This document shows, piece after piece, positions 1 to 64,000 of a stretch of 64,000 nt of DNA. The stretch's first letter is position 1. Each line of letters opens with the position of its first letter. The notes under the pieces were generated by a model that saw only the letters and a program-made list of their open reading frames with translations, had not been told where the DNA came from and did no database searches. This DNA comes from Ophelia neglecta. Its lineage: Eukaryota. The translations under genes were made by a program, and so were the position numbers. The stretch covers positions 63,612,001 to 63,676,000 of the forward strand of contig OZ260661.1 of the NCBI GenBank assembly GCA_965285935.1, written 5' to 3'.

Positions 1-161
1 GCTGTGGTAATCTGGAGGGCCAGCTGGCCAAGTGGCAGGCCTTCACAGAGTGCCACATGGCTCTCCAACAATGGCTTGGAGCTGTAGAGGATGAGCTGAA
101 AATGGGAGTGGAGCCTAAGGCGGAGCTAACTGAAAAGAGGGCTCAACTGGAGAAGTTTAAG
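1..161 (+). CDS. SYNE1: nesprin exon w1 (5'-truncated by window)
   Basis: Frame from nt 3: CGNLEGQLAKWQAF...QQWL...QLEKFK; donor AAG|gtattt, phase 0. Confidence 0.9.
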
Positions 162-3100
162 GTATTTGTCAATACACTGTGTCCAAGCCACAACAACTGA
201 GTGATTTTATCAATATCCTTGTTTACACATGTAGAATCTCATAAAGCATGATGGTTGGTTTTACAAATGGTAATATATATCCTTGCTGCTAAGTGTTTGC
301 ATGCAGCATTAAGTGTGCAAGTATTGAACACAAGTTCATATGATTGTATTGTGACAGGATTATTGATTTTTCAGGCTTACATTCTTGCTAATCCTTTACC
401 TGGTGTGTGTCTGTACATGGGTATTTTACTCATGATCTCTCACTTGCTTCTCTAAAATGTGCAGGAAAAATGCTGGTTGTTGAACTTTGTGAAAGTCATA
501 TACTTGCATGGCTATCTCTACAAGCACCTGGCACTAAAGATAAGCCTCAGACATTAAGATACATGTGTGTATGCCCGTGTATGTTATACAGTGGAAATTG
601 ATGGTAAATTAAGGATAATCATGGCCTGTTGAGTGACGGCCCCGCAGTATGTCCAAGGATGTTCCATTTGGCATATGTAGTAAAAGTGTGTAAGAAGGTT
701 GAAGTACATGCCAATCAAAGGTTAAGTGTTTTGAGATAAAACTTGTGTTTGGCCTTGGTAGCCTTATTTACTACAGCGTGTTGACAAATGATCTCACATT
801 ACAATGATAGAGATTAGAAAAAAATAGATACCCATACATATGTGTAAAGAAGATGTTATATGATGCATTATGGGACATTGTCCATGTTGGTGCTGCCTGT
901 GTGTTAATAATTTCTCTGGGTTTTTCTCTGCAGTCGCTGCTTGCTAATCTCAGCAGTCACCATGAGCAGATGGACGAGGCGGCGGGCCTGGTGGCCCAGC
1001 TGAAGGACAGCTGTCCAGACAAAGATCTGGCCTCCCAACTCTCTGACCTACAGCAGAGACATCAACGGGCCCAGGAACAGGTCCAGGTAAGATCACTGCA
1101 CAGGCTCTCTACAGTCAGTGGCAACCCTACCATAGCTCTCTGGCTTGTTTACATATAAGTTTAGCATCAGTTGAAAATTTATATAGTGAAACTCAATCCG
1201 CAGAAAGCAGGGGAGGTTTTGATGTATACACTGCGTTAGTAATCACATTGTTTGGAATTACAGTTTAAAGTAGATGTATATTTGCCAGGTCTCTGTTACA
1301 AGTAGTGTCAAAGCTAGTGCTGCACCAATGTGCAAAGTTCAGTATAAACCTCAAGGACTGTAACTACTTTTGTTTTGTGATATTTTGTCAGGAGAACATA
1401 GCCAGCTTGAAGAGTGCCTGTGAATTACAGAAGTCCTACCGGGAAGCTCTTCAGGAGTGTGAAAAATGGATACTCCAGATGTCCTTCAAACTCATGTCTC
1501 ACAACACACTAGATGTCAGCACTATCGAAAGAACACAACAACAAATCGAAAAGCACCAGGTTAGTATTAATATATGGGGTTGCATTATACTACTTGTTAT
1601 TTATACTCAAAACAAAACTGCATCATTGTGACATATTATTATTTTCCAATGTTTTTTATTGGGTTATCCCATTTTTACATAAATCCTAATTGTGTTAGCT
1701 TTTGTTGGTCCATGGCATGACGCTAATTTTACAAACTCTTTGAAAACTATGACATGTCTGTTGTGTTGTTTGTGCCTCAGGAGTTGCTGGCTGAGATTGA
1801 TGTGTACCAGAGCCAGTTAGACAGTGTGAGGGAGCAGGGAGAGGCTCTGATCACGGAGAGCCACCACCTGCCCTCCTTGGTGCAGCAGACGGAGACCCAG
1901 CTGGCCAACATGGAGGAGAGCTACCTCTCACTGCAGGCCACCGGCACACAGATCAAAGTGAGTCACTGCGATAGTCAGCATCAGATAACACAAAAAAGAA
2001 CAACTATTCTAGGCTCATTTTCAGCTTTATAAACTTAACTGGCCATTTTATATGACTTTGGAGGACACAAAAATACCCTAGGTCCAAACACAAACAAAAT
2101 TTACCTAATTGATACCTATTGAATCTATGTCTTCACATTCAATTTTCTTTCACCCACTACTCTTAAAACAAATGTGACAATGACCAGAGTTATGTTTTCA
2201 CTTTCACTGGTACACTGTTCCAAGGTTGCAAACTACTTCATACCCTTCTGACAGGGACAATACATATAGTACAATACAATAAGATGAATATAGCAAGTGA
2301 TCTTACGAGGGATCTTTGCTGTCTGTGAGCAAGGTAACCACTACAGGGAACTAGCCCAATTCAGGCCATGATGGGACTAAATGTTTTTTTTATCAACAAA
2401 GCAAGGAGAACCTAGATCTAGCTTTTCTCTAGCATTTGTGTGCCACAGTTAATACTCTTTAATATAAACAATGTCTTTTTTATCAAAGTATCATGATTGA
2501 GCATCCATACAAGAACTACTGGCCATGTGTGCCTCCTAAGAAGACTGTATCACACCAGCACCACTGAGTATGGTAACGGCAGATACTGTACCCCTCAAAA
2601 TATGATGAAATATTTCCCCAATTATTCTGTTATATAGTCTTGTTGTATTCCTCAGCCATGGAATCTTGTTCATGTGAAGCAAACTGTTAATGTTGCAATT
2701 GTGTCTAGTTTCACGACAGGATGCTGGGAAACATTATGTCTTATTCTAACTTGGGAACAGTATGTCATCTTGACAATAACTGTTGCTTTTATTTCAGGTA
2801 CCTTTTCTGTTTTGAATTTGAAATACATGTACAACAGAGGTGGTCTTTGTACTTCTTTAAATAAACTCACATGATAAAATATGGCTATGGCTATAGACAC
2901 ACACTCAGTAATATATTGAAGAATCATGTTCATAGCTGTGAGAAATCTGCCAGTGTAACTATGCTAAAAAATTGTGGGTTGTTATGAAGGATATGGCATC
3001 TTCCGGCACCGTGCTCAATGGTGCGGGTGTGATAATGACTTATTTGTGATTCAATAGCTTCATTAAGTACACTTGTGGCCCTCACGCTAGCGACTTTTAC

Positions 3101-6100
3101 AAGTCTTAGTGAGGGTCTCCCTGGTCAAGTGTTATATTGTAAATTCATACAACCTTTATCAATTATTGTACATGTTAGACCAAATAAATTATATCTGAAT
3201 TATATCTGAATCATTATATTAATTAAGGTTTAAATACAGCCATTTGTATGATTTAATATTAACATTCTGTCTCCATGAGTCATTGAAGATCATTCACAAG
3301 GAAAAACAGAAGAAATACCTTTTTTTATGAATACTATAATCACAATACTACAGTATAGGCAATGCTTAGAGTTAACATACTTCAAGACTTACAGTTTTTG
3401 TTGGCTTAAGAAGTGTATCATAATATACAGCAGACACTTTGAAAGACACTTCTATTTAATCCATTAAAAACACCTTTTATTACAATAAATCCTTCCTCCT
3501 CAGACAATGAGTTTCCTATTTTGCTGATTGATGAGAAAAAACCCTTCTAAACCTGTTCAAAAATAAATGGTTGTCAATAAACATTTCCAGAATATAATTT
3601 TTTGGCTTATGGTGCTTTAATAGTGCAAAAATGTTGCTATGTTTTAATGCTTACAGGCAGCAGGGACAGCCTTCCTGCTTAACTAGTTGATTAGTCAATC
3701 CAAGTACATGATGTATGCCATTTAATTTCAGTCCTGTCCTAAAGTATCATCCCTACTGTCTATCCAGGTTCATGTACAGTGTACAAGTACCTCAACTGAT
3801 GTTAAAATGTCTTGTCTAGCTGAGCACATACCGGGCATGTTGATGGTTTTAGCCTAGTGTTGTCCTCTTTGCATACCTATCAGGTGTACACCATTCATTA
3901 ATATGCAAGCTGTGTTCAATACTAGACTTTAAAACAGTATCTTGGCATGTCCCTCTTGACTCTGTCAAAACTGCTGTTTAGATTGGTCGTGTGCTTACTG
4001 GGGTTCAAAAATGACACTAAAATCCCCTTCGTGTACAATGTTCTAGCGGATTATTGGCTTTTTTATATTAAAGGTGTGAAATTGTTTCTTAGTTTTTGGG
4101 AGAAAGTTCACACAGTTTTGTTTGTGGAAGAGGCTATCATATTCAATAATGCTCTTGAGCAAGTAAAAACACTTGAAAGGAGTACCGGTATGTGTAATCA
4201 TCCAAACGGTGAATATGTCGTTGATCTATTTTATGCGAAAATTACAGGAAAAGGTGGGTATTTTCTTACTTTTTGTGAAGTTCATAATGTTTAAACTTTT
4301 TGTTCAGAGGCCTTTTGCTTTGAATTGTGAATATGAATATATATATATTGGGATATTTAATGTCAATAATGTTTTTGTTAGATCTATTATCAGAGGCAAA
4401 GGAGTACATGTACTTGTATACTTGATGCGTGTATTAACGCAGAATTATTATGTAGCTGTACATATATGTACACAAATAACCATGTACTGTATGATACTTA
4501 TACCTTGACTACACTTCAGGTATCTTCTTTAAACTTTGACAAACTATAGGTTTGGTAAATATGCTTGCTATGACTTGACTGGCTATCCAATCAAAAGCTC
4601 CACAGCATCCAAATTTTAACATATCTGCTTTGGTCAACTTACATTGTATATGAAATGAGAGAAAAACAATTCAGCGGACATGTACCTACTGCTGGTTAGC
4701 CAAAACAGAATTATTGGCTTGTTATGGCAATAATGATTGTTCTTGGGAAGCCATGCTACATGTAGATTGATTTTCACTCTGGTGGCTGGGGTGTTGTTCC
4801 TTCACCTGCCCAGGTTAGGCTTGGTGAATTTTGTCTCTAGAATATGTTTGGGTTGTGCAGTGTCTACAAGTGTTCATAAATGTGAGATTATCATTGAATT
4901 TGTCAGTAGGTTGTCCCTACCCCTCCTTTTCACCCACTGTGATGTCTGCCCCCACTCCAATACCCTCCAATGGTTCAGACCTGTATATATTTAGTACAGA
5001 TGTGACTGGGTTTTTGTTAGAATTCCTCACCTAAACAGGTGCCATTCAGTTTGCCTGCTTAAAATTAAAGTGTTTTTGGCTCACATTCATGTAACCCCAA
5101 TTGTTATTATGCTTGTGCGCCAAGTTTTCTATTGAAGTACAATAAGTCATGCACAAAGTGCAATAAGTCAGGTGCAATCTTTGCCGCCACAATGATTGGT
5201 TTGCTAGACACATGCTTAGACCTGTGAAAGTGGAATCAATGTTCTGATTGATCTTGTGTAGGTGAAAAAAAATACTCCATTATTATAATAATGTTAGCTG
5301 TAAGTGGCCGTGTCCACCTGGAATTGTGTCACACTTTAATATCATGGTCCACCTATTTCCTTATTGGTCTTTAATAAATATCCCTTTATTTAGAAGTGAT
5401 TTCAATATGGCCCTCCATCTGAATGTGATTGAAGACTTCTTTGATCTAGCCCAATAGATTTGAATGTACATTCTCAGTCTTCTCTTGAGAGTTAACTGCC
5501 CACTTGGGCCTACTTAGAAACTTAACTCACTGTATAGAAAAAGCCAATTATTAAAGCTCAGTAACTTCTCAAGAAAGTTAATGGAAAAATTAAATTTATA
5601 TCATGATATCAATTGAGTTTGGGATAGATACTAGGTCAACGTTCAGTCTGTATTTCACTGATGTTATAGGAGGAGTACAAGGTGGGAGAAAATGTAGGGT
5701 GCCAGCTTATTGGAATGCCTTATTCTTGGCCTTCATAAGTGTTATTGGTTATATATACATGTACAGTGAAACCTGTCTTAAAGACCACCTCTATAATCAG
5801 ACCACCTGTCAATTCAAACCACCAGTAAGAAGATGTAAAATAATCTGTATAAACAGACCACCTCCAAAATCAGACCAGTATTCTCCAGTCCCTTTGGTTG
5901 GCTAAATTTACAGCTTTCACTGTACTTGTAATGTGTGATTCAAGCCACTTGCTACCCATTTGAGTTTCAGGTTTTCCATTGCCTTCAGCTGTTATTGAGT
6001 CCAGTTATAGGATGTGTTTTCTCCATGATTATTAATGCCTTTCTGTTGGCCTGTTACAGGAGCGTTTGGGAGAGGTCCTCAGTAAGTGGCAGCAGTACCG

Positions 6101-9100
6101 TGACCTACTCTACCAGTGTGATGAGTACACCAGTGGGGAGGTGCTGCCTTGGCTCGAGGAGACACAGACTTCTCCGGCTACTAGTGGAGTCCAGCAGGCC
6201 AGAGAGCAGAACATTGCCAAGGTAACAGTTGTATTCTATCATGCAATCCTTCATTGACAGATATGTAATGTCTACCGAAGCAAAAAACTGTGGGCTCTCC
6301 AAAATAGTTTATGTATTGATGTGAAACTGGTCAGTTGCAGTACCTAACTACAGTCAATGGACCTCTCTGTATAATTGACAAACGCTTATGTATGGAGTTT
6401 TTTGTAATATTTCAGGACATGCTGGACACCTTATGTAAGTACAGACAGGATATCAACAACGCTGCCAACAAATGTGAGAATCTTAGCGGCCCCGAGGATG
6501 TCTCCTCAGAGGAGCGCTGCAGCACCCCTCTCTTTGAGAAGGCTTCCAAGGTCAATGAAAACCTGGACCAGGCCATTGAGAATCTAGAAGACACTCTGGC
6601 CAGGATGAGAGAGAGTGTGGTCCAGTGGGAGTCAGTGGACAAAATGAAACTGGAGCTCTCCAACTGGCTGGTGAATAAGACAAGAGAAGTTAGTCAAGCT
6701 GAGGAGAAGCCAGCCAAACTTCACATTGAGGCTGCAGAACTGGATGTTACCCATCTCGAGGTATACGGTTGAATAAAATGGCTTTTCCAATATTTGAATC
6801 TTATGTCTCATTATGATAGTGGTGTACCTCTGTTGACCTTGATCACTGACTCGTTGTTCATTACATTTGCATCACAGGAGCTTCAAGATGAAATCAAACA
6901 GAAAGAACCCACCCTTGAAAAGTTACAGACCAGATACAGTCGTCTGTCCAATGAGGACCCCAGCCTGGCCGAGTCCCAGGTGGGTCCTCTCAGAGAGACC
7001 TGGGGGGCTCTGGTACAGCAGCTGGAGACCCACTTACAGAGGAGACAGCAGTTCTTGGACCATTCTCGGGCCTATCACCAGCAGCATGCTGATGTCAACT
7101 CTAATATAGACCACATAGTTGGTGAAGTGGAGCGTGTACAGGCTCATGAGGAGGACTCCCTGACAGACAGAGTCACCTACCTCCAGGTAAGAACACTATT
7201 CTGCCTTAGTCTGCCATCCAATACATTTATGATATTAAGAAGTAAAAGAGACAATAATTGTAGTATATACTGTACTATATAGTAAAAATAATTGGTATCT
7301 AATTTAGGAAAAATAATCACTAGTATAGTGTAGTATGTACATATATTGTAAGGCAAATAAAAATATCCAAGACACTGCATTGCTATGGCATTCCATGGTT
7401 TTGTGTTAAACCTCTGCCACTTAAAGAACACATAAACAGTCTAATAAGTTGTCTGCCTTGGTCATATCATTTTAATTTCCTACTAAGTGATGTGGGTGCA
7501 TGCTAAAGTGAGGATTTCCCAAACATGTAGTATTAGAGTCCCTCTATAGTGTCCAAATCCAGTGCTTTGACTAGTATAAAAATGTTAGGCTTCTCCCATA
7601 TATTTCACCATTAATTTTCAATTGCCAGGTTTTCAATACTGGGTGTGTTGTAGAGGTTAATGCTTCTAGCTCTTAAGATTTAAAAAATAGTGTGCCATTT
7701 GGCTCCATAGGCTTTGCAATGTGATTCCATTCAAGAAGTGTGAAGTGGCCCACTCTGAGCATACAAAAGCATGTTTGGTTTTGAGTTTGCCCCTTGTATG
7801 CAAGATGCAGTGAAGCATGTTAATAGCTGGCACAAAACCCTACCCTCCCGTTCATGGTTAGGGCTGTACATTGTTACATAGTCAGTAGACATAACCCTGT
7901 GTTACAGTAGTAGTTTAGAATGCTTACTAGTAGTACTGCTGTACCCTGTAGTATAAGGTAGTACATTGATCACCTTAATAGTCTGTGCTGTGTGTGTCCG
8001 ACGGTTATTGAGTGCTGTTTTGTATTATCTTCTGTATTCATCACTTACATTATCACTTAGGTACTAAGAAGTTATCCATGTCTCATAGTATATATGTAAT
8101 TACTGGGTAAACTACTGACATCAATGTTAATTAACTATAATCTAATGTGTATATATGACCCTAACCCTTATCCATTGTGTACTGAGCCGGTGAACTCAAA
8201 CCTGGTCTAACTCTCACTGATTACATTAATATAAAGAACAAGATTACACTATCTCTACACATAGCTATGTCACATGGATAAGTCTTAAAGTTGTCAATAA
8301 AAAGGTCAGCTGATATTAACTGATTCTACAAGCCAAGGAGATTAGGTCTCTAAGCAGAACTTGATTTAAAAGCAAAGCTCATAATTATTCTATTGACAGT
8401 TCCCTGAATTTTTTTGTCCTAGAACTGATAAAATTTAATTAGGTGTCTTGACTCCTTGTCTCATCAAAGCAATGGAGTAAAAAAAAGGGAATTCCCCTAC
8501 AAGTGTCAGTTTAATCATTAGATATAATGATATAATGATATAATTTTCTTAATTATCACATGCCCAACACCATTGTGTAATTATCATGTCCAGTTCATTT
8601 AGCTATTAATTTTTCAACTACAAAATTATAATGAAAGTGCTTCAGTCATACTTGTTTGATACAAGAACAGTAAGTTAGGTAGATAAAATAATTTGATAGA
8701 AGAAAATGATGACTTGAAAGGCCCAATATACTCTTTTTTTTAATGTTTAACAGTAATGTAAGTGATGATACCAGTTTATAAGTTATTAAACTCCATACTA
8801 CCGTTTGTTCTGTTTTGCTTTGACCTTCATGTTTTCTGACTTTGGCTTAAATTCCAAATTTCAAATGAAGCATGTTTGTTCATTTGATGGCCACACTTGC
8901 TGTGTACTATTCTCAGTGTTTTCCTATCATACCTTTCCTATATGATCACTATCCCTGAAATTAATTGTAGATTATCTAATGCATGTGAAACCGTGTTTAA
9001 TCACATCTGTTAACATGCCAGTGCCTACATCTGTTAATGTACATCTTGTATTTGACTCTACACTTACCCCTTGACTGTTAGACACATTCAAAGGAGGGTA

Positions 9101-12100
9101 TATACAAATGGATTGCTGAACACAGGATTTTACTGTCAAAGGAACAATTGTTGTAATATACAGTATATACATACTTTTGGTAAAGCTTCAAGCAGAGCAA
9201 ATTTTACACCGTTATTCTTTTGTATAAGAATATGTTAAACTGAAGAAATCACAAAATTAACCCGCGTTGAACTGTATAAGTCGGTGTCCTTTTATTGTCC
9301 CTCCAAACATAGACTGGAGCATTTTGTGCCACCCTGAAGCGCTAAAGTCAGTAAACCTTACTACTTTGAAATGTATTTACCAGTCCGTTAATTGTGTACT
9401 GTACAAACAAGCTAAGGTAGAAGCAAAAGATGTCAAGCATTCATGCAGAGCACCTAATCAAAATTCATCATGATCGTCAAGTTGGGCCCCTCGATTGACA
9501 ACATGAGCTGTGAGCGTAGACTAAGACGGTATGAATGGCAGGCAGTTACCTGGATCAATACTCCCACTACAGGCCCAGACAGGCTTAGGTCTGGCTTAAC
9601 CCAGCCAGTTCAGTCATAAACAATGCACGTTACCAGGCTGAGGGCCATTTGAACAGAACGGTTCCTTGCTGGGCTACTTGCTGCTAATACTATTGTTATT
9701 TAAACTTATTAGGCCAAAGGATTTCAAAACATACAGACCTACATGGATGTCCATGATTATAATGAGAATCTAGCTGATGAGCAACTGACACTAACTTGAA
9801 ACAGTAAAAATAATGTCAAATTGCTGTAGAGCCAGTGGCAGATAGATGGCCTGAGTTAATGGCCGATGTTCTTATACTTGCTGATCACTTGAGAGATGTC
9901 AATGTTATGACAGTTTTCCGTCCAAAGACACCAGTAGTAGGAATCGTAATTGGATTTTTCCGCATACATCCATGGCAGGATAGCTATTTATGAACCAGTG
10001 GATTAACAAAGTAACAGGTATGTTTAAGTGGTTTATAAATCAATTATTTGATAATTTGTCTATGCAGGTTGTAACACTACTTTTTTTGCTCTCTACTGAA
10101 GATGTTCAAAGTATTACTTTGCATGGAGCTGTGTTTTTATGAATAAATTTTCTTCTTCAAAATTAATATTCAAGATAAGACATGAAAAAATGAGGTAATT
10201 GACTGACATGAAATCTTCTTGATTTGTAAAGTACAATTGGAGGATTATCACAGTTGTTTTTGATTCCTGACCTTTATAATTTGACCTTTTCAATATATTT
10301 TGGCTGATCATATTCACCAAATCAGATTCAAACTTTGATCTTTAGACAATTCTTACCATAGTTGTGTGAGATACTTTTTACATAAAGGACTTTAGTGTTT
10401 TTCATACCATTTATTTGCTATATGGCTTTCAATGAGCTTTTGAAGTGTTAAAAACTATGTTTCCTAATATTGTGAAAGAATTCAGTTGATTGTATATTAT
10501 ATAAAAAAAAAACACTCGTGTGTGAGTTAAGTTTACACATTAGTCCGCCTTTTTGAACCTTTTCAGCTGATATCAAAAGAAGTAATTGGTACTCTTGGTT
10601 CTATGTGGGGTAGAATGTCTTACTTAACAAGATGGGACTATTCCTCAGGAATTGAATACATGAACTGCAAAAAAGGCTTACAAATTTAGAGCCATTAGAG
10701 ATAAACCAGCCTATATGTTTCTAGGAGATCAATAAGTTGATAGTGCATGAAGTTAGTAAGCTATATCACATAGCTCTCTACTGGTAGGGGGGTATGACAA
10801 GCATTGAACACGAGTTTGACAACATCACCTTATATATCACCAAGCTACTGTATACTTGTATGTCAGATCAACAATGTGCAGTTGGAAGTAATTCACCTGA
10901 CTTATAAATATAACTGGTGCTCCTCATAGCATGTTTACAATCAAATGCCTTACCCATTCACCATTACCCAGCAGAACTAACCAGCTTATACTTCTAACCA
11001 ATTCAAAAATCACTGTGTAACTAATCTGGAGAAAATCTCAAGTCTCACATTCTCTGTTGTCTTACAATACCCATTGCTTTTTGGCTTTCAGCTTTACTGG
11101 GGCTTATTCATGCCTTTTGAAGCAGAATACAACTATATATTTATTCTGTTCCAAGTATTGACCTGCTTGTAGTTGGGGCTCATTTGGCCTATTGGGCTAG
11201 TCAGACTGGACAAGTTTTTCAGGGAAGTTTTGGCAAATGGGATACCTGATCCAACAAAATGAGGGCAAACATAAAAGGGATTCTTCGGAAGTCGAAAGTG
11301 GTAGGATTTTATGTGAAGTGTGTTATGCAATGTTTGTAAGACAAAGTGTTTTATACGACCTCTAAGTACAAACTAACATGTATAATAACTCACTTAACCA
11401 TTCTCACATGTGTAGTGAAGTCTAACACACATATTACATATTAATAACATATTAATTTATACAAGCTTAACATATCTACCATATAGAATACTCTAGTTTT
11501 GTAGAAGTAGATTTGTATAATACTAAAAATTAATTGTTTCTCTATGTACAAAGAACTATACAGTATAGGTTTATTTGCAATGTGGAATAAATTTGAGTAT
11601 TGCCCCAATGGTTTAACCAAACTGTACCCTAACTCTCGGCAAAGAAACTAGCTTGTGCTTTTGCTGTAAACTTTAAAACATCAAACTGCTCAACTTCCTG
11701 TAAGAGAAGTCCATGCCATCTTTAGATAAGTCCTTTTCATTGATTAGCTAACTTGTATTAAATAACCAGCATAGTTTGAGATTAACCAACTGCACATTGT
11801 TGAAACTATCGTCAATTATATGTAGCATAGATGACATTCAAAGATTAATCTCTATACCATTCATGAACAGACATGTTTCTCAGTTAATTGTTCTTATCAT
11901 GGGAAAAGAACCAATTGATGTTTTGCAAATCTGGCCATAAACATCATGTTATCAAGTACTAGTCATTACAGGTATAATCAAAAAGCTCCAAAGATATTTT
12001 GAATTACTTAGATATAGCTTACACATAAAATGGCACATGGCCGCAAAAGGGGCTCCTTGGAAATAACTAGGAGTGGGAACTGTGGTGTTGTCAAGAAAAT

Positions 12101-15100
12101 TTGCAAGCAATACTTCCTGAGAAATTCCCAACTTATCAGTGACAATGAAAGTGTTGATTAACAAACAGTAACATAATTGATGCATATAAGAAATGTTGGT
12201 TGATATGTATATGATTAATATGGGTAGAGTTATTAGTCACACCATATTTTTTGATATCAGGTATTTGCTCACATTCAAAATAAACTCTGGCTAGTTTGCA
12301 CTGAAAAAATATATCTGTGTAGGTGGTTCAATAATTTAAATGTGATGTTCATTATCTGCCCCTGCACTGTTTTCTTGGACAGAATAACTTTGCATTAAAT
12401 GATTGAAGACTTGTCTGACTATTGTAGTTGAGGTATTGACTTTAGAGAAAAGTACATAATTCATGTACCACCACGAGGTGAGTTATCTTTTTGCCCAGTG
12501 TGTACTTGAGTTAAAATGGGCGGTTGAACATGAAAAGAAAATATCTGTAAATATAGCCTAGCCAACTTTGTAGATGATAATGTTTACACAGTTGTTGTTC
12601 AAAGTACAAGAATTTATGGGCCTTACAAGGGTTTCTATGATATAGGTACTCCAAACATCACAGGTATTATACAGATGGTGTTACCAGTAAACCCAATGAG
12701 TGGATGACTTACTAGGAGCCATGTCCAATGAATACATGTTAAATAGTTAAATAGATTGTGAGATTCAGTAGTGTGTTTTTCTCTGATCACTGAATTGGTC
12801 TCTAATGCATTTCATAGATTATTATAGCAAGAGAATACAAGATACATGCTTCTGACATAGGTCCTGTAGAATTGCTTTATACTGAAAAAAAAGTGAAAGC
12901 TTATTTAGTGTTATAATAGGCCTTCATCAAATCAAAGAGCTCGCATGCTTTGAATTTACAAATCAGCTTTCATCACTTTGACAGTGGTTGTGGAGTACAG
13001 TTGATAGGATTAGACAACCAACAGCCTTTTAGTGAAACCTTCTCCTAGTGTAAGAGGTGTTTGACCTTATCTCGGTGAATGTCATGTGTGGAACTTGACT
13101 GATATCATAATATATGTGAGCAAATCCTGATATCTTGGTGTTGATATTGATGTATGTACTTCAAAATCTTGTAATAAACCTATGTCTTACACTGAGGTTA
13201 ATTAACATACATATTTATTTTTTCTTATTTAGGGAGGAGGCAACAGTGTCAGTTTTCAGGAACCATTGGGATTTTCTAGAGATTTTTCAACACAGACTCC
13301 ATCCAGTACACATCGAAGGCCAGAGTCTGCTCCAAATCCTCGTAAAAGGAACTCATCCACTGGGAAGAGCTCACCAAGCCGTATTCCCAGACCTGCAAGT
13401 AGTCGCTCACCATCAGCTTCTCCAGATAGGAACAAATCAAATTCCCCTCAGCGCAGTAAAATACCTAGACGACTTAGCAATACCTCAGCCCACTCTAGGT
13501 CACCCAGTAGGTCACCGGTTAGACCCAAATCTAGGTCACCCAGACCTAGCCCCAGAGGAGTTAACAGAAGTCCATTCAGAGGGCAAGGTGATGACAAACC
13601 ACAGCCACCTGGTGCAGGTGGAGCTATAGCTAAATATCCTGTCAAATCTGACCTTACTGGGACAGCTACTGCTGGTAACCGCAGGAAACTACCAGATATT
13701 ACCAGAAACGGGCAAGGCCAGACAAACAGAACTGTAAGTACTGGACCAAAGTTTAAGAGTCCAAGCAGGACATCAGACCACTCTGTGTCACCTGGTAGAA
13801 GTAGAAGCGACTCCCTTATTCCCAGAAGAACCAACTCGCCAGCCAGCAGGAGAAGTGTAGACAGTGGACGCTCCTCTCCAAGATCTGTAAGATCATCAAG
13901 ATCGGCAACTAGGCATCCTCGAAAATTGCCTAGACCAGGTAGCAGTGCCACTTGTGCTGCAGGAGACTGGGAAACTGATGATTCTGAATCTGGCTATGGC
14001 GATATTATTCATGCTGTGGGCACAGATCATCAGTCTGAAGATGACATAGCTCTTATTCCAAGCCTTGAACAAGATCCATCAAATAGGTCTTGTACTATAG
14101 TTGAGGTTCAGCCAGAACATTTCTTTTCAGCAGGAGCTCAGGGACCATATGAAACGAGAGGAGTGACATTTGCTGAGCATGAGAATATTACTATAAGACC
14201 CTTGGCACAAGTGTACATAACAACTGATGAGTCTTCTGATGAGTTAGCAGTGCCAATACTACATGCCAGCAACAGCAACAGTTCCCTTCAAACTTCTCAG
14301 GATGATGTATTACAGGCTGTTCTGGAAGCTGACAGAGCAATGCAAGAAATGATGGCATCAGGAGCAGCAGCATCTCAGTTTAGAATACAAGCTAGTGATA
14401 CAGATAGTTGGTACAGGAACCCTACTGAAGGAGTGACTGTAGAGAATGGAGAGCCAGTGAGGGTACTCCTGCTCGACCATGAGGCCCAAACGTCTTCTCT
14501 GACCGACTCAGCTAAACAGGCACTTAAAAAACCAGCATCAGGTCAGCAAAGTTCTGGAACCATGAACAGTGGTCAGCAGTGGAATACACCTGAACCAACA
14601 CTGACAAGGGTTAATGTTATATATGACAACAACAGCAATTTAAGACAAGAAGCGCCATCTCATGCTGAGAGTCAGTCTATTAGAGGAAGGTCTTGGTTAG
14701 ACGAAAATCAAGGAAACGACAATGCGCGGAGACAACTTGAAGTTGTAGAACATGAAGTAAATCTCTCAAGACATGTGCTTAAACCTAACACAGATTTAGA
14801 CTCAGAGGATGAAGGGCCACCTGAAGAAAACCCTCATCAAGACTTGGATGGTACTTTAGACAATGAGGATGTTGAATCCTGGTATTCAGGCATCACAGAA
14901 CCAGAGCCTGACACGGTGTCCTCTACATGTGATTCTGGCACCCAGACAATGAGACACAGAAAGACCCAAACACAGAATTTGGAAGATGGTGCCACACAGA
15001 CATCTGCTCACCCAAGGAGAAGGAAACTTCCCTCAGTGCCCGGAGCAGGGTACGACACCGATGATGGAACTGCGAGTGTTCTGTCCCTTGACAGCAGCAC

Positions 15101-18100
15101 TTCAGAACGCAATGCACAGAGAGTACCAAACTCAATGACTGGCCTGCAAGACAAGGAAAGGGTCAGCAAGCTGAAAAGGAGGTTGCCATGTGTTAATGCC
15201 CATGCAAATGACATGATGGAACCAGATAGTGAGTCAGAAGGTATTGGAACAAATAGTGCCCTGATGAATACCATTCAGTATGCTGGCATTAACTCATTGC
15301 GAAACACCAGCCAATCAGGACAAAGTTCTCCTAGACAACCTATTCTAGGGGGTTCGCTGCCCCTACAAGCCACTAGGGACAGGGTCCAACAGCCAAGGTA
15401 TATAAAGGAGTATCAGAAGTATATAGAATCTTTTGAAGGAACAGCCAGTGGTCCTTTCACTCCAGGTGCCTATGAGGAACCACTTGAGGACACTTTATTT
15501 AGGAACGGTAACAGCACTGCACAGTCTTACCATCATGATATGCAAATTCCATCACATCACCAAAGACAGAGAAACTATGAATCAATGCCCAACACTATGC
15601 CACAAGATTCTGCCGGTGAAGCTGGAAATTCTCAGAATATCATGATGCCACAGACAATGGATGCTTTATATAATCGTTCTACCCAAACTTCTCCTTTTCA
15701 GAGGCCTAGAAACTTTAGTAATGCCTCTGATGGCTCTAGCAGGAGGAGACCCATGTCAGCAGGCATGGTTAAAAGTGATTCCATGAGTGATAAGGAAAAT
15801 AGGAGGCCAAAGACTAGCACAGTAAGAAATAGTCAGACTTTAGATGTGCCTTCTTCCACTTTTGATAGGCTGTTTAGTGGTGGACCTCAGTCAATGGCAG
15901 CACGATCCCCCCAGATGCAAATGTCTAAGGAGAGAGCACGTTCCTGGGATGTGATTGATACATCAGATGGACCAGCATCTGCTTACTCTTCAATGAGAGA
16001 TTTTGGGCAGCAAACCCCAATAACCCACTCGACTCAGACTCCGCTGAGAATAATGCTGGGTTCCAATGGCGATGGATTACCAAGAGGAACGATCAGTGTG
16101 GGGGATACATTAGTGTTTGATAGAGACGCCAATGCTCACACAGTTATACAGCCATGGAATGTCATCAGTCCACTAGACCTAGATATTACTGCAGCACGTG
16201 ACTTTGCCACTCAGACCTTTGGACAGATGCATAACATGTCTCATTTACATGTTCAAACTCAAACTCAGGAGAGTGGTATCTCAAGGGTCAACACAAACAG
16301 TGGGTCTAACTTGACTGTCAACACAGACAGAGGATTTACATTGGAGGCGGCAGACAGACATTACTCTCCAATGCATGCATTCAATGAATTTGAAAGGCAA
16401 ACAACTCCAAGGCTCCTACAGCAGCCACCAGTAACAGAATATAACATTCCTCATATGCAGCCAGAAATGTCTCAGAGACAGCAACTAGATGAAATGCACA
16501 GGCAACCAACTCCCTTTCAGGCCTATCAGGCTCCCACAGGACAAGAGAGGCCTCTACAGGAGAGTCACACTTCTCCTAAAACAGGCTTGCCAAAACAGAC
16601 TATTACACCATCACAACAACAGTCAGAACACGAGGAAGAAGAATCCAAAGATATATTCGAAGAAAAAGCCAAGAAACATCATAAGCGGGACAAGTCCAAA
16701 AGATCTCCTGAGAGGAATTATAACGATAAACAGTCAGAAACTACAGCTCAGTCCAACATGAGTCGAAAAGACATATTGAAATTCATGTTAAGCCAGGTGA
16801 AGGAGCTAAGGAGGCAAATTGATCATGATCCTGAGGAGAGCAAACATGTGCCCAGGAAAGAGAGCAAAGTGAAGAAGCCTAGTAAAAGCAAAGAAAAGCC
16901 ACTTAAGCGCAGAGAGCAGAGTGAAGAAAGAGAACCGCTTGAAGACCCTGACAAGCTGTACACTAAGAGAAGAATAGAGCAGATGTACAGTCACAACCCG
17001 CATAGAGGCACTGAGCCTGAGCCTGACAGACGCCACAGGAGGCGCCACAGTATAGAGAGCTACATCAGTGAGAAAGATGATGTTGTGGAAGGCAGAAGTG
17101 CTAATGCTAGGGATCATTACCTTAAATTCATCAGGGATAGATATATTCCAAGGAGAAAATGGAGCCAGAGCCGTGAGGAGCCTTATTTCTCTCGGCCCAG
17201 GGAAAAGGCCCCCCCTAGGAGGGCTTTGACTCCTCCGCCTAGAAGAACCCCTCCACCGTTTTCCAGGTATATTCCAAATTATCCAGGAATGGGGATACCA
17301 ATGGGTAGGGAGGTTCCCCCTCACAGGAGACAGTTACCTCAGGTACCAGTCAGAGAGCGTAGCTTTCCCCCACCACAGGCCCCTCCTATGAGACCGCCCT
17401 TCTTCCAAAGTCCTTATCCACATAGAATGCCCATTACTCAACAGCATTTCATGCCAAGCAGAATGGCACAACCTCCTCCTTATATGGTTTCTCAACAACC
17501 AATGCCATTTACCCAAGGAATGCCACCTGCAGTGCCAGTCCAGTTGGGTCAGGGAGCCTTCAGGCCAATCAGCATGCAGGAGGCCCAACGTATGGGAACC
17601 CCAGTACAGGGAACCCCAGTGATGCTCCTCCCTTCCTCCCAGGTACCTGCCTCCCCGCATGCTCCATTCATAGTTATAGCCAGCCCCTATAGATATGAAA
17701 GTGTCAGTGACAGTGCCCCAGAGGGAGGGGAGGGAATGACTCGCACACGTCAATCCCGCCCTTCCTCTTCAAAACACAGGGATGGGGAGAACTCCTTTAG
17801 TAAGGCTTCTCGGGCCGCCAAGGAAATGAAAAACCTCACCGAACGGCTCCAACGCTCTACTCCTAGGAAATGATTTGGGCTCAGTAGAATAGTACCTATT
17901 ATATAAATGTACTTAAAATATTACTATTTCAGGTATTTTTTGCCTATATTGTTGCTTATCATATAATGATTATAAGAACAGAAAATGTAAATTTACATCT
18001 TAATTTTCATGAATTTCAACTGAGTGCAGACTTTGTGTATTAATGTCTATCAGTTGTTTATGTTTTAAAGCTTGGTATTACAGACTACTTCACCATTATG

Positions 18101-21100
18101 AGATTATTTACTACTTAATGGGTGGTCTTAGGGTAGTTAATTTATACACTACTTTGTAACTGTGGTAGCAGACTTTAACCTGACTACCGGTAGGTAATGT
18201 TTTATGTGGAGAACCATGAGATAAGTTGTTGATTTCTTATTGTGTTAGGATAAAAGTAACCATTTAGAAGATTTGTGTGAAAAATAATTTTTTATCTAGC
18301 TAAGTTATGATCTCTGTTAAGGTTTACTTCTTGTAGATGTGTAAGTTTTTAGTGTTAATAATAGTTATTTACATATCATTAGTTATTTCACTGCTGATTG
18401 TGATATAAAATTCTTATGATGAGGTGCCTTCAACATCCGTCCATACTTGAGTACAGTACACAGTTCCTTTTATGTGTGCCAAACTGCTTCTTTTATATAA
18501 GATCTACAACATTTATTTTTATGACATGATTATTTTATGTAAGCATGAGGTATAGATTTACTTGGGATCCATATCATGTGATCAGATGAATTTATTTATT
18601 ATATTGGACTTAAAGGCTTTTTATGATGTAAAGGCTTTTTGTATATTTGTGCCAATTAATTGCTAGTTAATCTAATTTGAAGGGCAAATAAATGTTTGTT
18701 GTTTGTTGTTAGATGTATTAAGAGCATTCCAATTTTTACAATATATAGTTTTCCTAAATGATTATAATAAACATCAGTAAATTATTCATCACTTATGTCT
18801 ACATCTTTTTTTCTTACTACACACATTAGAACAGAGCAGGTGAAGGCAAGGAGTGTTTTTAGCATAGTTTGCCTCTGCAAAAGGGATGTGGTATGTATAC
18901 ATGTAAGTCTGCTGGTGCTCATTGACTCTACCATGGTAATGAACAGCCACCTGTGAAAGCAGTGAAAATGAATTACATGTATCATAAAATTGGAAACTTA
19001 CATCTATACAAGTCTTGGCTCTCTTACAGTATATACATGTACATGTAAAGGCTAAAAAATCAAATTCAATTACAGTGGTAAGATAACATTCTTAAAATAT
19101 TAAATAAAGATGGTCATGGATCCAAATGTGATCCAGCTGCACAGCTTTGCCCACCCCATACCAGCCTTAACAGATTTTATTCAGTTTTCAAATAAAGCAA
19201 TTCTATCAGAGTCTTGACCTCATGTACTAACTAACGAATAAGGCATATGATAATATTAAAATGACCTTCCCAGATAACTGTGGCCTTAAAATATGTCTGA
19301 TAAACACAGAGACGATACTAACATGGAAAATTGAAATTAAAATACTATCCAGTTTCACCGTTTTAAGCACACCCAAAATGAGCCAATGAAAGGACATGAT
19401 TAAAAACAAGATCAAAGATGTCTTTCCTGTAAATGGCAAAGAAACAAGATCAAAGATGTCCTCCCTATAAATGACGAAAACAAGATCAAAGACGTGCTCA
19501 CTAAAAATTGCAAAAGGTGCCTGAAAGGAAAATAAAACTGTCCTGCTTCATCCTTGTGAAATAAAAAGTGCCAGAGAAACTATTGATTTTGTATGAAGTT
19601 AATGTGTGTATTTGATGTGCACTTTCCCCATGTATTTGCTAATATTTTTTTTCATTTTTTTGTTCTAAATCACAAGCAGACTCAACTACTGAAAATAGTT
19701 TGGGCTTCAGCTTGGAATGATATGCCCATTGTTTCTGATATCATTGAGACAACCCCAATTTTATATAATTTTATTTTCCAAAAACATTCACAATTTTTAT
19801 GAATTCATCAAAGACATGAATATTATGTATATGTTGATGTGGTAGACCTATATCTCTCTTGTACAAATTACTAGAGAACAGTAGAACTCTATTATTAGCT
19901 GATTGACATGCAAACTGCTGCCACTGGCAAAACTCCAACTATCAATGATTTCTTGGCATGACCTGAATACAGAAATCTCCATGAAAATACAAATTACACC
20001 AGACACTCACAATCATAATATAATAATGATGGTAATTATACAGTTAGGATAACTGTAAAAACATAATAAGAAAATCATAAAATGGAAACAGTGTATTTGA
20101 TAGAGAATTACCTAACTGCCTATTTTTGGTTTGTAGTTTGTGAGTATAGAACAGTTACAAACATCACTGTTGCTTGTAACTGAAATAATGGTGCTGATGC
20201 TTTAATAAAACACAGTGATCCTGTCAATTTAATTGATCAGCTAAAAATGTTAGTTTGCCATACATGTATTTGTAAATCAATGGTTAGCTACTAAGCCGAA
20301 TATTTTAGGGATACCCGTCACATTTTTCAAGCTACAAGAATAATCAATCTTGATACCTGTTCTGTTAGTTGCTATGCAAGGGGACTGACTAGTGGCTGCC
20401 TAACCTGAGTGGTAAATATGTCATTAAAAGACCGTCTTGATAAGACCTGGATACAAAGAAGACTGGCTTCACTAAGGAAACGAAAGGTACCCCTGACCTA
20501 GTATAGTGATGCAGTGTCTTGGGTAAGAAATATGATATACATGTACAAAGAGAAAGTTTAGTCTCCAACAATGATGATAGGCATTTGTCTATTTTTTCCT
20601 TTACAGAAACTGTCCAGTAAATTAGAAGAGAGTAGAGCTAGTGTAGATGAGATGGTGGCTGCTGCCGGCGAGGTGACGTCTGCCATCAGCCAGCATGACA
20701 AGGAGCTGGTGGATGACAACATCAGGTACAACATTCCCTAAGTACTCTACTGCTTCTAGTGCTGTGTTCCTTGTATGATAACTTAGTCTGTATGAAACTA
20801 ATGAATTTCACACTGCACCATCACATTATCAATACTGTAATATTGCATATGTATATTGATTTTTCATCAATCACTAGCCATTTTATGACCCCACATACTT
20901 GGCTATTTGAGATTGGCCAGACTTAAGCCTGTGGTATAGTTGACTCGTGTACCATGTGTGTATAGTGGGATTTGAGCAGTTTGCCATTATCTTTTTTTTT
21001 CTAAAGCCAAGTTTCACCTGTCATTGTTCTAGCACCATCCAGCGTAAGCTGGCTGATGCCCAGGAGAAGACTGGGCGTGGTGTACACACCTACCAGACCC

Positions 21101-24100
21101 TGATCACCAGCTATCACACTGTGACTGAGCTGATAGAGACCCAGAGCAGCTGGCTGATAGAGACCCAGGCAGCCCTCAGCCAAGAGCCACCCATAGGCTT
21201 CAGTGTGCAGCTGGCGCAGGAATCTCTACACCACCATAATGTAAGTGACAGCTAAATAGGTGCTTCAATACTCTGCCAGGTTAACATTTTTTTTTCACTA
21301 AAGACTTGTTGCACATGTAAATATTTTCTTTGTGTTTGGTACTGTTTAGGTGCTGCTGCAAGAGATTGAGGCCAAACAAGCTACCTTAGATACGATTAAA
21401 CGGCAAACCGACCCACTACTACAAAATGTGAATCCCAAAGAAAGAGACCTGCTGGTTAAGAGACAAAAAGATCTGAAAGAAGACCATAAAAAGCTTAGAG
21501 AAATGGCCAATGAAAAACGCAAACTACTTGCCAAAGGAGTCAGTGAAAGAGAAAGCCTTCAAGATGACTTTGAGCGAGTGATGGGATGGCTGGAGGAGAA
21601 GGAGGCTATGTTTGACCCAACCAGTCAAAAAATACCTCTGAAACACACAGACATAGGCAAAGCAATGGAAGGAAAAAAGGTCAGCAACACTTGATTGTTG
21701 TGTAGGTTTTATCCTCACTGGTAGTGATAACTCATGCCTGTTGGTATCCCCCATCAATTAAATGAATATTGATTTTCATGCATATGGTATACATATAGAA
21801 TTCTGAAGTATATGTAGCTTTGAATTTGTTTCAGACTTTATTGTCAGAAGTGAAGGCCTATGATCCTACAGTAGAGAGACTGCTCCAAGACGGACAGGCT
21901 ACACTTGAGAGAAGTAGTGATGCTGACAAAGCCAACATGGAGCAGAAACTTTCTGAATTAGACACAAGATACACTGGCCTCCGAGATGTACTCCAGGTGT
22001 TTATTGACAAAGCCCATGCAGCCCTAGTGACACACAAGGAGCTGGAGGCAGACATTCTCAAGCTAGAGCTATGGGTGAAGGAGGCTGATAACACCACAGC
22101 CAAGCCAGTCAATGTAGACATTCCCGTAGAGGCTCTCACAGAACTTGTTAAGAAATATCAGAACCTCAATAATGCAGCTAAGGATAATGAAAAATTAATT
22201 GGTGAATTGGCCCAGAGGTGTGAGGATGTCTTACCCGAGCTCAGTGATGCTGACCAAGTTGCTCTCAAAGAGAGACTTCATGGAAGACGTGAAGCCCTTA
22301 ATAGGTATGGACACATGTTCACTGGTTATCGTATTCTTTATAATAAGCGCCCATACCTGAATGCACACACTCTCTTTTTTTTCTGGAAAAAATCTTTCCG
22401 CTTTGGCCTAGGTTTTGGGTTTTTTTAAGCATTCTTGGTTCACATAATTACATAAACAGCCTGTGCACTTAACACATAGAAGATGGTACTCACAGTTAAA
22501 CCTGATATGCAATTTTAATGATAGTTGTTAGCAGTATGTTATTAACTTTCACCAGTGTTTTTTAGGTTTAAAATATTCTTACATTGATTACAGGGTGGCA
22601 GACACAATTCAGAAAGAGCTTGATGCTTTACAAGAAGCTCATACCAACAAAAGTAAGTTTGAAGAAGACATGTTGGAACTCACCAAGATTTTGTGTGTTG
22701 ACCAAGAAAGCCTGAAGCAGCTAAGCCGCGGCATCGGGCACAAGCTGTCTGATGCTCAGGATATGTTGTCGAAGTTGCAGCAAATCCAAGATCAGCTAGT
22801 GGACTCTCAACCTTTGTTGACCAACCTTCAGCAGACAATGGAGCAACTCAAAGCTCAAGGTTTGGGTAGTCCAACTGATGAGATGAACCGACTCAATAGG
22901 CAATATGAGGAAATCACGCAGCAAACGGCGCAGCAGAGAGACAAACTAAAGAGTGCCGTCAGCCTGAGAGAGCAGTATTATACCACCAAGGCCGATCTGG
23001 AGACTTGCCTCCGACAGTGCCAGGAACAGATGGATGCTGTGGATGTTCTTGGGGTATCGGTTCCCACCAAGCTGGACAGATACAAGAATATCACTGAAAC
23101 ATTGCAGGCGAAGGAATCCTCCCTTGCTGGCATTGAAGACAAGGGCCAACAGATCAGTATAGAAGGTAATGTGAATGATGTCAAAGCCATTCAAGAACAG
23201 CTGCAACCAGTGAAGGAGAAATTCAACAGTCTTCGAGATGGTGCTTCAAAAAGCAGTGCAGATCTTAACAGGGTAATTGCTGAGCGACAAGACTTTGAAG
23301 GGGATTTAACCAAGACCATCAAACTCCTCAAAGAGAAAGAACATGAAATAAAAGCTCATGATCAGTTGTCAATGGATGTGGGCAGTGTAGAAAGTGAGCT
23401 GAATAAAATCAGCACTGTGAGGAGAGAAGTTGAAACTCAGTTGCAAGACATACTGGAGCGCATTGAAGAGCATAAATCTCATTATGACGAACTTGATGAG
23501 GCTGTTCCTTTGGAACTTCAAGACAAAATGGATGAAATAGAAGAACTGAAAGATCCATTGATGAATAAACTGAGAGAGGAAGAAGAAAAACTGTCCAAGG
23601 CTAGGGAAAATCGTGAGCTATTCAGTGTGACTTACAGACATGTTACTGAATGGCTGAAGAATGCTGACAACAGGATCAAACCAAATTATGATGGCCTTGA
23701 CTATGACACCATTGAAGAACAATTAGAGCAGCATACAGTGCACTTTGCTGAAGAACCAGAGATACAGAAGAAAATGGACATACTGCTAGATCTTCAGGAA
23801 AAGTTGACTCCAACATTAGACATGAACGATAAGACCACCCTGAAAGAAACTATTAACAATCTAAACCAGAGGTTGATTACTTTGTCTGCTGCAGCTGAGA
23901 AGCAGGAAAAAGTACTCAAAGAAGGGGTCACCTCCTGGAAAGACTACCAAGAAAAACTGAGCTCTGTCACAGAGCTAATGGAGGAGATTGAGGGGCAATG
24001 GCAGGCGATACCACAAGAGTGTCCACCTAAAATAGAACAGGCCAGAGGCCAGCTGCATGATACTCAGGAATTCCTCAGTAAATTGGCTAGTCACCAAGAC

Positions 24101-27100
24101 TTGCTGACCGAACTGAACACAAAGGCCTCTGAAATTGAATCCAGTGCCTGTCAGCCGACCAAAGTGAGCATTGAGAGGTTGTTGGCTGGAATCAATGAGA
24201 AGTGGACGACCCTGAATACTGAGGCTGAGAACAAGGGTGCTGCCACCCTGGAAACAGTAGAGAACTGGGAAATCTACCAGCAGAAAGTAGACAGCATTAG
24301 CAAGGTACTTGATACTGCTGCAGACTTGATACCAGGAGGGGAACTGGAGGCATCTCCAACAGACAAACTGTGTGAACATCTGAAAAAGACCAAGGTATGT
24401 ACAAGGTTATCTACTCTAGATAGGGTGTTAATGCTCTCACCAGTAATAGCAAAGGAAGGTTGTGGATTCTGCTGGTGGCAGATTTTATTCAAAATTTATA
24501 TAGATATTTCTTGTAAAAGAAATATTAAATAATTTCTCAACACTGCATGACAAGTATTGAATTCCATGTTTATTGTTGTTTTAAGTCCTTATGGTTTAAT
24601 GACATTATTTGAAAAGAACCAAACAATAGCAATATACCAACTATAACCCATTCATGACCTGATCTTGTTCCAGGATGCCACTGAAGCTGTGGCCCAGAGC
24701 CAGCCAGACTTATCAGCCTTACAGAAGTCAGCCCAGGCCATCCTAGTCCATCTCCCCCCTGGGGAAGCTAAACAAGGCATCCAGAAGGAACTCATTGAAA
24801 TGCAGGACAAATTTGAACAGTGAGTTCTTCTAGTTTACCTATCAAATATGAATGCTTGTAATTGATATCTAAAATGTTATTCTTTTTTGATTTACCTATA
24901 TGTGTTATTTATTAAATTACCATGATATGGAAATTTTTAATATGTGAATATCATAAAATAGTTAAATGTCTTCCAGTTTTAATGACTATAGAACTGTTTA
25001 AGCCATTTGTTATTTTTTCAGGTTGCAATGGAAGTCTAAGGAACAGCAGCGAGCCATAGAGAGTGAGGTGGCTGACCGCCAGAACTTTGTGACTGAGGTG
25101 GAGGAGACTGTGAGCTGGCTGAAAGAGGCCCAGACACAGCTGGAGGAGCCTCAGACACTGGGTATTGAGGTGGAGGAGGTGAACTGCGCCATGGATAAAC
25201 AGCAGGTACAGTCACATCACCATGCAGAGGGATAAGGTCACTGACCACCCAAAACAACCCTATCTCTCAGTCTGAGTATGCATGTAGTACAAGTATAAAC
25301 CACTTCAATGTTGTAGTTTATGAAAAATTCTTCTTTCGTGAGTTGTATATATATATCTTAATGGTGACTATAAGCAGGGTGATTGGATGTAGTGATAGTT
25401 TTTTGCAGTTCCAACCTTACATATTGATTGTTTATAGGGTATTTATTTGTTCATGTTTCTATACAAAAATAGTTTCCTGCACAGTCTTTCATACCTCTTC
25501 ATATTCAGGCCCTGAAGCAGGAAATTAAAGTCAAAATAGCACAAATGGATGACTCTGTCAAACACCAGCAGGAGAAATACAGTGTTCTTAACATTGAGCC
25601 TCCAGTAGAGTTTACACAACAAGTTGAAATTCTTAATGAGGTGGAGACCTCTGTGCTGGAGACACTGCATGTAAAGGAGCAGGCTCTGGAGCGAGCCAAG
25701 CTGGCTCGACAAGAGTACCATGTCAATCTCCAGCTGCTCTCCTCATGGCTGGTCGGAGCTGAGGAACAGCTCCAAACAAAGATGGGAGAATATGACGAGA
25801 GCAAAGAGAAACATCAGGTGTGTAGTGTGTTCAGTCGACTTTGACAGATAATGATTATTGCACCAACAAGTAGCTTATATGGTATATTGAAAATTCAGCC
25901 ACAAACAAACTTCAAGACAAACATACTAGGCTGACAGATGTACACATAGCAAATGGCTGCACTCAGTTATGAATGAAATATTTATTAAGAGTTATTTATA
26001 AAGAATTGTTGGTTGTTAACAAATTGTAGGAGCTGCTTGGAGACGTCAGTCTATTCAAGCCTAAACTAGAAATGGTACAAATCATGGGGGAAGAAATAAT
26101 TGGCACAGTACCAGAAGAATGCAAGCAAGAGGTTTCTGAAAAACTGAATGATCTGCAAAATCGCTGGGCTCAGGTTCAGAATCAAGCAGTCGTCAGAAAT
26201 TCTGAGCTCCAGGAAGCCGGGGAACTCTGGGAGAAGTTTGACGGAACTGCCCAGCTTTTGACAGGATTTGTGGAGCATTCTCACAATATGGCCAAATCAG
26301 AAATTGTCTGGGCCAATATGGACTCGGTGGAAAAACAGCTCGAAGAGCAGAGGGTAAATTTAGTCCTGCTATCAAAAGTGCTATATCTATTCATCATTCT
26401 TATATACATATGTGTAGTCTGTTAGTACAATATTTTAGCCTAGAGATTCCTAGATGATGAACATTCTACATAACATGGCAACCACTTTCAAATAGATTAA
26501 TGTGTTCATAAATTAATATTGTTTAGTCAGTGTATATACATTTATTTAGGTATTTTATCATCTTCTATAAAATTATATGGGGCATCACATGAACCTAGTA
26601 TAGATTTTCTGACCGTGAGGCCATACTAATTTACTGTGTTGACAGGGTTGCTTTTGCTATAACAATCCACAGCTGCTTTTTCGAAGTTTGCTTCAAGTGC
26701 ATTTTTTTTCTGTCACTCTCTCACTTTAGACTCTAGTAGCAGAATCTAATGTTCACCTACAAAAGGTAGAAGAACTTGAAGGTATCACCTGTAGGCTTGA
26801 CAGGCTGTGTGAGGCCAGCATGGCACAGCGAAAGATTGAGGTCGTCAGAGAATTGTACACAGCAGCTCACACCGAGAGTACAACCAGACTGGCTGAACTG
26901 GAGGAGGCTGTGGCCGAGTACAAGGAATACCAGCAGGAACTGGCTGCCGCCACTGCTTGGATGGCTAAAACCCGCCAGTCAATACAAGTCAGAGACACCT
27001 CACTCTCACTGCTGGAATCTCTTAATGCACAAGAGGTATTGGGTTTGCCTTAAGTTAATGATTTTGGAAAAATATTTGGATTTTTGTGGCAGGAATTTGT

Positions 27101-30100
27101 GGCACGTTGGTTGCTGCCAGTGGGAATTGAACCAGAGACCCTTAGATCTCCATTCAGCAACTGAACTGTGTAACTTGACACTCTTAGTAGCTTGTATCAC
27201 TAGTGGTTTGCCTAGGGAGGGGAAGGGAGGGGGGGGGGGGGGCAGGGGTAATTGCTGGGGTTAGCTTGTCAGGTGACTGGTTGGAGATTGAAGGGTATCT
27301 GATCGAAGCAGCCCTGGGTTGTTTAAAAACTGATGTGTGGGTTAGGTCTATAGAGGTGGATGTCCCATAAAAAGAATTTGTCATTGCTTTCAGAAGATTG
27401 CTACAGCTTTTTGATATTAACTAACCTAGTTGGAGTTCTGAATATTTCTTATTTTAGTCACTGCTATACTTAACTATTCTAGTAGTTTTTTCTGTAAAAT
27501 TAACATTTTTCTCAATATTCTTATCAGTATTTGACTGCTTTCTTTCCTTTACTGATTCTGAGAACTATAATATTATTGTCATTGTAAATACAGAAAGTGG
27601 TAGATGAGATTGAACTCCATGAAGACAAAGTCCAGAACCTTCTGACAAAACATGATCAGCTACGAACAAGTGAGTCTCCCTCCAGAGGCTCGGAGATTAC
27701 TCAAGAGCTAAGTGATCTGAAAAGCGAGGTTCTCCAAAAGAGAGACGAGATGAGAGAGGCCCTCAGACTGCAGGAGAGTTACGAGGAGGAGGCCAGCAAG
27801 CTGACGGGCATGATTACCGAGGCCCAGCAGAGGCTGGACGAGGAGCCTGTGTCCGGGGCCTCAGTGGGAGGCCTCAAGGAGCAGATCGCAGAACACAATG
27901 TACGTGTAGTATGTGATGCTGGTGTTATTGCTTTTAAAGTTACTAAAGCGACTGCTTGCCTACATACTTTTTTGTATTTTGAGCACCTTCTGATTTTGCT
28001 GTATTATTAAAGCTTACTACAAGCAAAGCAAACACAGTGGCTTTGGGATTTATATTACTATGTACATCCATGTATCTATATTCAGTTGGCTTTGACTAGT
28101 CCGGATGTGGATACAGTGTCAGGGAATTCATTGTGCAAAAATGGCGGCTGGGATAAAGTATTTCATAATTTGATATTCACAAATCAGAGGCCCCTTTCTA
28201 AATATATAGATGTTGATCATATATTTTGGATAAATAACCACAGTCTTGAGAAATCAAACAATCATTTAATGATGCAAACATCTTTACTTCAACTGTATTT
28301 GAACCAAGCTTCTTGTGGACGTTGATTTAAGTGTGACGGTAATAATGCCTGACATGCTAATCTCTTGTGTGCCACACAAAGTGGTGGCTGAATGCGTAAC
28401 CCTTGGTTTCAGTTACTGTCTTAGCCCATGTTTTACTCTGACAACTAGTTTATTTGCCCTTCCCTATGGTTAATAACAATTTTTGGGAAATCTTAGTTCT
28501 TTCTTTAGTTTGGGAATCATTTGATGGCATCTTATATCAGTGATGTTCACCAGGCATGATTGTGATTGAATTAGGTATATTTAGCCTCACGAGGAGTATA
28601 TTATCTTTTTATATCTCCGAATAGCTGGTAAAGACAGTTAGTATAACAAAACAAAAGACTCCAATGATGGAGTCCTGGGACAATCATATTAATTATGTGC
28701 AGGAGATGCCAGTGAACCTCAAAAACGGATAGCATATACATTTACCAACATACCTATATTATTCGGCTGCCTTTGGTTGCCTCACAGCTATATGATAAAG
28801 AAGTGTGGCATCTTTACATGAACATCATAGTTACTTTTAATTTCTTGCTTTGTAAATACATGACCTGGCTATATCTAATGTGCTGTGTAGTTATCTACAA
28901 TGTAGTTAATATTTGTATATACATTACATAGATCGTATTCAGTGGATAGAACTTTCTACTACATCTGTAGTGTACTGTGTAGTGTCCTTATTTGTAATAT
29001 TTTTGTATCTATTTATGGTACTTTAGGCATTAGCATCACAGATTCGTTCCTGGCAGTCGAGAGTGGACGAGATCAATGAGCTCAGTAGTGTGTTGAGTGA
29101 TAAGGCTAAGGAGTTGGGGGTCACATTAAGACCCCTAGGGCTCCACAACACAGCAGACACCATGTCAGACACTGGGGTGTTAACCTCAATGGCCCTGGGC
29201 TCTACCTTCAGGAGTACAATGAAGAGAGATGACAGCGGCATCCTGCTATCACCAGATCAGACTGAGTCTGCCTCCAGGCCAGACACTCTCCTGCCCACTG
29301 TTGACCCCATCACTGGACTGCCCACAATGAATAAAGAGTTCCTAAGAGCAACCAGTCCTATTTCCATAGGGTCAGATGACACTGACTTATTGCTTGGGGA
29401 GTATGCTAAACAGTTAGACGATGCTTCATCAGACGGTGGGAGGTCGGAAATCACTGCTGTGTTAATGGCAGAGGCTACTCATGTGTACCCCTTGAATGGG
29501 TCAGTTGGTTCAGGAGAGACTGTCTCTACCCTAGATGCCCTAGCAGTGGGCCAGCCCGGCCTGGCCATGGGAACCTTCTCCACCTCCAGGGACAGTCCTA
29601 CAACCGACACTCTGGAGTTGACCACCACTATGGTGATGACCAGGACCAGAGAGACCACTACCCTGGTCAGACAGAGCGTCCAGACAGACGAGGTGCTGCA
29701 CACCTCCACCCAGGAGATGGCCTCGTTTGACACCTACTCTGCAGGGACCCTGGGAGCCCTGTCCAGTGTGACATTAGACCTGAGCCAGTCTGATGTGGAC
29801 TCTTTAGACCTAGCCGACATCACACCACAGCCTGAAACCTACTCTACTGCTCTACATGGAAACAGGCAGTACACCACAACTACACACATACATACATTTG
29901 ACACCTCCACAAGTCATCCATTGCCAATGGATGGGGCATTTGCACAGCGGCCAACTACCATTGAGGGGCCATTGGGTCAAGTGAATGCCCAGGACTTGAG
30001 CTTGTTCTCGCCTGAATCAGGGGTGTCAGACCTTGGCACTCCTAGTGCACTGAGAATTACTACCTTAGACACACCTGGTCAGGAATACGAGTCAGCCCGT

Positions 30101-33100
30101 CCACTGTTCTCTATCCCTGAGATTAAAGTCAGGGACCACTCCACCCCTATAGCTCAATACAAAGGGACAGGTGGACAACTAGAACCTCCGACTTCTTTGC
30201 TAACAAGTAGAGATTTTTCCGAGACTGATTCGATCAATTCGCAAGATATCCCTCCAATATCTCTCGGAGACAGTGGAAGATCTTACCAGGTAATTACATG
30301 TACCTTCTTGATCGGAGCTTGCTGCATGTCTTCTCCAACTCCCGGGCTCTCGTCCATGTTATGCAGACTCTCTTTGTTTCAGTATTTTACTTACGTTTAG
30401 CTTTTTGGTTAATAACTGCATGTCATTTTGGTATCTTTTTGTTATTGTAGTCCTGGTGGCTAAGTTGATGTAACATGGAAAACTTTCTGCCTAGACAATT
30501 AGAGTTAATACATTAAGATTTAGTCATCGATATGGTGGATAGTCTGATATCATGTTAGATGTTATTTTAAGTGTCTTGTATGTGCGTTTACCTTTCCAGT
30601 GGTTATCTAGCTCCTTTAGGGCCAGGCCCTCTACCCCATTGCTTGATGAACTAAACACCTCCTGGCATTATTTACAACAGCAGGTATTGGGACATTATCC
30701 CAGATGATATCAAATGTTAATCACTAATCTCACTGCAGGGTGTCGATGATATTTTATGTAACTCTCCCTTAAGTTTGCCTCTAACATTGACCAGACACTT
30801 TGAATGCAGGTTTAACAGCATGAGTTGTGTATGTCATTAAATATTGGAAATGTAACACTGCATGTACTGTATTGGGAATGGTATTTTAAGTTATGTCAAC
30901 TGTTTTGATTCATTCAGTTATGAAGTTGGATGAATGTGTTATTGCTACCACTATATTATTTTGTTAATTCAAGATTTAATAGAGTGCTGTGCTACATTGA
31001 TATCCCACTCCAGGTATGGTCTCTCAGGAAGGGTTGATGTACTATTAAAACATGCTTTGAGTCATTGAAATTAAGACCCTTTTTGGACCTTCTCATCAGG
31101 GGTACCTGCAATTGTAATGGCAAATACAGTAGTAAGATTAAATTCAGGTGCATGCCAAATATAGCAATGGTGTTATTCATGTATTCATTTGTAGCTACAC
31201 CAGAGTGGAGCTCTTGGGTAGAATATTTTATATTTATGGAGATTTTTTTTGCTTTTTTTACAACCTAAACTCAGAATTTATCATGCACTGAACCTTTTAC
31301 ACGTACACTTACTACATTGCATTCCATGTTTTGTATTGTACTTGCACTAATGTATTAAGATTTGCTGTGAATTGCACCTTGTAAATTCATTTTCTTTCAA
31401 ATTAATCAGAATTTGCCTGCAGGAGGATTCCAAAGTATTTATTTTCTAAGAAAGTTTTATTTTGTGCAAAAAATTTAATTTGAAATATTTGATGACAGTT
31501 TCTTAACAGTGTGATTAAATATTCATGCATGTGTATTAATTAGAAACCACTATATTGCTATGCTGAAAAATAAATTACTGTAATAGGGTATTTCTTGACA
31601 GTAAATGATTAATTCAGTTTTACATATTTAATATGTCTTTTTCTTATTTCTTTTTCCTTGTATAGGTTGAAGAGAAGGATAGACAGTTAAATGAAGCCCT
31701 GAAGAAACAACAGCAGTACCAGGCTGCCATGCAAGCACTCAACCAGAAAATGGACCAACTTCAGAACTCTATCTCTAACAAGGATCCCAAACAACTGAGT
31801 GATCAGGAACTGAAAGACCAAATAACACACATGGAGGTAAGAAAATCTACAAGATTAACTTGATAATATGAAAGTGTAAGACTCTTATCCATAATTACTT
31901 TTTACTACATGACAATTATGTATACTTAATAACTATGATAATTATGTAAATCAAGCAATGTTTATATTTTTAGCAGTGTATGCATTCTTGTACTTTCACA
32001 ACTGATAAATGTTGCCCAGGACTGTATTTTTATATATTGCCATACAATGATTTCCTTTCAAACAGATGCTCTCAGTTGAGTTACAAATGATAGAAAATGA
32101 AATCGGCCGTGTAGAGGACCAGAGCTGTAAGCTGAGTGACCAGTATGACCCTGTAGGTAGAGAGGCGATGACCGCCTCCCTCAGGCTCGTAACAGACAGG
32201 TACAACACCATACAGAACCAACTGAAGGACAGGCAGAACCAATTAGGGGTAAGCTTAGAACACCTTCTTTATCACCTCAAATATGTAGTCATTGTAAAAG
32301 AATGTATGTTTCAAATGAAAGATGACTGAATTGAATGTGCTTTTTATTTCTTTAATGTTTTGTGACTAGTGTCATGTACATGTAGATGCTTATTACCATG
32401 TTGCCCTTGTAGTTTCTTCATGCTTCAAATATCAGATCCTGGATATTAGTACTTTTTATCCACAATAGTTTATTCATTTGTCCTTCATAAATAAGAGTAA
32501 AATCTATTTATAAGTAGTAGTATTATTAGTTTAGTACATCTGAAACATGCATGTTGGATTATATACTGCTTCTTTACTGGTTTGAGTTTATTTCTAAGCA
32601 CCCTGTCTTTTGCCTTCTCCTGTATTCCTGTCAACTTTCAATCTAATAGAAAGCTGGTGAGGATAGACAAAAGCAAGATAAAGCTTTGAAAAAGTACAAA
32701 TCCACAGTGCGAGTGTTTGAGGATTGGCTGACGGAGGCCAAGATAGCTCAGGCTGGAGAGCCTATGGTTACCTATGATGTGCCCTACATCAGGGAACAAA
32801 TCAAAGAAAACCAGGTCAGCCTCCCTAACCCTGTAACACAGCTTCTAGTATCTGTAGTAGTTAGGTCACAATTCTTTGTAGTTAATATCCATGAAGAACT
32901 TTAACATCATTCTCTGATAACATATAGGCACACTAAATGGTATTTCTCTGTGCTTTGTAGGTATAGTTAATAAAACAAAATAAAGAAATCTGCTAATTTA
33001 ACATAGCTTCAATGATTGAATGTACATGTCTCATCCTATACACTAAATGCATGTTGATGATCTTGTTGAAGCTCTTACAAGGAGAGGTGAGCGAGCACCT

Positions 33101-36100
33101 GGAGCAGTTGTCTGACCTGGGTGTTGAGTGTGAGAGTCTGGCTGAGATGGAGACCCAGTCAGGGGCGGAGCTCCTCAGACTGCAGCACCACAACCTACAA
33201 GAGGTGACCTCTTTACTTTGTACAGGCCTTGCCACATCAAGAATAAAATACATGTATTACATTGTGACTGAACAACCCCTTCCTAGTAGATATATAACAA
33301 ATCTAATGTAATCTTTCTTTGTATGTATGCAGGATACATCCCAACTCAAACTAGATACTGTACAGAAAGAAGCTCGCCTTAAAGAGGCACTCAGAGAGAG
33401 TGAGAGAAAGAAGAAGGAACTAGACGAGTACAAAGACAGTGTTCACAAGCTCCAGCAGTGGATAGACGAGACACGCAAAATCTCCCAATCTCCACCCCAG
33501 GCTGCAGAGGCCTCAGCCAAGCTGTCACTACAACAAGAACAGCTTCAAAAGGTTAGTTAGGCCACCAAACTTTATTAAATAGGATCACATTTTACCTTCA
33601 ATAACTGTCCTTTTACAATTCAATACTTGACTGTGATATGCTGAGCTGTGTTTTCTAATTGCAGCAGCTGGGTAATGATCTGACTGAGCACCAGGAGCTG
33701 ATGAGAGCAGTCAGTAAACAGGCCCGGCCGGCGATGGACAGCGGAGCCAGAGCAGATGGCAGTGTGAGCACAGAGGGTGACGTGGAACCAAGCCAACATG
33801 GAGTGGATGCAAACTGGTGGAAACTCTCCAGACAACTCTCTGAGAAAAAACTCAACCTGCAAGACAATATTGACAGAAATATGCCTCAGGTTTATATATA
33901 TTCCTTGCTTGTACAAATTTATCTTCATTATTTTTAATTATTTTGTCCGAGTTTTAAACTGCCTATATGAAAATTAAAACAAACACTCCTGCATGATTCT
34001 TTAGTTATGTATAGTTTAAAGCAAAATTGTGATTAATAATGTAATTATTTTCCCCGAACAGGACTTTGTAGGTCGTGACATGTCCTATTACTACCCCTAC
34101 CGTGTAGGAAGTCCTGATGAGCAGCCTTCCGGAGATTCGAGAGCCGCTGAGGTCCGCCGCAGTCTGGCAGATCTCAACGTCTGCTGGGAGAAGCTCCAGA
34201 GCCAGGTGGATGACAAGGAGGCCAGACTAGAGAGAGCACTGCAGTTCCAGTCAATGTATCAAGAAGCAATGCTCAATATCTCCAGCTGGCTAGATGACAT
34301 TGAACAGAGGCTCTTCCAACAGCCATTTGACAAAGATGCGGGGCAGATGCTCAAAGAAAATGAAGACTTAGATAAAGAGCTCAAGGAACTGGCCAAAGAA
34401 TTAGGTCAGATGAGTGATGCCTCTCAGAAACTCATGTCTGAGGCAAGTGCTGAAAGCAAAAACCTAATACATCAGACTTTAAAAGATCTGTATGAAAGGG
34501 TTAAGGCCCTGGAGGCCCAAATTCAAGACAAAGAGCAGGATCTGTTAAATAGAAATGGAAAGTGGAAAGACTATCAGGATGAGGTGAGAAGTCTCCAGAT
34601 GCAGTTATCTGACACCAGACAACAGTACTCAGGTTTGGCCAATAGCAGTGCTTCATTGGAACAGCAGCTGTTAGATCACAAACGACTTGATGGGCAACTC
34701 AAAGAATACGAAGAAACACTGTTGGAGCTGCAAGCCAGAGGTGAAGAGATGTTATACCAAGACTCTAAGCTAATTCTTCCAGTGGAGCTAGGGGCCCTTC
34801 AAAGCCATTGGTTAGAACTGCAGCAACAGGCTGCAGAGAGGAAATCTGATTTGGAGAGAGCCACTGCTATTCAAAGCCAATATGAGAGAATGCTTCAAGA
34901 ATATTCAGAGTTTTTAGAAACAGCCCAAAATAAATTAAAATCTGACATGGTGGCATCTAATGACATTGTTGAGTTAAGAGAAGTGCTGAATTGCCACAAA
35001 GCCTTCTTTGAAGACCTAGAGAGTCACAGAGCCCTTCTGGACACACTTGCACAAAGAGTGGACAGGGCCACTAAGCAGAGGCACTTACAGACCCACAGCA
35101 GGCTGACCAACCTCACTCATGTGGTTCAGGACAAGGCTGCGATACATGGCCACAGGCTAGAAAGACTACATCATCAATGGAGGGTCTTCAATGAGCAGTT
35201 CGAGGACATGTTAGCCTGGCTAGAACGTATAGAAAGACAAATGCCTGAAAAAATGAGTGAAGAAGCCACAATTGATCAACTGAGAAAGATGATATGGGAC
35301 CTAAAGACCATCCAGCATGCCTTGGGAGATGAGAAGGCAACCATGTACCAAGTGGTGGACAGGGGGAGGCAGCTGTTACAAGGGATTATCTGTGCACCTC
35401 TCGAAAACCAAGTGGCTGAATTTGCTGAGAGGTGGGTTCATATTAACAATGACGCATCCACCGAGTTGAAAAAGATTCAGAACCTAGTTGAACAATGGGA
35501 GACATTCGAGAGAGACTATGCCAACCTGGATACATGGCTATCGACTGCAGAGAGTAAAGTCCAGTTGCTTAGCAGTCTGGATGAACTCGAGCATGGAAAC
35601 ATTGGCGCTGTAAGGCGCAAAATGGAGCTTTTCCTTGACTTCAGAAAAGAAGTTGAAAACCAGCAGCCATTGAAGACTCGTTTAACAACTCTTGGAAACC
35701 AGTTGCTGAGACTGCGACCAAAGGATATGATACTACAAGAGAAGGTAGATCGTATGGAGGAGAGGTGGCTCAATCTGGTTTATGAGCTTCCAAACAATGA
35801 GGTACAGCTCCATGATGCTCAGATGGAGCTGCTGCCCTCCCGACAGGCCCTCAATGAGCTGCTGTTGTGGTTGGAGGGCATCGAGACCACTCTGTCAGAG
35901 GACCAGGGCAAGGTTCTCACCAGCTGTCTAGATGTACAAGTCACCCTGCAGAAATATAGGGTAAGAATCAAACTATTCCACCTATTAGTTCTATATTCCT
36001 GTGAAATGTCTTACAAGTTTCTAGATTATGACCTATGTAAATGAAAGAAAACATTGATATAAAAAACATACAGTATGTGTACAGAATATTTATTTCTTGT

Positions 36101-39100
36101 TTGTTGGTGGTAAATCTCTTCCAATAGCTTTGTTTCAACTGTTTCAGGGCCTGAAAATTGACATATCCAACCGAGAGTTGACTGTGGACTTTGTCAACCA
36201 GTCAGCAGCCCAGCAGACGACGCCTGGTGTCGGTGATCTGAACACCAGCTACCACAGTGACAAGAGTGATAAAACTGACTTTGCTGAGAGACTAGGCCTG
36301 ATGAACAAACGCTATCAGGCCGTGTCCAGCGATGTGTCAGAGAGACTCAAACGACTGGACATGTTAGAACTGAGGTGGGAGGACTATGAGAAGTGTGTCA
36401 ACAACCTGGTCCACTGGTTTGATGACCAGGAGGGCAAGGTCAAGAAGTTTCACAAAATTGGCCATGAAGTTAGTGTACAACAAGCCCTCAAGGAGTGCAA
36501 GGTAAGCTTAGGAACTTATAGCTGTGTACATTGATGTCTTACTCTCATTTACAAAGTTCCAAATTTATGTATCAATGTCTCTTTTATTTAAGCCTCTTTA
36601 ACATTTCCAGGCTATTCAGGACCAAATGAGATCTAAAGAGGATGAGATAGAACACATCAAGCAGCTGGGCCTCAATTTGGTGGATTCTCACACCGGCTCC
36701 AAGTCGAGTGCCCACGTAATCCACGAGACTGTGGATAAACTGAACAGACGCTGGGCAGCCATCGACCAGCAGGTGTACAATCTACAGAACACGCTGGAGG
36801 ATGTGCTACGTCAGTGGGACAGCTACAACACGTCTCTACAGGAGGTCCAGAGAATCCTCACAGAGACCGAGTACTCTCTCAACAGGTTTAACCTGGCCAG
36901 CGGCGACCTCAACACCTTTAACGACCTCATCTCTCAACTGAAAAAACTACAGAGCAACTTCTCCAAAGACAGAAACCACCTGGATGATATCTGTGATGCC
37001 GGCAACCAGCTTACTAAAGTATGTGATGTGTCGGTCGGCCAGAGTATCAACAAAACTGTTGGTGATGCCAAAGAAAGGTAAGTCTTGTATTTGGTTATTT
37101 TAAGTTGTTATATGCATATATATATTATATACAGAAAAAGATAAAAGTTAAACATTTTAGCAAATTAAATCTGCAAGTTTTGGTATAATAAAAGTTACTA
37201 TTTAACTTTTAAACCAGTGTTGTCAAAGTAAATATATGCCTTTGAGCTGTGTTTCTGGTGATTTATTGCTGTTTGTATGTACAGATGGCACAGACTAGAG
37301 GTGGTAATAGAGGAGCGCATTGCCCACTCCGGGGACCTTTACAAGCTGTGGGAACAGTACGAGAAGGAGTATCAAACAGGAGAAGGCTGGATCAACTCCC
37401 AGGAGAGGGAGGTCAATGACCTCCTACTGGAAGATGACGATCCTGAAAATCAACAACAGCATCTGAATAATGCAAGGGTAGGCACAATTAGTCTCGTTTA
37501 GTGCACTTATACATTGAATGTAGATCCTGTCCAATATCATATAGTTTATTGATATATGATTATTATATACATTATATCTATTATATAAAAGCTTGACAAT
37601 TAAAGTGTTGTTGTTTACCCCACCTTATAGACTTTTATTTCTGTCCCCTAGTCCCTCCAGGCGGCTGTAGAAGGCTTCAGAGACAACCTGAGTGGGCTGA
37701 GCAGGCTGAGTGACCAGCTGACCAAGAACATGGACAATGCCACCATTATCCGCCTGACGTCTCGGGAGACCATGCTGGGCCAGCGTCTGCTCAACATGCA
37801 GCAGGCCTTATCTAAACACATCCATCATCTTCAGGCGGGAGTAGCCAGACACGCCAGGTTCATGACAACCTACAGGGCTGTGGATGGCTTTCTGTCGGAT
37901 GTGGACGGCATGCTCAGTGAGGAGGATCCTCTTAAATCCTCAGATGAGGAGGTTATCAGGGAGAGATTGTCTAAACTTCAGGATGCCACATCCAGATTTA
38001 GACAAAAGCAGATGGACTTGGATCATCTGAACCACACTGGCTTCCGCCTGCCCCTTAGTGACGCAGACTCCAACAGAGTGCGCCTCTTGAACCAGCGTTG
38101 GTACAACCTGTGTTCTGACACCACTGGACGCTACAAAAAGATGCAGAGCGTGCTCCTCCTGCAGCAGAACTTCAATGAGAAGTGTGAGGAGTGGATGGGC
38201 TTCCTGGCCAAGGTGGAGACTGACTTGGCAGCCGACATTGCCAGAAACTATGAGGACCTTGTAGAACAACAACATATATATAATGTAAGTCTGGTGACTT
38301 ATATAGTGTACATTATTTATGTCAATTTTATCTCACATCAATATTCAGTTACAAAAAGATTAAATTATTAGTCGTAGATACTTGCAAAGTTTTTTTTTGC
38401 TACTATTTAAGATTTATATGATTTGAAATTGATTCACAGCAATTCCAAGCAGAAATATTTAGTCGGCAGCAGATTCTACATTCAATCATCAACGAAGGGC
38501 TTCAGATGATCCAAGATGGCGACATCGAGGATCGCATTGAATTTGAACAGAAACTGACCTTACTAGATGAACAATGGCAGAGCGTGGTGAGACGGGCAAA
38601 CCAGAGAAAGACCATCATTGACAACCTGGTGGCCCAGTGCCAGAGGTACAGCCAGCTCTACGAGAAGCTCCAGGAGAAACTGGAGGAAATAAACAGGGGG
38701 GTGGATTCTCTCCAGTGTGAGAAGGCACCTCTACAACAAATCAGGCAGCTTCTCAATAACTGTAAAGTAAGTCTCCACACACGTCTCCAAAATATATAGG
38801 GCTAGGGCCATGATTACAGTTTCACTTTCTTTAACTTTGATATCATTTAACTTCTTAGTCCTTAAATAAGTTAAATTATTCTTTAAAGCATAATTAGTTA
38901 TGGTAGTGCAATTTGATTAAACCATAGTTAATTAAAGTAGTGCACTATATTTCATGTTACTGCAATTGACCATACAATAATGATACATTACTGGAGTTGT
39001 TTTCACTTTTGTGCGCTGTATCGTCCGTCCTGTCAAGTTTTAAGTCCTAGAATCGTTTCTTGCAAACACAAAGTAGCCAGTTCCCTCATGCGACAAACAA

Positions 39101-42100
39101 TGCTAAGCTGGTCTTGTGATTTATTATCCTGCAGCGTGTTACCCATAGTCTTCAAGCATTCAATGTTGATGCATGTTTGCATGAGCTGGAAAGGCTCCTA
39201 ACTGGGAGCTCTTATTACATGGAGGTATGAAAGTCACATTTGGTAATCTTGTGTGAGCACGGGCATGATTGTGATTCCTGACGTTCTTCTCATCTGAGTG
39301 TCACCCACTGCTAGCTGTTCTTCAATCAGATTTCATATATAACAGATGGTTTCCTTACTAACAAATCAAGTGCACGCAACTCTATGGTGGGACTGGAAAA
39401 TAAATTTACATGTTTTACATGTTGTATTTCACATGTTGGTTGATTGTGTTTGAAGATATTATGAAGAAGCAAATACATTACTGTAACAATTTCACTGGTT
39501 AATGGTTTTATTGTAGATGTGACATAAATACTATGATTAACCAAATTTTTTGTCCATTTCCTTGATAAAATCCCTATTCCTGAACTGTTCAAACTTCCAG
39601 CATTCAGCTGCATACTGAGTGCCAAGATTTAGTCATCTGACAGAGGACTGAATGGCTGATAATGTTGATGAAGTTCATTCCCTGTTTTGTACAGACAATA
39701 AGCCAGTACACTTGATATTCTGCATAGTACCGCAGTGTTCCACTAATTTCAGAACTCAACAGTGCCAATGCAAGAAGTTAATGATTTACTCCCAGGGCAG
39801 ATTGTTTGAGTCCACTGTTGTCATTACTAGACACCATTATCACTCACTCTCACAAATGTCTTGTTTGCACATTAAATGTTTCACCCTGGGAAATCCTTGC
39901 ACATGCCAACTTAACAATACATTCATCCATTCACTTTGTAAATGACAATCAGTTCACATTGTTATATCATGTTAGTAATAGTAAAATCAGACTATTTTCT
40001 TCTATTTAATCAAGTTTGGTTTATAGCTTAACAGTCAAATTATGTGTTGTTGGCTACACACTTTGATATCATTTTCTTTGTTGCTTGAACCATTGTAATG
40101 TTACTGTATGTCATATGTCAGTCATTATTGCTTTGTATTGACCATGTTATCCATTAACTTGAAAAACATATATATACTGACTTGTGCACACTTTTTTAGG
40201 CCAGCCAGAAAGACTTCAGTATGACTGAGCCCCTGTACAACAAGGTTCACGAGGCTGGCAAGCTGATCAAGCACAGCTCTGATCCTGCCGCCCGACAGCG
40301 CATACAAAAAGAACTGGACTCTCTGGACAAGCAGTGGGTGGCCTTGGTCGAGAAACTCAACCAAAGGAAACAACATCTGGAATCCATCCTCAACCAGTGG
40401 TCTCACACCGAGGACGAGATGGAGGAGGTCCTCAACTGGCTCAAGGACATCAGGAAGTCTCTGGTCAATGAGCTGCCAGACGGCTATGATGACTTGCAGA
40501 GAGAACTGCAACTGTGTACTGTAAGTCCAACACAAGTCTAGAATAAGTCATGTTATAATGTCTGCTTTTCAGTTATAAATACTGAAACTGTTAATCTACT
40601 GCATATTAACATTATTTTGTTAATGCATTAATGTGACTGCATTAATGAATCATATCAAATCTTTTATCATAGGAGTATGAGTCAGCATTTTATTCCTCTG
40701 AAGACAAGAGGAGCCAATTGGCGTCCCAGCAGCAGCAGCTGTCTACCAACGTCAGTGCCGAGGATGTCACCATCCTCCAACAACGTCTGCTACTACTCAA
40801 CAAACAGTGGCAAGAAATACAACACCAGGTGGCACTGAAAAAACAGCGTATTATTGACCGCCTTAATCGCTGGTCTGCGTTTAACGAGAAGTACAAGGAT
40901 CTGCTGGACAGCCTCTCTGACATGGAGGCCAAGGTGGACATAGGCAAGGAGTTCCACATTGAGGATGTCCTTAACAAAATACAGCATGTAAGTAGAGAAG
41001 TGTATAACAATATAGTATATAAACTGGTTATGTATGTACCCAGACTATGATTTATATGGCAGGTGTTTTATGGCTGATGTTTTGTTCCTTATTTCAGGAG
41101 TACAAAGATGAATTACACAAACTTGACACCGAGCGTGAAGCCTTGATTGGGCAGGGGCAGCGCCTGATGAGAGCGAGCAGCGATGTACGTGCAAATGATA
41201 TAGAGTTCAAGCTCTCTAAGCTCAACGACAAATGGCTACGCCTGCAGGACAAGATTTCATCCAGACATCGCAAGTTACAAGAAACCTTGCAAGCAGTGCA
41301 GCATCTGGAGAACAACATGAACAAACTCCGACAGTGGCTTGCCAGGATTGAACATCAGCTGGGGAGCCCAATAACCTATGATGAATCTGACTTCATGGAG
41401 ATTCAAAGGCAGCTAACACAACAACAGGATTTACAGAAAGACATTGAGAAGCACAGCACAGGAGTCGCATCAGTCAGCAATCTGTGTGAGGTACTCTTAC
41501 GAGATGCTGATGCCTGCCCGACTTCAGTGGAAACCAATGCCATTGAACATGCTCAGAACAGTTTGGACAAAAGATGGCGAAATATATGTGCCTTGTCCAC
41601 GGAGAGGAGAATGAAAATAGAGGAGACTTGGCGTCTCTGGCAGAGGTTCCATGATGACTACACCAGGTTCATTCACTTCCTTGATGATAGAGAGAAGAAA
41701 CTGACAGACCCCAAAACGGAGGGAGCTACCTTTGCTACCCTCAGAGATGAACTCAGAAAATATGAGGCAAGGATCACTTTTATTACCTCAATATTATTTA
41801 AAATACCTTGCTGCAAGGTACTTCACTGCAAGACTTATAATGTATGGAATTAAAAGTTCTGAGGTGCTTCCATCCTCCTTTTCCTTCAACTTCAACATTC
41901 TAGTGTTACATGAAATCTTTGTACTGTGACATTAGCTTCCAGGAATTCATTTATTATCAAGCTTTCACATTTCTTGTTTACTCTTTAAAGAATTATCAGA
42001 AGAAGCTCCACGAGAGCCTTGGAAACCTTGAGGAGCTTAACAAACAGTATCGCCATCTGGCCAGAGAGGGACGAACTGACTCCAAACAGAAGCTGAAGGG

Positions 42101-45100
42101 TGAGGTGGAGAAGGCAAATGAGAGATGGGACAGTCTCTCTGGTAGAACTGCTGCTGTCATTAGAAGACTGAGACACATGTTAAATGTGAAAGATGACTTT
42201 GATGCCACCAGAGAGGCATTACTTCACTGGGTCAAGGAGCTGGATGCCAGTATTCGCCAGAGAGGCTACAGAGATGAGGAGATCAGCCTGGTCATGGACA
42301 GCCTGCAGAAGACCCAGTCTGAACTGGAACAAAACCAGCACCGATTTGACTACATCAGCAAGGCTGGTAGCTACCTGATTCAGAAGTGTGAAGCCTCCGA
42401 TGCCGTCCAAATCCAACGAGATGTGGAGGATTTCCATACCAGTGTCCAAGGTCTTAATGATAGAATTGACAAATACAAAGAAAAGTTAGCTGAGAGAGCA
42501 GAAAGACAGGTAAACACCCTGCAGTGTGTGATTTAAGATATTTACTGCTATGTTCATACTACTTAAAGGATCACTGGACTTTTTCCTTCTTTTTTCCTCT
42601 AGATGCTTGATTTATATAAAATTGGTGTATGATAAAATATAGTTTATAATCATCTTTTATATGTAGACTTTTATAGATAGATTATCTCTTGTTAGCAGTA
42701 ATTATTCTCCTTTATAAAATCATTTTCCTGATTAAACTGAATATGTGTAGTGACTTTCCAATACTGACTTGATCAAACTATCAATAGAGTGCATACAAAA
42801 CTATCACAGGGTATGTGTCATGATGTAGTTTTATTTCCATGATTAAGCTGAACATCTGTAGTGATTTTCCAATGCTAACTTAAGAAAACTATCAATAGAG
42901 TTTGAGCAAAACCACCTGTAGGGTATGTGGCAATGAAGTAGTTTTATTGTTGGTAGACTTAGACATGTAAGTGCTTGGCCTGGTGCTTGATGACAATGAT
43001 GTTGGCTTTCAGACTTCTGACCTAGACTCTCCAGACTCGGAAGCCTTTAGTCCAGAGTATGAGGATGACTTGTCCGGTCTGGACAGTCCTGATCTGGACG
43101 ACGAGGATGTTCTCCTCAGCGCCATACCCCTAGTACTCCCTGTAAGTGTGTAAAATGAACTGTTACCAGATGGCTTGTCACTTCTACCTTACAGTCTTCG
43201 TGTTACAGTGGTGTTGGTTTTGCTGTGATTGGTGACAATATTGTTTTGTCTTCTTTTCAACTGTGCTACTCTTACTTTAAAACTCCTTATTTAATAAGCA
43301 AATCCAGCCACTTCAGTTATATGAAGTACATTGATATAAAATGTATCTTCACCTTGTAAATATATGTCTGTTTATTAATTCAGTGTTGCCTTCTGTTATA
43401 CTAAGCATATCATTGGAAGGCATGAACCATAGTCAGTCTTTTCAAACTAGTTGGTAAAGTACAAGTGTCTTTTTGAGTGAAAAAAGAGCTGTTAAAAGTA
43501 TCTTTAGGTGCCATGTTTCCAACAAATAGAATTAAATGTATGTGGGTTGGCATATTGTGGTAGTTGGGTCATAAACATCCCTTTGCAAAGTAAGAATGTA
43601 AAAAAGTGGTACAATTATAAGGATAGGAAACATGGTATTGGATTAAAACCAATTTATACCAAATTGGGAAGAATAATGTTAAATTATAGGCCATATATTT
43701 TGGAATGTGCAAAAGCAGACGACTGCTATTAAGCAGCATAGCTCTTAGAATTTGCAGTTGAAACGAGTCGGAACTGAACGATCTTTACATCACTCCCTGT
43801 AAATGATGAAAATTATCATTGAAAGTCAAGGATAATTCTCTTTACTTTCTTGAATTCATAAACAATGTCTTCAAACAAGAAATAATATTGTCTCTCTGAT
43901 TCATGAGGGGTGTTGTTTAAAAACCCATTTCATGTTTACCTGGGTGTTTCATGGCTTTATTTGAGAGCTACTAGTCGCTCATATCACTTCTCTACTACAC
44001 AGTTTTTAAAGACAAGCTATGGCATGCACAATATTCTTAATATCAACAAAAATATCAGTTGGTTCCTTACTCTTGAGTTGTTGTACACTGTTAATGTATT
44101 GAAGTCAAATAAGATATATGTCTATGTGCTATAGGTTGCTGATGATGAAGAGGAGGAGTATAGAAAGAAGTTGAGAAGGAAGAGGAGGGCAGACCTTTCA
44201 AGGAGAAGTCCGTACAATGGAGTCGAGAGTGCGCCAAGTCTGGCCTCCCTGAACTGGGAGGATGAAACCTCTGACCCCCTGGAGGGCAGTGAGAGGGAGG
44301 AGGGAGACAGCCCAGATGAGGAGGAGTTCTATACAGAGGGGTCAATAGATGATGTACCAGTCAGGGATGAACCTGGTAAGGAAGACCAGAATATTATCAA
44401 AGACAATTAAATCATGGCAGAAGACACATTTATGTTATTTCTATGTAAAAGACATAATATTGCTACTCTATAACAACGTATTAATGGCTTAAAAAGCTTT
44501 CAGCATATGGTTGCTATAAATTCAGTAGAAGTTCAGTAGGAGAGCAGATTTTTAGTTTAACCTGGAAGTAAAGTATTGGTAATACATACTGTATGTTGTG
44601 GAGTAAGATTTTGAAGAGTGAATTATCTTTCAGATGGTAAAGAGAGGTGGAGGAGGCACTTCCAAGAGACAATTGGTCTGAAGCAGGAAAAACTTTCCCG
44701 GGTGGAGGGCTACCTATCAAACTTAGAGAGCTCCATGAAGGACCTGACTGAACATATGGCAGAGACAGAACGATCGCTCCGCTGTACAACTCCAGTGGGC
44801 CCACAGGCCGAGGGAGCCCTTGTACAATACTCTCAACTTGTATCATCCTGCGAGGACAAAATTGATCAAATCAAATCCATTGAAAAACATCTAAAGAAAG
44901 AAACTGGCCTGTCTAATATCGGTGGTGCTGGCCGCCAGATTCATGGGGTGGTACATCGCTGGCAGGCATTGCAGACAAAAGCTATTGAGAAAGACTACAG
45001 GCTGCAACAGCGCAAGGACCAGTGGAAACAATTCAAGACTGATCTTCAAAAGATTTCTTTGTGGCTCGATGAGGCGGAGGCAATACAAGCGACACAGAAC

Positions 45101-48100
45101 ATGGTGCCTACTGATATCACAAGGCTTGAGACAGCCGTACGAAGACATAGGGTAAGTGTTAACATTATATTATGACAGAGACTTGTTTTGGCTGGATGTC
45201 CGGAGGGTGAAGAGGAGGAATTAATATATGTACTTTGCTTTTCATTTAATTTGTTTATTAAATGATATTATAAATAATTCTTTGGAGACTCTACAATAAA
45301 CCATGGTGATTGTAATTTTTCCCAGGAGTTCTTGCTACAAATAGAGAACCGTAAACCTGTGGTATTATCCATCAACCTGATGAGCAAAGAACTGCTATCA
45401 CAGCAAAGTCAAGAATCTCGTGAGCTCTGGGAGAGGCTGTCCCGAGTCAACCAGCGCTGGGATAGAACCTGTGCTCGCTCGTCTGTGTGGCAGAAAGAGT
45501 TACAGATTGCGCTCCTCCAATGTGGAGAGTTCCACAACACAGTACAAGATCTTCTGCTGTGGCTGGAATCAACTGAGGCGGAGGTCAGGAAGCTGGAACC
45601 CGTTGACTTCAGTGCTCCGCAGGAACTACTGCAGGCTAAATGCATCAAATTTAAGGCAAGCTAGCAAATAAATTGTCAATAAAGTCTGATATTCAGGTTT
45701 ATACTGCAAATTATTAATAATTATTAAGTAAGAAAAAAACCAAATTATATGCAATAATAAAATTTTTGACTGTTCTCTATTATTTTGTTCAAAGGATCTC
45801 AAGTACGACCTGGAGACAGCACAGCCTCGAGTGTTGGCACTGCACGACACGGCAAGCACACTACAGCTGAGCTCTGACTCGGAGGACACCCGACAAGCCA
45901 AAGAGAAGCTACAATACATTGCCAACCAGCTGAAGGCTCTGCTCAGAGTCTGTAGCACATACATCAACCGAATAGAGAACTCCACTGACGTGGACAGTGC
46001 CAGAGCAGAAGGGGCTGCTTCTGTAAGTACAAACCTTGTTCTGCCAGTTTTGAACTCTTTTATCTGCTCTAGATTGTAATTGAAGAGTGTGCATATATGA
46101 TGTAGAGTTACACTAATGTAGTTTAAGATGTTTATGTGATGTCTTTGTACACTAAGTCAGTTGCAAAGTCTATGTAGTCTGTGTAGTATGTTTTTGCGCC
46201 TCACCTTTTTCGAAGGAATCAATGAAATATAAAATGCCCCCTGTCCCATGCTGGGGCAGTCTTTGAAGTCACCTCAACTACCATTTTCAATGGCTATAAA
46301 TTGGCAACAACTAAGCCTACAGAAACCATTTTGCCATTTATTTTTTCACATTTCAGGTGATTTCCAATGTTTAGAAAACAAAAATTAACCTATTTATGCA
46401 ACCCTTAATAAATTTGGCTTCAGTTAATCCCAGTCACTTACTTATTCAACTTACTCTTGGAAATTATGAGGTTAACAGATATATTCACTGTCCATTTTCC
46501 CTATAGCATGCAAGCGTTTCGAATTACCTTGTATCTAATTTAGATGGCAATTGAGTGGTGAGTGGGAATGCATGGAAAGTCACAAGGATGTGAATGGGAA
46601 AGTTGGGAATGAATAGTAAAGCAAATAAGGGGAATGGTTGGAAAGAGAGGATAAGGGAACTCACTGCACAGAACTGCATCTTGCTGGGCACAAATCTCAT
46701 GGGTGTCTTGGTATTTTCATTTGACATTGAATGATTCCTTGCAGGTATCCCGAGTAAGTCTTGATGGCAGTGAAGGATACCAGTCCCTGAGATCTATATC
46801 TGGGTCTAGAGTGTCTACACCCCGCTCACCCTACTTAAAGTCTCGGCCAGTAAGTCTTCTTGTACTACTTATTTCTTCATTGTCACATTCTCATCTCACA
46901 ATCAACTCAACTGTAAATATGTACATATCACTATATGTTTAATGTTAATAAAGATATGTTCATCTTTCGTACATTAATTTTCACCTTAGTATGGAATAAA
47001 TGTAATTCTATCACTTGACTTAATTGTGTGATGTACTCACCCTTCAGTGCACCTTAATTATTAACTAAATTAGACATTCACTGACATGACATTCACCATT
47101 ATCCCGGTGAAACAGCATAGGAAATTGACTTTTACTGGGAGCCACAGACGGAATAGTTATTTTCATTTTGTTAGTTGGTGGTATTGTAAACCAGTGGTAT
47201 ATGATGTTGATTGTTTTCCACCCATATGGACCTGCAGTATGTAGATTTGAGAGAGATGTAGAGATATGTCTGCCATGTGAGACAGTGTCACAGATATATT
47301 TGGTGTGTTTTAGAGTGTTGCTTCATAGTTTTCTGTGTGACTTTTCATACAGTTCCACTGTTAAACTAGGCTTCAACTCTCCGAGTCTACTGAGATTGTC
47401 ACTTAAGCTTTCATCATTCTTTTGCTTCCAAATTCCCTGTCAAATAAAAATTAATAGAAAAACACTAAATATTGGTTAATTCGTATGGTACAACATAACT
47501 CACTTCCAGAGTATTTGTAGAAGTTTCAGTGATGAAAAAGTGCTTTGTAAATGTTGACTTCATTTTTGTCTTTTACCATTTATTTCAATTGATTTTACTC
47601 CAAGGGATGATAACTCTAAAATTATATAGATGTTTAGAAATACCCGGTACACTGAATAGTATTTTTAAACTTTGTTCACAAGATTTCTATATAGATGTTT
47701 TACTGTTGGTATTAGAACAGACTTATTGGGAGGAAAATCTTTTTATAATTCAGAAAGCTGGGTGTGTAACTGAAGACTCCATTCTTATATATTAAGTGTT
47801 TTAAAAATTAATTTTATATTTTTTACAAAAGCTTTTGGGCCAAACTTTTGCTGTTAGGCTGTAAGTTTGTAATTAGTTGGTTTTCAGAGTGAGAAAAATA
47901 TCAGTGAGAAAGTTGATGATAGGTAAAAATTAGAAAAGACTCCTGCTATGTCTCCCATGCATAAACAGATTAACCTACCAGCAGGTCTTAGAAATGATAT
48001 AATACCCCTGGACTCCCTGTTTGGTATAGGAAGACATGCCCAAGGAAGGCAGCTCTTTCTTTACCTTTCCTGTAAGCTTACAATGAAGCCAAAATGTTAA

Positions 48101-50751
48101 GTTCAATCATTGATTAATACATTTTTATCCCAAGGCATAATATGGGTGGGTGGTCTTGTAAACCAACTAATTACAACATATGGCCTTGGAAACACTTTCT
48201 TTGTATGCCTATGAACAAATAAACAAGAGTAGGGAAAACTCAAAAATACAAGGCAGAACAAACCTACCAATTTCAGTTTAGAACTTTCCTCCTTTGAATC
48301 TAAACTTGATTCCAAATTTCATTTGTAATCTGTTGTGTCATGTGAAGTTTCCCTGTTAACACACTGTAGTTTAGTGAGATGCACATTACAGTAAGATCAC
48401 TGTGAGACTGGAGCAGACGCACCTTGGTGAAAAAAGGGTGTCCCACAGGTAACATGTATGAGGTCAATGACAGAGAAAAATGGCCACCTTCTAATCATTG
48501 ATCACTTTGATTGTTTCTAGCTTGTTGCCATGGCACCTACCAGCACTTTGTTGGGACCAGATCAAGATCTAGACAAGTATATATACTGCTTTTTTCTCTA
48601 ATAGTCCTTTTTTTTTTAATTTTGTAACAAGATTTATGTTAACCGAATATAATTTTATTGGTGTTGGTTGGAATGTTAGGTCATTTACCAGTTGCATGAA
48701 TGCCAGATACATTTTAAGTTCAGCACTAACTACATATAAGACGAGGAACTTAGTTTTAGTGGACATCAGGTAGGGATCAGTTTAGAAGCATGAGAATGGT
48801 ATGGTATTTACATGTACATGTTTCCCAAGACAGTTAGCATAGGGCTTGGTAATACCTTAAATCATACATGTATGTGAGCTATGCGGCTCAATGTTACTGT
48901 GTCGCTGGCCAGCTTCTAGAAATACTAATACAACTGTCTCTGCTTACATTATAAATAACAACTGTCTTTACTTTAATACTAACACATCTTAACTTCCTTT
49001 CTAGCATCCAGCTATGCAGCATTCAGCTTCCATTTATACATTTGTCGCTTTTTTTTATGTTTATTTGATTTTTTTCACATTTAGGCGCCTGCATGTATGC
49101 CAACATCATTTGTGATTTCTGAGGCTCCTAGGTATTATATATTAACAAGTCATTTGGTATTTTCTCTCTCTGCCACATTATCTTATTCCTAACACACTGT
49201 AGTATATACTTTTTTGCAGCTTGTATTTTGTTCCTTAATATGCATGTGACATTTATCCACTCATTCTTTTTTTTCAGTTTCATTTTATATTTATTTTATA
49301 CTGAAGTTCGTAGAGATACCCGGTGGCATCGCATGACACGCTTCTTAATGTAAATGAGCTATATAACTGTTAATATACAAAATGCATTGAGTTAGGCAGT
49401 AGCTACCTGAGTAGATTGCTACCAACCCAGCCCACAATTAGTAAACCAATGTCTAAACTTTCACAATTTAATTTACATGTAGGTTTTAATGAATGGCATG
49501 CACATAAGACTAGGAATTGCACTTTGAAATTTCTTGAAAGTTATGCACCTGAAAGACACATATCCATGTTCTATTTGTCACTGTTGCTTTCTATGTTATA
49601 TTCATGTTGTCAGATATAGATTGATACAAAATCAATATTATTATTAAAAGTTAGCGGTAAAGAAACTAAAACAATGATAGTAATTTTAAAAATATTTATG
49701 TCACTTGGCTTTTAATACAGCTCATATTTTTTGTCACAAGTAGTAAGGCCATTTTTGTAAGAACTGTGGATTCCATCAGCCAGAATGGAAAGAAGCTATA
49801 AGTAAATGCAAAAAATTAACAAACATGCACACATGAAAGTACCTTAATAATTACAAATAACTACCAGAGGTTGGAAAACGATTAAAGCCATGTCAGACTA
49901 TATACACATGCTTGATGAGATCGTGCAAACATGCAAAACATCATCAAACAGCAAAATTTATCTGTATAAACAAGTAAAGCAACAAGTAAAAGTTTGTTTA
50001 TGGCTGATTTAAGAAGTTGTGCAAAAAGGTATGTGTAGGTGCTCACTGAAGAAAACCACAGTTTTAACAAATTGTGGCCTAAACTGCATTTTAGCACTGC
50101 ATGAAAAGCCAAACTCAGTCTGTTGTATGCTACCAATGTCCTTAAGTGAAAAATACATTACACCAATAACAATATGTAATATGGATGTACATGCATGTCA
50201 CAGAACCTTGATATGTCCTAGATATGAAACCTCTCTGGTTTTAAGTCAATTAAAATCAGAAAATGTTAGTTAAACATAATATATGTGAGTGTAAAATGGG
50301 TATCAAATTGTTCTGTTGTCATTTTCATTTTGCATTTTCGAGATTTTGTGTGCAACTTGTTCTCCTCCTCCTCCAAATTACCCTATCTATCACTTTTAGT
50401 AGTTTTGATGCTTTAACAGTCAACATATTTATGTAGTCTCAGACTTTCACTGAAAGCAAGCCATTATTTAAACATGCTCGTGTGAATGAATTGAACATGA
50501 ATTCTTCTTTTTCTTGCAGTATTGAACGGGGCATAGGCTCCTCAGCATTAGCTCGGCGAAGACGTAGATATGGATTTATCGCTAGAGTGTGTAGAGCTGC
50601 TCTGCCGATACAGATGCTAATGTTACTACTACTGGGAGTGGCATGCCTTGTTCCCATGACGGAAGAGGATTTTAGTTGTTTCATTGCAAACAACTTCCGA
50701 AGTTCATTTGATCCGATGTTAAACTATCCGGATGGACCCCCACCATTTTAA
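1..50751 (+). CDS. SYNE1: Giant nesprin-1 (SYNE1/MSP300-like) spectrin-repeat KASH protein, 3' portion; 5' end lies outside the window; 43 exons traced
   Basis: Exons with GT(GC)-AG boundaries join in frame into tandem spectrin repeats. Segments closely match vertebrate nesprin-1 as I recall it (QFQAEIFSRQQILHSII; IEKHSTGVASVSNLCEVLLRDADAC...LDKRWRNICALSTERRMKIEETWRLWQ; LEELNKQYRHLAREGRTD). The protein ends in a KASH domain with PPPF*. Confidence 0.95.
934..1086 (+). CDS. SYNE1: nesprin exon w2
   Basis: ctgcag|SLLANL...QEQVQ|gtaaga. Confidence 0.9.
1392..1559 (+). CDS. SYNE1: nesprin exon w3
   Basis: gtcag|ENIASL...EKWI...IEKHQ|gttagt. Confidence 0.9.
1781..1957 (+). CDS. SYNE1: nesprin exon w4
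   Basis: ctcag|ELLAEID...TQIK|gtgagt. Confidence 0.9.
3040..3212 (+). mobile_element. Probable 3' end of a LINE/SINE (CR1/L2-like tail)
   Basis: Stem-loop ccctcacgctagcgactt-ttac-aagtcttagtgaggg (3079-3115), then AATAAA (3183) and a short tandem tail (ttatatctgaa)x2; this arrangement is typical of non-LTR element 3' ends. Left boundary approximate. Confidence 0.45.
5764..5922. mobile_element. MITE, Tc1/mariner (pogo/Tigger-like)
   Basis: 13-bp TIRs cagtgaaacctgt / acagctttcactg (1 mismatch), flanked by TA on both sides; internal repeated gaccacct motifs. Confidence 0.8.
6060..6221 (+). CDS. SYNE1: nesprin exon w5
   Basis: ttacag|ERLGEVLSKWQQY...NIAK|gtaaca. Confidence 0.9.
6416..6760 (+). 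CDS. SYNE1: nesprin exon w6
   Basis: ttcag|DMLDTL...THLE|gtatac. Confidence 0.9.
6878..7186 (+). CDS. SYNE1: nesprin exon w7
   Basis: cacag|ELQDEIK...VTYLQ|gtaaga, phase 0. Confidence 0.9.
12463..12477 (+). CDS. Candidate internal first coding exon (MYHHE)
   Basis: ATG TAC CAC CAC GAG|GTGAGT, a consensus phase-0 donor; in-frame TAA 6 nt upstream of the ATG; compatible with acceptors at 13233 and 20607. Confidence 0.4.
13233..17873 (+). CDS. Giant 4.64-kb terminal exon (about 1,546 aa, disordered; SxIP, TQT and RxLPxxP motifs): alternative KASH-less nesprin C-terminus or nested gene
   Basis: Uninterrupted ORF of 1,546 codons; pyrimidine tract plus AG at 13231-32 in phase 0; GC content rises abruptly at the acceptor and falls after the TGA at 17873. 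Confidence 0.85.
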   Translation, partial: GGGNSVSFQEPLGFSRDFSTQTPSSTHRRPESAPNPRKRNSSTGKSSPSRIPRPASSRSPSASPDRNKSNSPQRSKIPRRLSNTSAHSRSPSRSPVRPKSRSPRPSPRGVNRSPFRGQGDDKPQPPGAGGAIAKYPVKSDLTGTATAGNRRKLPDITRNGQGQTNRTVSTGPKFKSPSRTSDHSVSPGRSRSDSLIPRRTNSPASRRSVDSGRSSPRSVRSSRSATRHPRKLPRPGSSATCAAGDWETDDSESGYGDIIHAVGTDHQSEDDIALIPSLEQDPSNRSCTIVEVQPEHFFSAGAQGPYETRGVTFAEHENITIRPLAQVYITTDESSDELAVPILHASNSNSSLQTSQDDVLQAVLEADRAMQEMMASGAAASQFRIQASDTDSWYRNPTEGVTVENGEPVRVLLLDHEAQTSSLTDSAKQALKKPASGQQSSGTMNSGQQWNTPEPTLTRVNVIYDNNSNLRQEAPSHAESQSIRGRSWLDENQGNDNARRQLEVVEHEVNLSRHVLKPNTDLDSEDEGPPEENPHQDLDGTLDNEDVESWYSGITEPEPDTVSSTCDSGTQTMRHRKTQTQNLEDGATQTSAHPRRRKLPSVPGAGYDTDDGTASVLSLDSSTSERNAQRVPNSMTGLQDKERVSKLKRRLPCVNAHANDMMEPDSESEGIGTNSALMNTIQYAGINSLRNTSQSGQSSPRQPILGGSLPLQATRDRVQQPRYIKEYQKYIESFEGTASGPFTPGAYEEPLEDTLFRNGNSTAQSYHHDMQIPSHHQRQRNYESMPNTMPQDSAGEAGNSQNIMMPQTMDALYNRSTQTSPFQRPRNFSNASDGSSRRRPMSAGMVKSDSMSDKENRRPKTSTVRNSQTLDVPSSTFDRLFSGGPQSMAARSPQMQMSKERARSWDVIDTSDGPASAYSSMRDFGQQTPITHSTQTPLRIMLGSNGDGLPRGTISVGDTLVFDRDANAHTVIQPWNVISPLDLDITAARDFATQTFGQMHNMSHLHVQTQTQESGISRVNTNSGSNLTVNTDRGFTLEAADRHYSPMHAFNEFERQTTPRLLQQPPVTEYNIPHMQPEMSQRQQLDEMHRQPTPFQAYQAPTGQERPLQESHTSPKTGLPKQTITPSQQQSEHEEEESKDIFEEKAKKHHKRDKSKRSPERNYNDKQSETTAQSNMSRKDILKFMLSQVKELRRQIDHDPEESKHVPRKESKVKKPSKSKEKPLKRREQSEEREPLEDPDKLYTKRRIEQMYSHNPHRGTEPEPDRRHRRRHSIESYISEKDDVVEGRSANARDHYLKFIRDRYIPRRKWSQSREEPYFSRPREKAPPRRALTPPPRRTPPPFSRYIPNYPGMGIPMGREVPPHRRQLPQVPVRERSFPPPQAPPMRPPFFQSPYPHRMPITQQHFMPSRMAQPPPYMVSQQPMPFTQGMPPAVPVQLGQGAFRPISMQEAQRMGTPVQGTPVMLLPSSQVPASPHAPFIVIASPYRYESVSDSAPEGGEGMTRTRQSRPSSSKHRDGENSFSKASRAAKEMKNLTERLQRSTPRK
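18687..18771 (+). terminator. Polyadenylation signals for the 13233-17873 exon
   Basis: AATAAA at 18687 followed by a GT-rich run (tgtttgttgtttgttgtt), and AATAAA at 18766, after about 0.8 kb of T-rich UTR-like sequence. Confidence 0.5.
19402..19511. repeat. Degenerate tandem repeat, 3 x 35-40 bp
   Basis: aaacaagatcaaaga(t/c)gt core in units starting at about 19402, 19442 and 19477. Confidence 0.8.
20607..20725 (+). CDS. SYNE1: nesprin exon w8
   Basis: ttacag|KLSSKLEESRASVDEMV...DNI-ag|gtacaa, phase 0 to 2; not in the ORF track. Confidence 0.9.
21033..21240 (+). CDS. SYNE1: nesprin exon w9
   Basis: ttctag|c-TIQRKL...LHHHN|gtaagt. Confidence 0.9.
21350..21679 (+). CDS. SYNE1: nesprin exon w10
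   Basis: tttag|VLLQEIEAK...EGKK|gtcagc. Confidence 0.9.
21835..22304 (+). CDS. SYNE1: nesprin exon w11
   Basis: ttcag|TLLSEVK...EALN-ag|gtatgg. Confidence 0.9.
22327..22488. mobile_element. Degenerate TA-ended MITE (mariner-like)
   Basis: Left end tatcgtattctttataataagcgccca versus reverse complement of right end taccatcttctatgtgttaagtgcaca: 18/27 identical. Confidence 0.4.
22594..24394 (+). CDS. SYNE1: nesprin exon w12 (1.8 kb)
   Basis: tacag|g-VADTIQKE...LKKTK|gtatgt; several spectrin repeats. Confidence 0.92.
24674..24819 (+). CDS. SYNE1: nesprin exon w13
   Basis: ttccag|DATEAVAQSQPDL...DKFE-ca|gtgagt; not in the ORF track. Confidence 0.9.
25022..25205 (+). CDS. SYNE1: nesprin exon w14
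   Basis: ttcag|g-LQWKSK...MDKQQ|gtacag. Confidence 0.9.
25509..25817 (+). CDS. SYNE1: nesprin exon w15
   Basis: ttcag|ALKQEIK...KEKHQ|gtgtgt. Confidence 0.9.
26030..26353 (+). CDS. SYNE1: nesprin exon w16
   Basis: tgtag|ELLGDVSLFKPKLE...LEEQR|gtaaat. Confidence 0.9.
26730..27035 (+). CDS. SYNE1: nesprin exon w17
   Basis: ctttag|TLVAESNVH...LNAQE|gtattg. Confidence 0.88.
27594..27899 (+). CDS. SYNE1: nesprin exon w18
   Basis: tacag|KVVDEIE...IAEHN|gtacgt. Confidence 0.9.
29027..30289 (+). CDS. SYNE1: nesprin exon w19 (spectrin helix plus about 390-aa Ser/Thr-rich insert)
   Basis: ctttag|ALASQIRSWQSRVDEIN...GRSYQ|gtaatt, phase 0-0. Confidence 0.85.
30600..30683 (+). CDS. SYNE1: nesprin exon w20 (84 nt)
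   Basis: tttccag|WLSSSFRARPSTPLLDELNTSWHYLQQQ|gtattg; supplies the missing spectrin helix C; not in the ORF track. Confidence 0.8.
31666..31836 (+). CDS. SYNE1: nesprin exon w21
   Basis: tatag|VEEKDRQLNEAL...THME|gtaaga; not in the ORF track. Confidence 0.9.
32066..32248 (+). CDS. SYNE1: nesprin exon w22
   Basis: aacag|MLSVEL...QNQLG|gtaagc. Confidence 0.9.
32650..32814 (+). CDS. SYNE1: nesprin exon w23
   Basis: aatag|KAGEDRQK...IKENQ|gtcagc. Confidence 0.88.
33072..33203 (+). CDS. SYNE1: nesprin exon w24
   Basis: ttgaag|LLQGEVSEH...HNLQE|gtgacc (AAG acceptor). Confidence 0.82.
33333..33551 (+). CDS. SYNE1: nesprin exon w25
   Basis: tgcag|DTSQLK...EQLQK|gttagt. Confidence 0.9.
33665..33889 (+). 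CDS. SYNE1: nesprin exon w26
   Basis: NAGNAG acceptor tgcag|cag; QLGNDLTEH...NMPQ|gtttat. Confidence 0.85.
34062..35960 (+). CDS. SYNE1: nesprin exon w27 (1.9 kb)
   Basis: aacag|DFVGRD...LQKYR|gtaaga; spectrin repeats. Confidence 0.92.
36148..36501 (+). CDS. SYNE1: nesprin exon w28
   Basis: ttcag|GLKIDISNRELTVDFVNQS...LKECK|gtaagc. Confidence 0.92.
36611..37077 (+). CDS. SYNE1: nesprin exon w29
   Basis: ttccag|AIQDQM...AKE-ag|gtaagt. Confidence 0.92.
37285..37477 (+). CDS. SYNE1: nesprin exon w30
   Basis: tacag|a-WHRL...NNAR|gtaggc. Confidence 0.9.
37652..38284 (+). CDS. SYNE1: nesprin exon w31
   Basis: ccctag|SLQAAV... (alternative in-frame acceptor at 37661) ...HIYN|gtaagt. Confidence 0.88.
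38440..38766 (+). CDS. SYNE1: nesprin exon w32
   Basis: cacag|QFQAEIFSRQQILHSII...NNCK|gtaagt. Confidence 0.93.
40200..40520 (+). CDS. SYNE1: nesprin exon w33
   Basis: ttttag|ASQKDF...LQLCT|gtaagt. Confidence 0.92.
40673..40987 (+). CDS. SYNE1: nesprin exon w34
   Basis: catag|EYESAF...KIQH|gtaagt. Confidence 0.92.
41098..41766 (+). CDS. SYNE1: nesprin exon w35 (conserved 'star' region; GC donor)
   Basis: ttcag|EYKDEL...LRKYE|gcaagg. Confidence 0.88.
41991..42509 (+). CDS. SYNE1: nesprin exon w36
   Basis: ttaaag|NYQKKLHESL...RAERQ|gtaaac. Confidence 0.9.
42730..42948. repeat. Diverged tandem duplication, 2 x about 111 bp
   Basis: gattaa(a/g)ctgaa...tgtagtga(c/t)tttccaat...aaactatcaatagagt...agggtatgtg...gtagttttatt occurs at 42730 and 42841. 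Confidence 0.8.
43013..43141 (+). CDS. SYNE1: nesprin exon w37 (acidic linker)
   Basis: tttcag|TSDLDSPDSE...PLVLP|gtaagt, phase 0-0. Confidence 0.8.
44135..44375 (+). CDS. SYNE1: nesprin exon w38 (adaptive domain; LNWED)
   Basis: ctatag|VADDEEE...SLASLNWED...DEP-g|gtaagg. Confidence 0.88.
44634..45151 (+). CDS. SYNE1: nesprin exon w39
   Basis: ttcag|at-GKERW...VRRHR|gtaagt. Confidence 0.9.
45326..45655 (+). CDS. SYNE1: nesprin exon w40 (GC donor)
   Basis: cccag|EFLLQIENRKPVVLSINL...CIKFK|gcaagc. Confidence 0.88.
45795..46022 (+). CDS. SYNE1: nesprin exon w41
   Basis: tcaaag|DLKYDLETAQPRV...GAAS|gtaagt. Confidence 0.88.
46745..46849 (+). CDS. SYNE1: nesprin exon w42 (Ser/Arg linker)
   Basis: ttgcag|VSRVSLDGSEGYQSLRS...KSRP|gtaagt, phase 0-0. 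Confidence 0.78.
50520..50751 (+). CDS. SYNE1: nesprin terminal exon: transmembrane segment plus KASH domain
   Basis: ttgcag|t-IERG...FIARVCRAALPIQMLMLLLLGVACLVPMTEEDFSCFIANNFRSSFDPMLNYPDGPPPF*; Cys at -23 and PPPX terminus are present. Confidence 0.97.
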
Positions 50752-52834
50752 AATGGTGCAAGAAAAACAGGATACTTTTTATGCCAACCTCATGAAATAT
50801 TTTATCACACAAAGAATGAATGATTGCTTTGCTTACATGTTAATTGTAAGTGCAGTCATAGAAAAAATGTTAAGATTTGTATGTTGACAAATAAGACCCA
50901 TCTGCAGATAAGGAGATGTTCTCTGGTGTACACAGCTGTAGAAAAGATTAAATGTACATGTATATAAGTAAAACCAACATCAGCCTGGATATTCTGAGTA
51001 GAATAATGCCATCCTCACATTTTGCCTGTGATATTTTGTTTGGTAGCTTGTGGAGTCTTAGTTATTAGCTATGTTGTATATTTTTGTATGCTTTCTGTAT
51101 TCTAAATCATCAATTAGTTTGGCAGTTTTCCATTTTATCTTTAACTGTAATCAGCATGGTTACTACAGACTAGCAAATCTCTCAAGGTCACACTGCACCA
51201 CAAGCATTGTCAAAGATCTAAACTATGATTGTTCAAGAAGGAATGCCAAAATGTCTAGCCACCACATTTAACATCACTTGAGTCAGTCATTAGTAAGTGG
51301 TCTTTTTAAATGGAAGTTTGTTATACTTAGCTGAGGGCCACCAGATAAGTAAAACAAATGAATGCCTATAATTTGTTTAATTTACATCATTTTTGGAAGA
51401 AAGCTGAATGAAATAAGTCTGTGATTAACAATGTTGCCATGATAATGTATATACTTTCAAGTGTATCAAAGAAGTACAATTTACAAGGACTATGGACTGG
51501 TTGACTTGCTACTCCCCACTGCACAACCTTGGAAACATGCTTCCAGTTCAGTTATATGTTTTGTATAAAGATTTAGATGTAAACCCTGTGCTCCACGCAG
51601 TAAGTGTATCAAATATGTTATATATTGCAAAGTTGATGGTGGTGCTACAAAACAAATAAATGTACGTATGTCTTGTCAAGGGGACGTTATCCTCTAGTAG
51701 CACGGCAACTTGCAGTCACATCTTGAGAAAGCATCTCGCTGTATATCTTGTGATTCCAGTCATGACATTTGTTGTTTTATCAGAGATTATGTTTATTTAT
51801 GTGTTGTATTTGATATTTTAAATTGCATGTTACTCATAAGAACTGTGGTTTACTTGATTATTTATAATGGCAAGTCTTCATTATAAGAGCATGCCATATA
51901 TATAAGAAGACACCACCAATGTCTGGGCTTCTTGTTCAGTGTACGATGTAGCAATCTGAGACCTTGAGCCTTGTATTGTAAGTGATGGTATAAACATATC
52001 ACATTAACTTACAGTGTCTGAATATACATGTACATGTAACTAACAAACATCTTGTAGTCTTTAAATTTCCTGCATGTTGATTTACTTGAACTGAAATCTC
52101 TGATGTACTAGTCAGACGTTATACATATCTCTTGTAATCAGACAAGATAGTTGACAATGAATGGCTTACTTTGTTAGCTTTAAATAAGTTATGCTTAAAT
52201 TTGGCAGATTTCTTTTAATTGTAATGTACTCTTTTCAAGCACATATATATATAATTCACTGTGTGCCATCTAGTGTATTTTATTACAGGTTGTTTATAGT
52301 TAAGTTCTTGTAATTACTTATGTTGGTATAATAAGTATTTAATATGTACATATATAATTATATGTATGCTAACAATTCCAAAGGTGCTGTGAAAGAACTT
52401 CCCAGTAACATTTAGTGTTTACATGTATATCCAAGCACTAGCTGTGTAGCGCATAATTGTACCTTTCAGTAATCAGCACAGTGAAATATTATAGTGGTGA
52501 TATCTAGACTAAGTCTATACTGAGTTTGTTTAAATCTATAGTCCCTTCTGTGGTAGCTGAGTATGTGGACTTATATGTTACTTTATAATATTCAAGTGAG
52601 GTACTTGGCCAATGTTCTTACAACTTACAAGATTGTTTCTGTTGACTTTAAAAACCAAATGTATATGGGACAAATCTGTGAAATAATGTGAGCAGTTTTT
52701 TATTTTGATTCAGTTTCATAGTAATATTATTCAATTTATTGTTTTATTCTTAATTGCCTCTTGCTGATTTCCTTTATTTTTAAATAATTGTGTGTAGCGC
52801 GGCTTTTTATTTTGTATTTATCGATTATTAAACA

Positions 52835-52840
52835 AATAAA
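52835..52840 (+). terminator. Candidate nesprin polyA signal (another at 51655)
   Basis: AATAAA after about 2.1 kb of T-rich 3'UTR-like sequence. Confidence 0.4.
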
Positions 52841-53450
52841 TTTATCATTTAAGCATAAAGATTTGTTTGTTATCCATATTCCAAATTCCCATTGTAGTGA
52901 AGTAAAGGCAGAGAGAAGTAATTATGTCAAAGATATGGGCACACTCAGATACACATTTCCATTTCTTTAACTGCTGAACTTCGCCTTTTATATTAAAGTA
53001 GGAATTTGCCCTTAAAGTGATTCCAAAATGTAGTTCAAGATTAAATTTGTAGCCAGCACCAAATATCACAGAACAACCAATATTTTATTTTCATGATATT
53101 ATTTTCATGGTTATACTGATTTGTGCATATTTTTAGTTAACCAATTGGTTGTCATGGAAACATTTTGATATAAATAACTTTCTCCCAGGCACAAACATTA
53201 CACAAAATTGAAAAACATACCAATAATGATAACTGCATGGATTGGGTTAAAATATGTGGTCAGAAAAAGCATTATTCTGTTAGCCTTCTGGCTTTCATTT
53301 TATAACCTAATTGTAATAATACCAGGCAAATTAACTTTTCTTCCACTCCAAAATGGGATGGCTAATAAAAAATGACAATAATGTTAGCTATAATAATCAT
53401 TTCAAATAGCCATAAGCCAAATACTATGGTTTTCCAGGTCTTTCCCAGAA

Positions 53451-53515
53451 AAGAAGTCCAAGTAGTACTTAAAAGGAGTTCAAGTAGTACTAAAAAGGAG
53501 TCCAAGTAGTACTAA
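53451..53515. repeat. Tandem repeat, 3 x about 22 bp
   Basis: aag(a/g)agt(c/t)caagtagtact(t/a)aa repeated three times. Confidence 0.85.
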
Positions 53516-54802
53516 TAACAGTGAGCTTATTTGTGTGTGCTTGGGGGTTTGTCACCACAGGGGTGTATATTAAAGGACCGGTCCCAGCAGATTTGGTGTT
53601 CCTCAGGCTAGATGAACTTGGGGTATATATCTGGAGCATTTCCGTCAATGAGAAATTAAATGGCACACTTTTTTTTTCAAAAAATAAACCTTGCCCCCCC
53701 CCCCCTTATATCAAATGGTCCATAATTTAATAGGCAGAATAATGTTACTTGAAAAATCCATAAATTCTTTTGCTGATATCTGAATGACATGAAACAAAAA
53801 TATGTCAAAATTAGTCATATCAATTTATCTAGTATTTTATCTAGTATAGGAAAACCAGATTGCCTTTATGAGTAATTTAAGGTTTTTAAAAGTTTCTTTG
53901 CATAACATTATTTCAGATTCCATAATCTAAGATGTCTTTTTACATTTCAGGCTATTTTTGTTTTCTTTGAATAGTATTTACTTATTTTATGTAAGCCTTG
54001 TTCTAATAGTTTCATAACAGTTATTTTGCTGTTGTGCATGTTTCTTCCATTTAACATAATTTATTCATTTTGATTTATTGGTAATACTACTTTATTCACA
54101 TTATCACCACAGATTATTTTGTAATAGTCTTACAATGTCATCTTGAATTTATAGGATCACAGTTTTGCGAGCTGTGCTGGTCTTGTTCTGATTCTTATTC
54201 AGTATTCATGTTAAAGAAGACTAGTACGAATTAATTAATTTGCCTAGTAAATATTTTTAAATAATTAATATTAGGTATTTGATTGCCCACCACTTGCTTA
54301 ATGGTTAAATTAATTTGTTATGTTTTACTTTCTTAAAAATAATTTATTCAGATTAATTAGTAATTTTATTCAAATAATTCAAATAATAATAAAAAAAAAA
54401 TTGGCTTTCTATAAAGGTTTATAATAATCATTTAGCTGAAGAAAGCTTTTCTTTAGTCCAGTATAATTTATTCATATAAATATCATCATAGTATTACTTT
54501 AGTCATAAAGTATTACTTTAGTCACATTTAAAAGAGTACAACAATGTTATTTTTATGCTGTTTTAGGGTCCGCCACCAGCGGCGGCAGTGCCACGGATTC
54601 CATAATATCCGCATTTCACGGATATAATTAAGCTACCGAACGGGCTCAATAAGAGCAGTTTGTTTTACAGTACCTCAAGTAACCTAATTAGTTTATTCTT
54701 CTCATACAGAATTTTGAATTTACTTGAAAAAAAACATATGTTTGAAATTGTAGTCATACAAACTAATCATTGATATTTCACAGTATGTTCGGGTTGTTAA
54801 AA

Positions 54803-55425
54803 TCAGTCTGCATTGGTTACAAAATTACACACACAATACGGTGGGTTACAACAAGGAAATAAACTTCGGTGACAGTTTGCTTTTGTAAATAATGGATCCC
54901 TTGCCTTAAAATTGTCCTTGTGTTTTTTTATTAGCACTGTGACCTCATCCATAATGTGAGGGGGAATATAAGATAATCTATGTTCTTCTCTGGTGTCTTT
55001 TTCAATGTTAAAAATCCAAGGGTCATCTAGTGGAATAATATGATCACAGTTTTCTGCCATTATGTTGTAGACTGGGAAACCACCTCCAATGCAACTGAAT
55101 GCCTTGATATCTTCCACATTGTTACGCAGGTAGTAAAAGTGAATTTTATACTCTTTATACCTCACTGCTGTGAGGGTAGTGTCGCAGTAGAACATCATTA
55201 TCTCGTGACTGGTTTTGGCCTGAGGGTCAGAGAACACATGTAGTAGATTCTTTCCATCTATGTCTCTATCTGATGGGATTTCTATCCCAGCCAGGGTAAG
55301 GAATGTACCATACAGGTCCATGAGATTAACCACAGTAGAAGAAACCATTCCAGGAGAGATTCTCCCTGGCCAGTGGGCTATTGCAGGAACCCGGAGTCCT
55401 CCCTCTAAAAAGTAGCCTTTACCAC
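54803..55425 (-). CDS. arylsulfatase coding exon 6 (terminal)
   Basis: ttctag|..[22 protein letters not shown]...[16 protein letters not shown]. Confidence 0.92.
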
Positions 55426-58400
55426 CTAGAAATTAATTTCAAATTTTAAACAGGTTTATATACCTCAATAGCATTTTATTTCAATATGAATTACCAATCG
55501 TGAATTGATAATAGACTCTCAGTTGCCCAACATTGTGTATGATACTTGTTAAAGTGCAGTGCTTCAGTGCTGCCAAGGATCTACATAACTAACCCTGCCC
55601 AAGCTTGCACGATTTCTACCAGTAATGACATGAAATAGTATGAGCAAGGCCTACTTTGCAGGGAAAAATGGAATCCATAATAAATTGCAAGAGACAGTTT
55701 ATAACAGTAGTATTGCAAATTTCATAAATAGTTGGGAAAGAATCAAGACTACAATATGTAATGTCTTAAAAAGTTATGTTCTTTTTTTATTTCATCAGTC
55801 ATAATACACCCTAAGGAAAAAGATGGAAATCAGTTTTGCTCATATGCTGTAATAAGAATCACATCATCATATTCTTTGAATATATGACCAAAAAAGTATA
55901 TGTCCCCATTCTTTGGAAAGGGACAAAAGTTCTGGAAAGAGGTAGCTTATTTAATGGCCATGCACAGATTCACTTAATGGTATTGAAGTTTATGGGAATA
56001 CCCAACTTTATGTATGCATTATTGTATGGATTCCATGCCAACCAACCAACTCAATATTTTTCTAGAAAGTTGTCCCTGAACCTTAGTGACATAATATTGT
56101 CAATTATTTTTCATTTTTGTTACATAGCATTTCTGTTGAATGCAGAGCTTTTTGATATATAATTATGGTTACCATGGCAACTAAGGTACCTATAAACTTG
56201 CCAACCACCAGAAATTACCAAATTTGCTTTAGTTATTAGTATTTTAAGAGTTTACTTTTTAAGGATGTTCATATTTTGCTGTCTTTTTAGTTAAATGTCA
56301 TGATGGCAAAGTACAATACCCCCTAAACAAATAGGCCAATTAAAGATGTGAAATACACTTCTGGGGGCCTATTATAAACTTGATGATTCATGACAAAGAC
56401 ATACCTACCTTTCATGAATCTGGTTCCATTAACGAGTGTGCAATAGAGTGGCACGTCATTATCAATGTAGGCTCTGAGCATATGAAGTATGTCATTACTG
56501 GTAGCAAATGTCTGCAGGCATTAACAGTATATTAACCAATACCAAAATAATCAACTATGACTGGTTAGTCTGTTATAATAACATACATGTATATTATAAT
56601 TATTCATTGCTGAAACCTACAGAACAATTAATTAGCACTATTAGAGCTTAAATATAATCTGATTTTTCTATCTAGTTACCAGTAAAAGGTCCCTGATCAC
56701 CCCCTTCTTCACAAGCCTCCACCTGAGGGCCTTGGTCTGATGTAAATATGGTCAAAGTCTTATTACCAAGTGCAAGCTCCTGCACTACAGCCATTATTTC
56801 GCCAACAAGCCAATTCATCTCATTTACCTGGTCTCCATAAATGCCTTAGGAACAACAATGAAACAACAGTATCAGTACCTCACATTTGTTTGGCTTAGCT
56901 ACATGGATCTTTCCATAGATCAAGGCATATGATTTGTATTCTTGGTATTCAGGTATAAGGCTAGGAAAGTGAGAGAAATCATCCAGTCATAAATATTTTA
57001 TCATTTAATAGTCCTGCAACCAGTGCCTTGTTGGTTTGTCATTGTATCATTGTATACTGTAATGGTAAAAATGTTTTACATTTGCATTTCTACAAAAAAT
57101 GACAATTTGCAGGGCTTTTTGTGCCAAAAGATATATAGGCCTTGTACATAAAGACAAATATGATTTTACGGGGTGTTTTAATTTTTGCAAGAGAGCAGTT
57201 ATTCATGAAATTCACAACTTTAAACCAACAAGAACACCATTTTAGTGTTGCAGTATGGTGTCATGAACAAAAATGACACCGTCTGAAATATACGATGTAC
57301 AAGTCTTTTATTTATGAACTTAGGGCATGACACTGATTTTAATTACTTTGCAATTACTATTTCATGCCATGGCTTATGATTAAACATACTTTAAGAATGC
57401 AATCCATATTTTTGTGCAAACGGAAGATTGAGTGCCTTTAATTTTCCAGTCCTCAATCTGTCTTGATAGCCTTGCTTTTGTTGAGACTTTACAGAGAATA
57501 CACAGTATGCTTTAATTGCACCATGATCTAAATGCTGAGAAAAGTTAAAAACTCAAATTCTGTGGCACTAGTGAGATTGAGCTCCTCAACCATCAGGCAA
57601 CCCATTGAATGGTAATAGAAGATTTCCTCAATGTCCCCATTTAATCCAGTGAAATGAGCAGTTGACACCTGCTCCAGCATCATATTGTTTTGAAAGAAAA
57701 AAAAAATCACTCTCTGAATTCCTCCTTACTTTTTAATTAAACCACTTTGAACCCAAGAGATTGATACTTGAAGGACATCATGGCTGGGCCTGAGCTAGCC
57801 TTTCTCATCTTTTGAGAGCTTTTGGGTAAATCTAGGGTCAAAATCGTGCATCTCTTGTTCACTTACTTTTATTTCTCTCAGGAAATATTAAGCCTTAATA
57901 AGATCCAATTTAATATTGCTATGGATGAGGTCATGTATGACTTGGTTATTGACTTTTCTGCCCACCTCTTCTTTAAACTTGGCCACTTGATCAGCAAATT
58001 GATATTGTTCAAAGAACAATGATGAGATTAAAAGCATTGTCCAATAACAATGACCTACATGTAATTAGACCATCTGGTAGCTGAGCTGGTCTCTAACCAG
58101 TCCATTTTTCTGCTTTAGCATAGATTTACATGTTCACTTAAATTTAATATATTTAAATGGACACATAATATAATATACACATATTTATGTTACCTCTTTT
58201 TGATTTCCCCTTGAAGTTAGGATGGTTGAACATAGGAGTATGGGTCTGTGGTAGGCTGACAAATAAAAAGAATGGATTGTTTTCTTTATTGTGATCAAAG
58301 AGAAATGCCTTTGCATCATGGAGGATTGATGAGCTCAAAGTTTCCAGGTTAATGGGCTGCTGTGTGATAGATGAGTTGTTATAGAGGAAACAAGTCCTGG

Positions 58401-60539
58401 CTGAGGGATGAGTCTTCACATGTCTCTGAAGGAAATATAATGCCCAAATCATACCAAATTTTCAATTAACTAAACATATTAAAGTGTAACCAATTGTTAG
58501 AAAGTAATTTAGAAATGCTAAACCTGCCAATTACCAAAGTGACCTACATGTACATACACTGATATTGAATGCTGCCGCCTATTATAACATTCAGAATAGT
58601 AAAAATATAACACATTCATTTAGTAGTTTCTGGACTACCAACAAACATGTAAGTCACAGTCAATGTTACAATATTAAGAATAACTGAAAAACAAACCTTG
58701 CTGGTATCACAGCCCCAATTCAGTGTATATGGTAAAATTGTTCCCACATGCTGAAAGCCGTGATGTTGAGGCAGGTACAACCCATCATTGTAAACGTTTT
58801 CATTAATTCCTATTGGCAGTGATGAAAATAAATAGCTTTATCAGTCATGAGTATCTATATTCCCTCATAATATCAACAAACAGTTTCCATAGCTTAATCA
58901 GAAACAACAGAAGTATTATTCAGAGATCAAAATGATACTGTCAGGAGTGCTTTTGAATACATAAATGATGGGCCATAAATAATAAGAGAATTCATCTAAA
59001 TTGAATTATTTGGCCTGCATTTTTTACAGGATGAAACTTAAAAGGGCCTACCTAAGTGCCATTTCCCCACTATACCAGTAGTATAGCCCGCATCCTTTAA
59101 GGCCTCTGCAATAGTTATCTCCTCTTTAGGAAGACCCCCAGAATGGCATGGATACAGAATCTGGGTAGGGCCATACATGCCCAGCTTGTGTGGCTGCCTA
59201 CCTGTGATTAGAGAACTGTCAAAGATCTTATCTCCTACAATTATAAACCTCAATAGAAGGTTTGCTTTCTATTTCATGTGCTGTTCCGCAATTACCTAGA
59301 GTGATGTAGTCCTGGTTTGAAAGATTATATGGCCAGTGATGACATATTGTGGTTAAAATAAAACGCAGTAAAAAAATCTGTGTGCCAAAATGGCAAATAT
59401 TAATGGGGACTATATATAAGGTTTTACACTATGTGCATTCAACTGAATAATGACCAAAATGTTTCCGTGAGCTCTGGTGGTGCTAAGTACTGGTTGAGGA
59501 AAATGGCGGTATAATATGCTTTCCTTTCTTCATACAAGTATCCCCCATTTTTCTTGTTCAAAGAATTAATGATGGGGGCAAAAACGACACATTTGAACTG
59601 ATGGGAGGGGGAGGTAGAGGCAAACTTCCCTCCTTTCCTCATAAGGCCGGCTCTCTCCCTCTGCACTATTTCAGGCCAAAGTAAAATCCAGTGACTGTCT
59701 TACATGAGACAGAGGCTATCATATTAAAAGTTGTTTAAACTAATTAAATCCTTCTACATGGATTATCATGAATTTACTTAGAGAGCACAAATTCTCAACC
59801 TAGTGAATAAAATAACTCAATATACTAATTATTGCCCTTTTATGTTACAGCCACTGGCAGGATTGGGAAAATGTAACAGGTTATTTCATTGTACTCTATA
59901 TGTTACCACCTAAATATTACAATAAGTTCCATATATTCAGATTTACATAGGATCATGTGGCCTGTGTAAAAGAAACGCTTGACATGATTGAAACCACAGT
60001 AGCCTGGGTCAAAGGTATTTACCTGTCTTATGATTAGCAATGTGCTATGTTCAAAAACATTGAAAGACCCTGAAGCAAAATAAGTTACAGCATTCCAAGA
60101 CCCGTTCCTCATGGTGTCTTTAAGTCACAACATTTGGGTTCAAATTTGGATCTTATAGCAACATTGTTCGAAAAAAAACATGCAACAACTTACTCTAAAA
60201 ATTCCACAGTCCGGCATGTATCTTAATATGGGCAATAATAGACATTTAAATTTGGAGTTTGAATTTATGTTTGGTAGAGAAAGATATGCAGACTGTACCT
60301 GTAAGTAGTGCAGCTCTACTGGGTGTGCAAAACACAGCAGGGGAGTACATCTGTGTAAACCTCAGCCCCTCCTGGGCCATTTTATCTACAGCACCGGGTT
60401 CCTGAGTAGGATGACCATAGCATGACAGATCTCCATAGCCAAAGTCATCAGCCAGAAATAATATAAAATTAGGTAGCTTATCTGAATGGGTCATGGACAA
60501 TGTGAAGATGAACCACAGGCAGATTGTTTGCATGAACAT
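54803..60539 (-). CDS. Arylsulfatase (formylglycine-dependent S1 sulfatase; sea-urchin Ars/ARSA/STS-like), about 507 aa, 6 coding exons
   Basis: Signal peptide [19 protein letters not shown]; [16 protein letters not shown]; [12 protein letters not shown]; [13 protein letters not shown]; [10 protein letters not shown]; GKG..EGGLRVP; C-terminal [10 protein letters not shown]. Exons join in frame (1,524 nt). Confidence 0.93.
56680..56844 (-). CDS. arylsulfatase coding exon 5
   Basis: ctaag|..[16 protein letters not shown]...[11 protein letters not shown]...GPFT-g|gtaact; not in the ORF track. Confidence 0.9.
58194..58425 (-). CDS. arylsulfatase coding exon 4
   Basis: ttcag|RHVKTH...[16 protein letters not shown]...KSKR-g|gtaaca. 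Confidence 0.92.
58697..58809 (-). CDS. arylsulfatase coding exon 3
   Basis: aatag|..[37 protein letters not shown]|gtttgt; not in the ORF track. Confidence 0.9.
59052..59201 (-). CDS. arylsulfatase coding exon 2
   Basis: cacag|...RQPHKLG...GKWHL-g|gtaggc. Confidence 0.92.
60299..60539 (-). CDS. arylsulfatase coding exon 1 (acceptor at 60579 implies an upstream UTR exon)
   Basis: ATG at 60539; CTPSR motif; donor g|gtacag, phase 1. Confidence 0.9.
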
Positions 60540-62513
60540 TGTTGACCTAATCGTCAGCAGATCTACTAATATCTTCCACCTGTCGACAAAATAAAAAGAA
60601 TATAATGTCACAAGCAATAGTTTACAATTAATGAATCTATACAGCAAATAAAATAACCCTGTTAATTTAATGGTAAAACGTCACTCCGCAAGTATGTTAA
60701 TTTGTGACCAGTGATGTGTTTGCAAATTTGACCTTGGCATAAGTCTTAAAGGTCAAATCAATCAAATCTAGATTTTAGTTTACCTTAAATGAGGTAGAAC
60801 CTAAATCGTCATCAGAAGCCTTTAGAAAAGCATTTACCTTGCACATGTTATAGAGTTCTCACTCGATAGGTGAAATCACTAAAATCATGATATCTTCTGG
60901 GTTTTTAAACTTTACTATTAAATTTTCTGGGTCTACCATACCCTTGTCAGTCATGTTTTCTTGTCAGGTGCACTTGATTTTCTTTTATATTCATTATCCT
61001 TGTCTATTTAATCCATGTTTGATCGCAGTACAACTTTTTCCAAACCAGAAATATCATTTCAATAAGGATTTGGAAGTGACGTCGTGCCCACTTCATCTAA
61101 AAATTATTGCAGTACTAAGGAGCCTCAACCCAGTAATATGTTTGGCATATAGTTTGAAATTGAAACTTGTGAATATCATCTTTGCATTTAAATACATGAG
61201 GCCTATGTTACATCTTCAGCCCTGAATTTTAAAACACTTTAGTTTCATTTTTGGCAAAAACAAGAATTTAAACCTGCGTGATCATTTAAATCATTACGGT
61301 ATTTAGTAAATTATTAAATCTAATGTAGTAATATTCGTGCTATGAGTATGCAAGGGTTTTCAGGCAAAGAAATGTGGATAGGGGGTATGAAGCGGGGAGG
61401 GGGGGGGGGTGAGGCAGGTGCGTCCTTATTCCCGCTGGATGCCAGCTTTGAGTGCCAGCTAATTTTTACCCAACCGCTTACACCCAGGACAATTTTCAAA
61501 AATATCAGTGAGGTATTTTTTGGCAAAATATCAACTAATTGAGTGCCAGCTCAGATAGGCTCAGATTTCTTCTTAGGCCATGCAAATTAATCAAAATTCA
61601 TTGGCGTATTGCAGAAAATCATGTAGGGCTTTCCTTTTCATCTGCTTCAGAAAATCTCAAGGTTGGCAGCCCTAAAAATTAAGATAAGAATTTGTTTCAA
61701 AAATAAGCTTCTCGCCCCCCCCCCTCTCGTTATAACCCTCCCCCCCCCAATCTCCCCCCCCCCATTTAAAAGAGCTTCACGCTGGGAAATGCGTGGTGTC
61801 ATACACGTACGTACTTGACTGTTTAAAAATAGTGCTGATTCAAGTCCACCCCAGAGCTGAGTCTACCCACAAGGTAGCCTATAGTCAAACTGTCAAAGGC
61901 CTACGCCTACATGTATGAAGACTGAGTCAACAAATGATAAAAGAACAAGCTCAGTTCATATTAATTAGAATAATCAATGACCTTTACCCTGCAGGCACGC
62001 AGATCAAATGATCAGGAAATTAAAGTTAATTACCACAGCTGACATATAGAGTGGAGTTGCCGAAACCAGCTTGTCCAAAGTACATCTATCTAGTACCTAT
62101 CTAAACATTACCCCCCCCCCCTTAAGGATCTTCCTTGGCCGCATAAAACGTATCGAAATTTCTAATGATTCCTAATATGTTCTTTATAACATAAATTAAT
62201 TTATTCTTGAAAGTAAACCACAAAGGTAATTACACTGAACGATGTAGATTATATTTTCACTCATAAAGGTTGTACATATTTGTCACACAGATGCACAGAA
62301 AACATCTACAAAAGTCTTATGGGCTTTTGGGTCCCAGTAATTTAGGTCCCAGCACGCATCAAGCGGGATCAATGAAGCTGATACCTAAGAAGCGAGCAAT
62401 GCCGAAAAACAGAGTGGAAGAACCTGAAGATATGTCTTCTAGTGGGCTTCGGACGCTAAATACCTGGTGACTATGGTCCCTGTAGTGCGCATGATTGATT
62501 GACATGAACCCAA

Positions 62514-62655
62514 CAGTGGCGTAGGAAGCGGGAGGGGGGGGGAAGGGGGGCGGGAGGGCCATGGCCCCCCTACTTAAAAAAGTGGGGGGCATCATATGTT
62601 TTGCCCCCCCCCCCCCCCACTTTGTAATGATGACCCTCTCACTTTTTGCCCTCTC
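62514..62655 (+). mobile_element. G/C-tract interspersed repeat (CAGTGGCGTAG-headed, non-autonomous DNA-transposon-like), copy 1
   Basis: cagtggcgtaggaag-G tract-catg-C tract-acttaaaaaagtggg...catatg..C tract..acttt; near-identical layout to the copy at 62810. Confidence 0.6.
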
Positions 62656-62809
62656 AAAATGGTGCACATGCAGCAGTGGTCAGAAGCGTCTCTCCTCATT
62701 TGGATTGACCATAATCATACTGTTACCTGTGGGCAGGTTATTTACAAACCCATTACACAGCCAATAATTGAATTTATTCAATGTTTTGTGGCATGTAAAG
62801 ATCAATGTA

Positions 62810-62961
62810 CAGTGGCGTAGGAAGGGGGGGGGGGGCTGGGGGGCATGCCCCTCCCCACTTAAAAAAGTGGGAGGGGGACATATGCTTTGGCACCCCAACT
62901 TTTTATGCCGGTGCCGTAAAGTTGGCCCCCTCACTTTGAGCTGCTTGCAGAGGGGCCTAGA
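62810..62961 (+). mobile_element. G/C-tract interspersed repeat, copy 2
   Basis: Same head and internal motifs as 62514, 296 bp downstream, direct orientation. Confidence 0.6.
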
Positions 62962-63987
62962 TTCCTGTATCCTAGGATGTTCAACATGGTCTCACGCAAC
63001 TTCTAAGTCTGTCATTGTGAGAATTTATCACCTTGAATTAACAAACAACGCATTCAGTTTTCACTGAGCCTGCGCAATGTGCCTGCCATGTGCAATTTAC
63101 ATTTAATGTGTGTATTTGTAAAGCATTACTGTCGAGGCCGTTGTACACCTGCTCATATCGTGCCGATCCTTGTTCGGCCATCCTCCAGGCATTCTCCACT
63201 GTCAGAGCAGGTTTCAGTCTTTTTCTTTTTATTAAACGAGATATATAGGTAACATGCGTGTATATATACATAGCTAATAGTGGAGAAATCAATGAACAGT
63301 AGTATTTCCTTCAAGTTGATTTGGATTGTTTTCCGGTGTGCCCTGTGAATAAACTTCAGTATCACTCATAAGCGTTTGTTATATTCTAATCCGAAGCTAC
63401 TTAAAATTAAAATCAATCCGTATATATTATATGATATCAATGCATATACAATGTATTTGCGCCCTAGAATTGTGGGTTACTAATATACAGATGTTTCTTT
63501 TACATTATAATTCGGAAACATCATAACGGCAGATTAAATGTGTTTTATAAACATATATAATCTGGAACTATGAACCATGTGTTCAATTGTTTCAGAAAAA
63601 AATGTGCTCTCTATCTAGGTCCTACCTATTCATATTATACTTTAACTTGGGTCAAGAAATATGTTGATTTAGATGTTTAACTGTGCTACAGCATATTTTA
63701 AGGTCAAGTGCTTTTAACTTTTTTCTTACCAAGATGCCTACAGGAATTCAAACTTTAATATTCAAGTATATTTTTAACAGTTAATATGTTAAATTAAGAT
63801 ATTTCCACCAGTATAGGGAAAATTGAAGTAAAATATAATAGGTTATAACAATTTTTGTTTACTGCCTTGTTTTAAATTGTAATAGTCTAAACCACTTGTA
63901 AAGCAACTAGTTAAAGGCACTCGATAAGAGAAAAAATACCAAAAATGTTTGACGGTTGTTACTGTAGATCTATATTACGAGTAAATA

Positions 63988-64000
63988 CAGTGAAACCTGA
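63988..64000. mobile_element. Start of a second copy of the 5764-5922 MITE family (truncated by window end)
   Basis: ta-cagtgaaacctg, identical to the left TIR at 5762. Confidence 0.5.

Follow-up and report, generated by a model that had tools for sequence, protein, structure and literature searches.

A long conserved coding exon in the nesprin gene of Ophelia neglecta, probably an alternative last exon for a KASH-less tail

We analyzed a 64,000-nt stretch of Ophelia neglecta DNA (contig OZ260661.1, positions 63,612,001 to 63,676,000 of the forward strand), hereafter called the window (Table 1). The host gene is a nesprin, as KASH, a nesprin-type spectrin rod and a CH exon are all present. 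The KASH exon lies at the 3′ side of the window, and exons on either side of the feature studied here match both Spectrin (PF00435) and Spectrin_SYNE1 (PF25034). The CH exon is located 44 kb upstream on the plus strand and matches residues 138-200 of the Nesprin-1 model of Lamellibrachia satsuma at 76% identity; from this exon to the rod exon w7, the region runs colinear with residues 138-6544 of the same model. The intron between the rod exons w7 and w8 spans 13,420 nt and encloses one long open reading frame on the same strand, hereafter the big exon.

Table 1. Positions of the nesprin exons, the big exon and its motifs, and the intronic elements in the window
Feature	Position	Strand	Remarks
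Spectrin-rod exon w7, 103 codons	6878..7186	+	Phase-0 donor ...CTCCAG/gtaaga; the big exon's most probable splice partner
Conserved non-coding island 1	9552..9739		70% identity over 189 nt to L002; unique in genome
Conserved non-coding island 2	10976..11139		71% identity over 166 nt to L002; unique in genome
Candidate private start exon, ATG + 4 codons then GTGAGT	12463..12477	+	Sequence present; unsupported
Polypyrimidine tract and AG acceptor of the big exon	13213..13232	+	Phase 0; equivalent phase-0 acceptor before first conserved residues in 7/7 loci
Big exon, probable alternative terminal coding exon	13233..17873	+	Uninterrupted frame; single copy; homologues 28-57% identical; dN/dS 0.11-0.25 in tubeworm pairs
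N-terminal TQT, aa 20-22, D at -4, P at +2	13290..13298	+	Kept in 13/21 homologues
SxIP pair: SRIP aa 49-52, SKIP aa 75-78	13377..13466	+	Basic Ser/Pro-rich stretch without acidic residues
Third SxIP: SLIP aa 194-197	13812-13823	+	Motif match
Triple TQT cluster, aa 570, 578, 588	14940..15002	+	Each kept in 18/21 homologues
RKLPSVP, class-I SH3 ligand pattern (+xΦPxΦP)	15021..15041	+	R/K-R/K-L-P core kept in 17/21 homologues
Second motif block: QQT aa 926, TQT aa 934, FATQTFGQ aa 991-998, TQT aa 1009	16008..16265	+	Kept sites, invariant columns
Conserved C-terminal segment, aa 1523-1540	17799..17852	+	Consensus ATRAA..MK.LT..L; stop 6 residues later
Stop codon TGA of the big exon	17871..17873	+	Read in sequence
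AATAAA hexamers, candidate poly(A) signals	18687-18692, 18766-18771	+	First two after the big-exon stop
Rod exon w8, start	20607..20716	+	Competing phase-0 acceptor after ttttttcctttacag; route to the KASH-bearing isoform
KASH-domain exon	50575..50748	+	PF10541 (93.2 bits, E 9.8e-24); skipped if the transcript terminates in the big exon

The frame of the big exon consists of 1,546 sense codons and a TGA stop and opens precisely at a tttag/GGA acceptor, of which the TAG is itself the preceding in-frame stop. At about 5% stop codons, the probability of an open run of this length by chance is roughly e^-79. An earlier sequence-only reading of the window had placed the big exon, the w7 and w8 borders and the AATAAA sites, and all of these coordinates were confirmed on the sequence. 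The exon is present as a single copy in the 762-Mb genome. Its product is dominated by Ser (12.5%), Pro (9.8%), Arg (9.5%), Gln (6.9%) and Thr (6.8%), with disorder-promoting residues amounting to 77%. The product contains neither tandem repeats nor a hydrophobic or membrane segment (maximum 19-residue Kyte-Doolittle mean 0.94), a Pfam search returned zero matches, and no relative was found in the PDB or the Atlas. The composition, the lack of Pfam matches and the conserved SxIP, TQT and class-I SH3-type sites described below agree with the earlier view of a non-spectrin, S/R/P/Q/T-rich chain with short motifs. The same reading had considered that the frame might match a transposon or viral protein; this was rejected, as the exon is single copy, lacks a Pfam match and is syntenic in five loci.

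Homologues of the big exon lie in the same nesprin intron of other worms, a comparison that the sequence-only reading had proposed. In the loci L002, L005, L006 and L007, the same exon is found between the w7 and w8 orthologues on the strand of nesprin, and the w7 orthologue ends with Leu and then Gln, Glu or Lys immediately before the gt of a phase-0 donor. In these four loci and the window, donor and acceptor are both phase 0 and 6.0-8.4 kb apart, which upholds the claim of a phase-0 acceptor matching the w7 donor. Down to about 30% protein identity, the exon keeps its place between these two rod exons, its strand and its phases. A phase-0 match alone is modest evidence, expected by chance in about 1 in 3 cases and more often if most rod exons are phase 0.

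All seven copies of the big exon start at the acceptor without ATG, and the first Met is located 200-387 residues into the exon, save where read-through of the intron provides one. The dN/dS ratio, also proposed earlier as a check, is 0.11-0.25 in tubeworm pairs for the part ahead of this first Met, similar to the remainder and indicative of purifying selection. Translation must therefore enter from an upstream exon. At the other end, the stop is situated within about 10 residues of the conserved C-terminal segment in all homologues. The big exon is a real conserved coding exon within nesprin. Of the earlier claim that the exon has its own stop and polyadenylation signals, the former part holds and the latter is weakened: the AATAAA hexamers are present 814 and 893 nt past the stop, but their density is at chance level for 29% GC. 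In L002, the first two A[AT]TAAA hexamers are found 695 and 740 nt past the stop. Because such hexamers abound in sequence of 29% GC, they constitute weak evidence for a 3′ end.

TQT anchors are of the kind recognised by LC8/DYNLL, a dimer that zips two client chains to each other, and SxIP motifs are of the kind to which EB1 binds at the growing ends of microtubules. Across 21 homologues of the tail, six TQT sites, one SxIP site and one RKLPSVP site are conserved, and several further invariant blocks are present besides these. The big exon encodes eight TQT anchors and one QQT, and the eight TQT exceed the expected 0.47, a count reached in none of 5,000 shuffles. The anchors are grouped in twos and threes, 8-16 residues apart, with Asp at -4 in five and Pro at +2 in three of the nine T/QQT sites. 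Each of the six conserved TQT sites is kept in at least 18 of the 21 homologues, including those at aa 993 (21/21), aa 1009 (20/21) and aa 934 (19/21). Among the homologues without the N-terminal TQT, several are N-terminally truncated ORF calls. In the invariant FATQTFGQ around aa 993, the flanking Phe at -3 and +2 are atypical of LC8 motifs. LC8 clients favor Asp at -4 and Pro, Asp or Glu at +2 around TQT, and many peptides with TQT fail to bind LC8 (PMC6607443).

The number of SxIP motifs is not significant by itself (3 versus 0.95 expected; 364 of 5,000 shuffles reach 3). SRIP at aa 49 and SKIP at aa 75 have net charges of +4/+5 with no Asp or Glu within ±10 residues, and they are kept in 9 and 15 of the 21 homologues, respectively; at least one SxIP is found in 17. 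RKLPSVP was taken to be a putative class-I SH3 ligand. The genome carries intact LC8 genes, one of which is located at L010:1498-1764 on the minus strand. Judged by sequence, the tail has the features of both the SxIP class of EB1 clients and the multivalent class of LC8 clients, and may be bound accordingly.

Between w7 and the big exon, we found two conserved non-coding islands. Island 1 contains stops in all frames and may regulate last-exon choice or act as an internal promoter element; an Rfam search of both islands gave no match. By tblastx, a conserved coding island was absent from this upstream intron in every pair compared. The candidate private start exon is not supported: conservation was absent there at both the DNA and the protein level, in L002 as in the other loci. 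Conservation screens could miss a private first exon that is very short.

Two deposited gene models of tubeworms terminate the nesprin rod in the orthologue of the big exon, with a tail of about 35% identity. In KAK2179831.1 of Ridgeia piscesae (hypothetical protein; EVM with RNA-seq), the w7 orthologue is joined directly to the big-exon acceptor; the model is cut at its 5′ end, beginning 773 residues before the tail, which may be an annotation break. KAI0212904.1 of L. satsuma ("Nesprin-1"; BRAKER with RNA-seq hints) comprises CH domains, a 6.5-k-residue rod and the tail as its last 1,229 residues. In this model, the w7 orthologue is separated from the big exon by a dubious 'exon' of 95 residues in tandem repeat, which suggests that the junction there lacked read support. 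Both models come from automatic pipelines, which would attach any long phase-compatible ORF, and the other database homologues of the tail are stand-alone stop-to-stop ORF calls. The tail is unmentioned in the Ridgeia and L. satsuma genome papers, and we found no description of it in the papers searched. Thus, the claim that this tail was unknown from nesprins stands for those papers but not for deposited annotations, one of which is even named Nesprin-1.

We consider it probable that the big exon is an alternative last exon of the annelid nesprin gene, giving a KASH-less, motif-bearing tail. An upstream rod exon, most likely w7 with its donor at 7186, would be spliced from its phase-0 donor to 13233 and not to w8 at 20607. 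The transcript would then finish within the intron, and the downstream rod and the KASH anchor would be swapped for the largely disordered tail of 1,546 residues. This would yield a cytoplasmic KASH-less nesprin, about 8,000 residues in length if begun at the CH domains. The SxIP sites in its tail might dock proteins of the EB1 type at microtubule ends and six or more TQT sites might dock LC8/DYNLL, in which case the product would link actin or the rod to microtubule ends as an LC8-dimerised molecule. The motifs of the tail are suggestive of microtubule plus ends and of dimerisation driven by LC8.

Provided that the splice occurs, this locus would toggle between nuclear anchoring and cytoskeletal cross-linking via two acceptors 7 kb apart, and would offer a clean system for last-exon choice in a giant gene. 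It would also provide a testable nesprin that recruits EB1 and LC8 directly, not via a spectraplakin partner as in flies. More tentatively, and with considerable doubt, the annelid nesprin might be a two-product locus that encodes both a nuclear-envelope linker and a spectraplakin-like crosslinker of ~8,000 residues, composed of a CH head, a 6.4-k-residue rod and an SxIP plus-end-tracking tail and zipped by LC8 into parallel dimers. If true, this would represent an independent evolutionary route to actin-microtubule crosslinking and the first nesprin to carry docking sites of its own for EB1 and LC8.

An unlikely alternative places the big exon in nesprin but has it expressed mainly from an internal promoter, yielding a short rod fragment plus tail with no CH domain and thus no actin-microtubule crosslinker. 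It fits the splice of the preferred explanation, not the full architecture from CH through rod to tail. Vertebrate nesprin genes do combine many internal starts and ends (PMC3388047), and Drosophila Msp300-PE is a KASH-less product that has few spectrin repeats and a role in organising microtubules (PMC11230431). The late start of the Ridgeia model would be consistent with such a promoter, unless it is the annotation break mentioned above. The counter-evidence is indirect: the L. satsuma model spans the CH domains through the tail, and the analysis identified no internal promoter.

It is also quite improbable that the big exon belongs to an independent gene nested in the nesprin intron, which would use its own promoter and a tiny phase-0 ATG exon to produce a free-standing motif scaffold of 1,550 residues without the rod. 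Such a gene would require upstream only an ATG and a phase-0 donor, as found in the mini-exon at 12463-12477, and the two single-copy islands could serve as its promoter or enhancer. However, this mini-exon is unconserved even in the closest relative, and the upstream intron lacks a conserved coding island in all pairs. The database homologues, apart from the two tubeworm models, are stand-alone ORFs as a nested gene would predict, but they are uninformative on this point because they were called from stop to stop. A Logan contig with 483 nt of intron ahead of the big exon would likewise suit a nested gene, though it is probably DNA; the public runs containing the stretch comprise DNA contigs of the source sample only, and the runs listed for O. 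neglecta include no RNA run. The position among rod exons, the strand and the phases, kept in five loci, argue against a nested gene, as do both RNA-informed annotations, which join the big exon to the rod. Finally, the low-complexity composition and the lack of Pfam, PDB or Atlas relatives of the product might raise the suspicion of a non-functional exon, be it an ORF open by chance, an insert that has decayed or stems from a transposon or virus, or a 'poison' exon that is non-productive. This reading is effectively refuted by the conservation data, namely a 1,546-codon frame open in at least seven loci, the low dN/dS, invariant motif blocks and single-copy status.

CPG2 and KLNes1g are KASH-less variants of vertebrate nesprins. 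The KASH-less variants of nesprin-1 and -2 arise by alternative 3′ ends (Rajgor et al., 2012, PMC3388047). They belong to the same family as the predicted worm product and resemble it in that the transcript terminates inside the gene, KASH is lost and the product works off the nuclear envelope. However, the vertebrate ends are retained-intron sequences that immediately follow the last coding exon and contribute few residues or none (PMC3388047), whereas the big exon would be a separate exon, spliced in from 6 kb inside the intron, with 1,546 conserved residues and motifs of its own. Known KASH-less nesprin ends contribute little or nothing, and the big exon is a large, strongly conserved module.

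In Drosophila, the KASH-less Msp300-PE builds a perinuclear microtubule-organising center with Shot and Patronin (PMC11230431), and Msp300 works with Shot and EB1 on muscle nuclei (PMC4442817). Msp300-PE is likewise a special isoform of a nesprin locus that includes a large non-spectrin part and has a role related to microtubules, and Msp300 shows a functional tie of nesprin to EB1 and a spectraplakin. Msp300-PE differs in having two families of ~100-residue tandem repeats, predicted to be beta sandwiches, and a C-terminal membrane helix, whereas the worm tail has neither tandem repeats nor a membrane segment. No sequence similarity was found between the worm tail and Msp300-PE, and EB1 in Drosophila is brought by Shot, not by nesprin motifs.

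The predicted long isoform would share with the spectraplakins MACF1/ACF7 and Shot a CH head, a long spectrin rod and an SxIP-bearing C-terminal tail. In contrast to spectraplakins, its rod is of the nesprin type (Spectrin_SYNE1) and is encoded by a KASH gene, and the plakin domain, EF-hand and GAR domain were absent from the worm tail in the Pfam search. Therefore, the product may work like a spectraplakin without being a member of that family. The tail resembles the multivalent LC8 clients ASCIZ, Nup159 and Chica in that its disordered chain bears many TQT, of which several are flanked by Asp at -4 and Pro at +2, but it has no homology to a known client, its sites are putative and the invariant one has atypical Phe flanks.

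The closest counterparts are the two tubeworm models, which have an orthologous tail, the same acceptor and the same place after the w7 orthologue. They differ in the truncated 5′ end of KAK2179831.1 and the extra repeat 'exon' of KAI0212904.1, and both are automatic models. Automatic annotation splits or truncates the annelid nesprin at the big exon, resulting in three models in Ridgeia and a KASH-less 'Nesprin-1' in L. satsuma.

The large open frame that the sequence-only reading had placed between the nesprin rod exons w7 and w8 was confirmed. It runs uninterrupted for 1,546 sense codons on the forward strand, followed by TGA, and it opens exactly at a splice acceptor consisting of a pyrimidine run and tttag|GGA, the TAG of which is itself the preceding in-frame stop. 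The positions read for the w7 donor, the w8 acceptor and the two downstream AATAAA hexamers were each correct. A stop-free run as long as this cannot have arisen by chance. The G+C content is 45-47% across the big exon versus 32-36% in the flanking intron, and the exon is present in a single copy in the 762-Mb genome. The only public runs containing this stretch are three DNA-like contig sets of one sample, none recorded as RNA. On 12400-18399 they gave a single second-haplotype DNA contig (depth 28.5), uninformative about splicing, with neither joints nor loose ends; it differs from the window at 11 allelic sites. All of these differences fall within 15047-17859, in the final 3 kb of the exon, whereas the 526 nt that follow the stop are free of them; four are synonymous and seven non-synonymous, a number too small to use.

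Features in and around the nesprin locus (window positions unless a contig or locus is named)
Feature	Position	Remark
w7 donor	7186	
Conserved non-coding island 1	9552-9739	70-71% identity to L002
Conserved non-coding island 2	10976-11139	70-71% identity to L002
Five-codon candidate private start exon	12463-12477	rejected as likely start
Big exon	13233-17873 (+)	
Hexamer-free stretch	17874-18686	813 nt
AATAAA hexamers	18687, 18766	
w8 acceptor	20607	
KASH exon of the host gene	50575-50748	
Other KASH-domain exon	G000 (source genome) C2:69968131-69968298 (-)	
Other KASH-domain exon	G000 (source genome) C1:86202774-86202932 (-)	
LC8 gene	L010:1498-1764 (-)	on C12
LC8 gene	L011:1498-1764 (-)	on C7

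The forward-strand ORFs around the big exon encode nesprin-type spectrin repeats (PF00435, PF25034), a KASH exon lies downstream, and a CH exon on the same strand is found 44 kb upstream of the window. When the 72 kb upstream were compared, residues 138-6544 of the Lamellibrachia satsuma Nesprin-1 model were colinear with the genome from the CH exon to w7. Thus, the host gene is a giant nesprin, and the big exon is located approximately 55-60% of the way along it. Since two further KASH-domain exons are encoded elsewhere, the genome has at least three KASH genes; no copy of the big exon was found at the other two loci.

Database searches retrieved about 25 homologues of the big exon with 27-57% identity. 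Nearly all are ORF calls without a name, made on assemblies that contain worm sequence; the named ones are restricted to siboglinid tubeworms, in keeping with an annelid genome. A phmmer search of 1.84 billion representatives gave 22 matches, again unnamed ORFs save for the tubeworm clusters, and a profile search with the tail added one further unnamed ORF and no named relative. The profile search of the PDB gave no match and the ESM Atlas no usable match to the tail, and no giant protein carrying the tail was retrieved with residues 6641-7869 of the L. satsuma model. Three loci (L003, L008 and L009) considered as transcripts were rejected, as they are genomic or metagenome scaffolds.

The sequence-only reading had asked whether homologues in related genomes occupy the same nesprin intron. 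In four worm loci (L002, the closest relative; L005; L006; and L007, from Ridgeia), the big exon indeed lies between the w7 and w8 orthologues on the same strand. At all five loci, the window among them, the w7 orthologue closes with L(Q/E/K)|gt in phase 0. In each, the big exon starts 6.0-8.4 kb beyond the w7 donor, likewise in phase 0 and preceded by a pyrimidine tract and AG. All seven copies start at a phase-0 acceptor without an ATG, and the first Met of the conserved exon is located 200-387 residues in. The dN/dS ratio, also proposed in that reading, was 0.11-0.25 before and 0.11-0.16 after the first Met in tubeworm pairs near enough to measure, while that between the window and L002 is unusable owing to saturated synonymous sites. 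These values indicate that the stretch N-terminal to the first Met is translated and, as there is no ATG at the start, that translation enters from an upstream exon. The stop codon is conserved a few residues past a conserved C-terminal segment, and therefore the big exon is terminal rather than a cassette.

The big exon is probably an alternative last exon of nesprin. That it is an independent gene nested in the nesprin intron is unlikely: the five-codon exon proposed as a private start is not conserved even in L002, and no conserved coding island was detected in the upstream intron by tblastx of the introns of the loci against each other. A non-functional ORF is effectively excluded.

The big exon is also represented in two deposited gene models, which were found by cluster look-ups. 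Ridgeia piscesae KAK2179831.1 comprises 2,001 residues, approximately 773 of which form nesprin-type spectrin repeats; the w7 orthologue is joined directly to the independently inferred acceptor of the big exon, and the model ends at the stop of the exon. In this species, the nesprin locus (JAODUO010000470.1, 220124-258161) is split into three consecutive models of 956+ aa, 2,001 aa (ending at the big-exon stop) and 4,681+ aa, the last of which contains the remaining rod and KASH. The L. satsuma model KAI0212904.1 ("Nesprin-1", 7,869 residues) harbors a CH domain, a rod of 6.5 thousand residues and the tail at residues 6641-7869. Both annotation pipelines combined RNA-seq with ab initio prediction (PMC9921365; PMC10291997). 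In the L. satsuma model, 95 residues of 9-residue tandem repeats (residues ~6545-6640) separate the w7 orthologue from the tail; this insertion looks like an intronic minisatellite spuriously taken for an exon. The two models are support for the junction, not proof of it. The sequence-only reading did not recognise the tail from any described nesprin; neither of the two tubeworm genome papers mentions the tail or nesprin (PMC9921365; PMC10291997), but the tail was already present in these two deposited models.

The product of the big exon matched no Pfam family, contains 77% disorder-promoting residues and has no membrane-spanning hydrophobic segment. In an alignment of 21 homologues, the tail forms a series of short invariant blocks, with variable linkers of low complexity in between. 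Two SxIP motifs lie near the tail's N-terminus in an acid-free basic Ser/Pro region, reportedly the context of EB1-binding SxIP motifs. Of the 21 homologues, 15 retain the site at aa 75, and the number of SxIP motifs, taken alone, is not above chance. The TQT motif occurs eight times in the exon of the window versus 0.47 expected from composition, and none of 5,000 shuffles reached eight. Every homologue carries 4-10 copies, and for the sites at aa 570, 578, 588, 934, 993 and 1009 conservation extends to 18-21 of the 21. Validated LC8 clients favour Asp at -4 and Pro at +2, and many TQT peptides do not bind LC8 (PMC6607443); among nine T/QQT sites, Asp is found at -4 in five and Pro at +2 in three. 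The genome encodes two intact single-exon LC8 genes; the 89-residue LC8/DYNLL proteins that they encode are identical except for position 56 (C/V), and a third, partial match is located on C8. The sequence RKLPSVP (aa 597-603), whose core is kept in 17/21 homologues, fits the pattern of a class-I SH3 ligand and is a candidate for one. A basic motif, R/K-R/K-(K/R)-L-P, occurs four times (aa 150-154, 229-233, 596-600 and 648-652; kept in 8-17/21 homologues); only the third copy fits the SH3 pattern, and the others may be NLS-like. Further invariant blocks, with no nameable partner, include AVLEAD..MQ, QP.Y.KEYQ.YIESF.GT, DILK.ML.QV..L, RRRHS.ESY, LGQGAFRPI and IVIASPYRY.S.

A KASH-less nesprin with a putative motif tail, as the sequence-only reading proposed, is the best-supported interpretation. 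From a single donor, the spliceosome would select one of two downstream phase-0 acceptors: with the w8 acceptor the rod would continue to KASH, and with that of the big exon the message would end in the intron to encode a nesprin that lacks KASH and has a motif-scaffold tail. This tail would serve as a docking site for EB1 at growing microtubule ends, several LC8 dimers would ladder it into a parallel dimer, and together with the CH head it would constitute a spectraplakin-like actin-microtubule linker. Use of an internal promoter would instead yield a shorter rod-plus-tail scaffold.

Vertebrates have well-documented nesprin variants without KASH, which end in an intron retained right after an exon and gain only a few residues (PMC3388047), in contrast to the 1,546 codons of the big exon. 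Drosophila Msp300-PE is KASH-less and organises microtubules, with tandem beta-rich repeats and a C-terminal membrane helix (PMC11230431), whereas the big-exon tail is devoid of a membrane-spanning segment. In fly muscle, nesprin, Shot and EB1 cooperate as separate proteins (PMC4442817). Of the papers listed by full-text literature searches, none paired nesprin with LC8 or TQT, and none with SxIP. As plakin, EF-hand and GAR domains are absent, the tail is not that of a spectraplakin, although it may act like one.

Downstream of the big-exon stop, the first 813 nt contain no A[AT]TAAA hexamer versus approximately three expected at 29% GC, and the first 694 nt after the stop in L002 are likewise free of it, which hints weakly at a protected 3′UTR. 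In the upstream intron, both islands conserved with L002 contain stops in all frames and are hence non-coding. They had no match in Rfam and were not detected in loci more distant than L002. Both are single copy in the genome rather than repeats, are kept despite the saturated synonymous sites between the two species, and are candidate regulators of last-exon choice.

Follow-up and report, generated by a model that had tools for sequence, protein, structure and literature searches.

In a nesprin gene, the head of a probably alternative, KASH-less terminal coding exon is, on balance, likely to carry tandem SxIP-type microtubule-tip signals, namely SRIP at position 13377 and SKIP at position 13455 of the window, i.e. 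the whole stretch of 64,000 nucleotides from Ophelia neglecta that was analysed. Judged by its motifs and their conservation, this exon head can be regarded as a credible new candidate for SxIP-type EB binding. As the conserved SxIP pair lies in an alternative last exon, one form of the nesprin may be able to bind microtubule tips directly. The features on which this argument draws are collected in Table 1.

Table 1. Positions, in the window, of the exons and short motifs relevant to the putative EB-binding tail.
Feature	Position	Strand	Basis or remark
Upstream spectrin-repeat exon	6413..7186	+	weak Spectrin_SYNE1 match; colinear tblastn with Ridgeia model P0045; donor read
Terminal coding exon, probably alternative, of the nesprin gene	13233..17873	+	acceptor, open frame, homologs, stop without donor
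Predicted disordered, basic Ser/Arg/Pro-rich head (residues 1-251)	13233..13985	+	composition, AlphaFold2
First conserved TQT triplet, LC8-type	13290..13298	+	26 residues upstream of motif 1
SxIP motif 1, SRIP (SPSRIPRP within KSSPSRIPRPASS)	13377..13388	+	12/12 homologs; passes EB-ligand rule
SxIP motif 2, SKIP (RSKIPRR within SPQRSKIPRRLS)	13455..13466	+	~10/12 homologs; passes EB-ligand rule
Conserved RRKLP motif	13680..13694	+	RKLP conservation 0.78
SxIP-like motif 3, SLIP (within RSRSDSLIPRR)	13812..13823	+	not conserved; Asp at -1
Second conserved (P)RKLP motif	13917..13931	+	RKLP conservation 0.81; RKRRKLPKV aligned in relatives
KASH-domain exon, same gene	50575..50748	+	PF10541 match

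The head comprises the first 251 residues of the exon and is directly followed by a conserved ESGYGD anchor starting at 13986. With 21% Ser, 15% Arg and 13% Pro, 14 S/T-P sites, and 50 Lys and Arg residues vs. 15 Asp and Glu residues, it bears out the composition claimed in an earlier, sequence-only reading of this DNA, that is a region dominated by Ser, Arg and Pro with many SP sites and few acidic residues. In the AlphaFold2 model built from a nine-sequence alignment, secondary structure is absent before residue 356 of the exon and the pLDDT, averaged over 10-residue blocks, stays at 32-52 up to residue 350; the head is predicted to be disordered on that basis. The SRIP, SKIP and SLIP motifs, which the same reading had located there, are all three in the frame of the open exon, the first two being separated by 26 residues, and only five Ile are present in the whole head, three of which fall inside SxIP motifs. 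The head contains three [ST]x[IL]P matches vs. the 0.42 expected when its 251 residues are shuffled with composition preserved (p = 0.0065); the other 1,295 residues of the exon contain one vs. 1.8 expected.

EB-binding motifs are embedded in unstructured stretches of net positive charge in which Pro, Ser and basic residues abound, and the published rule demands that the nine residues around the motif be free of acidic ones and that at least one of the four preceding residues be basic (PMC4834103). The nine-residue window was read here as four residues before the motif, the four of the core and one after, which is our own reading of the rule. On this count, motif 1 (KSSPSRIPR) and motif 2 (SPQRSKIPR) are devoid of acidic residues and have the preceding basic residue. 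The EB1 module predicted earlier from three motifs is partly supported: motifs 1 and 2 fit the published sequence rules, and motif 3, where the Asp at -1 breaks the no-acidic rule, does not.

Conservation was assessed over 12 homologous exons sharing 27-57% identity and separates the motifs in the same way. SRIP is the top conserved 4-mer of the head, with an identity of 0.94 vs. 0.23 for the region mean, and has an aligned [ST]x[IL]P counterpart in 12/12 homologs, the heads of which share about 23% identity with that of the window. SKIP is retained as [ST][RK][IL]P in about 10/12 homologs, the spacing between the two motifs ranges from 21 to 31 residues in 10/12 of them, and the sequence surrounding motif 2 in the closest relative (L002) is identical (SPQRSKIPRR). 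At motif 3, the column identity drops to 0.06, L002 exhibits LSVP at the site and SLIP is unique to the Ophelia neglecta genome. The selective conservation to be checked in orthologous exons was thus found for motifs 1 and 2 but not for motif 3, which is most likely a chance occurrence or a recently arisen weak site and is probably non-functional or weak.

When the heads of the 12 homologous exons are pooled, 32 [ST]x[IL]P matches are counted vs. 5.3 expected and none of 2,000 shuffles is as high, though the homologs are related and their independence is overstated by such a count; outside the heads, the pooled exons are depleted, with 8 matches vs. 21 expected. With the strict EB-ligand filter, 11 pooled matches are counted vs. 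2.0 expected. Many family copies of the SPSPSRIPRP form are not preceded by a basic residue within four positions and fail this filter, which is why it discriminates less here than conservation does. The family consensus around motif 1, SPSP-[ST]R[IL]P-[RK]P-V, is similar to known ligands of EB. Even in distant relatives (E 1e-5 to 1e-30), the exon still opens with SR[IL]P-type motifs and, in the distant homolog L013, a Lys-rich head harbours both KPSKIPSRK and VSRIPKPVG.

The many copies without this preceding basic residue would also suit a conserved 10-mer that acts as a short linear motif for another partner, be it a proline-directed/GSK3-type phosphorylation cassette or a docking site, with the SxIP match in SPSP-SRIP-RP-V being coincidental. 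In favour of such a reading, conservation extends beyond the SRIP core, i.e. SP at -4/-3 and -2/-1, Arg or Lys at +1 after the core Pro, Pro at +2 and Val at +3, and the same head holds other conserved short motifs, namely RKLP twice and TQT, with TQTP and STQT ranking among its top conserved 4-mers and the later TQT triplets of the exon being invariant or nearly so. However, invariance falls exactly on the S/T, the I/L and the P that define SxIP, the variable position is Arg or Lys, Pro then Val come after the motif in the manner of SKIPTP in MACF, a proven ligand, and the "lock" step of the EBH domain itself uses hydrophobic and basic residues located after the motif (PMC12695022); another partner is therefore deemed unlikely to account for the pattern. 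By inspection, the SH3 class I/II, 14-3-3 mode I and PP1 RVxF readings of the conserved motif do not fit.

Regarding the gene in which these motifs reside, the open frame forms a single exon of 4.6 kb with 1,546 codons and a stop codon at 17871-17873. It is preceded by a strong phase-0 acceptor (ttttttcttatttag/GGA), from which the frame runs unbroken to its end, and a comparable acceptor is present at the homologous exons of eight other loci. The exon closes with a conserved C-terminal helix, common to 12/12 aligned homologs, followed by a stop codon without splice donor in 6/6 loci whose 3' ends were read. In the window, the first AATAAA past this stop is located at 18687. Because of this conserved helix and of a stop without donor, the exon looks KASH-less, alternative and terminal, and it is probably an alternative terminal coding exon of the nesprin gene. 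Since the stop at 17871 lies before the KASH exon (PF10541, 93.2 bits, E = 9.8e-24; positions 63662575-63662748 of contig OZ260661.1), KASH would be missing from an isoform that terminates here. The genome contains one copy of the exon and a paralogous copy, looked for in the second nesprin-like gene, was not found there. The Pfam search of the whole exon returned zero matches, so neither GAS2/GAR nor EF-hand domains precede the SxIP motifs; besides, the exon had no usable match in the ESM Atlas feature search and nothing meaningful emerged from PDB sequence searches with the family profile and the head.

By its domain matches, the host gene is a nesprin of annelid type and not a plakin, because it ends in a KASH exon; a spectraplakin host, which was considered, is ruled out by this same exon, and the neighbouring ORFs match spectrin-type families only. 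Spectrin and Spectrin_SYNE1 matches occur on the + strand both upstream (6335-7282) and downstream (21820-42533) of the terminal exon. The exons were searched singly, and the junction between the upstream spectrin exon and the terminal exon is predicted from the splice-site phase and from a Ridgeia piscesae gene model. The donor of the upstream exon (YLQ/gtaaga, 7186/7187) is consensus and in phase 0, which fits the phase-0 acceptor at 13232/13233, and the Ridgeia model joins orthologous spectrin exons to the homolog of the terminal exon. Spectrin exons also surround the homologous exon in at least four genomes besides that of the window. Two further sequences, L013 from a metagenome scaffold and L017 from an assembly contig of a sequencing run, were rejected as transcripts; their upstream sequence is intron-like and neither counts as splice evidence.

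The exon has a phase-0 acceptor but lacks a start codon, so that it requires an upstream partner. This partner could in principle be a private one, in which case the motifs would be real EB ligands but part of a separate gene located within an intron of the nesprin. A candidate private mini-exon (MYHHE/GT) lies at 12446-12483 and, in the representative search, 38/38 clusters are at most 1,526 aa long, no giant nesprin model with the exon being seen; the short length of these entries is nonetheless uninformative because most of them are ORF calls on raw contigs. The position of the exon amid spectrin exons, seen in four or more other genomes, the consensus and phase-matched donor of the upstream spectrin exon, and the one annotated relative in which spectrin repeats are joined to the exon all speak against a nested gene, which appears quite improbable. 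As for motifs that would be functionless chance products of low-complexity Ser/Arg/Pro sequence, the short and degenerate nature of SxIP and the behaviour of motif 3, exactly that of a chance occurrence, are the points in their favour, but this view is disfavoured by the conservation test and very hard to credit when motifs 1 and 2 are conserved and their flanks are not, when most of the rare Ile of the head sit in the motifs, and when a sixfold pooled enrichment accompanies depletion in the rest of the exon.

In the preferred reading of an EB-binding nesprin tail, SRIP and SKIP would each dock in the hydrophobic pocket present in EB1's EBH domain, while affinity would be raised by the Arg, Pro and Val following the motifs and by the basic charge around them. 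The pairing of the motifs would increase avidity towards the EB dimer, possibly together with an LC8-driven dimerisation via the nearby TQT sites. The spectrin-repeat rod, through the upstream exon that we infer to be spliced to the terminal one, would in this way be brought to the plus ends of growing microtubules and perhaps, weakly, onto the lattice, and phosphorylation of the many Ser-Pro sites beside the motifs could switch binding off. An EBH-domain exon exists in the genome (PF03271, 69 bits), with the EBH domain encoded at positions 21481582-21481886 of contig C5. More tentatively, the motif content of the whole exon raises the possibility of an isoform in which KASH is swapped for a 1,546-residue disordered tail bearing both the tandem SxIP motifs and a multivalent LC8 (TQT) array; LC8 might zip two such tails together and the doubled SxIP pairs might let the spectrin rod capture or ride plus ends directly.

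The exon family amounts to 38 clusters among 1.8 billion representatives and is unannotated: for the 30 clusters looked up, only two source names were retrieved, both "hypothetical protein" and one of them from Ridgeia, the sole annotated relative of the exon being an automated "hypothetical protein" model. The SxIP finding offers a function-level handle on this family. Nesprins are not known to organise perinuclear microtubules other than via intermediaries, namely kinesin/dynein adaptors, Akap450/AKAP6, or Shot and EB1; in flies, the plus-end job needs a separate spectraplakin, Shot, beside the nesprin. The literature searches returned no report of an SxIP motif in any nesprin, and, according to a 2015 study, no direct link between LINC proteins and microtubules had been established (PMC4442817). 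If true, conserved EB-binding signals within a nesprin isoform itself would constitute such a direct nesprin-microtubule link, and a switch of terminal exon could give a nesprin gene spectraplakin-like tip-tracking.

Among known systems, a true homolog is the Ridgeia piscesae protein NP493_470g03046 (KAK2179831.1), with 34-35% identity over the conserved blocks, spectrin repeats joined to the same exon, and SNIPRP and SRIPLA in its head; this protein is uncharacterised and corresponds to an automated gene model of 2,001 aa that is probably partial. The central Ser/Arg-rich region of CLASP1/CLASP2 offers the closely spaced SKIP and SRIP pair, located in CLASP1 at aa 718-721 and 741-744, i.e. 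23 residues apart (PMC5566832) compared with 26 in the exon, and likewise a disordered stretch that is basic, rich in Ser and Pro and dotted with candidate phosphosites, the control of CLASP by GSK3 being cited elsewhere (PMC4834103). In contrast to CLASPs, the nesprin exon has no TOG domains and no homology outside the motifs, its host has spectrin repeats and the order of the motifs is SRIP then SKIP.

The C-terminal tails of spectraplakins (MACF1/ACF7, dystonin and Shot) similarly combine giant spectrin-repeat proteins with SxIP in a basic tail. Proven EB ligand peptides include KPSKIPTPQRK from MACF and KKSRLPRILIKRSR from CDK5RAP2 (PMC12695022); the S-K-I-P-x-P of the MACF peptide is common to the exon family and its KPSKIP is found in the distant homolog L013. 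Unlike in spectraplakins, no GAS2/GAR or EF-hand comes before the motifs, the gene ends in KASH, and the motifs open the 1,546-residue tail instead of closing it. In Drosophila, MSP300 cooperates with Shot and EB1 (PMC4442817) and Shot and Patronin are brought to the perinuclear ncMTOC by the Msp300-PE isoform (PMC11230431). Like Msp300-PE, the isoform proposed here would be a KASH-less nesprin with a long non-spectrin tail and a tie to microtubules, which is predicted from motifs in the present case. While Msp300-PE consists of tandem repeats of about 100 aa, carries a transmembrane helix at its C terminus and is connected to EB1 only indirectly, via Shot, the present tail is non-repetitive, unrelated in sequence and predicted to bind EB directly.

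The sequence-only reading had taken a basic Ser/Arg/Pro region (13266-13950) with three SxIP motifs for a predicted EB1 plus-end-tracking module, and reading the frame places all three motifs exactly where it had located them; the region itself is the initial 228 codons, counted from a TTG, of a far longer open frame. The head of this exon (residues 1-251, bounded downstream by a conserved ESGYGD anchor at 13986) is indeed dominated by Ser (21%), Arg (15%) and Pro (13%), with 50 K+R vs. 15 D+E and 14 S/T-P sites, and it contains only five Ile, three of which lie within the SxIP motifs. AlphaFold2, using a nine-sequence alignment, positions the first helix of the exon product at 356-375 with no secondary structure ahead of it, and ten-residue block means of pLDDT remain at 32-52 through residue 350; such low pLDDT and absent secondary structure are consistent with a disordered head.

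Features of the exon, its host gene and the EBH exons (window coordinates unless a contig of the O. neglecta genome, G000, is named)
Feature	Position	Strand	Description
Exon	13233 to stop 17871-17873	+	strong splice acceptor ttttttcttatttag/GGA; frame open for 1,546 codons
TQT triplets	13290-13298 and several sites across 13233-16265	+	invariant or nearly invariant in exon family
Motif 1, SRIP	13377-13388	+	context KSSPSRIPRPASS
Motif 2, SKIP	13455-13466	+	context SPQRSKIPRRLS
RRKLP	13680-13694	+	conserved, basic [KR][KR]KLP type
Motif 3, SLIP	13812-13823	+	context RSRSDSLIPRRTN
PRKLP	13917-13931	+	conserved, basic [KR][KR]KLP type
RRRKLPSVPG	near exon residues 596-602	+	third [KR][KR]KLP copy
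Amphipathic C-terminal helix	17760-17873	+	consensus A-x-R-A-A-x-x-M-K-x-L-T-x-R-L; common to 12/12 aligned homologs
KASH domain, full	50575-50748	+	PF10541, 93 bits
EBH domain, two full matches (L014/L015)	G000:C5:21481582-21481698 and 21481770-21481886	-	PF03271, 68 and 69 bits, 72 nt apart

Regarding conservation, a word-based protein search returned 11 homologs at 27-57% identity, their open frames being 1,067-1,526 aa long and all ORF calls on eukaryotic contigs; nine contigs were retrieved and frames were lengthened upstream to acceptors where the ORF call began at an internal Met. In the L-INS-i alignment of the 12 exons, the head is scarcely alignable overall (mean per-column identity to the window 0.23), whereas the SRIP column reads [ST]x[IL]P in every sequence and is the top-conserved 4-mer of the head (0.94), followed by the overlapping RIPR and IPRP, then by two RKLP motifs and one TQT. 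About 10 of the 12 sequences retain motif 2 in the form [ST][RK][IL]P; its surroundings (SPQRSKIPRR) are identical in the closest relative, and its spacing from motif 1 is 21-31 residues in 10/12. Motif 3, with a column conservation of 0.06, is replaced by LSVP in the closest relative and absent from all other homologs, so that selective conservation over the flanks holds for the first two motifs and not for the third. Taken together, the motif instances yield a longer consensus, S-P-S-P-[ST]-R-[IL]-P-[RK]-P-V-x-S. When 1.84 billion representatives were searched with a profile, 38 clusters (maximum length 1,526 aa) were recovered, and many distant ones start with SR[IL]P-type motifs (GSRLPRPVD, SSRIPRLIT, SSRIPLPVG, ASRIPVPLG, SSRLPLPVK and others), and in one distant homolog, from a metagenome scaffold, the head is rich in Lys instead of Ser/Arg, yet starts with KRPSQKPSKIPSRK...KKPVSRIPKPVG. 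Far into the exon, some lineages have an additional motif, TRIPRPVN or TRIPHPIK (residue ~721 in locus L003, ~723 in protein match P0007), which the window exon lacks at the equivalent place.

EB ligands carry a core [S/T]-x-[I/L]-P inside an unstructured segment enriched in Pro, Ser and basic amino acids, with no acidic residue among the nine around the motif and at least one basic residue among the four preceding (PMC4834103). Motifs 1 and 2 agree with every published sequence rule; motif 3 departs from them because of an Asp at -1. Many family copies also depart from the preceding-basic clause because SPSP stands before the Ser, and the strict filter imposing this clause gives a pooled count of 11 vs. 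2.0 expected. The 'lock' step on the EBH C-terminus is driven by the residues directly after the motif together with the positive charge that comes next in the sequence (PMC12695022). The genome does encode an EBH-domain exon (PF03271, 69 bits), and the paired matches look like tandem alternative EBH exons of the worm's EB gene, possibly mutually exclusive. Motifs 1 and 2 are probably functional EB-binding motifs, through which the exon product would be brought to the plus ends of growing microtubules; this product is most likely a nesprin rod without KASH. A partner other than EB for the conserved 10-mer is unlikely. Second in conservation to SRIP among the elements of the disordered head, the [KR][KR]KLP motifs (0.78-0.81) may be NLS-like elements or another docking motif.

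The exon itself returned no domain match in Pfam, no usable neighbour in the ESM Atlas and no relative in a PDB sequence search. Spectrin and Spectrin_SYNE1 matches lie on its strand upstream (6335-7282) and downstream (21820-42533), and together with the full KASH domain they identify the host gene as a nesprin and rule out a spectraplakin; the exon as a spectraplakin tail is likewise ruled out by the lack of any Pfam match, hence of GAS2 or EF-hand domains. Spectrin exons also occur nearby in four of the homologous loci, and the nesprin context is therefore shared. The upstream spectrin exon ends ...VTYLQ/gtaaga at 7186/7187, a consensus phase-0 donor fitting the phase-0 acceptor at 13233. 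KAK2179831.1 (2,001 aa) from the tubeworm Ridgeia piscesae, the only relative whose source name goes further than 'hypothetical protein', starts with spectrin repeats, is colinear over residues 284-774 with window exons 9-7186, then continues directly into the exon homolog with the same C-terminus, which supports the spectrin-exon junction without proving it since the gene model is automated. In the rather improbable case that the exon is instead part of a nested gene that starts from its own private exon, the EB reading would stand. The family has next to no annotation: looking up 30 clusters yielded two entries titled 'hypothetical protein', one from Ridgeia and the other unnamed.

The 3' end was read in the window and in five homologous loci: in each, the frame stops at the corresponding position, after the conserved helix, and no donor consensus follows the stop, so the exon behaves as a terminal coding exon. 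A transcript ending at this stop lacks KASH. A PYIVIASPYRYESVSDS block precedes the helix, which has no transmembrane character. Immediately past the stop of the P0002 exon (L004, 14582-14640), the final ~25 coding nt (atcactgaaggactgcagaaacgtta) are repeated twice in tandem. The exon is single-copy in the 762-Mb genome, so no copy lies near either of two further KASH exons (G000:C2:69968131-69968298 and G000:C1:86202774-86202932; 84.5 and 47 bits), which belong to other KASH proteins.

In composition-preserving shuffles of the head, [ST]x[IL]P averages 0.42 vs. 3 observed (p = 0.0065), and the other 1,295 residues contain 1 vs. 1.8 expected; the motif count in the head thus exceeds chance. 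Pooling the 12 heads gives 32 vs. 5.3 expected, attained by 0/2,000 shuffles and not to be taken as a probability because the sequences are related, and the remainder of the 12 exons is depleted (8 vs. 21). The main argument for the predicted motifs is the contrast between motif and flank rather than this count, and their being mere chance is very improbable.

Beyond these sequence features, we infer the steps of EB-dependent recruitment, from EB binding and plus-end recruitment to avidity, LC8 pairing and the off-switch. SxIP repetition or oligomerisation raises tip affinity (PMC4834103), and the SRIP/SKIP tandem would make binding to the EB dimer more avid. The TQT triplets, a conserved one preceding motif 1 by 26 residues and numerous others downstream, in consensus stretches such as GTQTPRHRTTQTPEDAxTQT and RDFSTQTFGQM..H.xTQT, look like a multivalent LC8/DYNLL-type array adjoining the SxIP pair, and LC8-mediated pairing via these sites might also add avidity. 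EB binding is suppressed by phosphorylation near the motif (PMC4834103), for which the Ser-Pro sites would serve as off-switch.

Motifs 1 and 2 look like proven EB ligands, namely CLASP1, with SKIP (718-721) and SRIP (741-744) 23 residues apart (PMC5566832), the MACF peptide KPSKIPTPQRK and the high-affinity CDK5RAP2 peptide KKSRLPRILIKRSR (PMC12695022). The EB-binding regions of CLASP and of spectraplakins would work similarly but are not homologous to the exon head, and the exon lacks the GAS2/EF-hand of the latter. KASH-less nesprin isoforms with ties to microtubule organisation are known, Msp300-PE being one (PMC11230431), and Shot and EB1 are partners with which MSP300 cooperates (PMC4442817); these isoforms are unrelated in sequence to the exon and reach EB via Shot. 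In the library searched, 'SxIP' and 'nesprin' occur together in just six papers; the five listed have neither term in title or abstract, and a Shot review brings up nesprin solely as the partner of Shot at muscle nuclei. The exon would in other words be a candidate SxIP-type EB ligand in an unexpected host, a nesprin gene.
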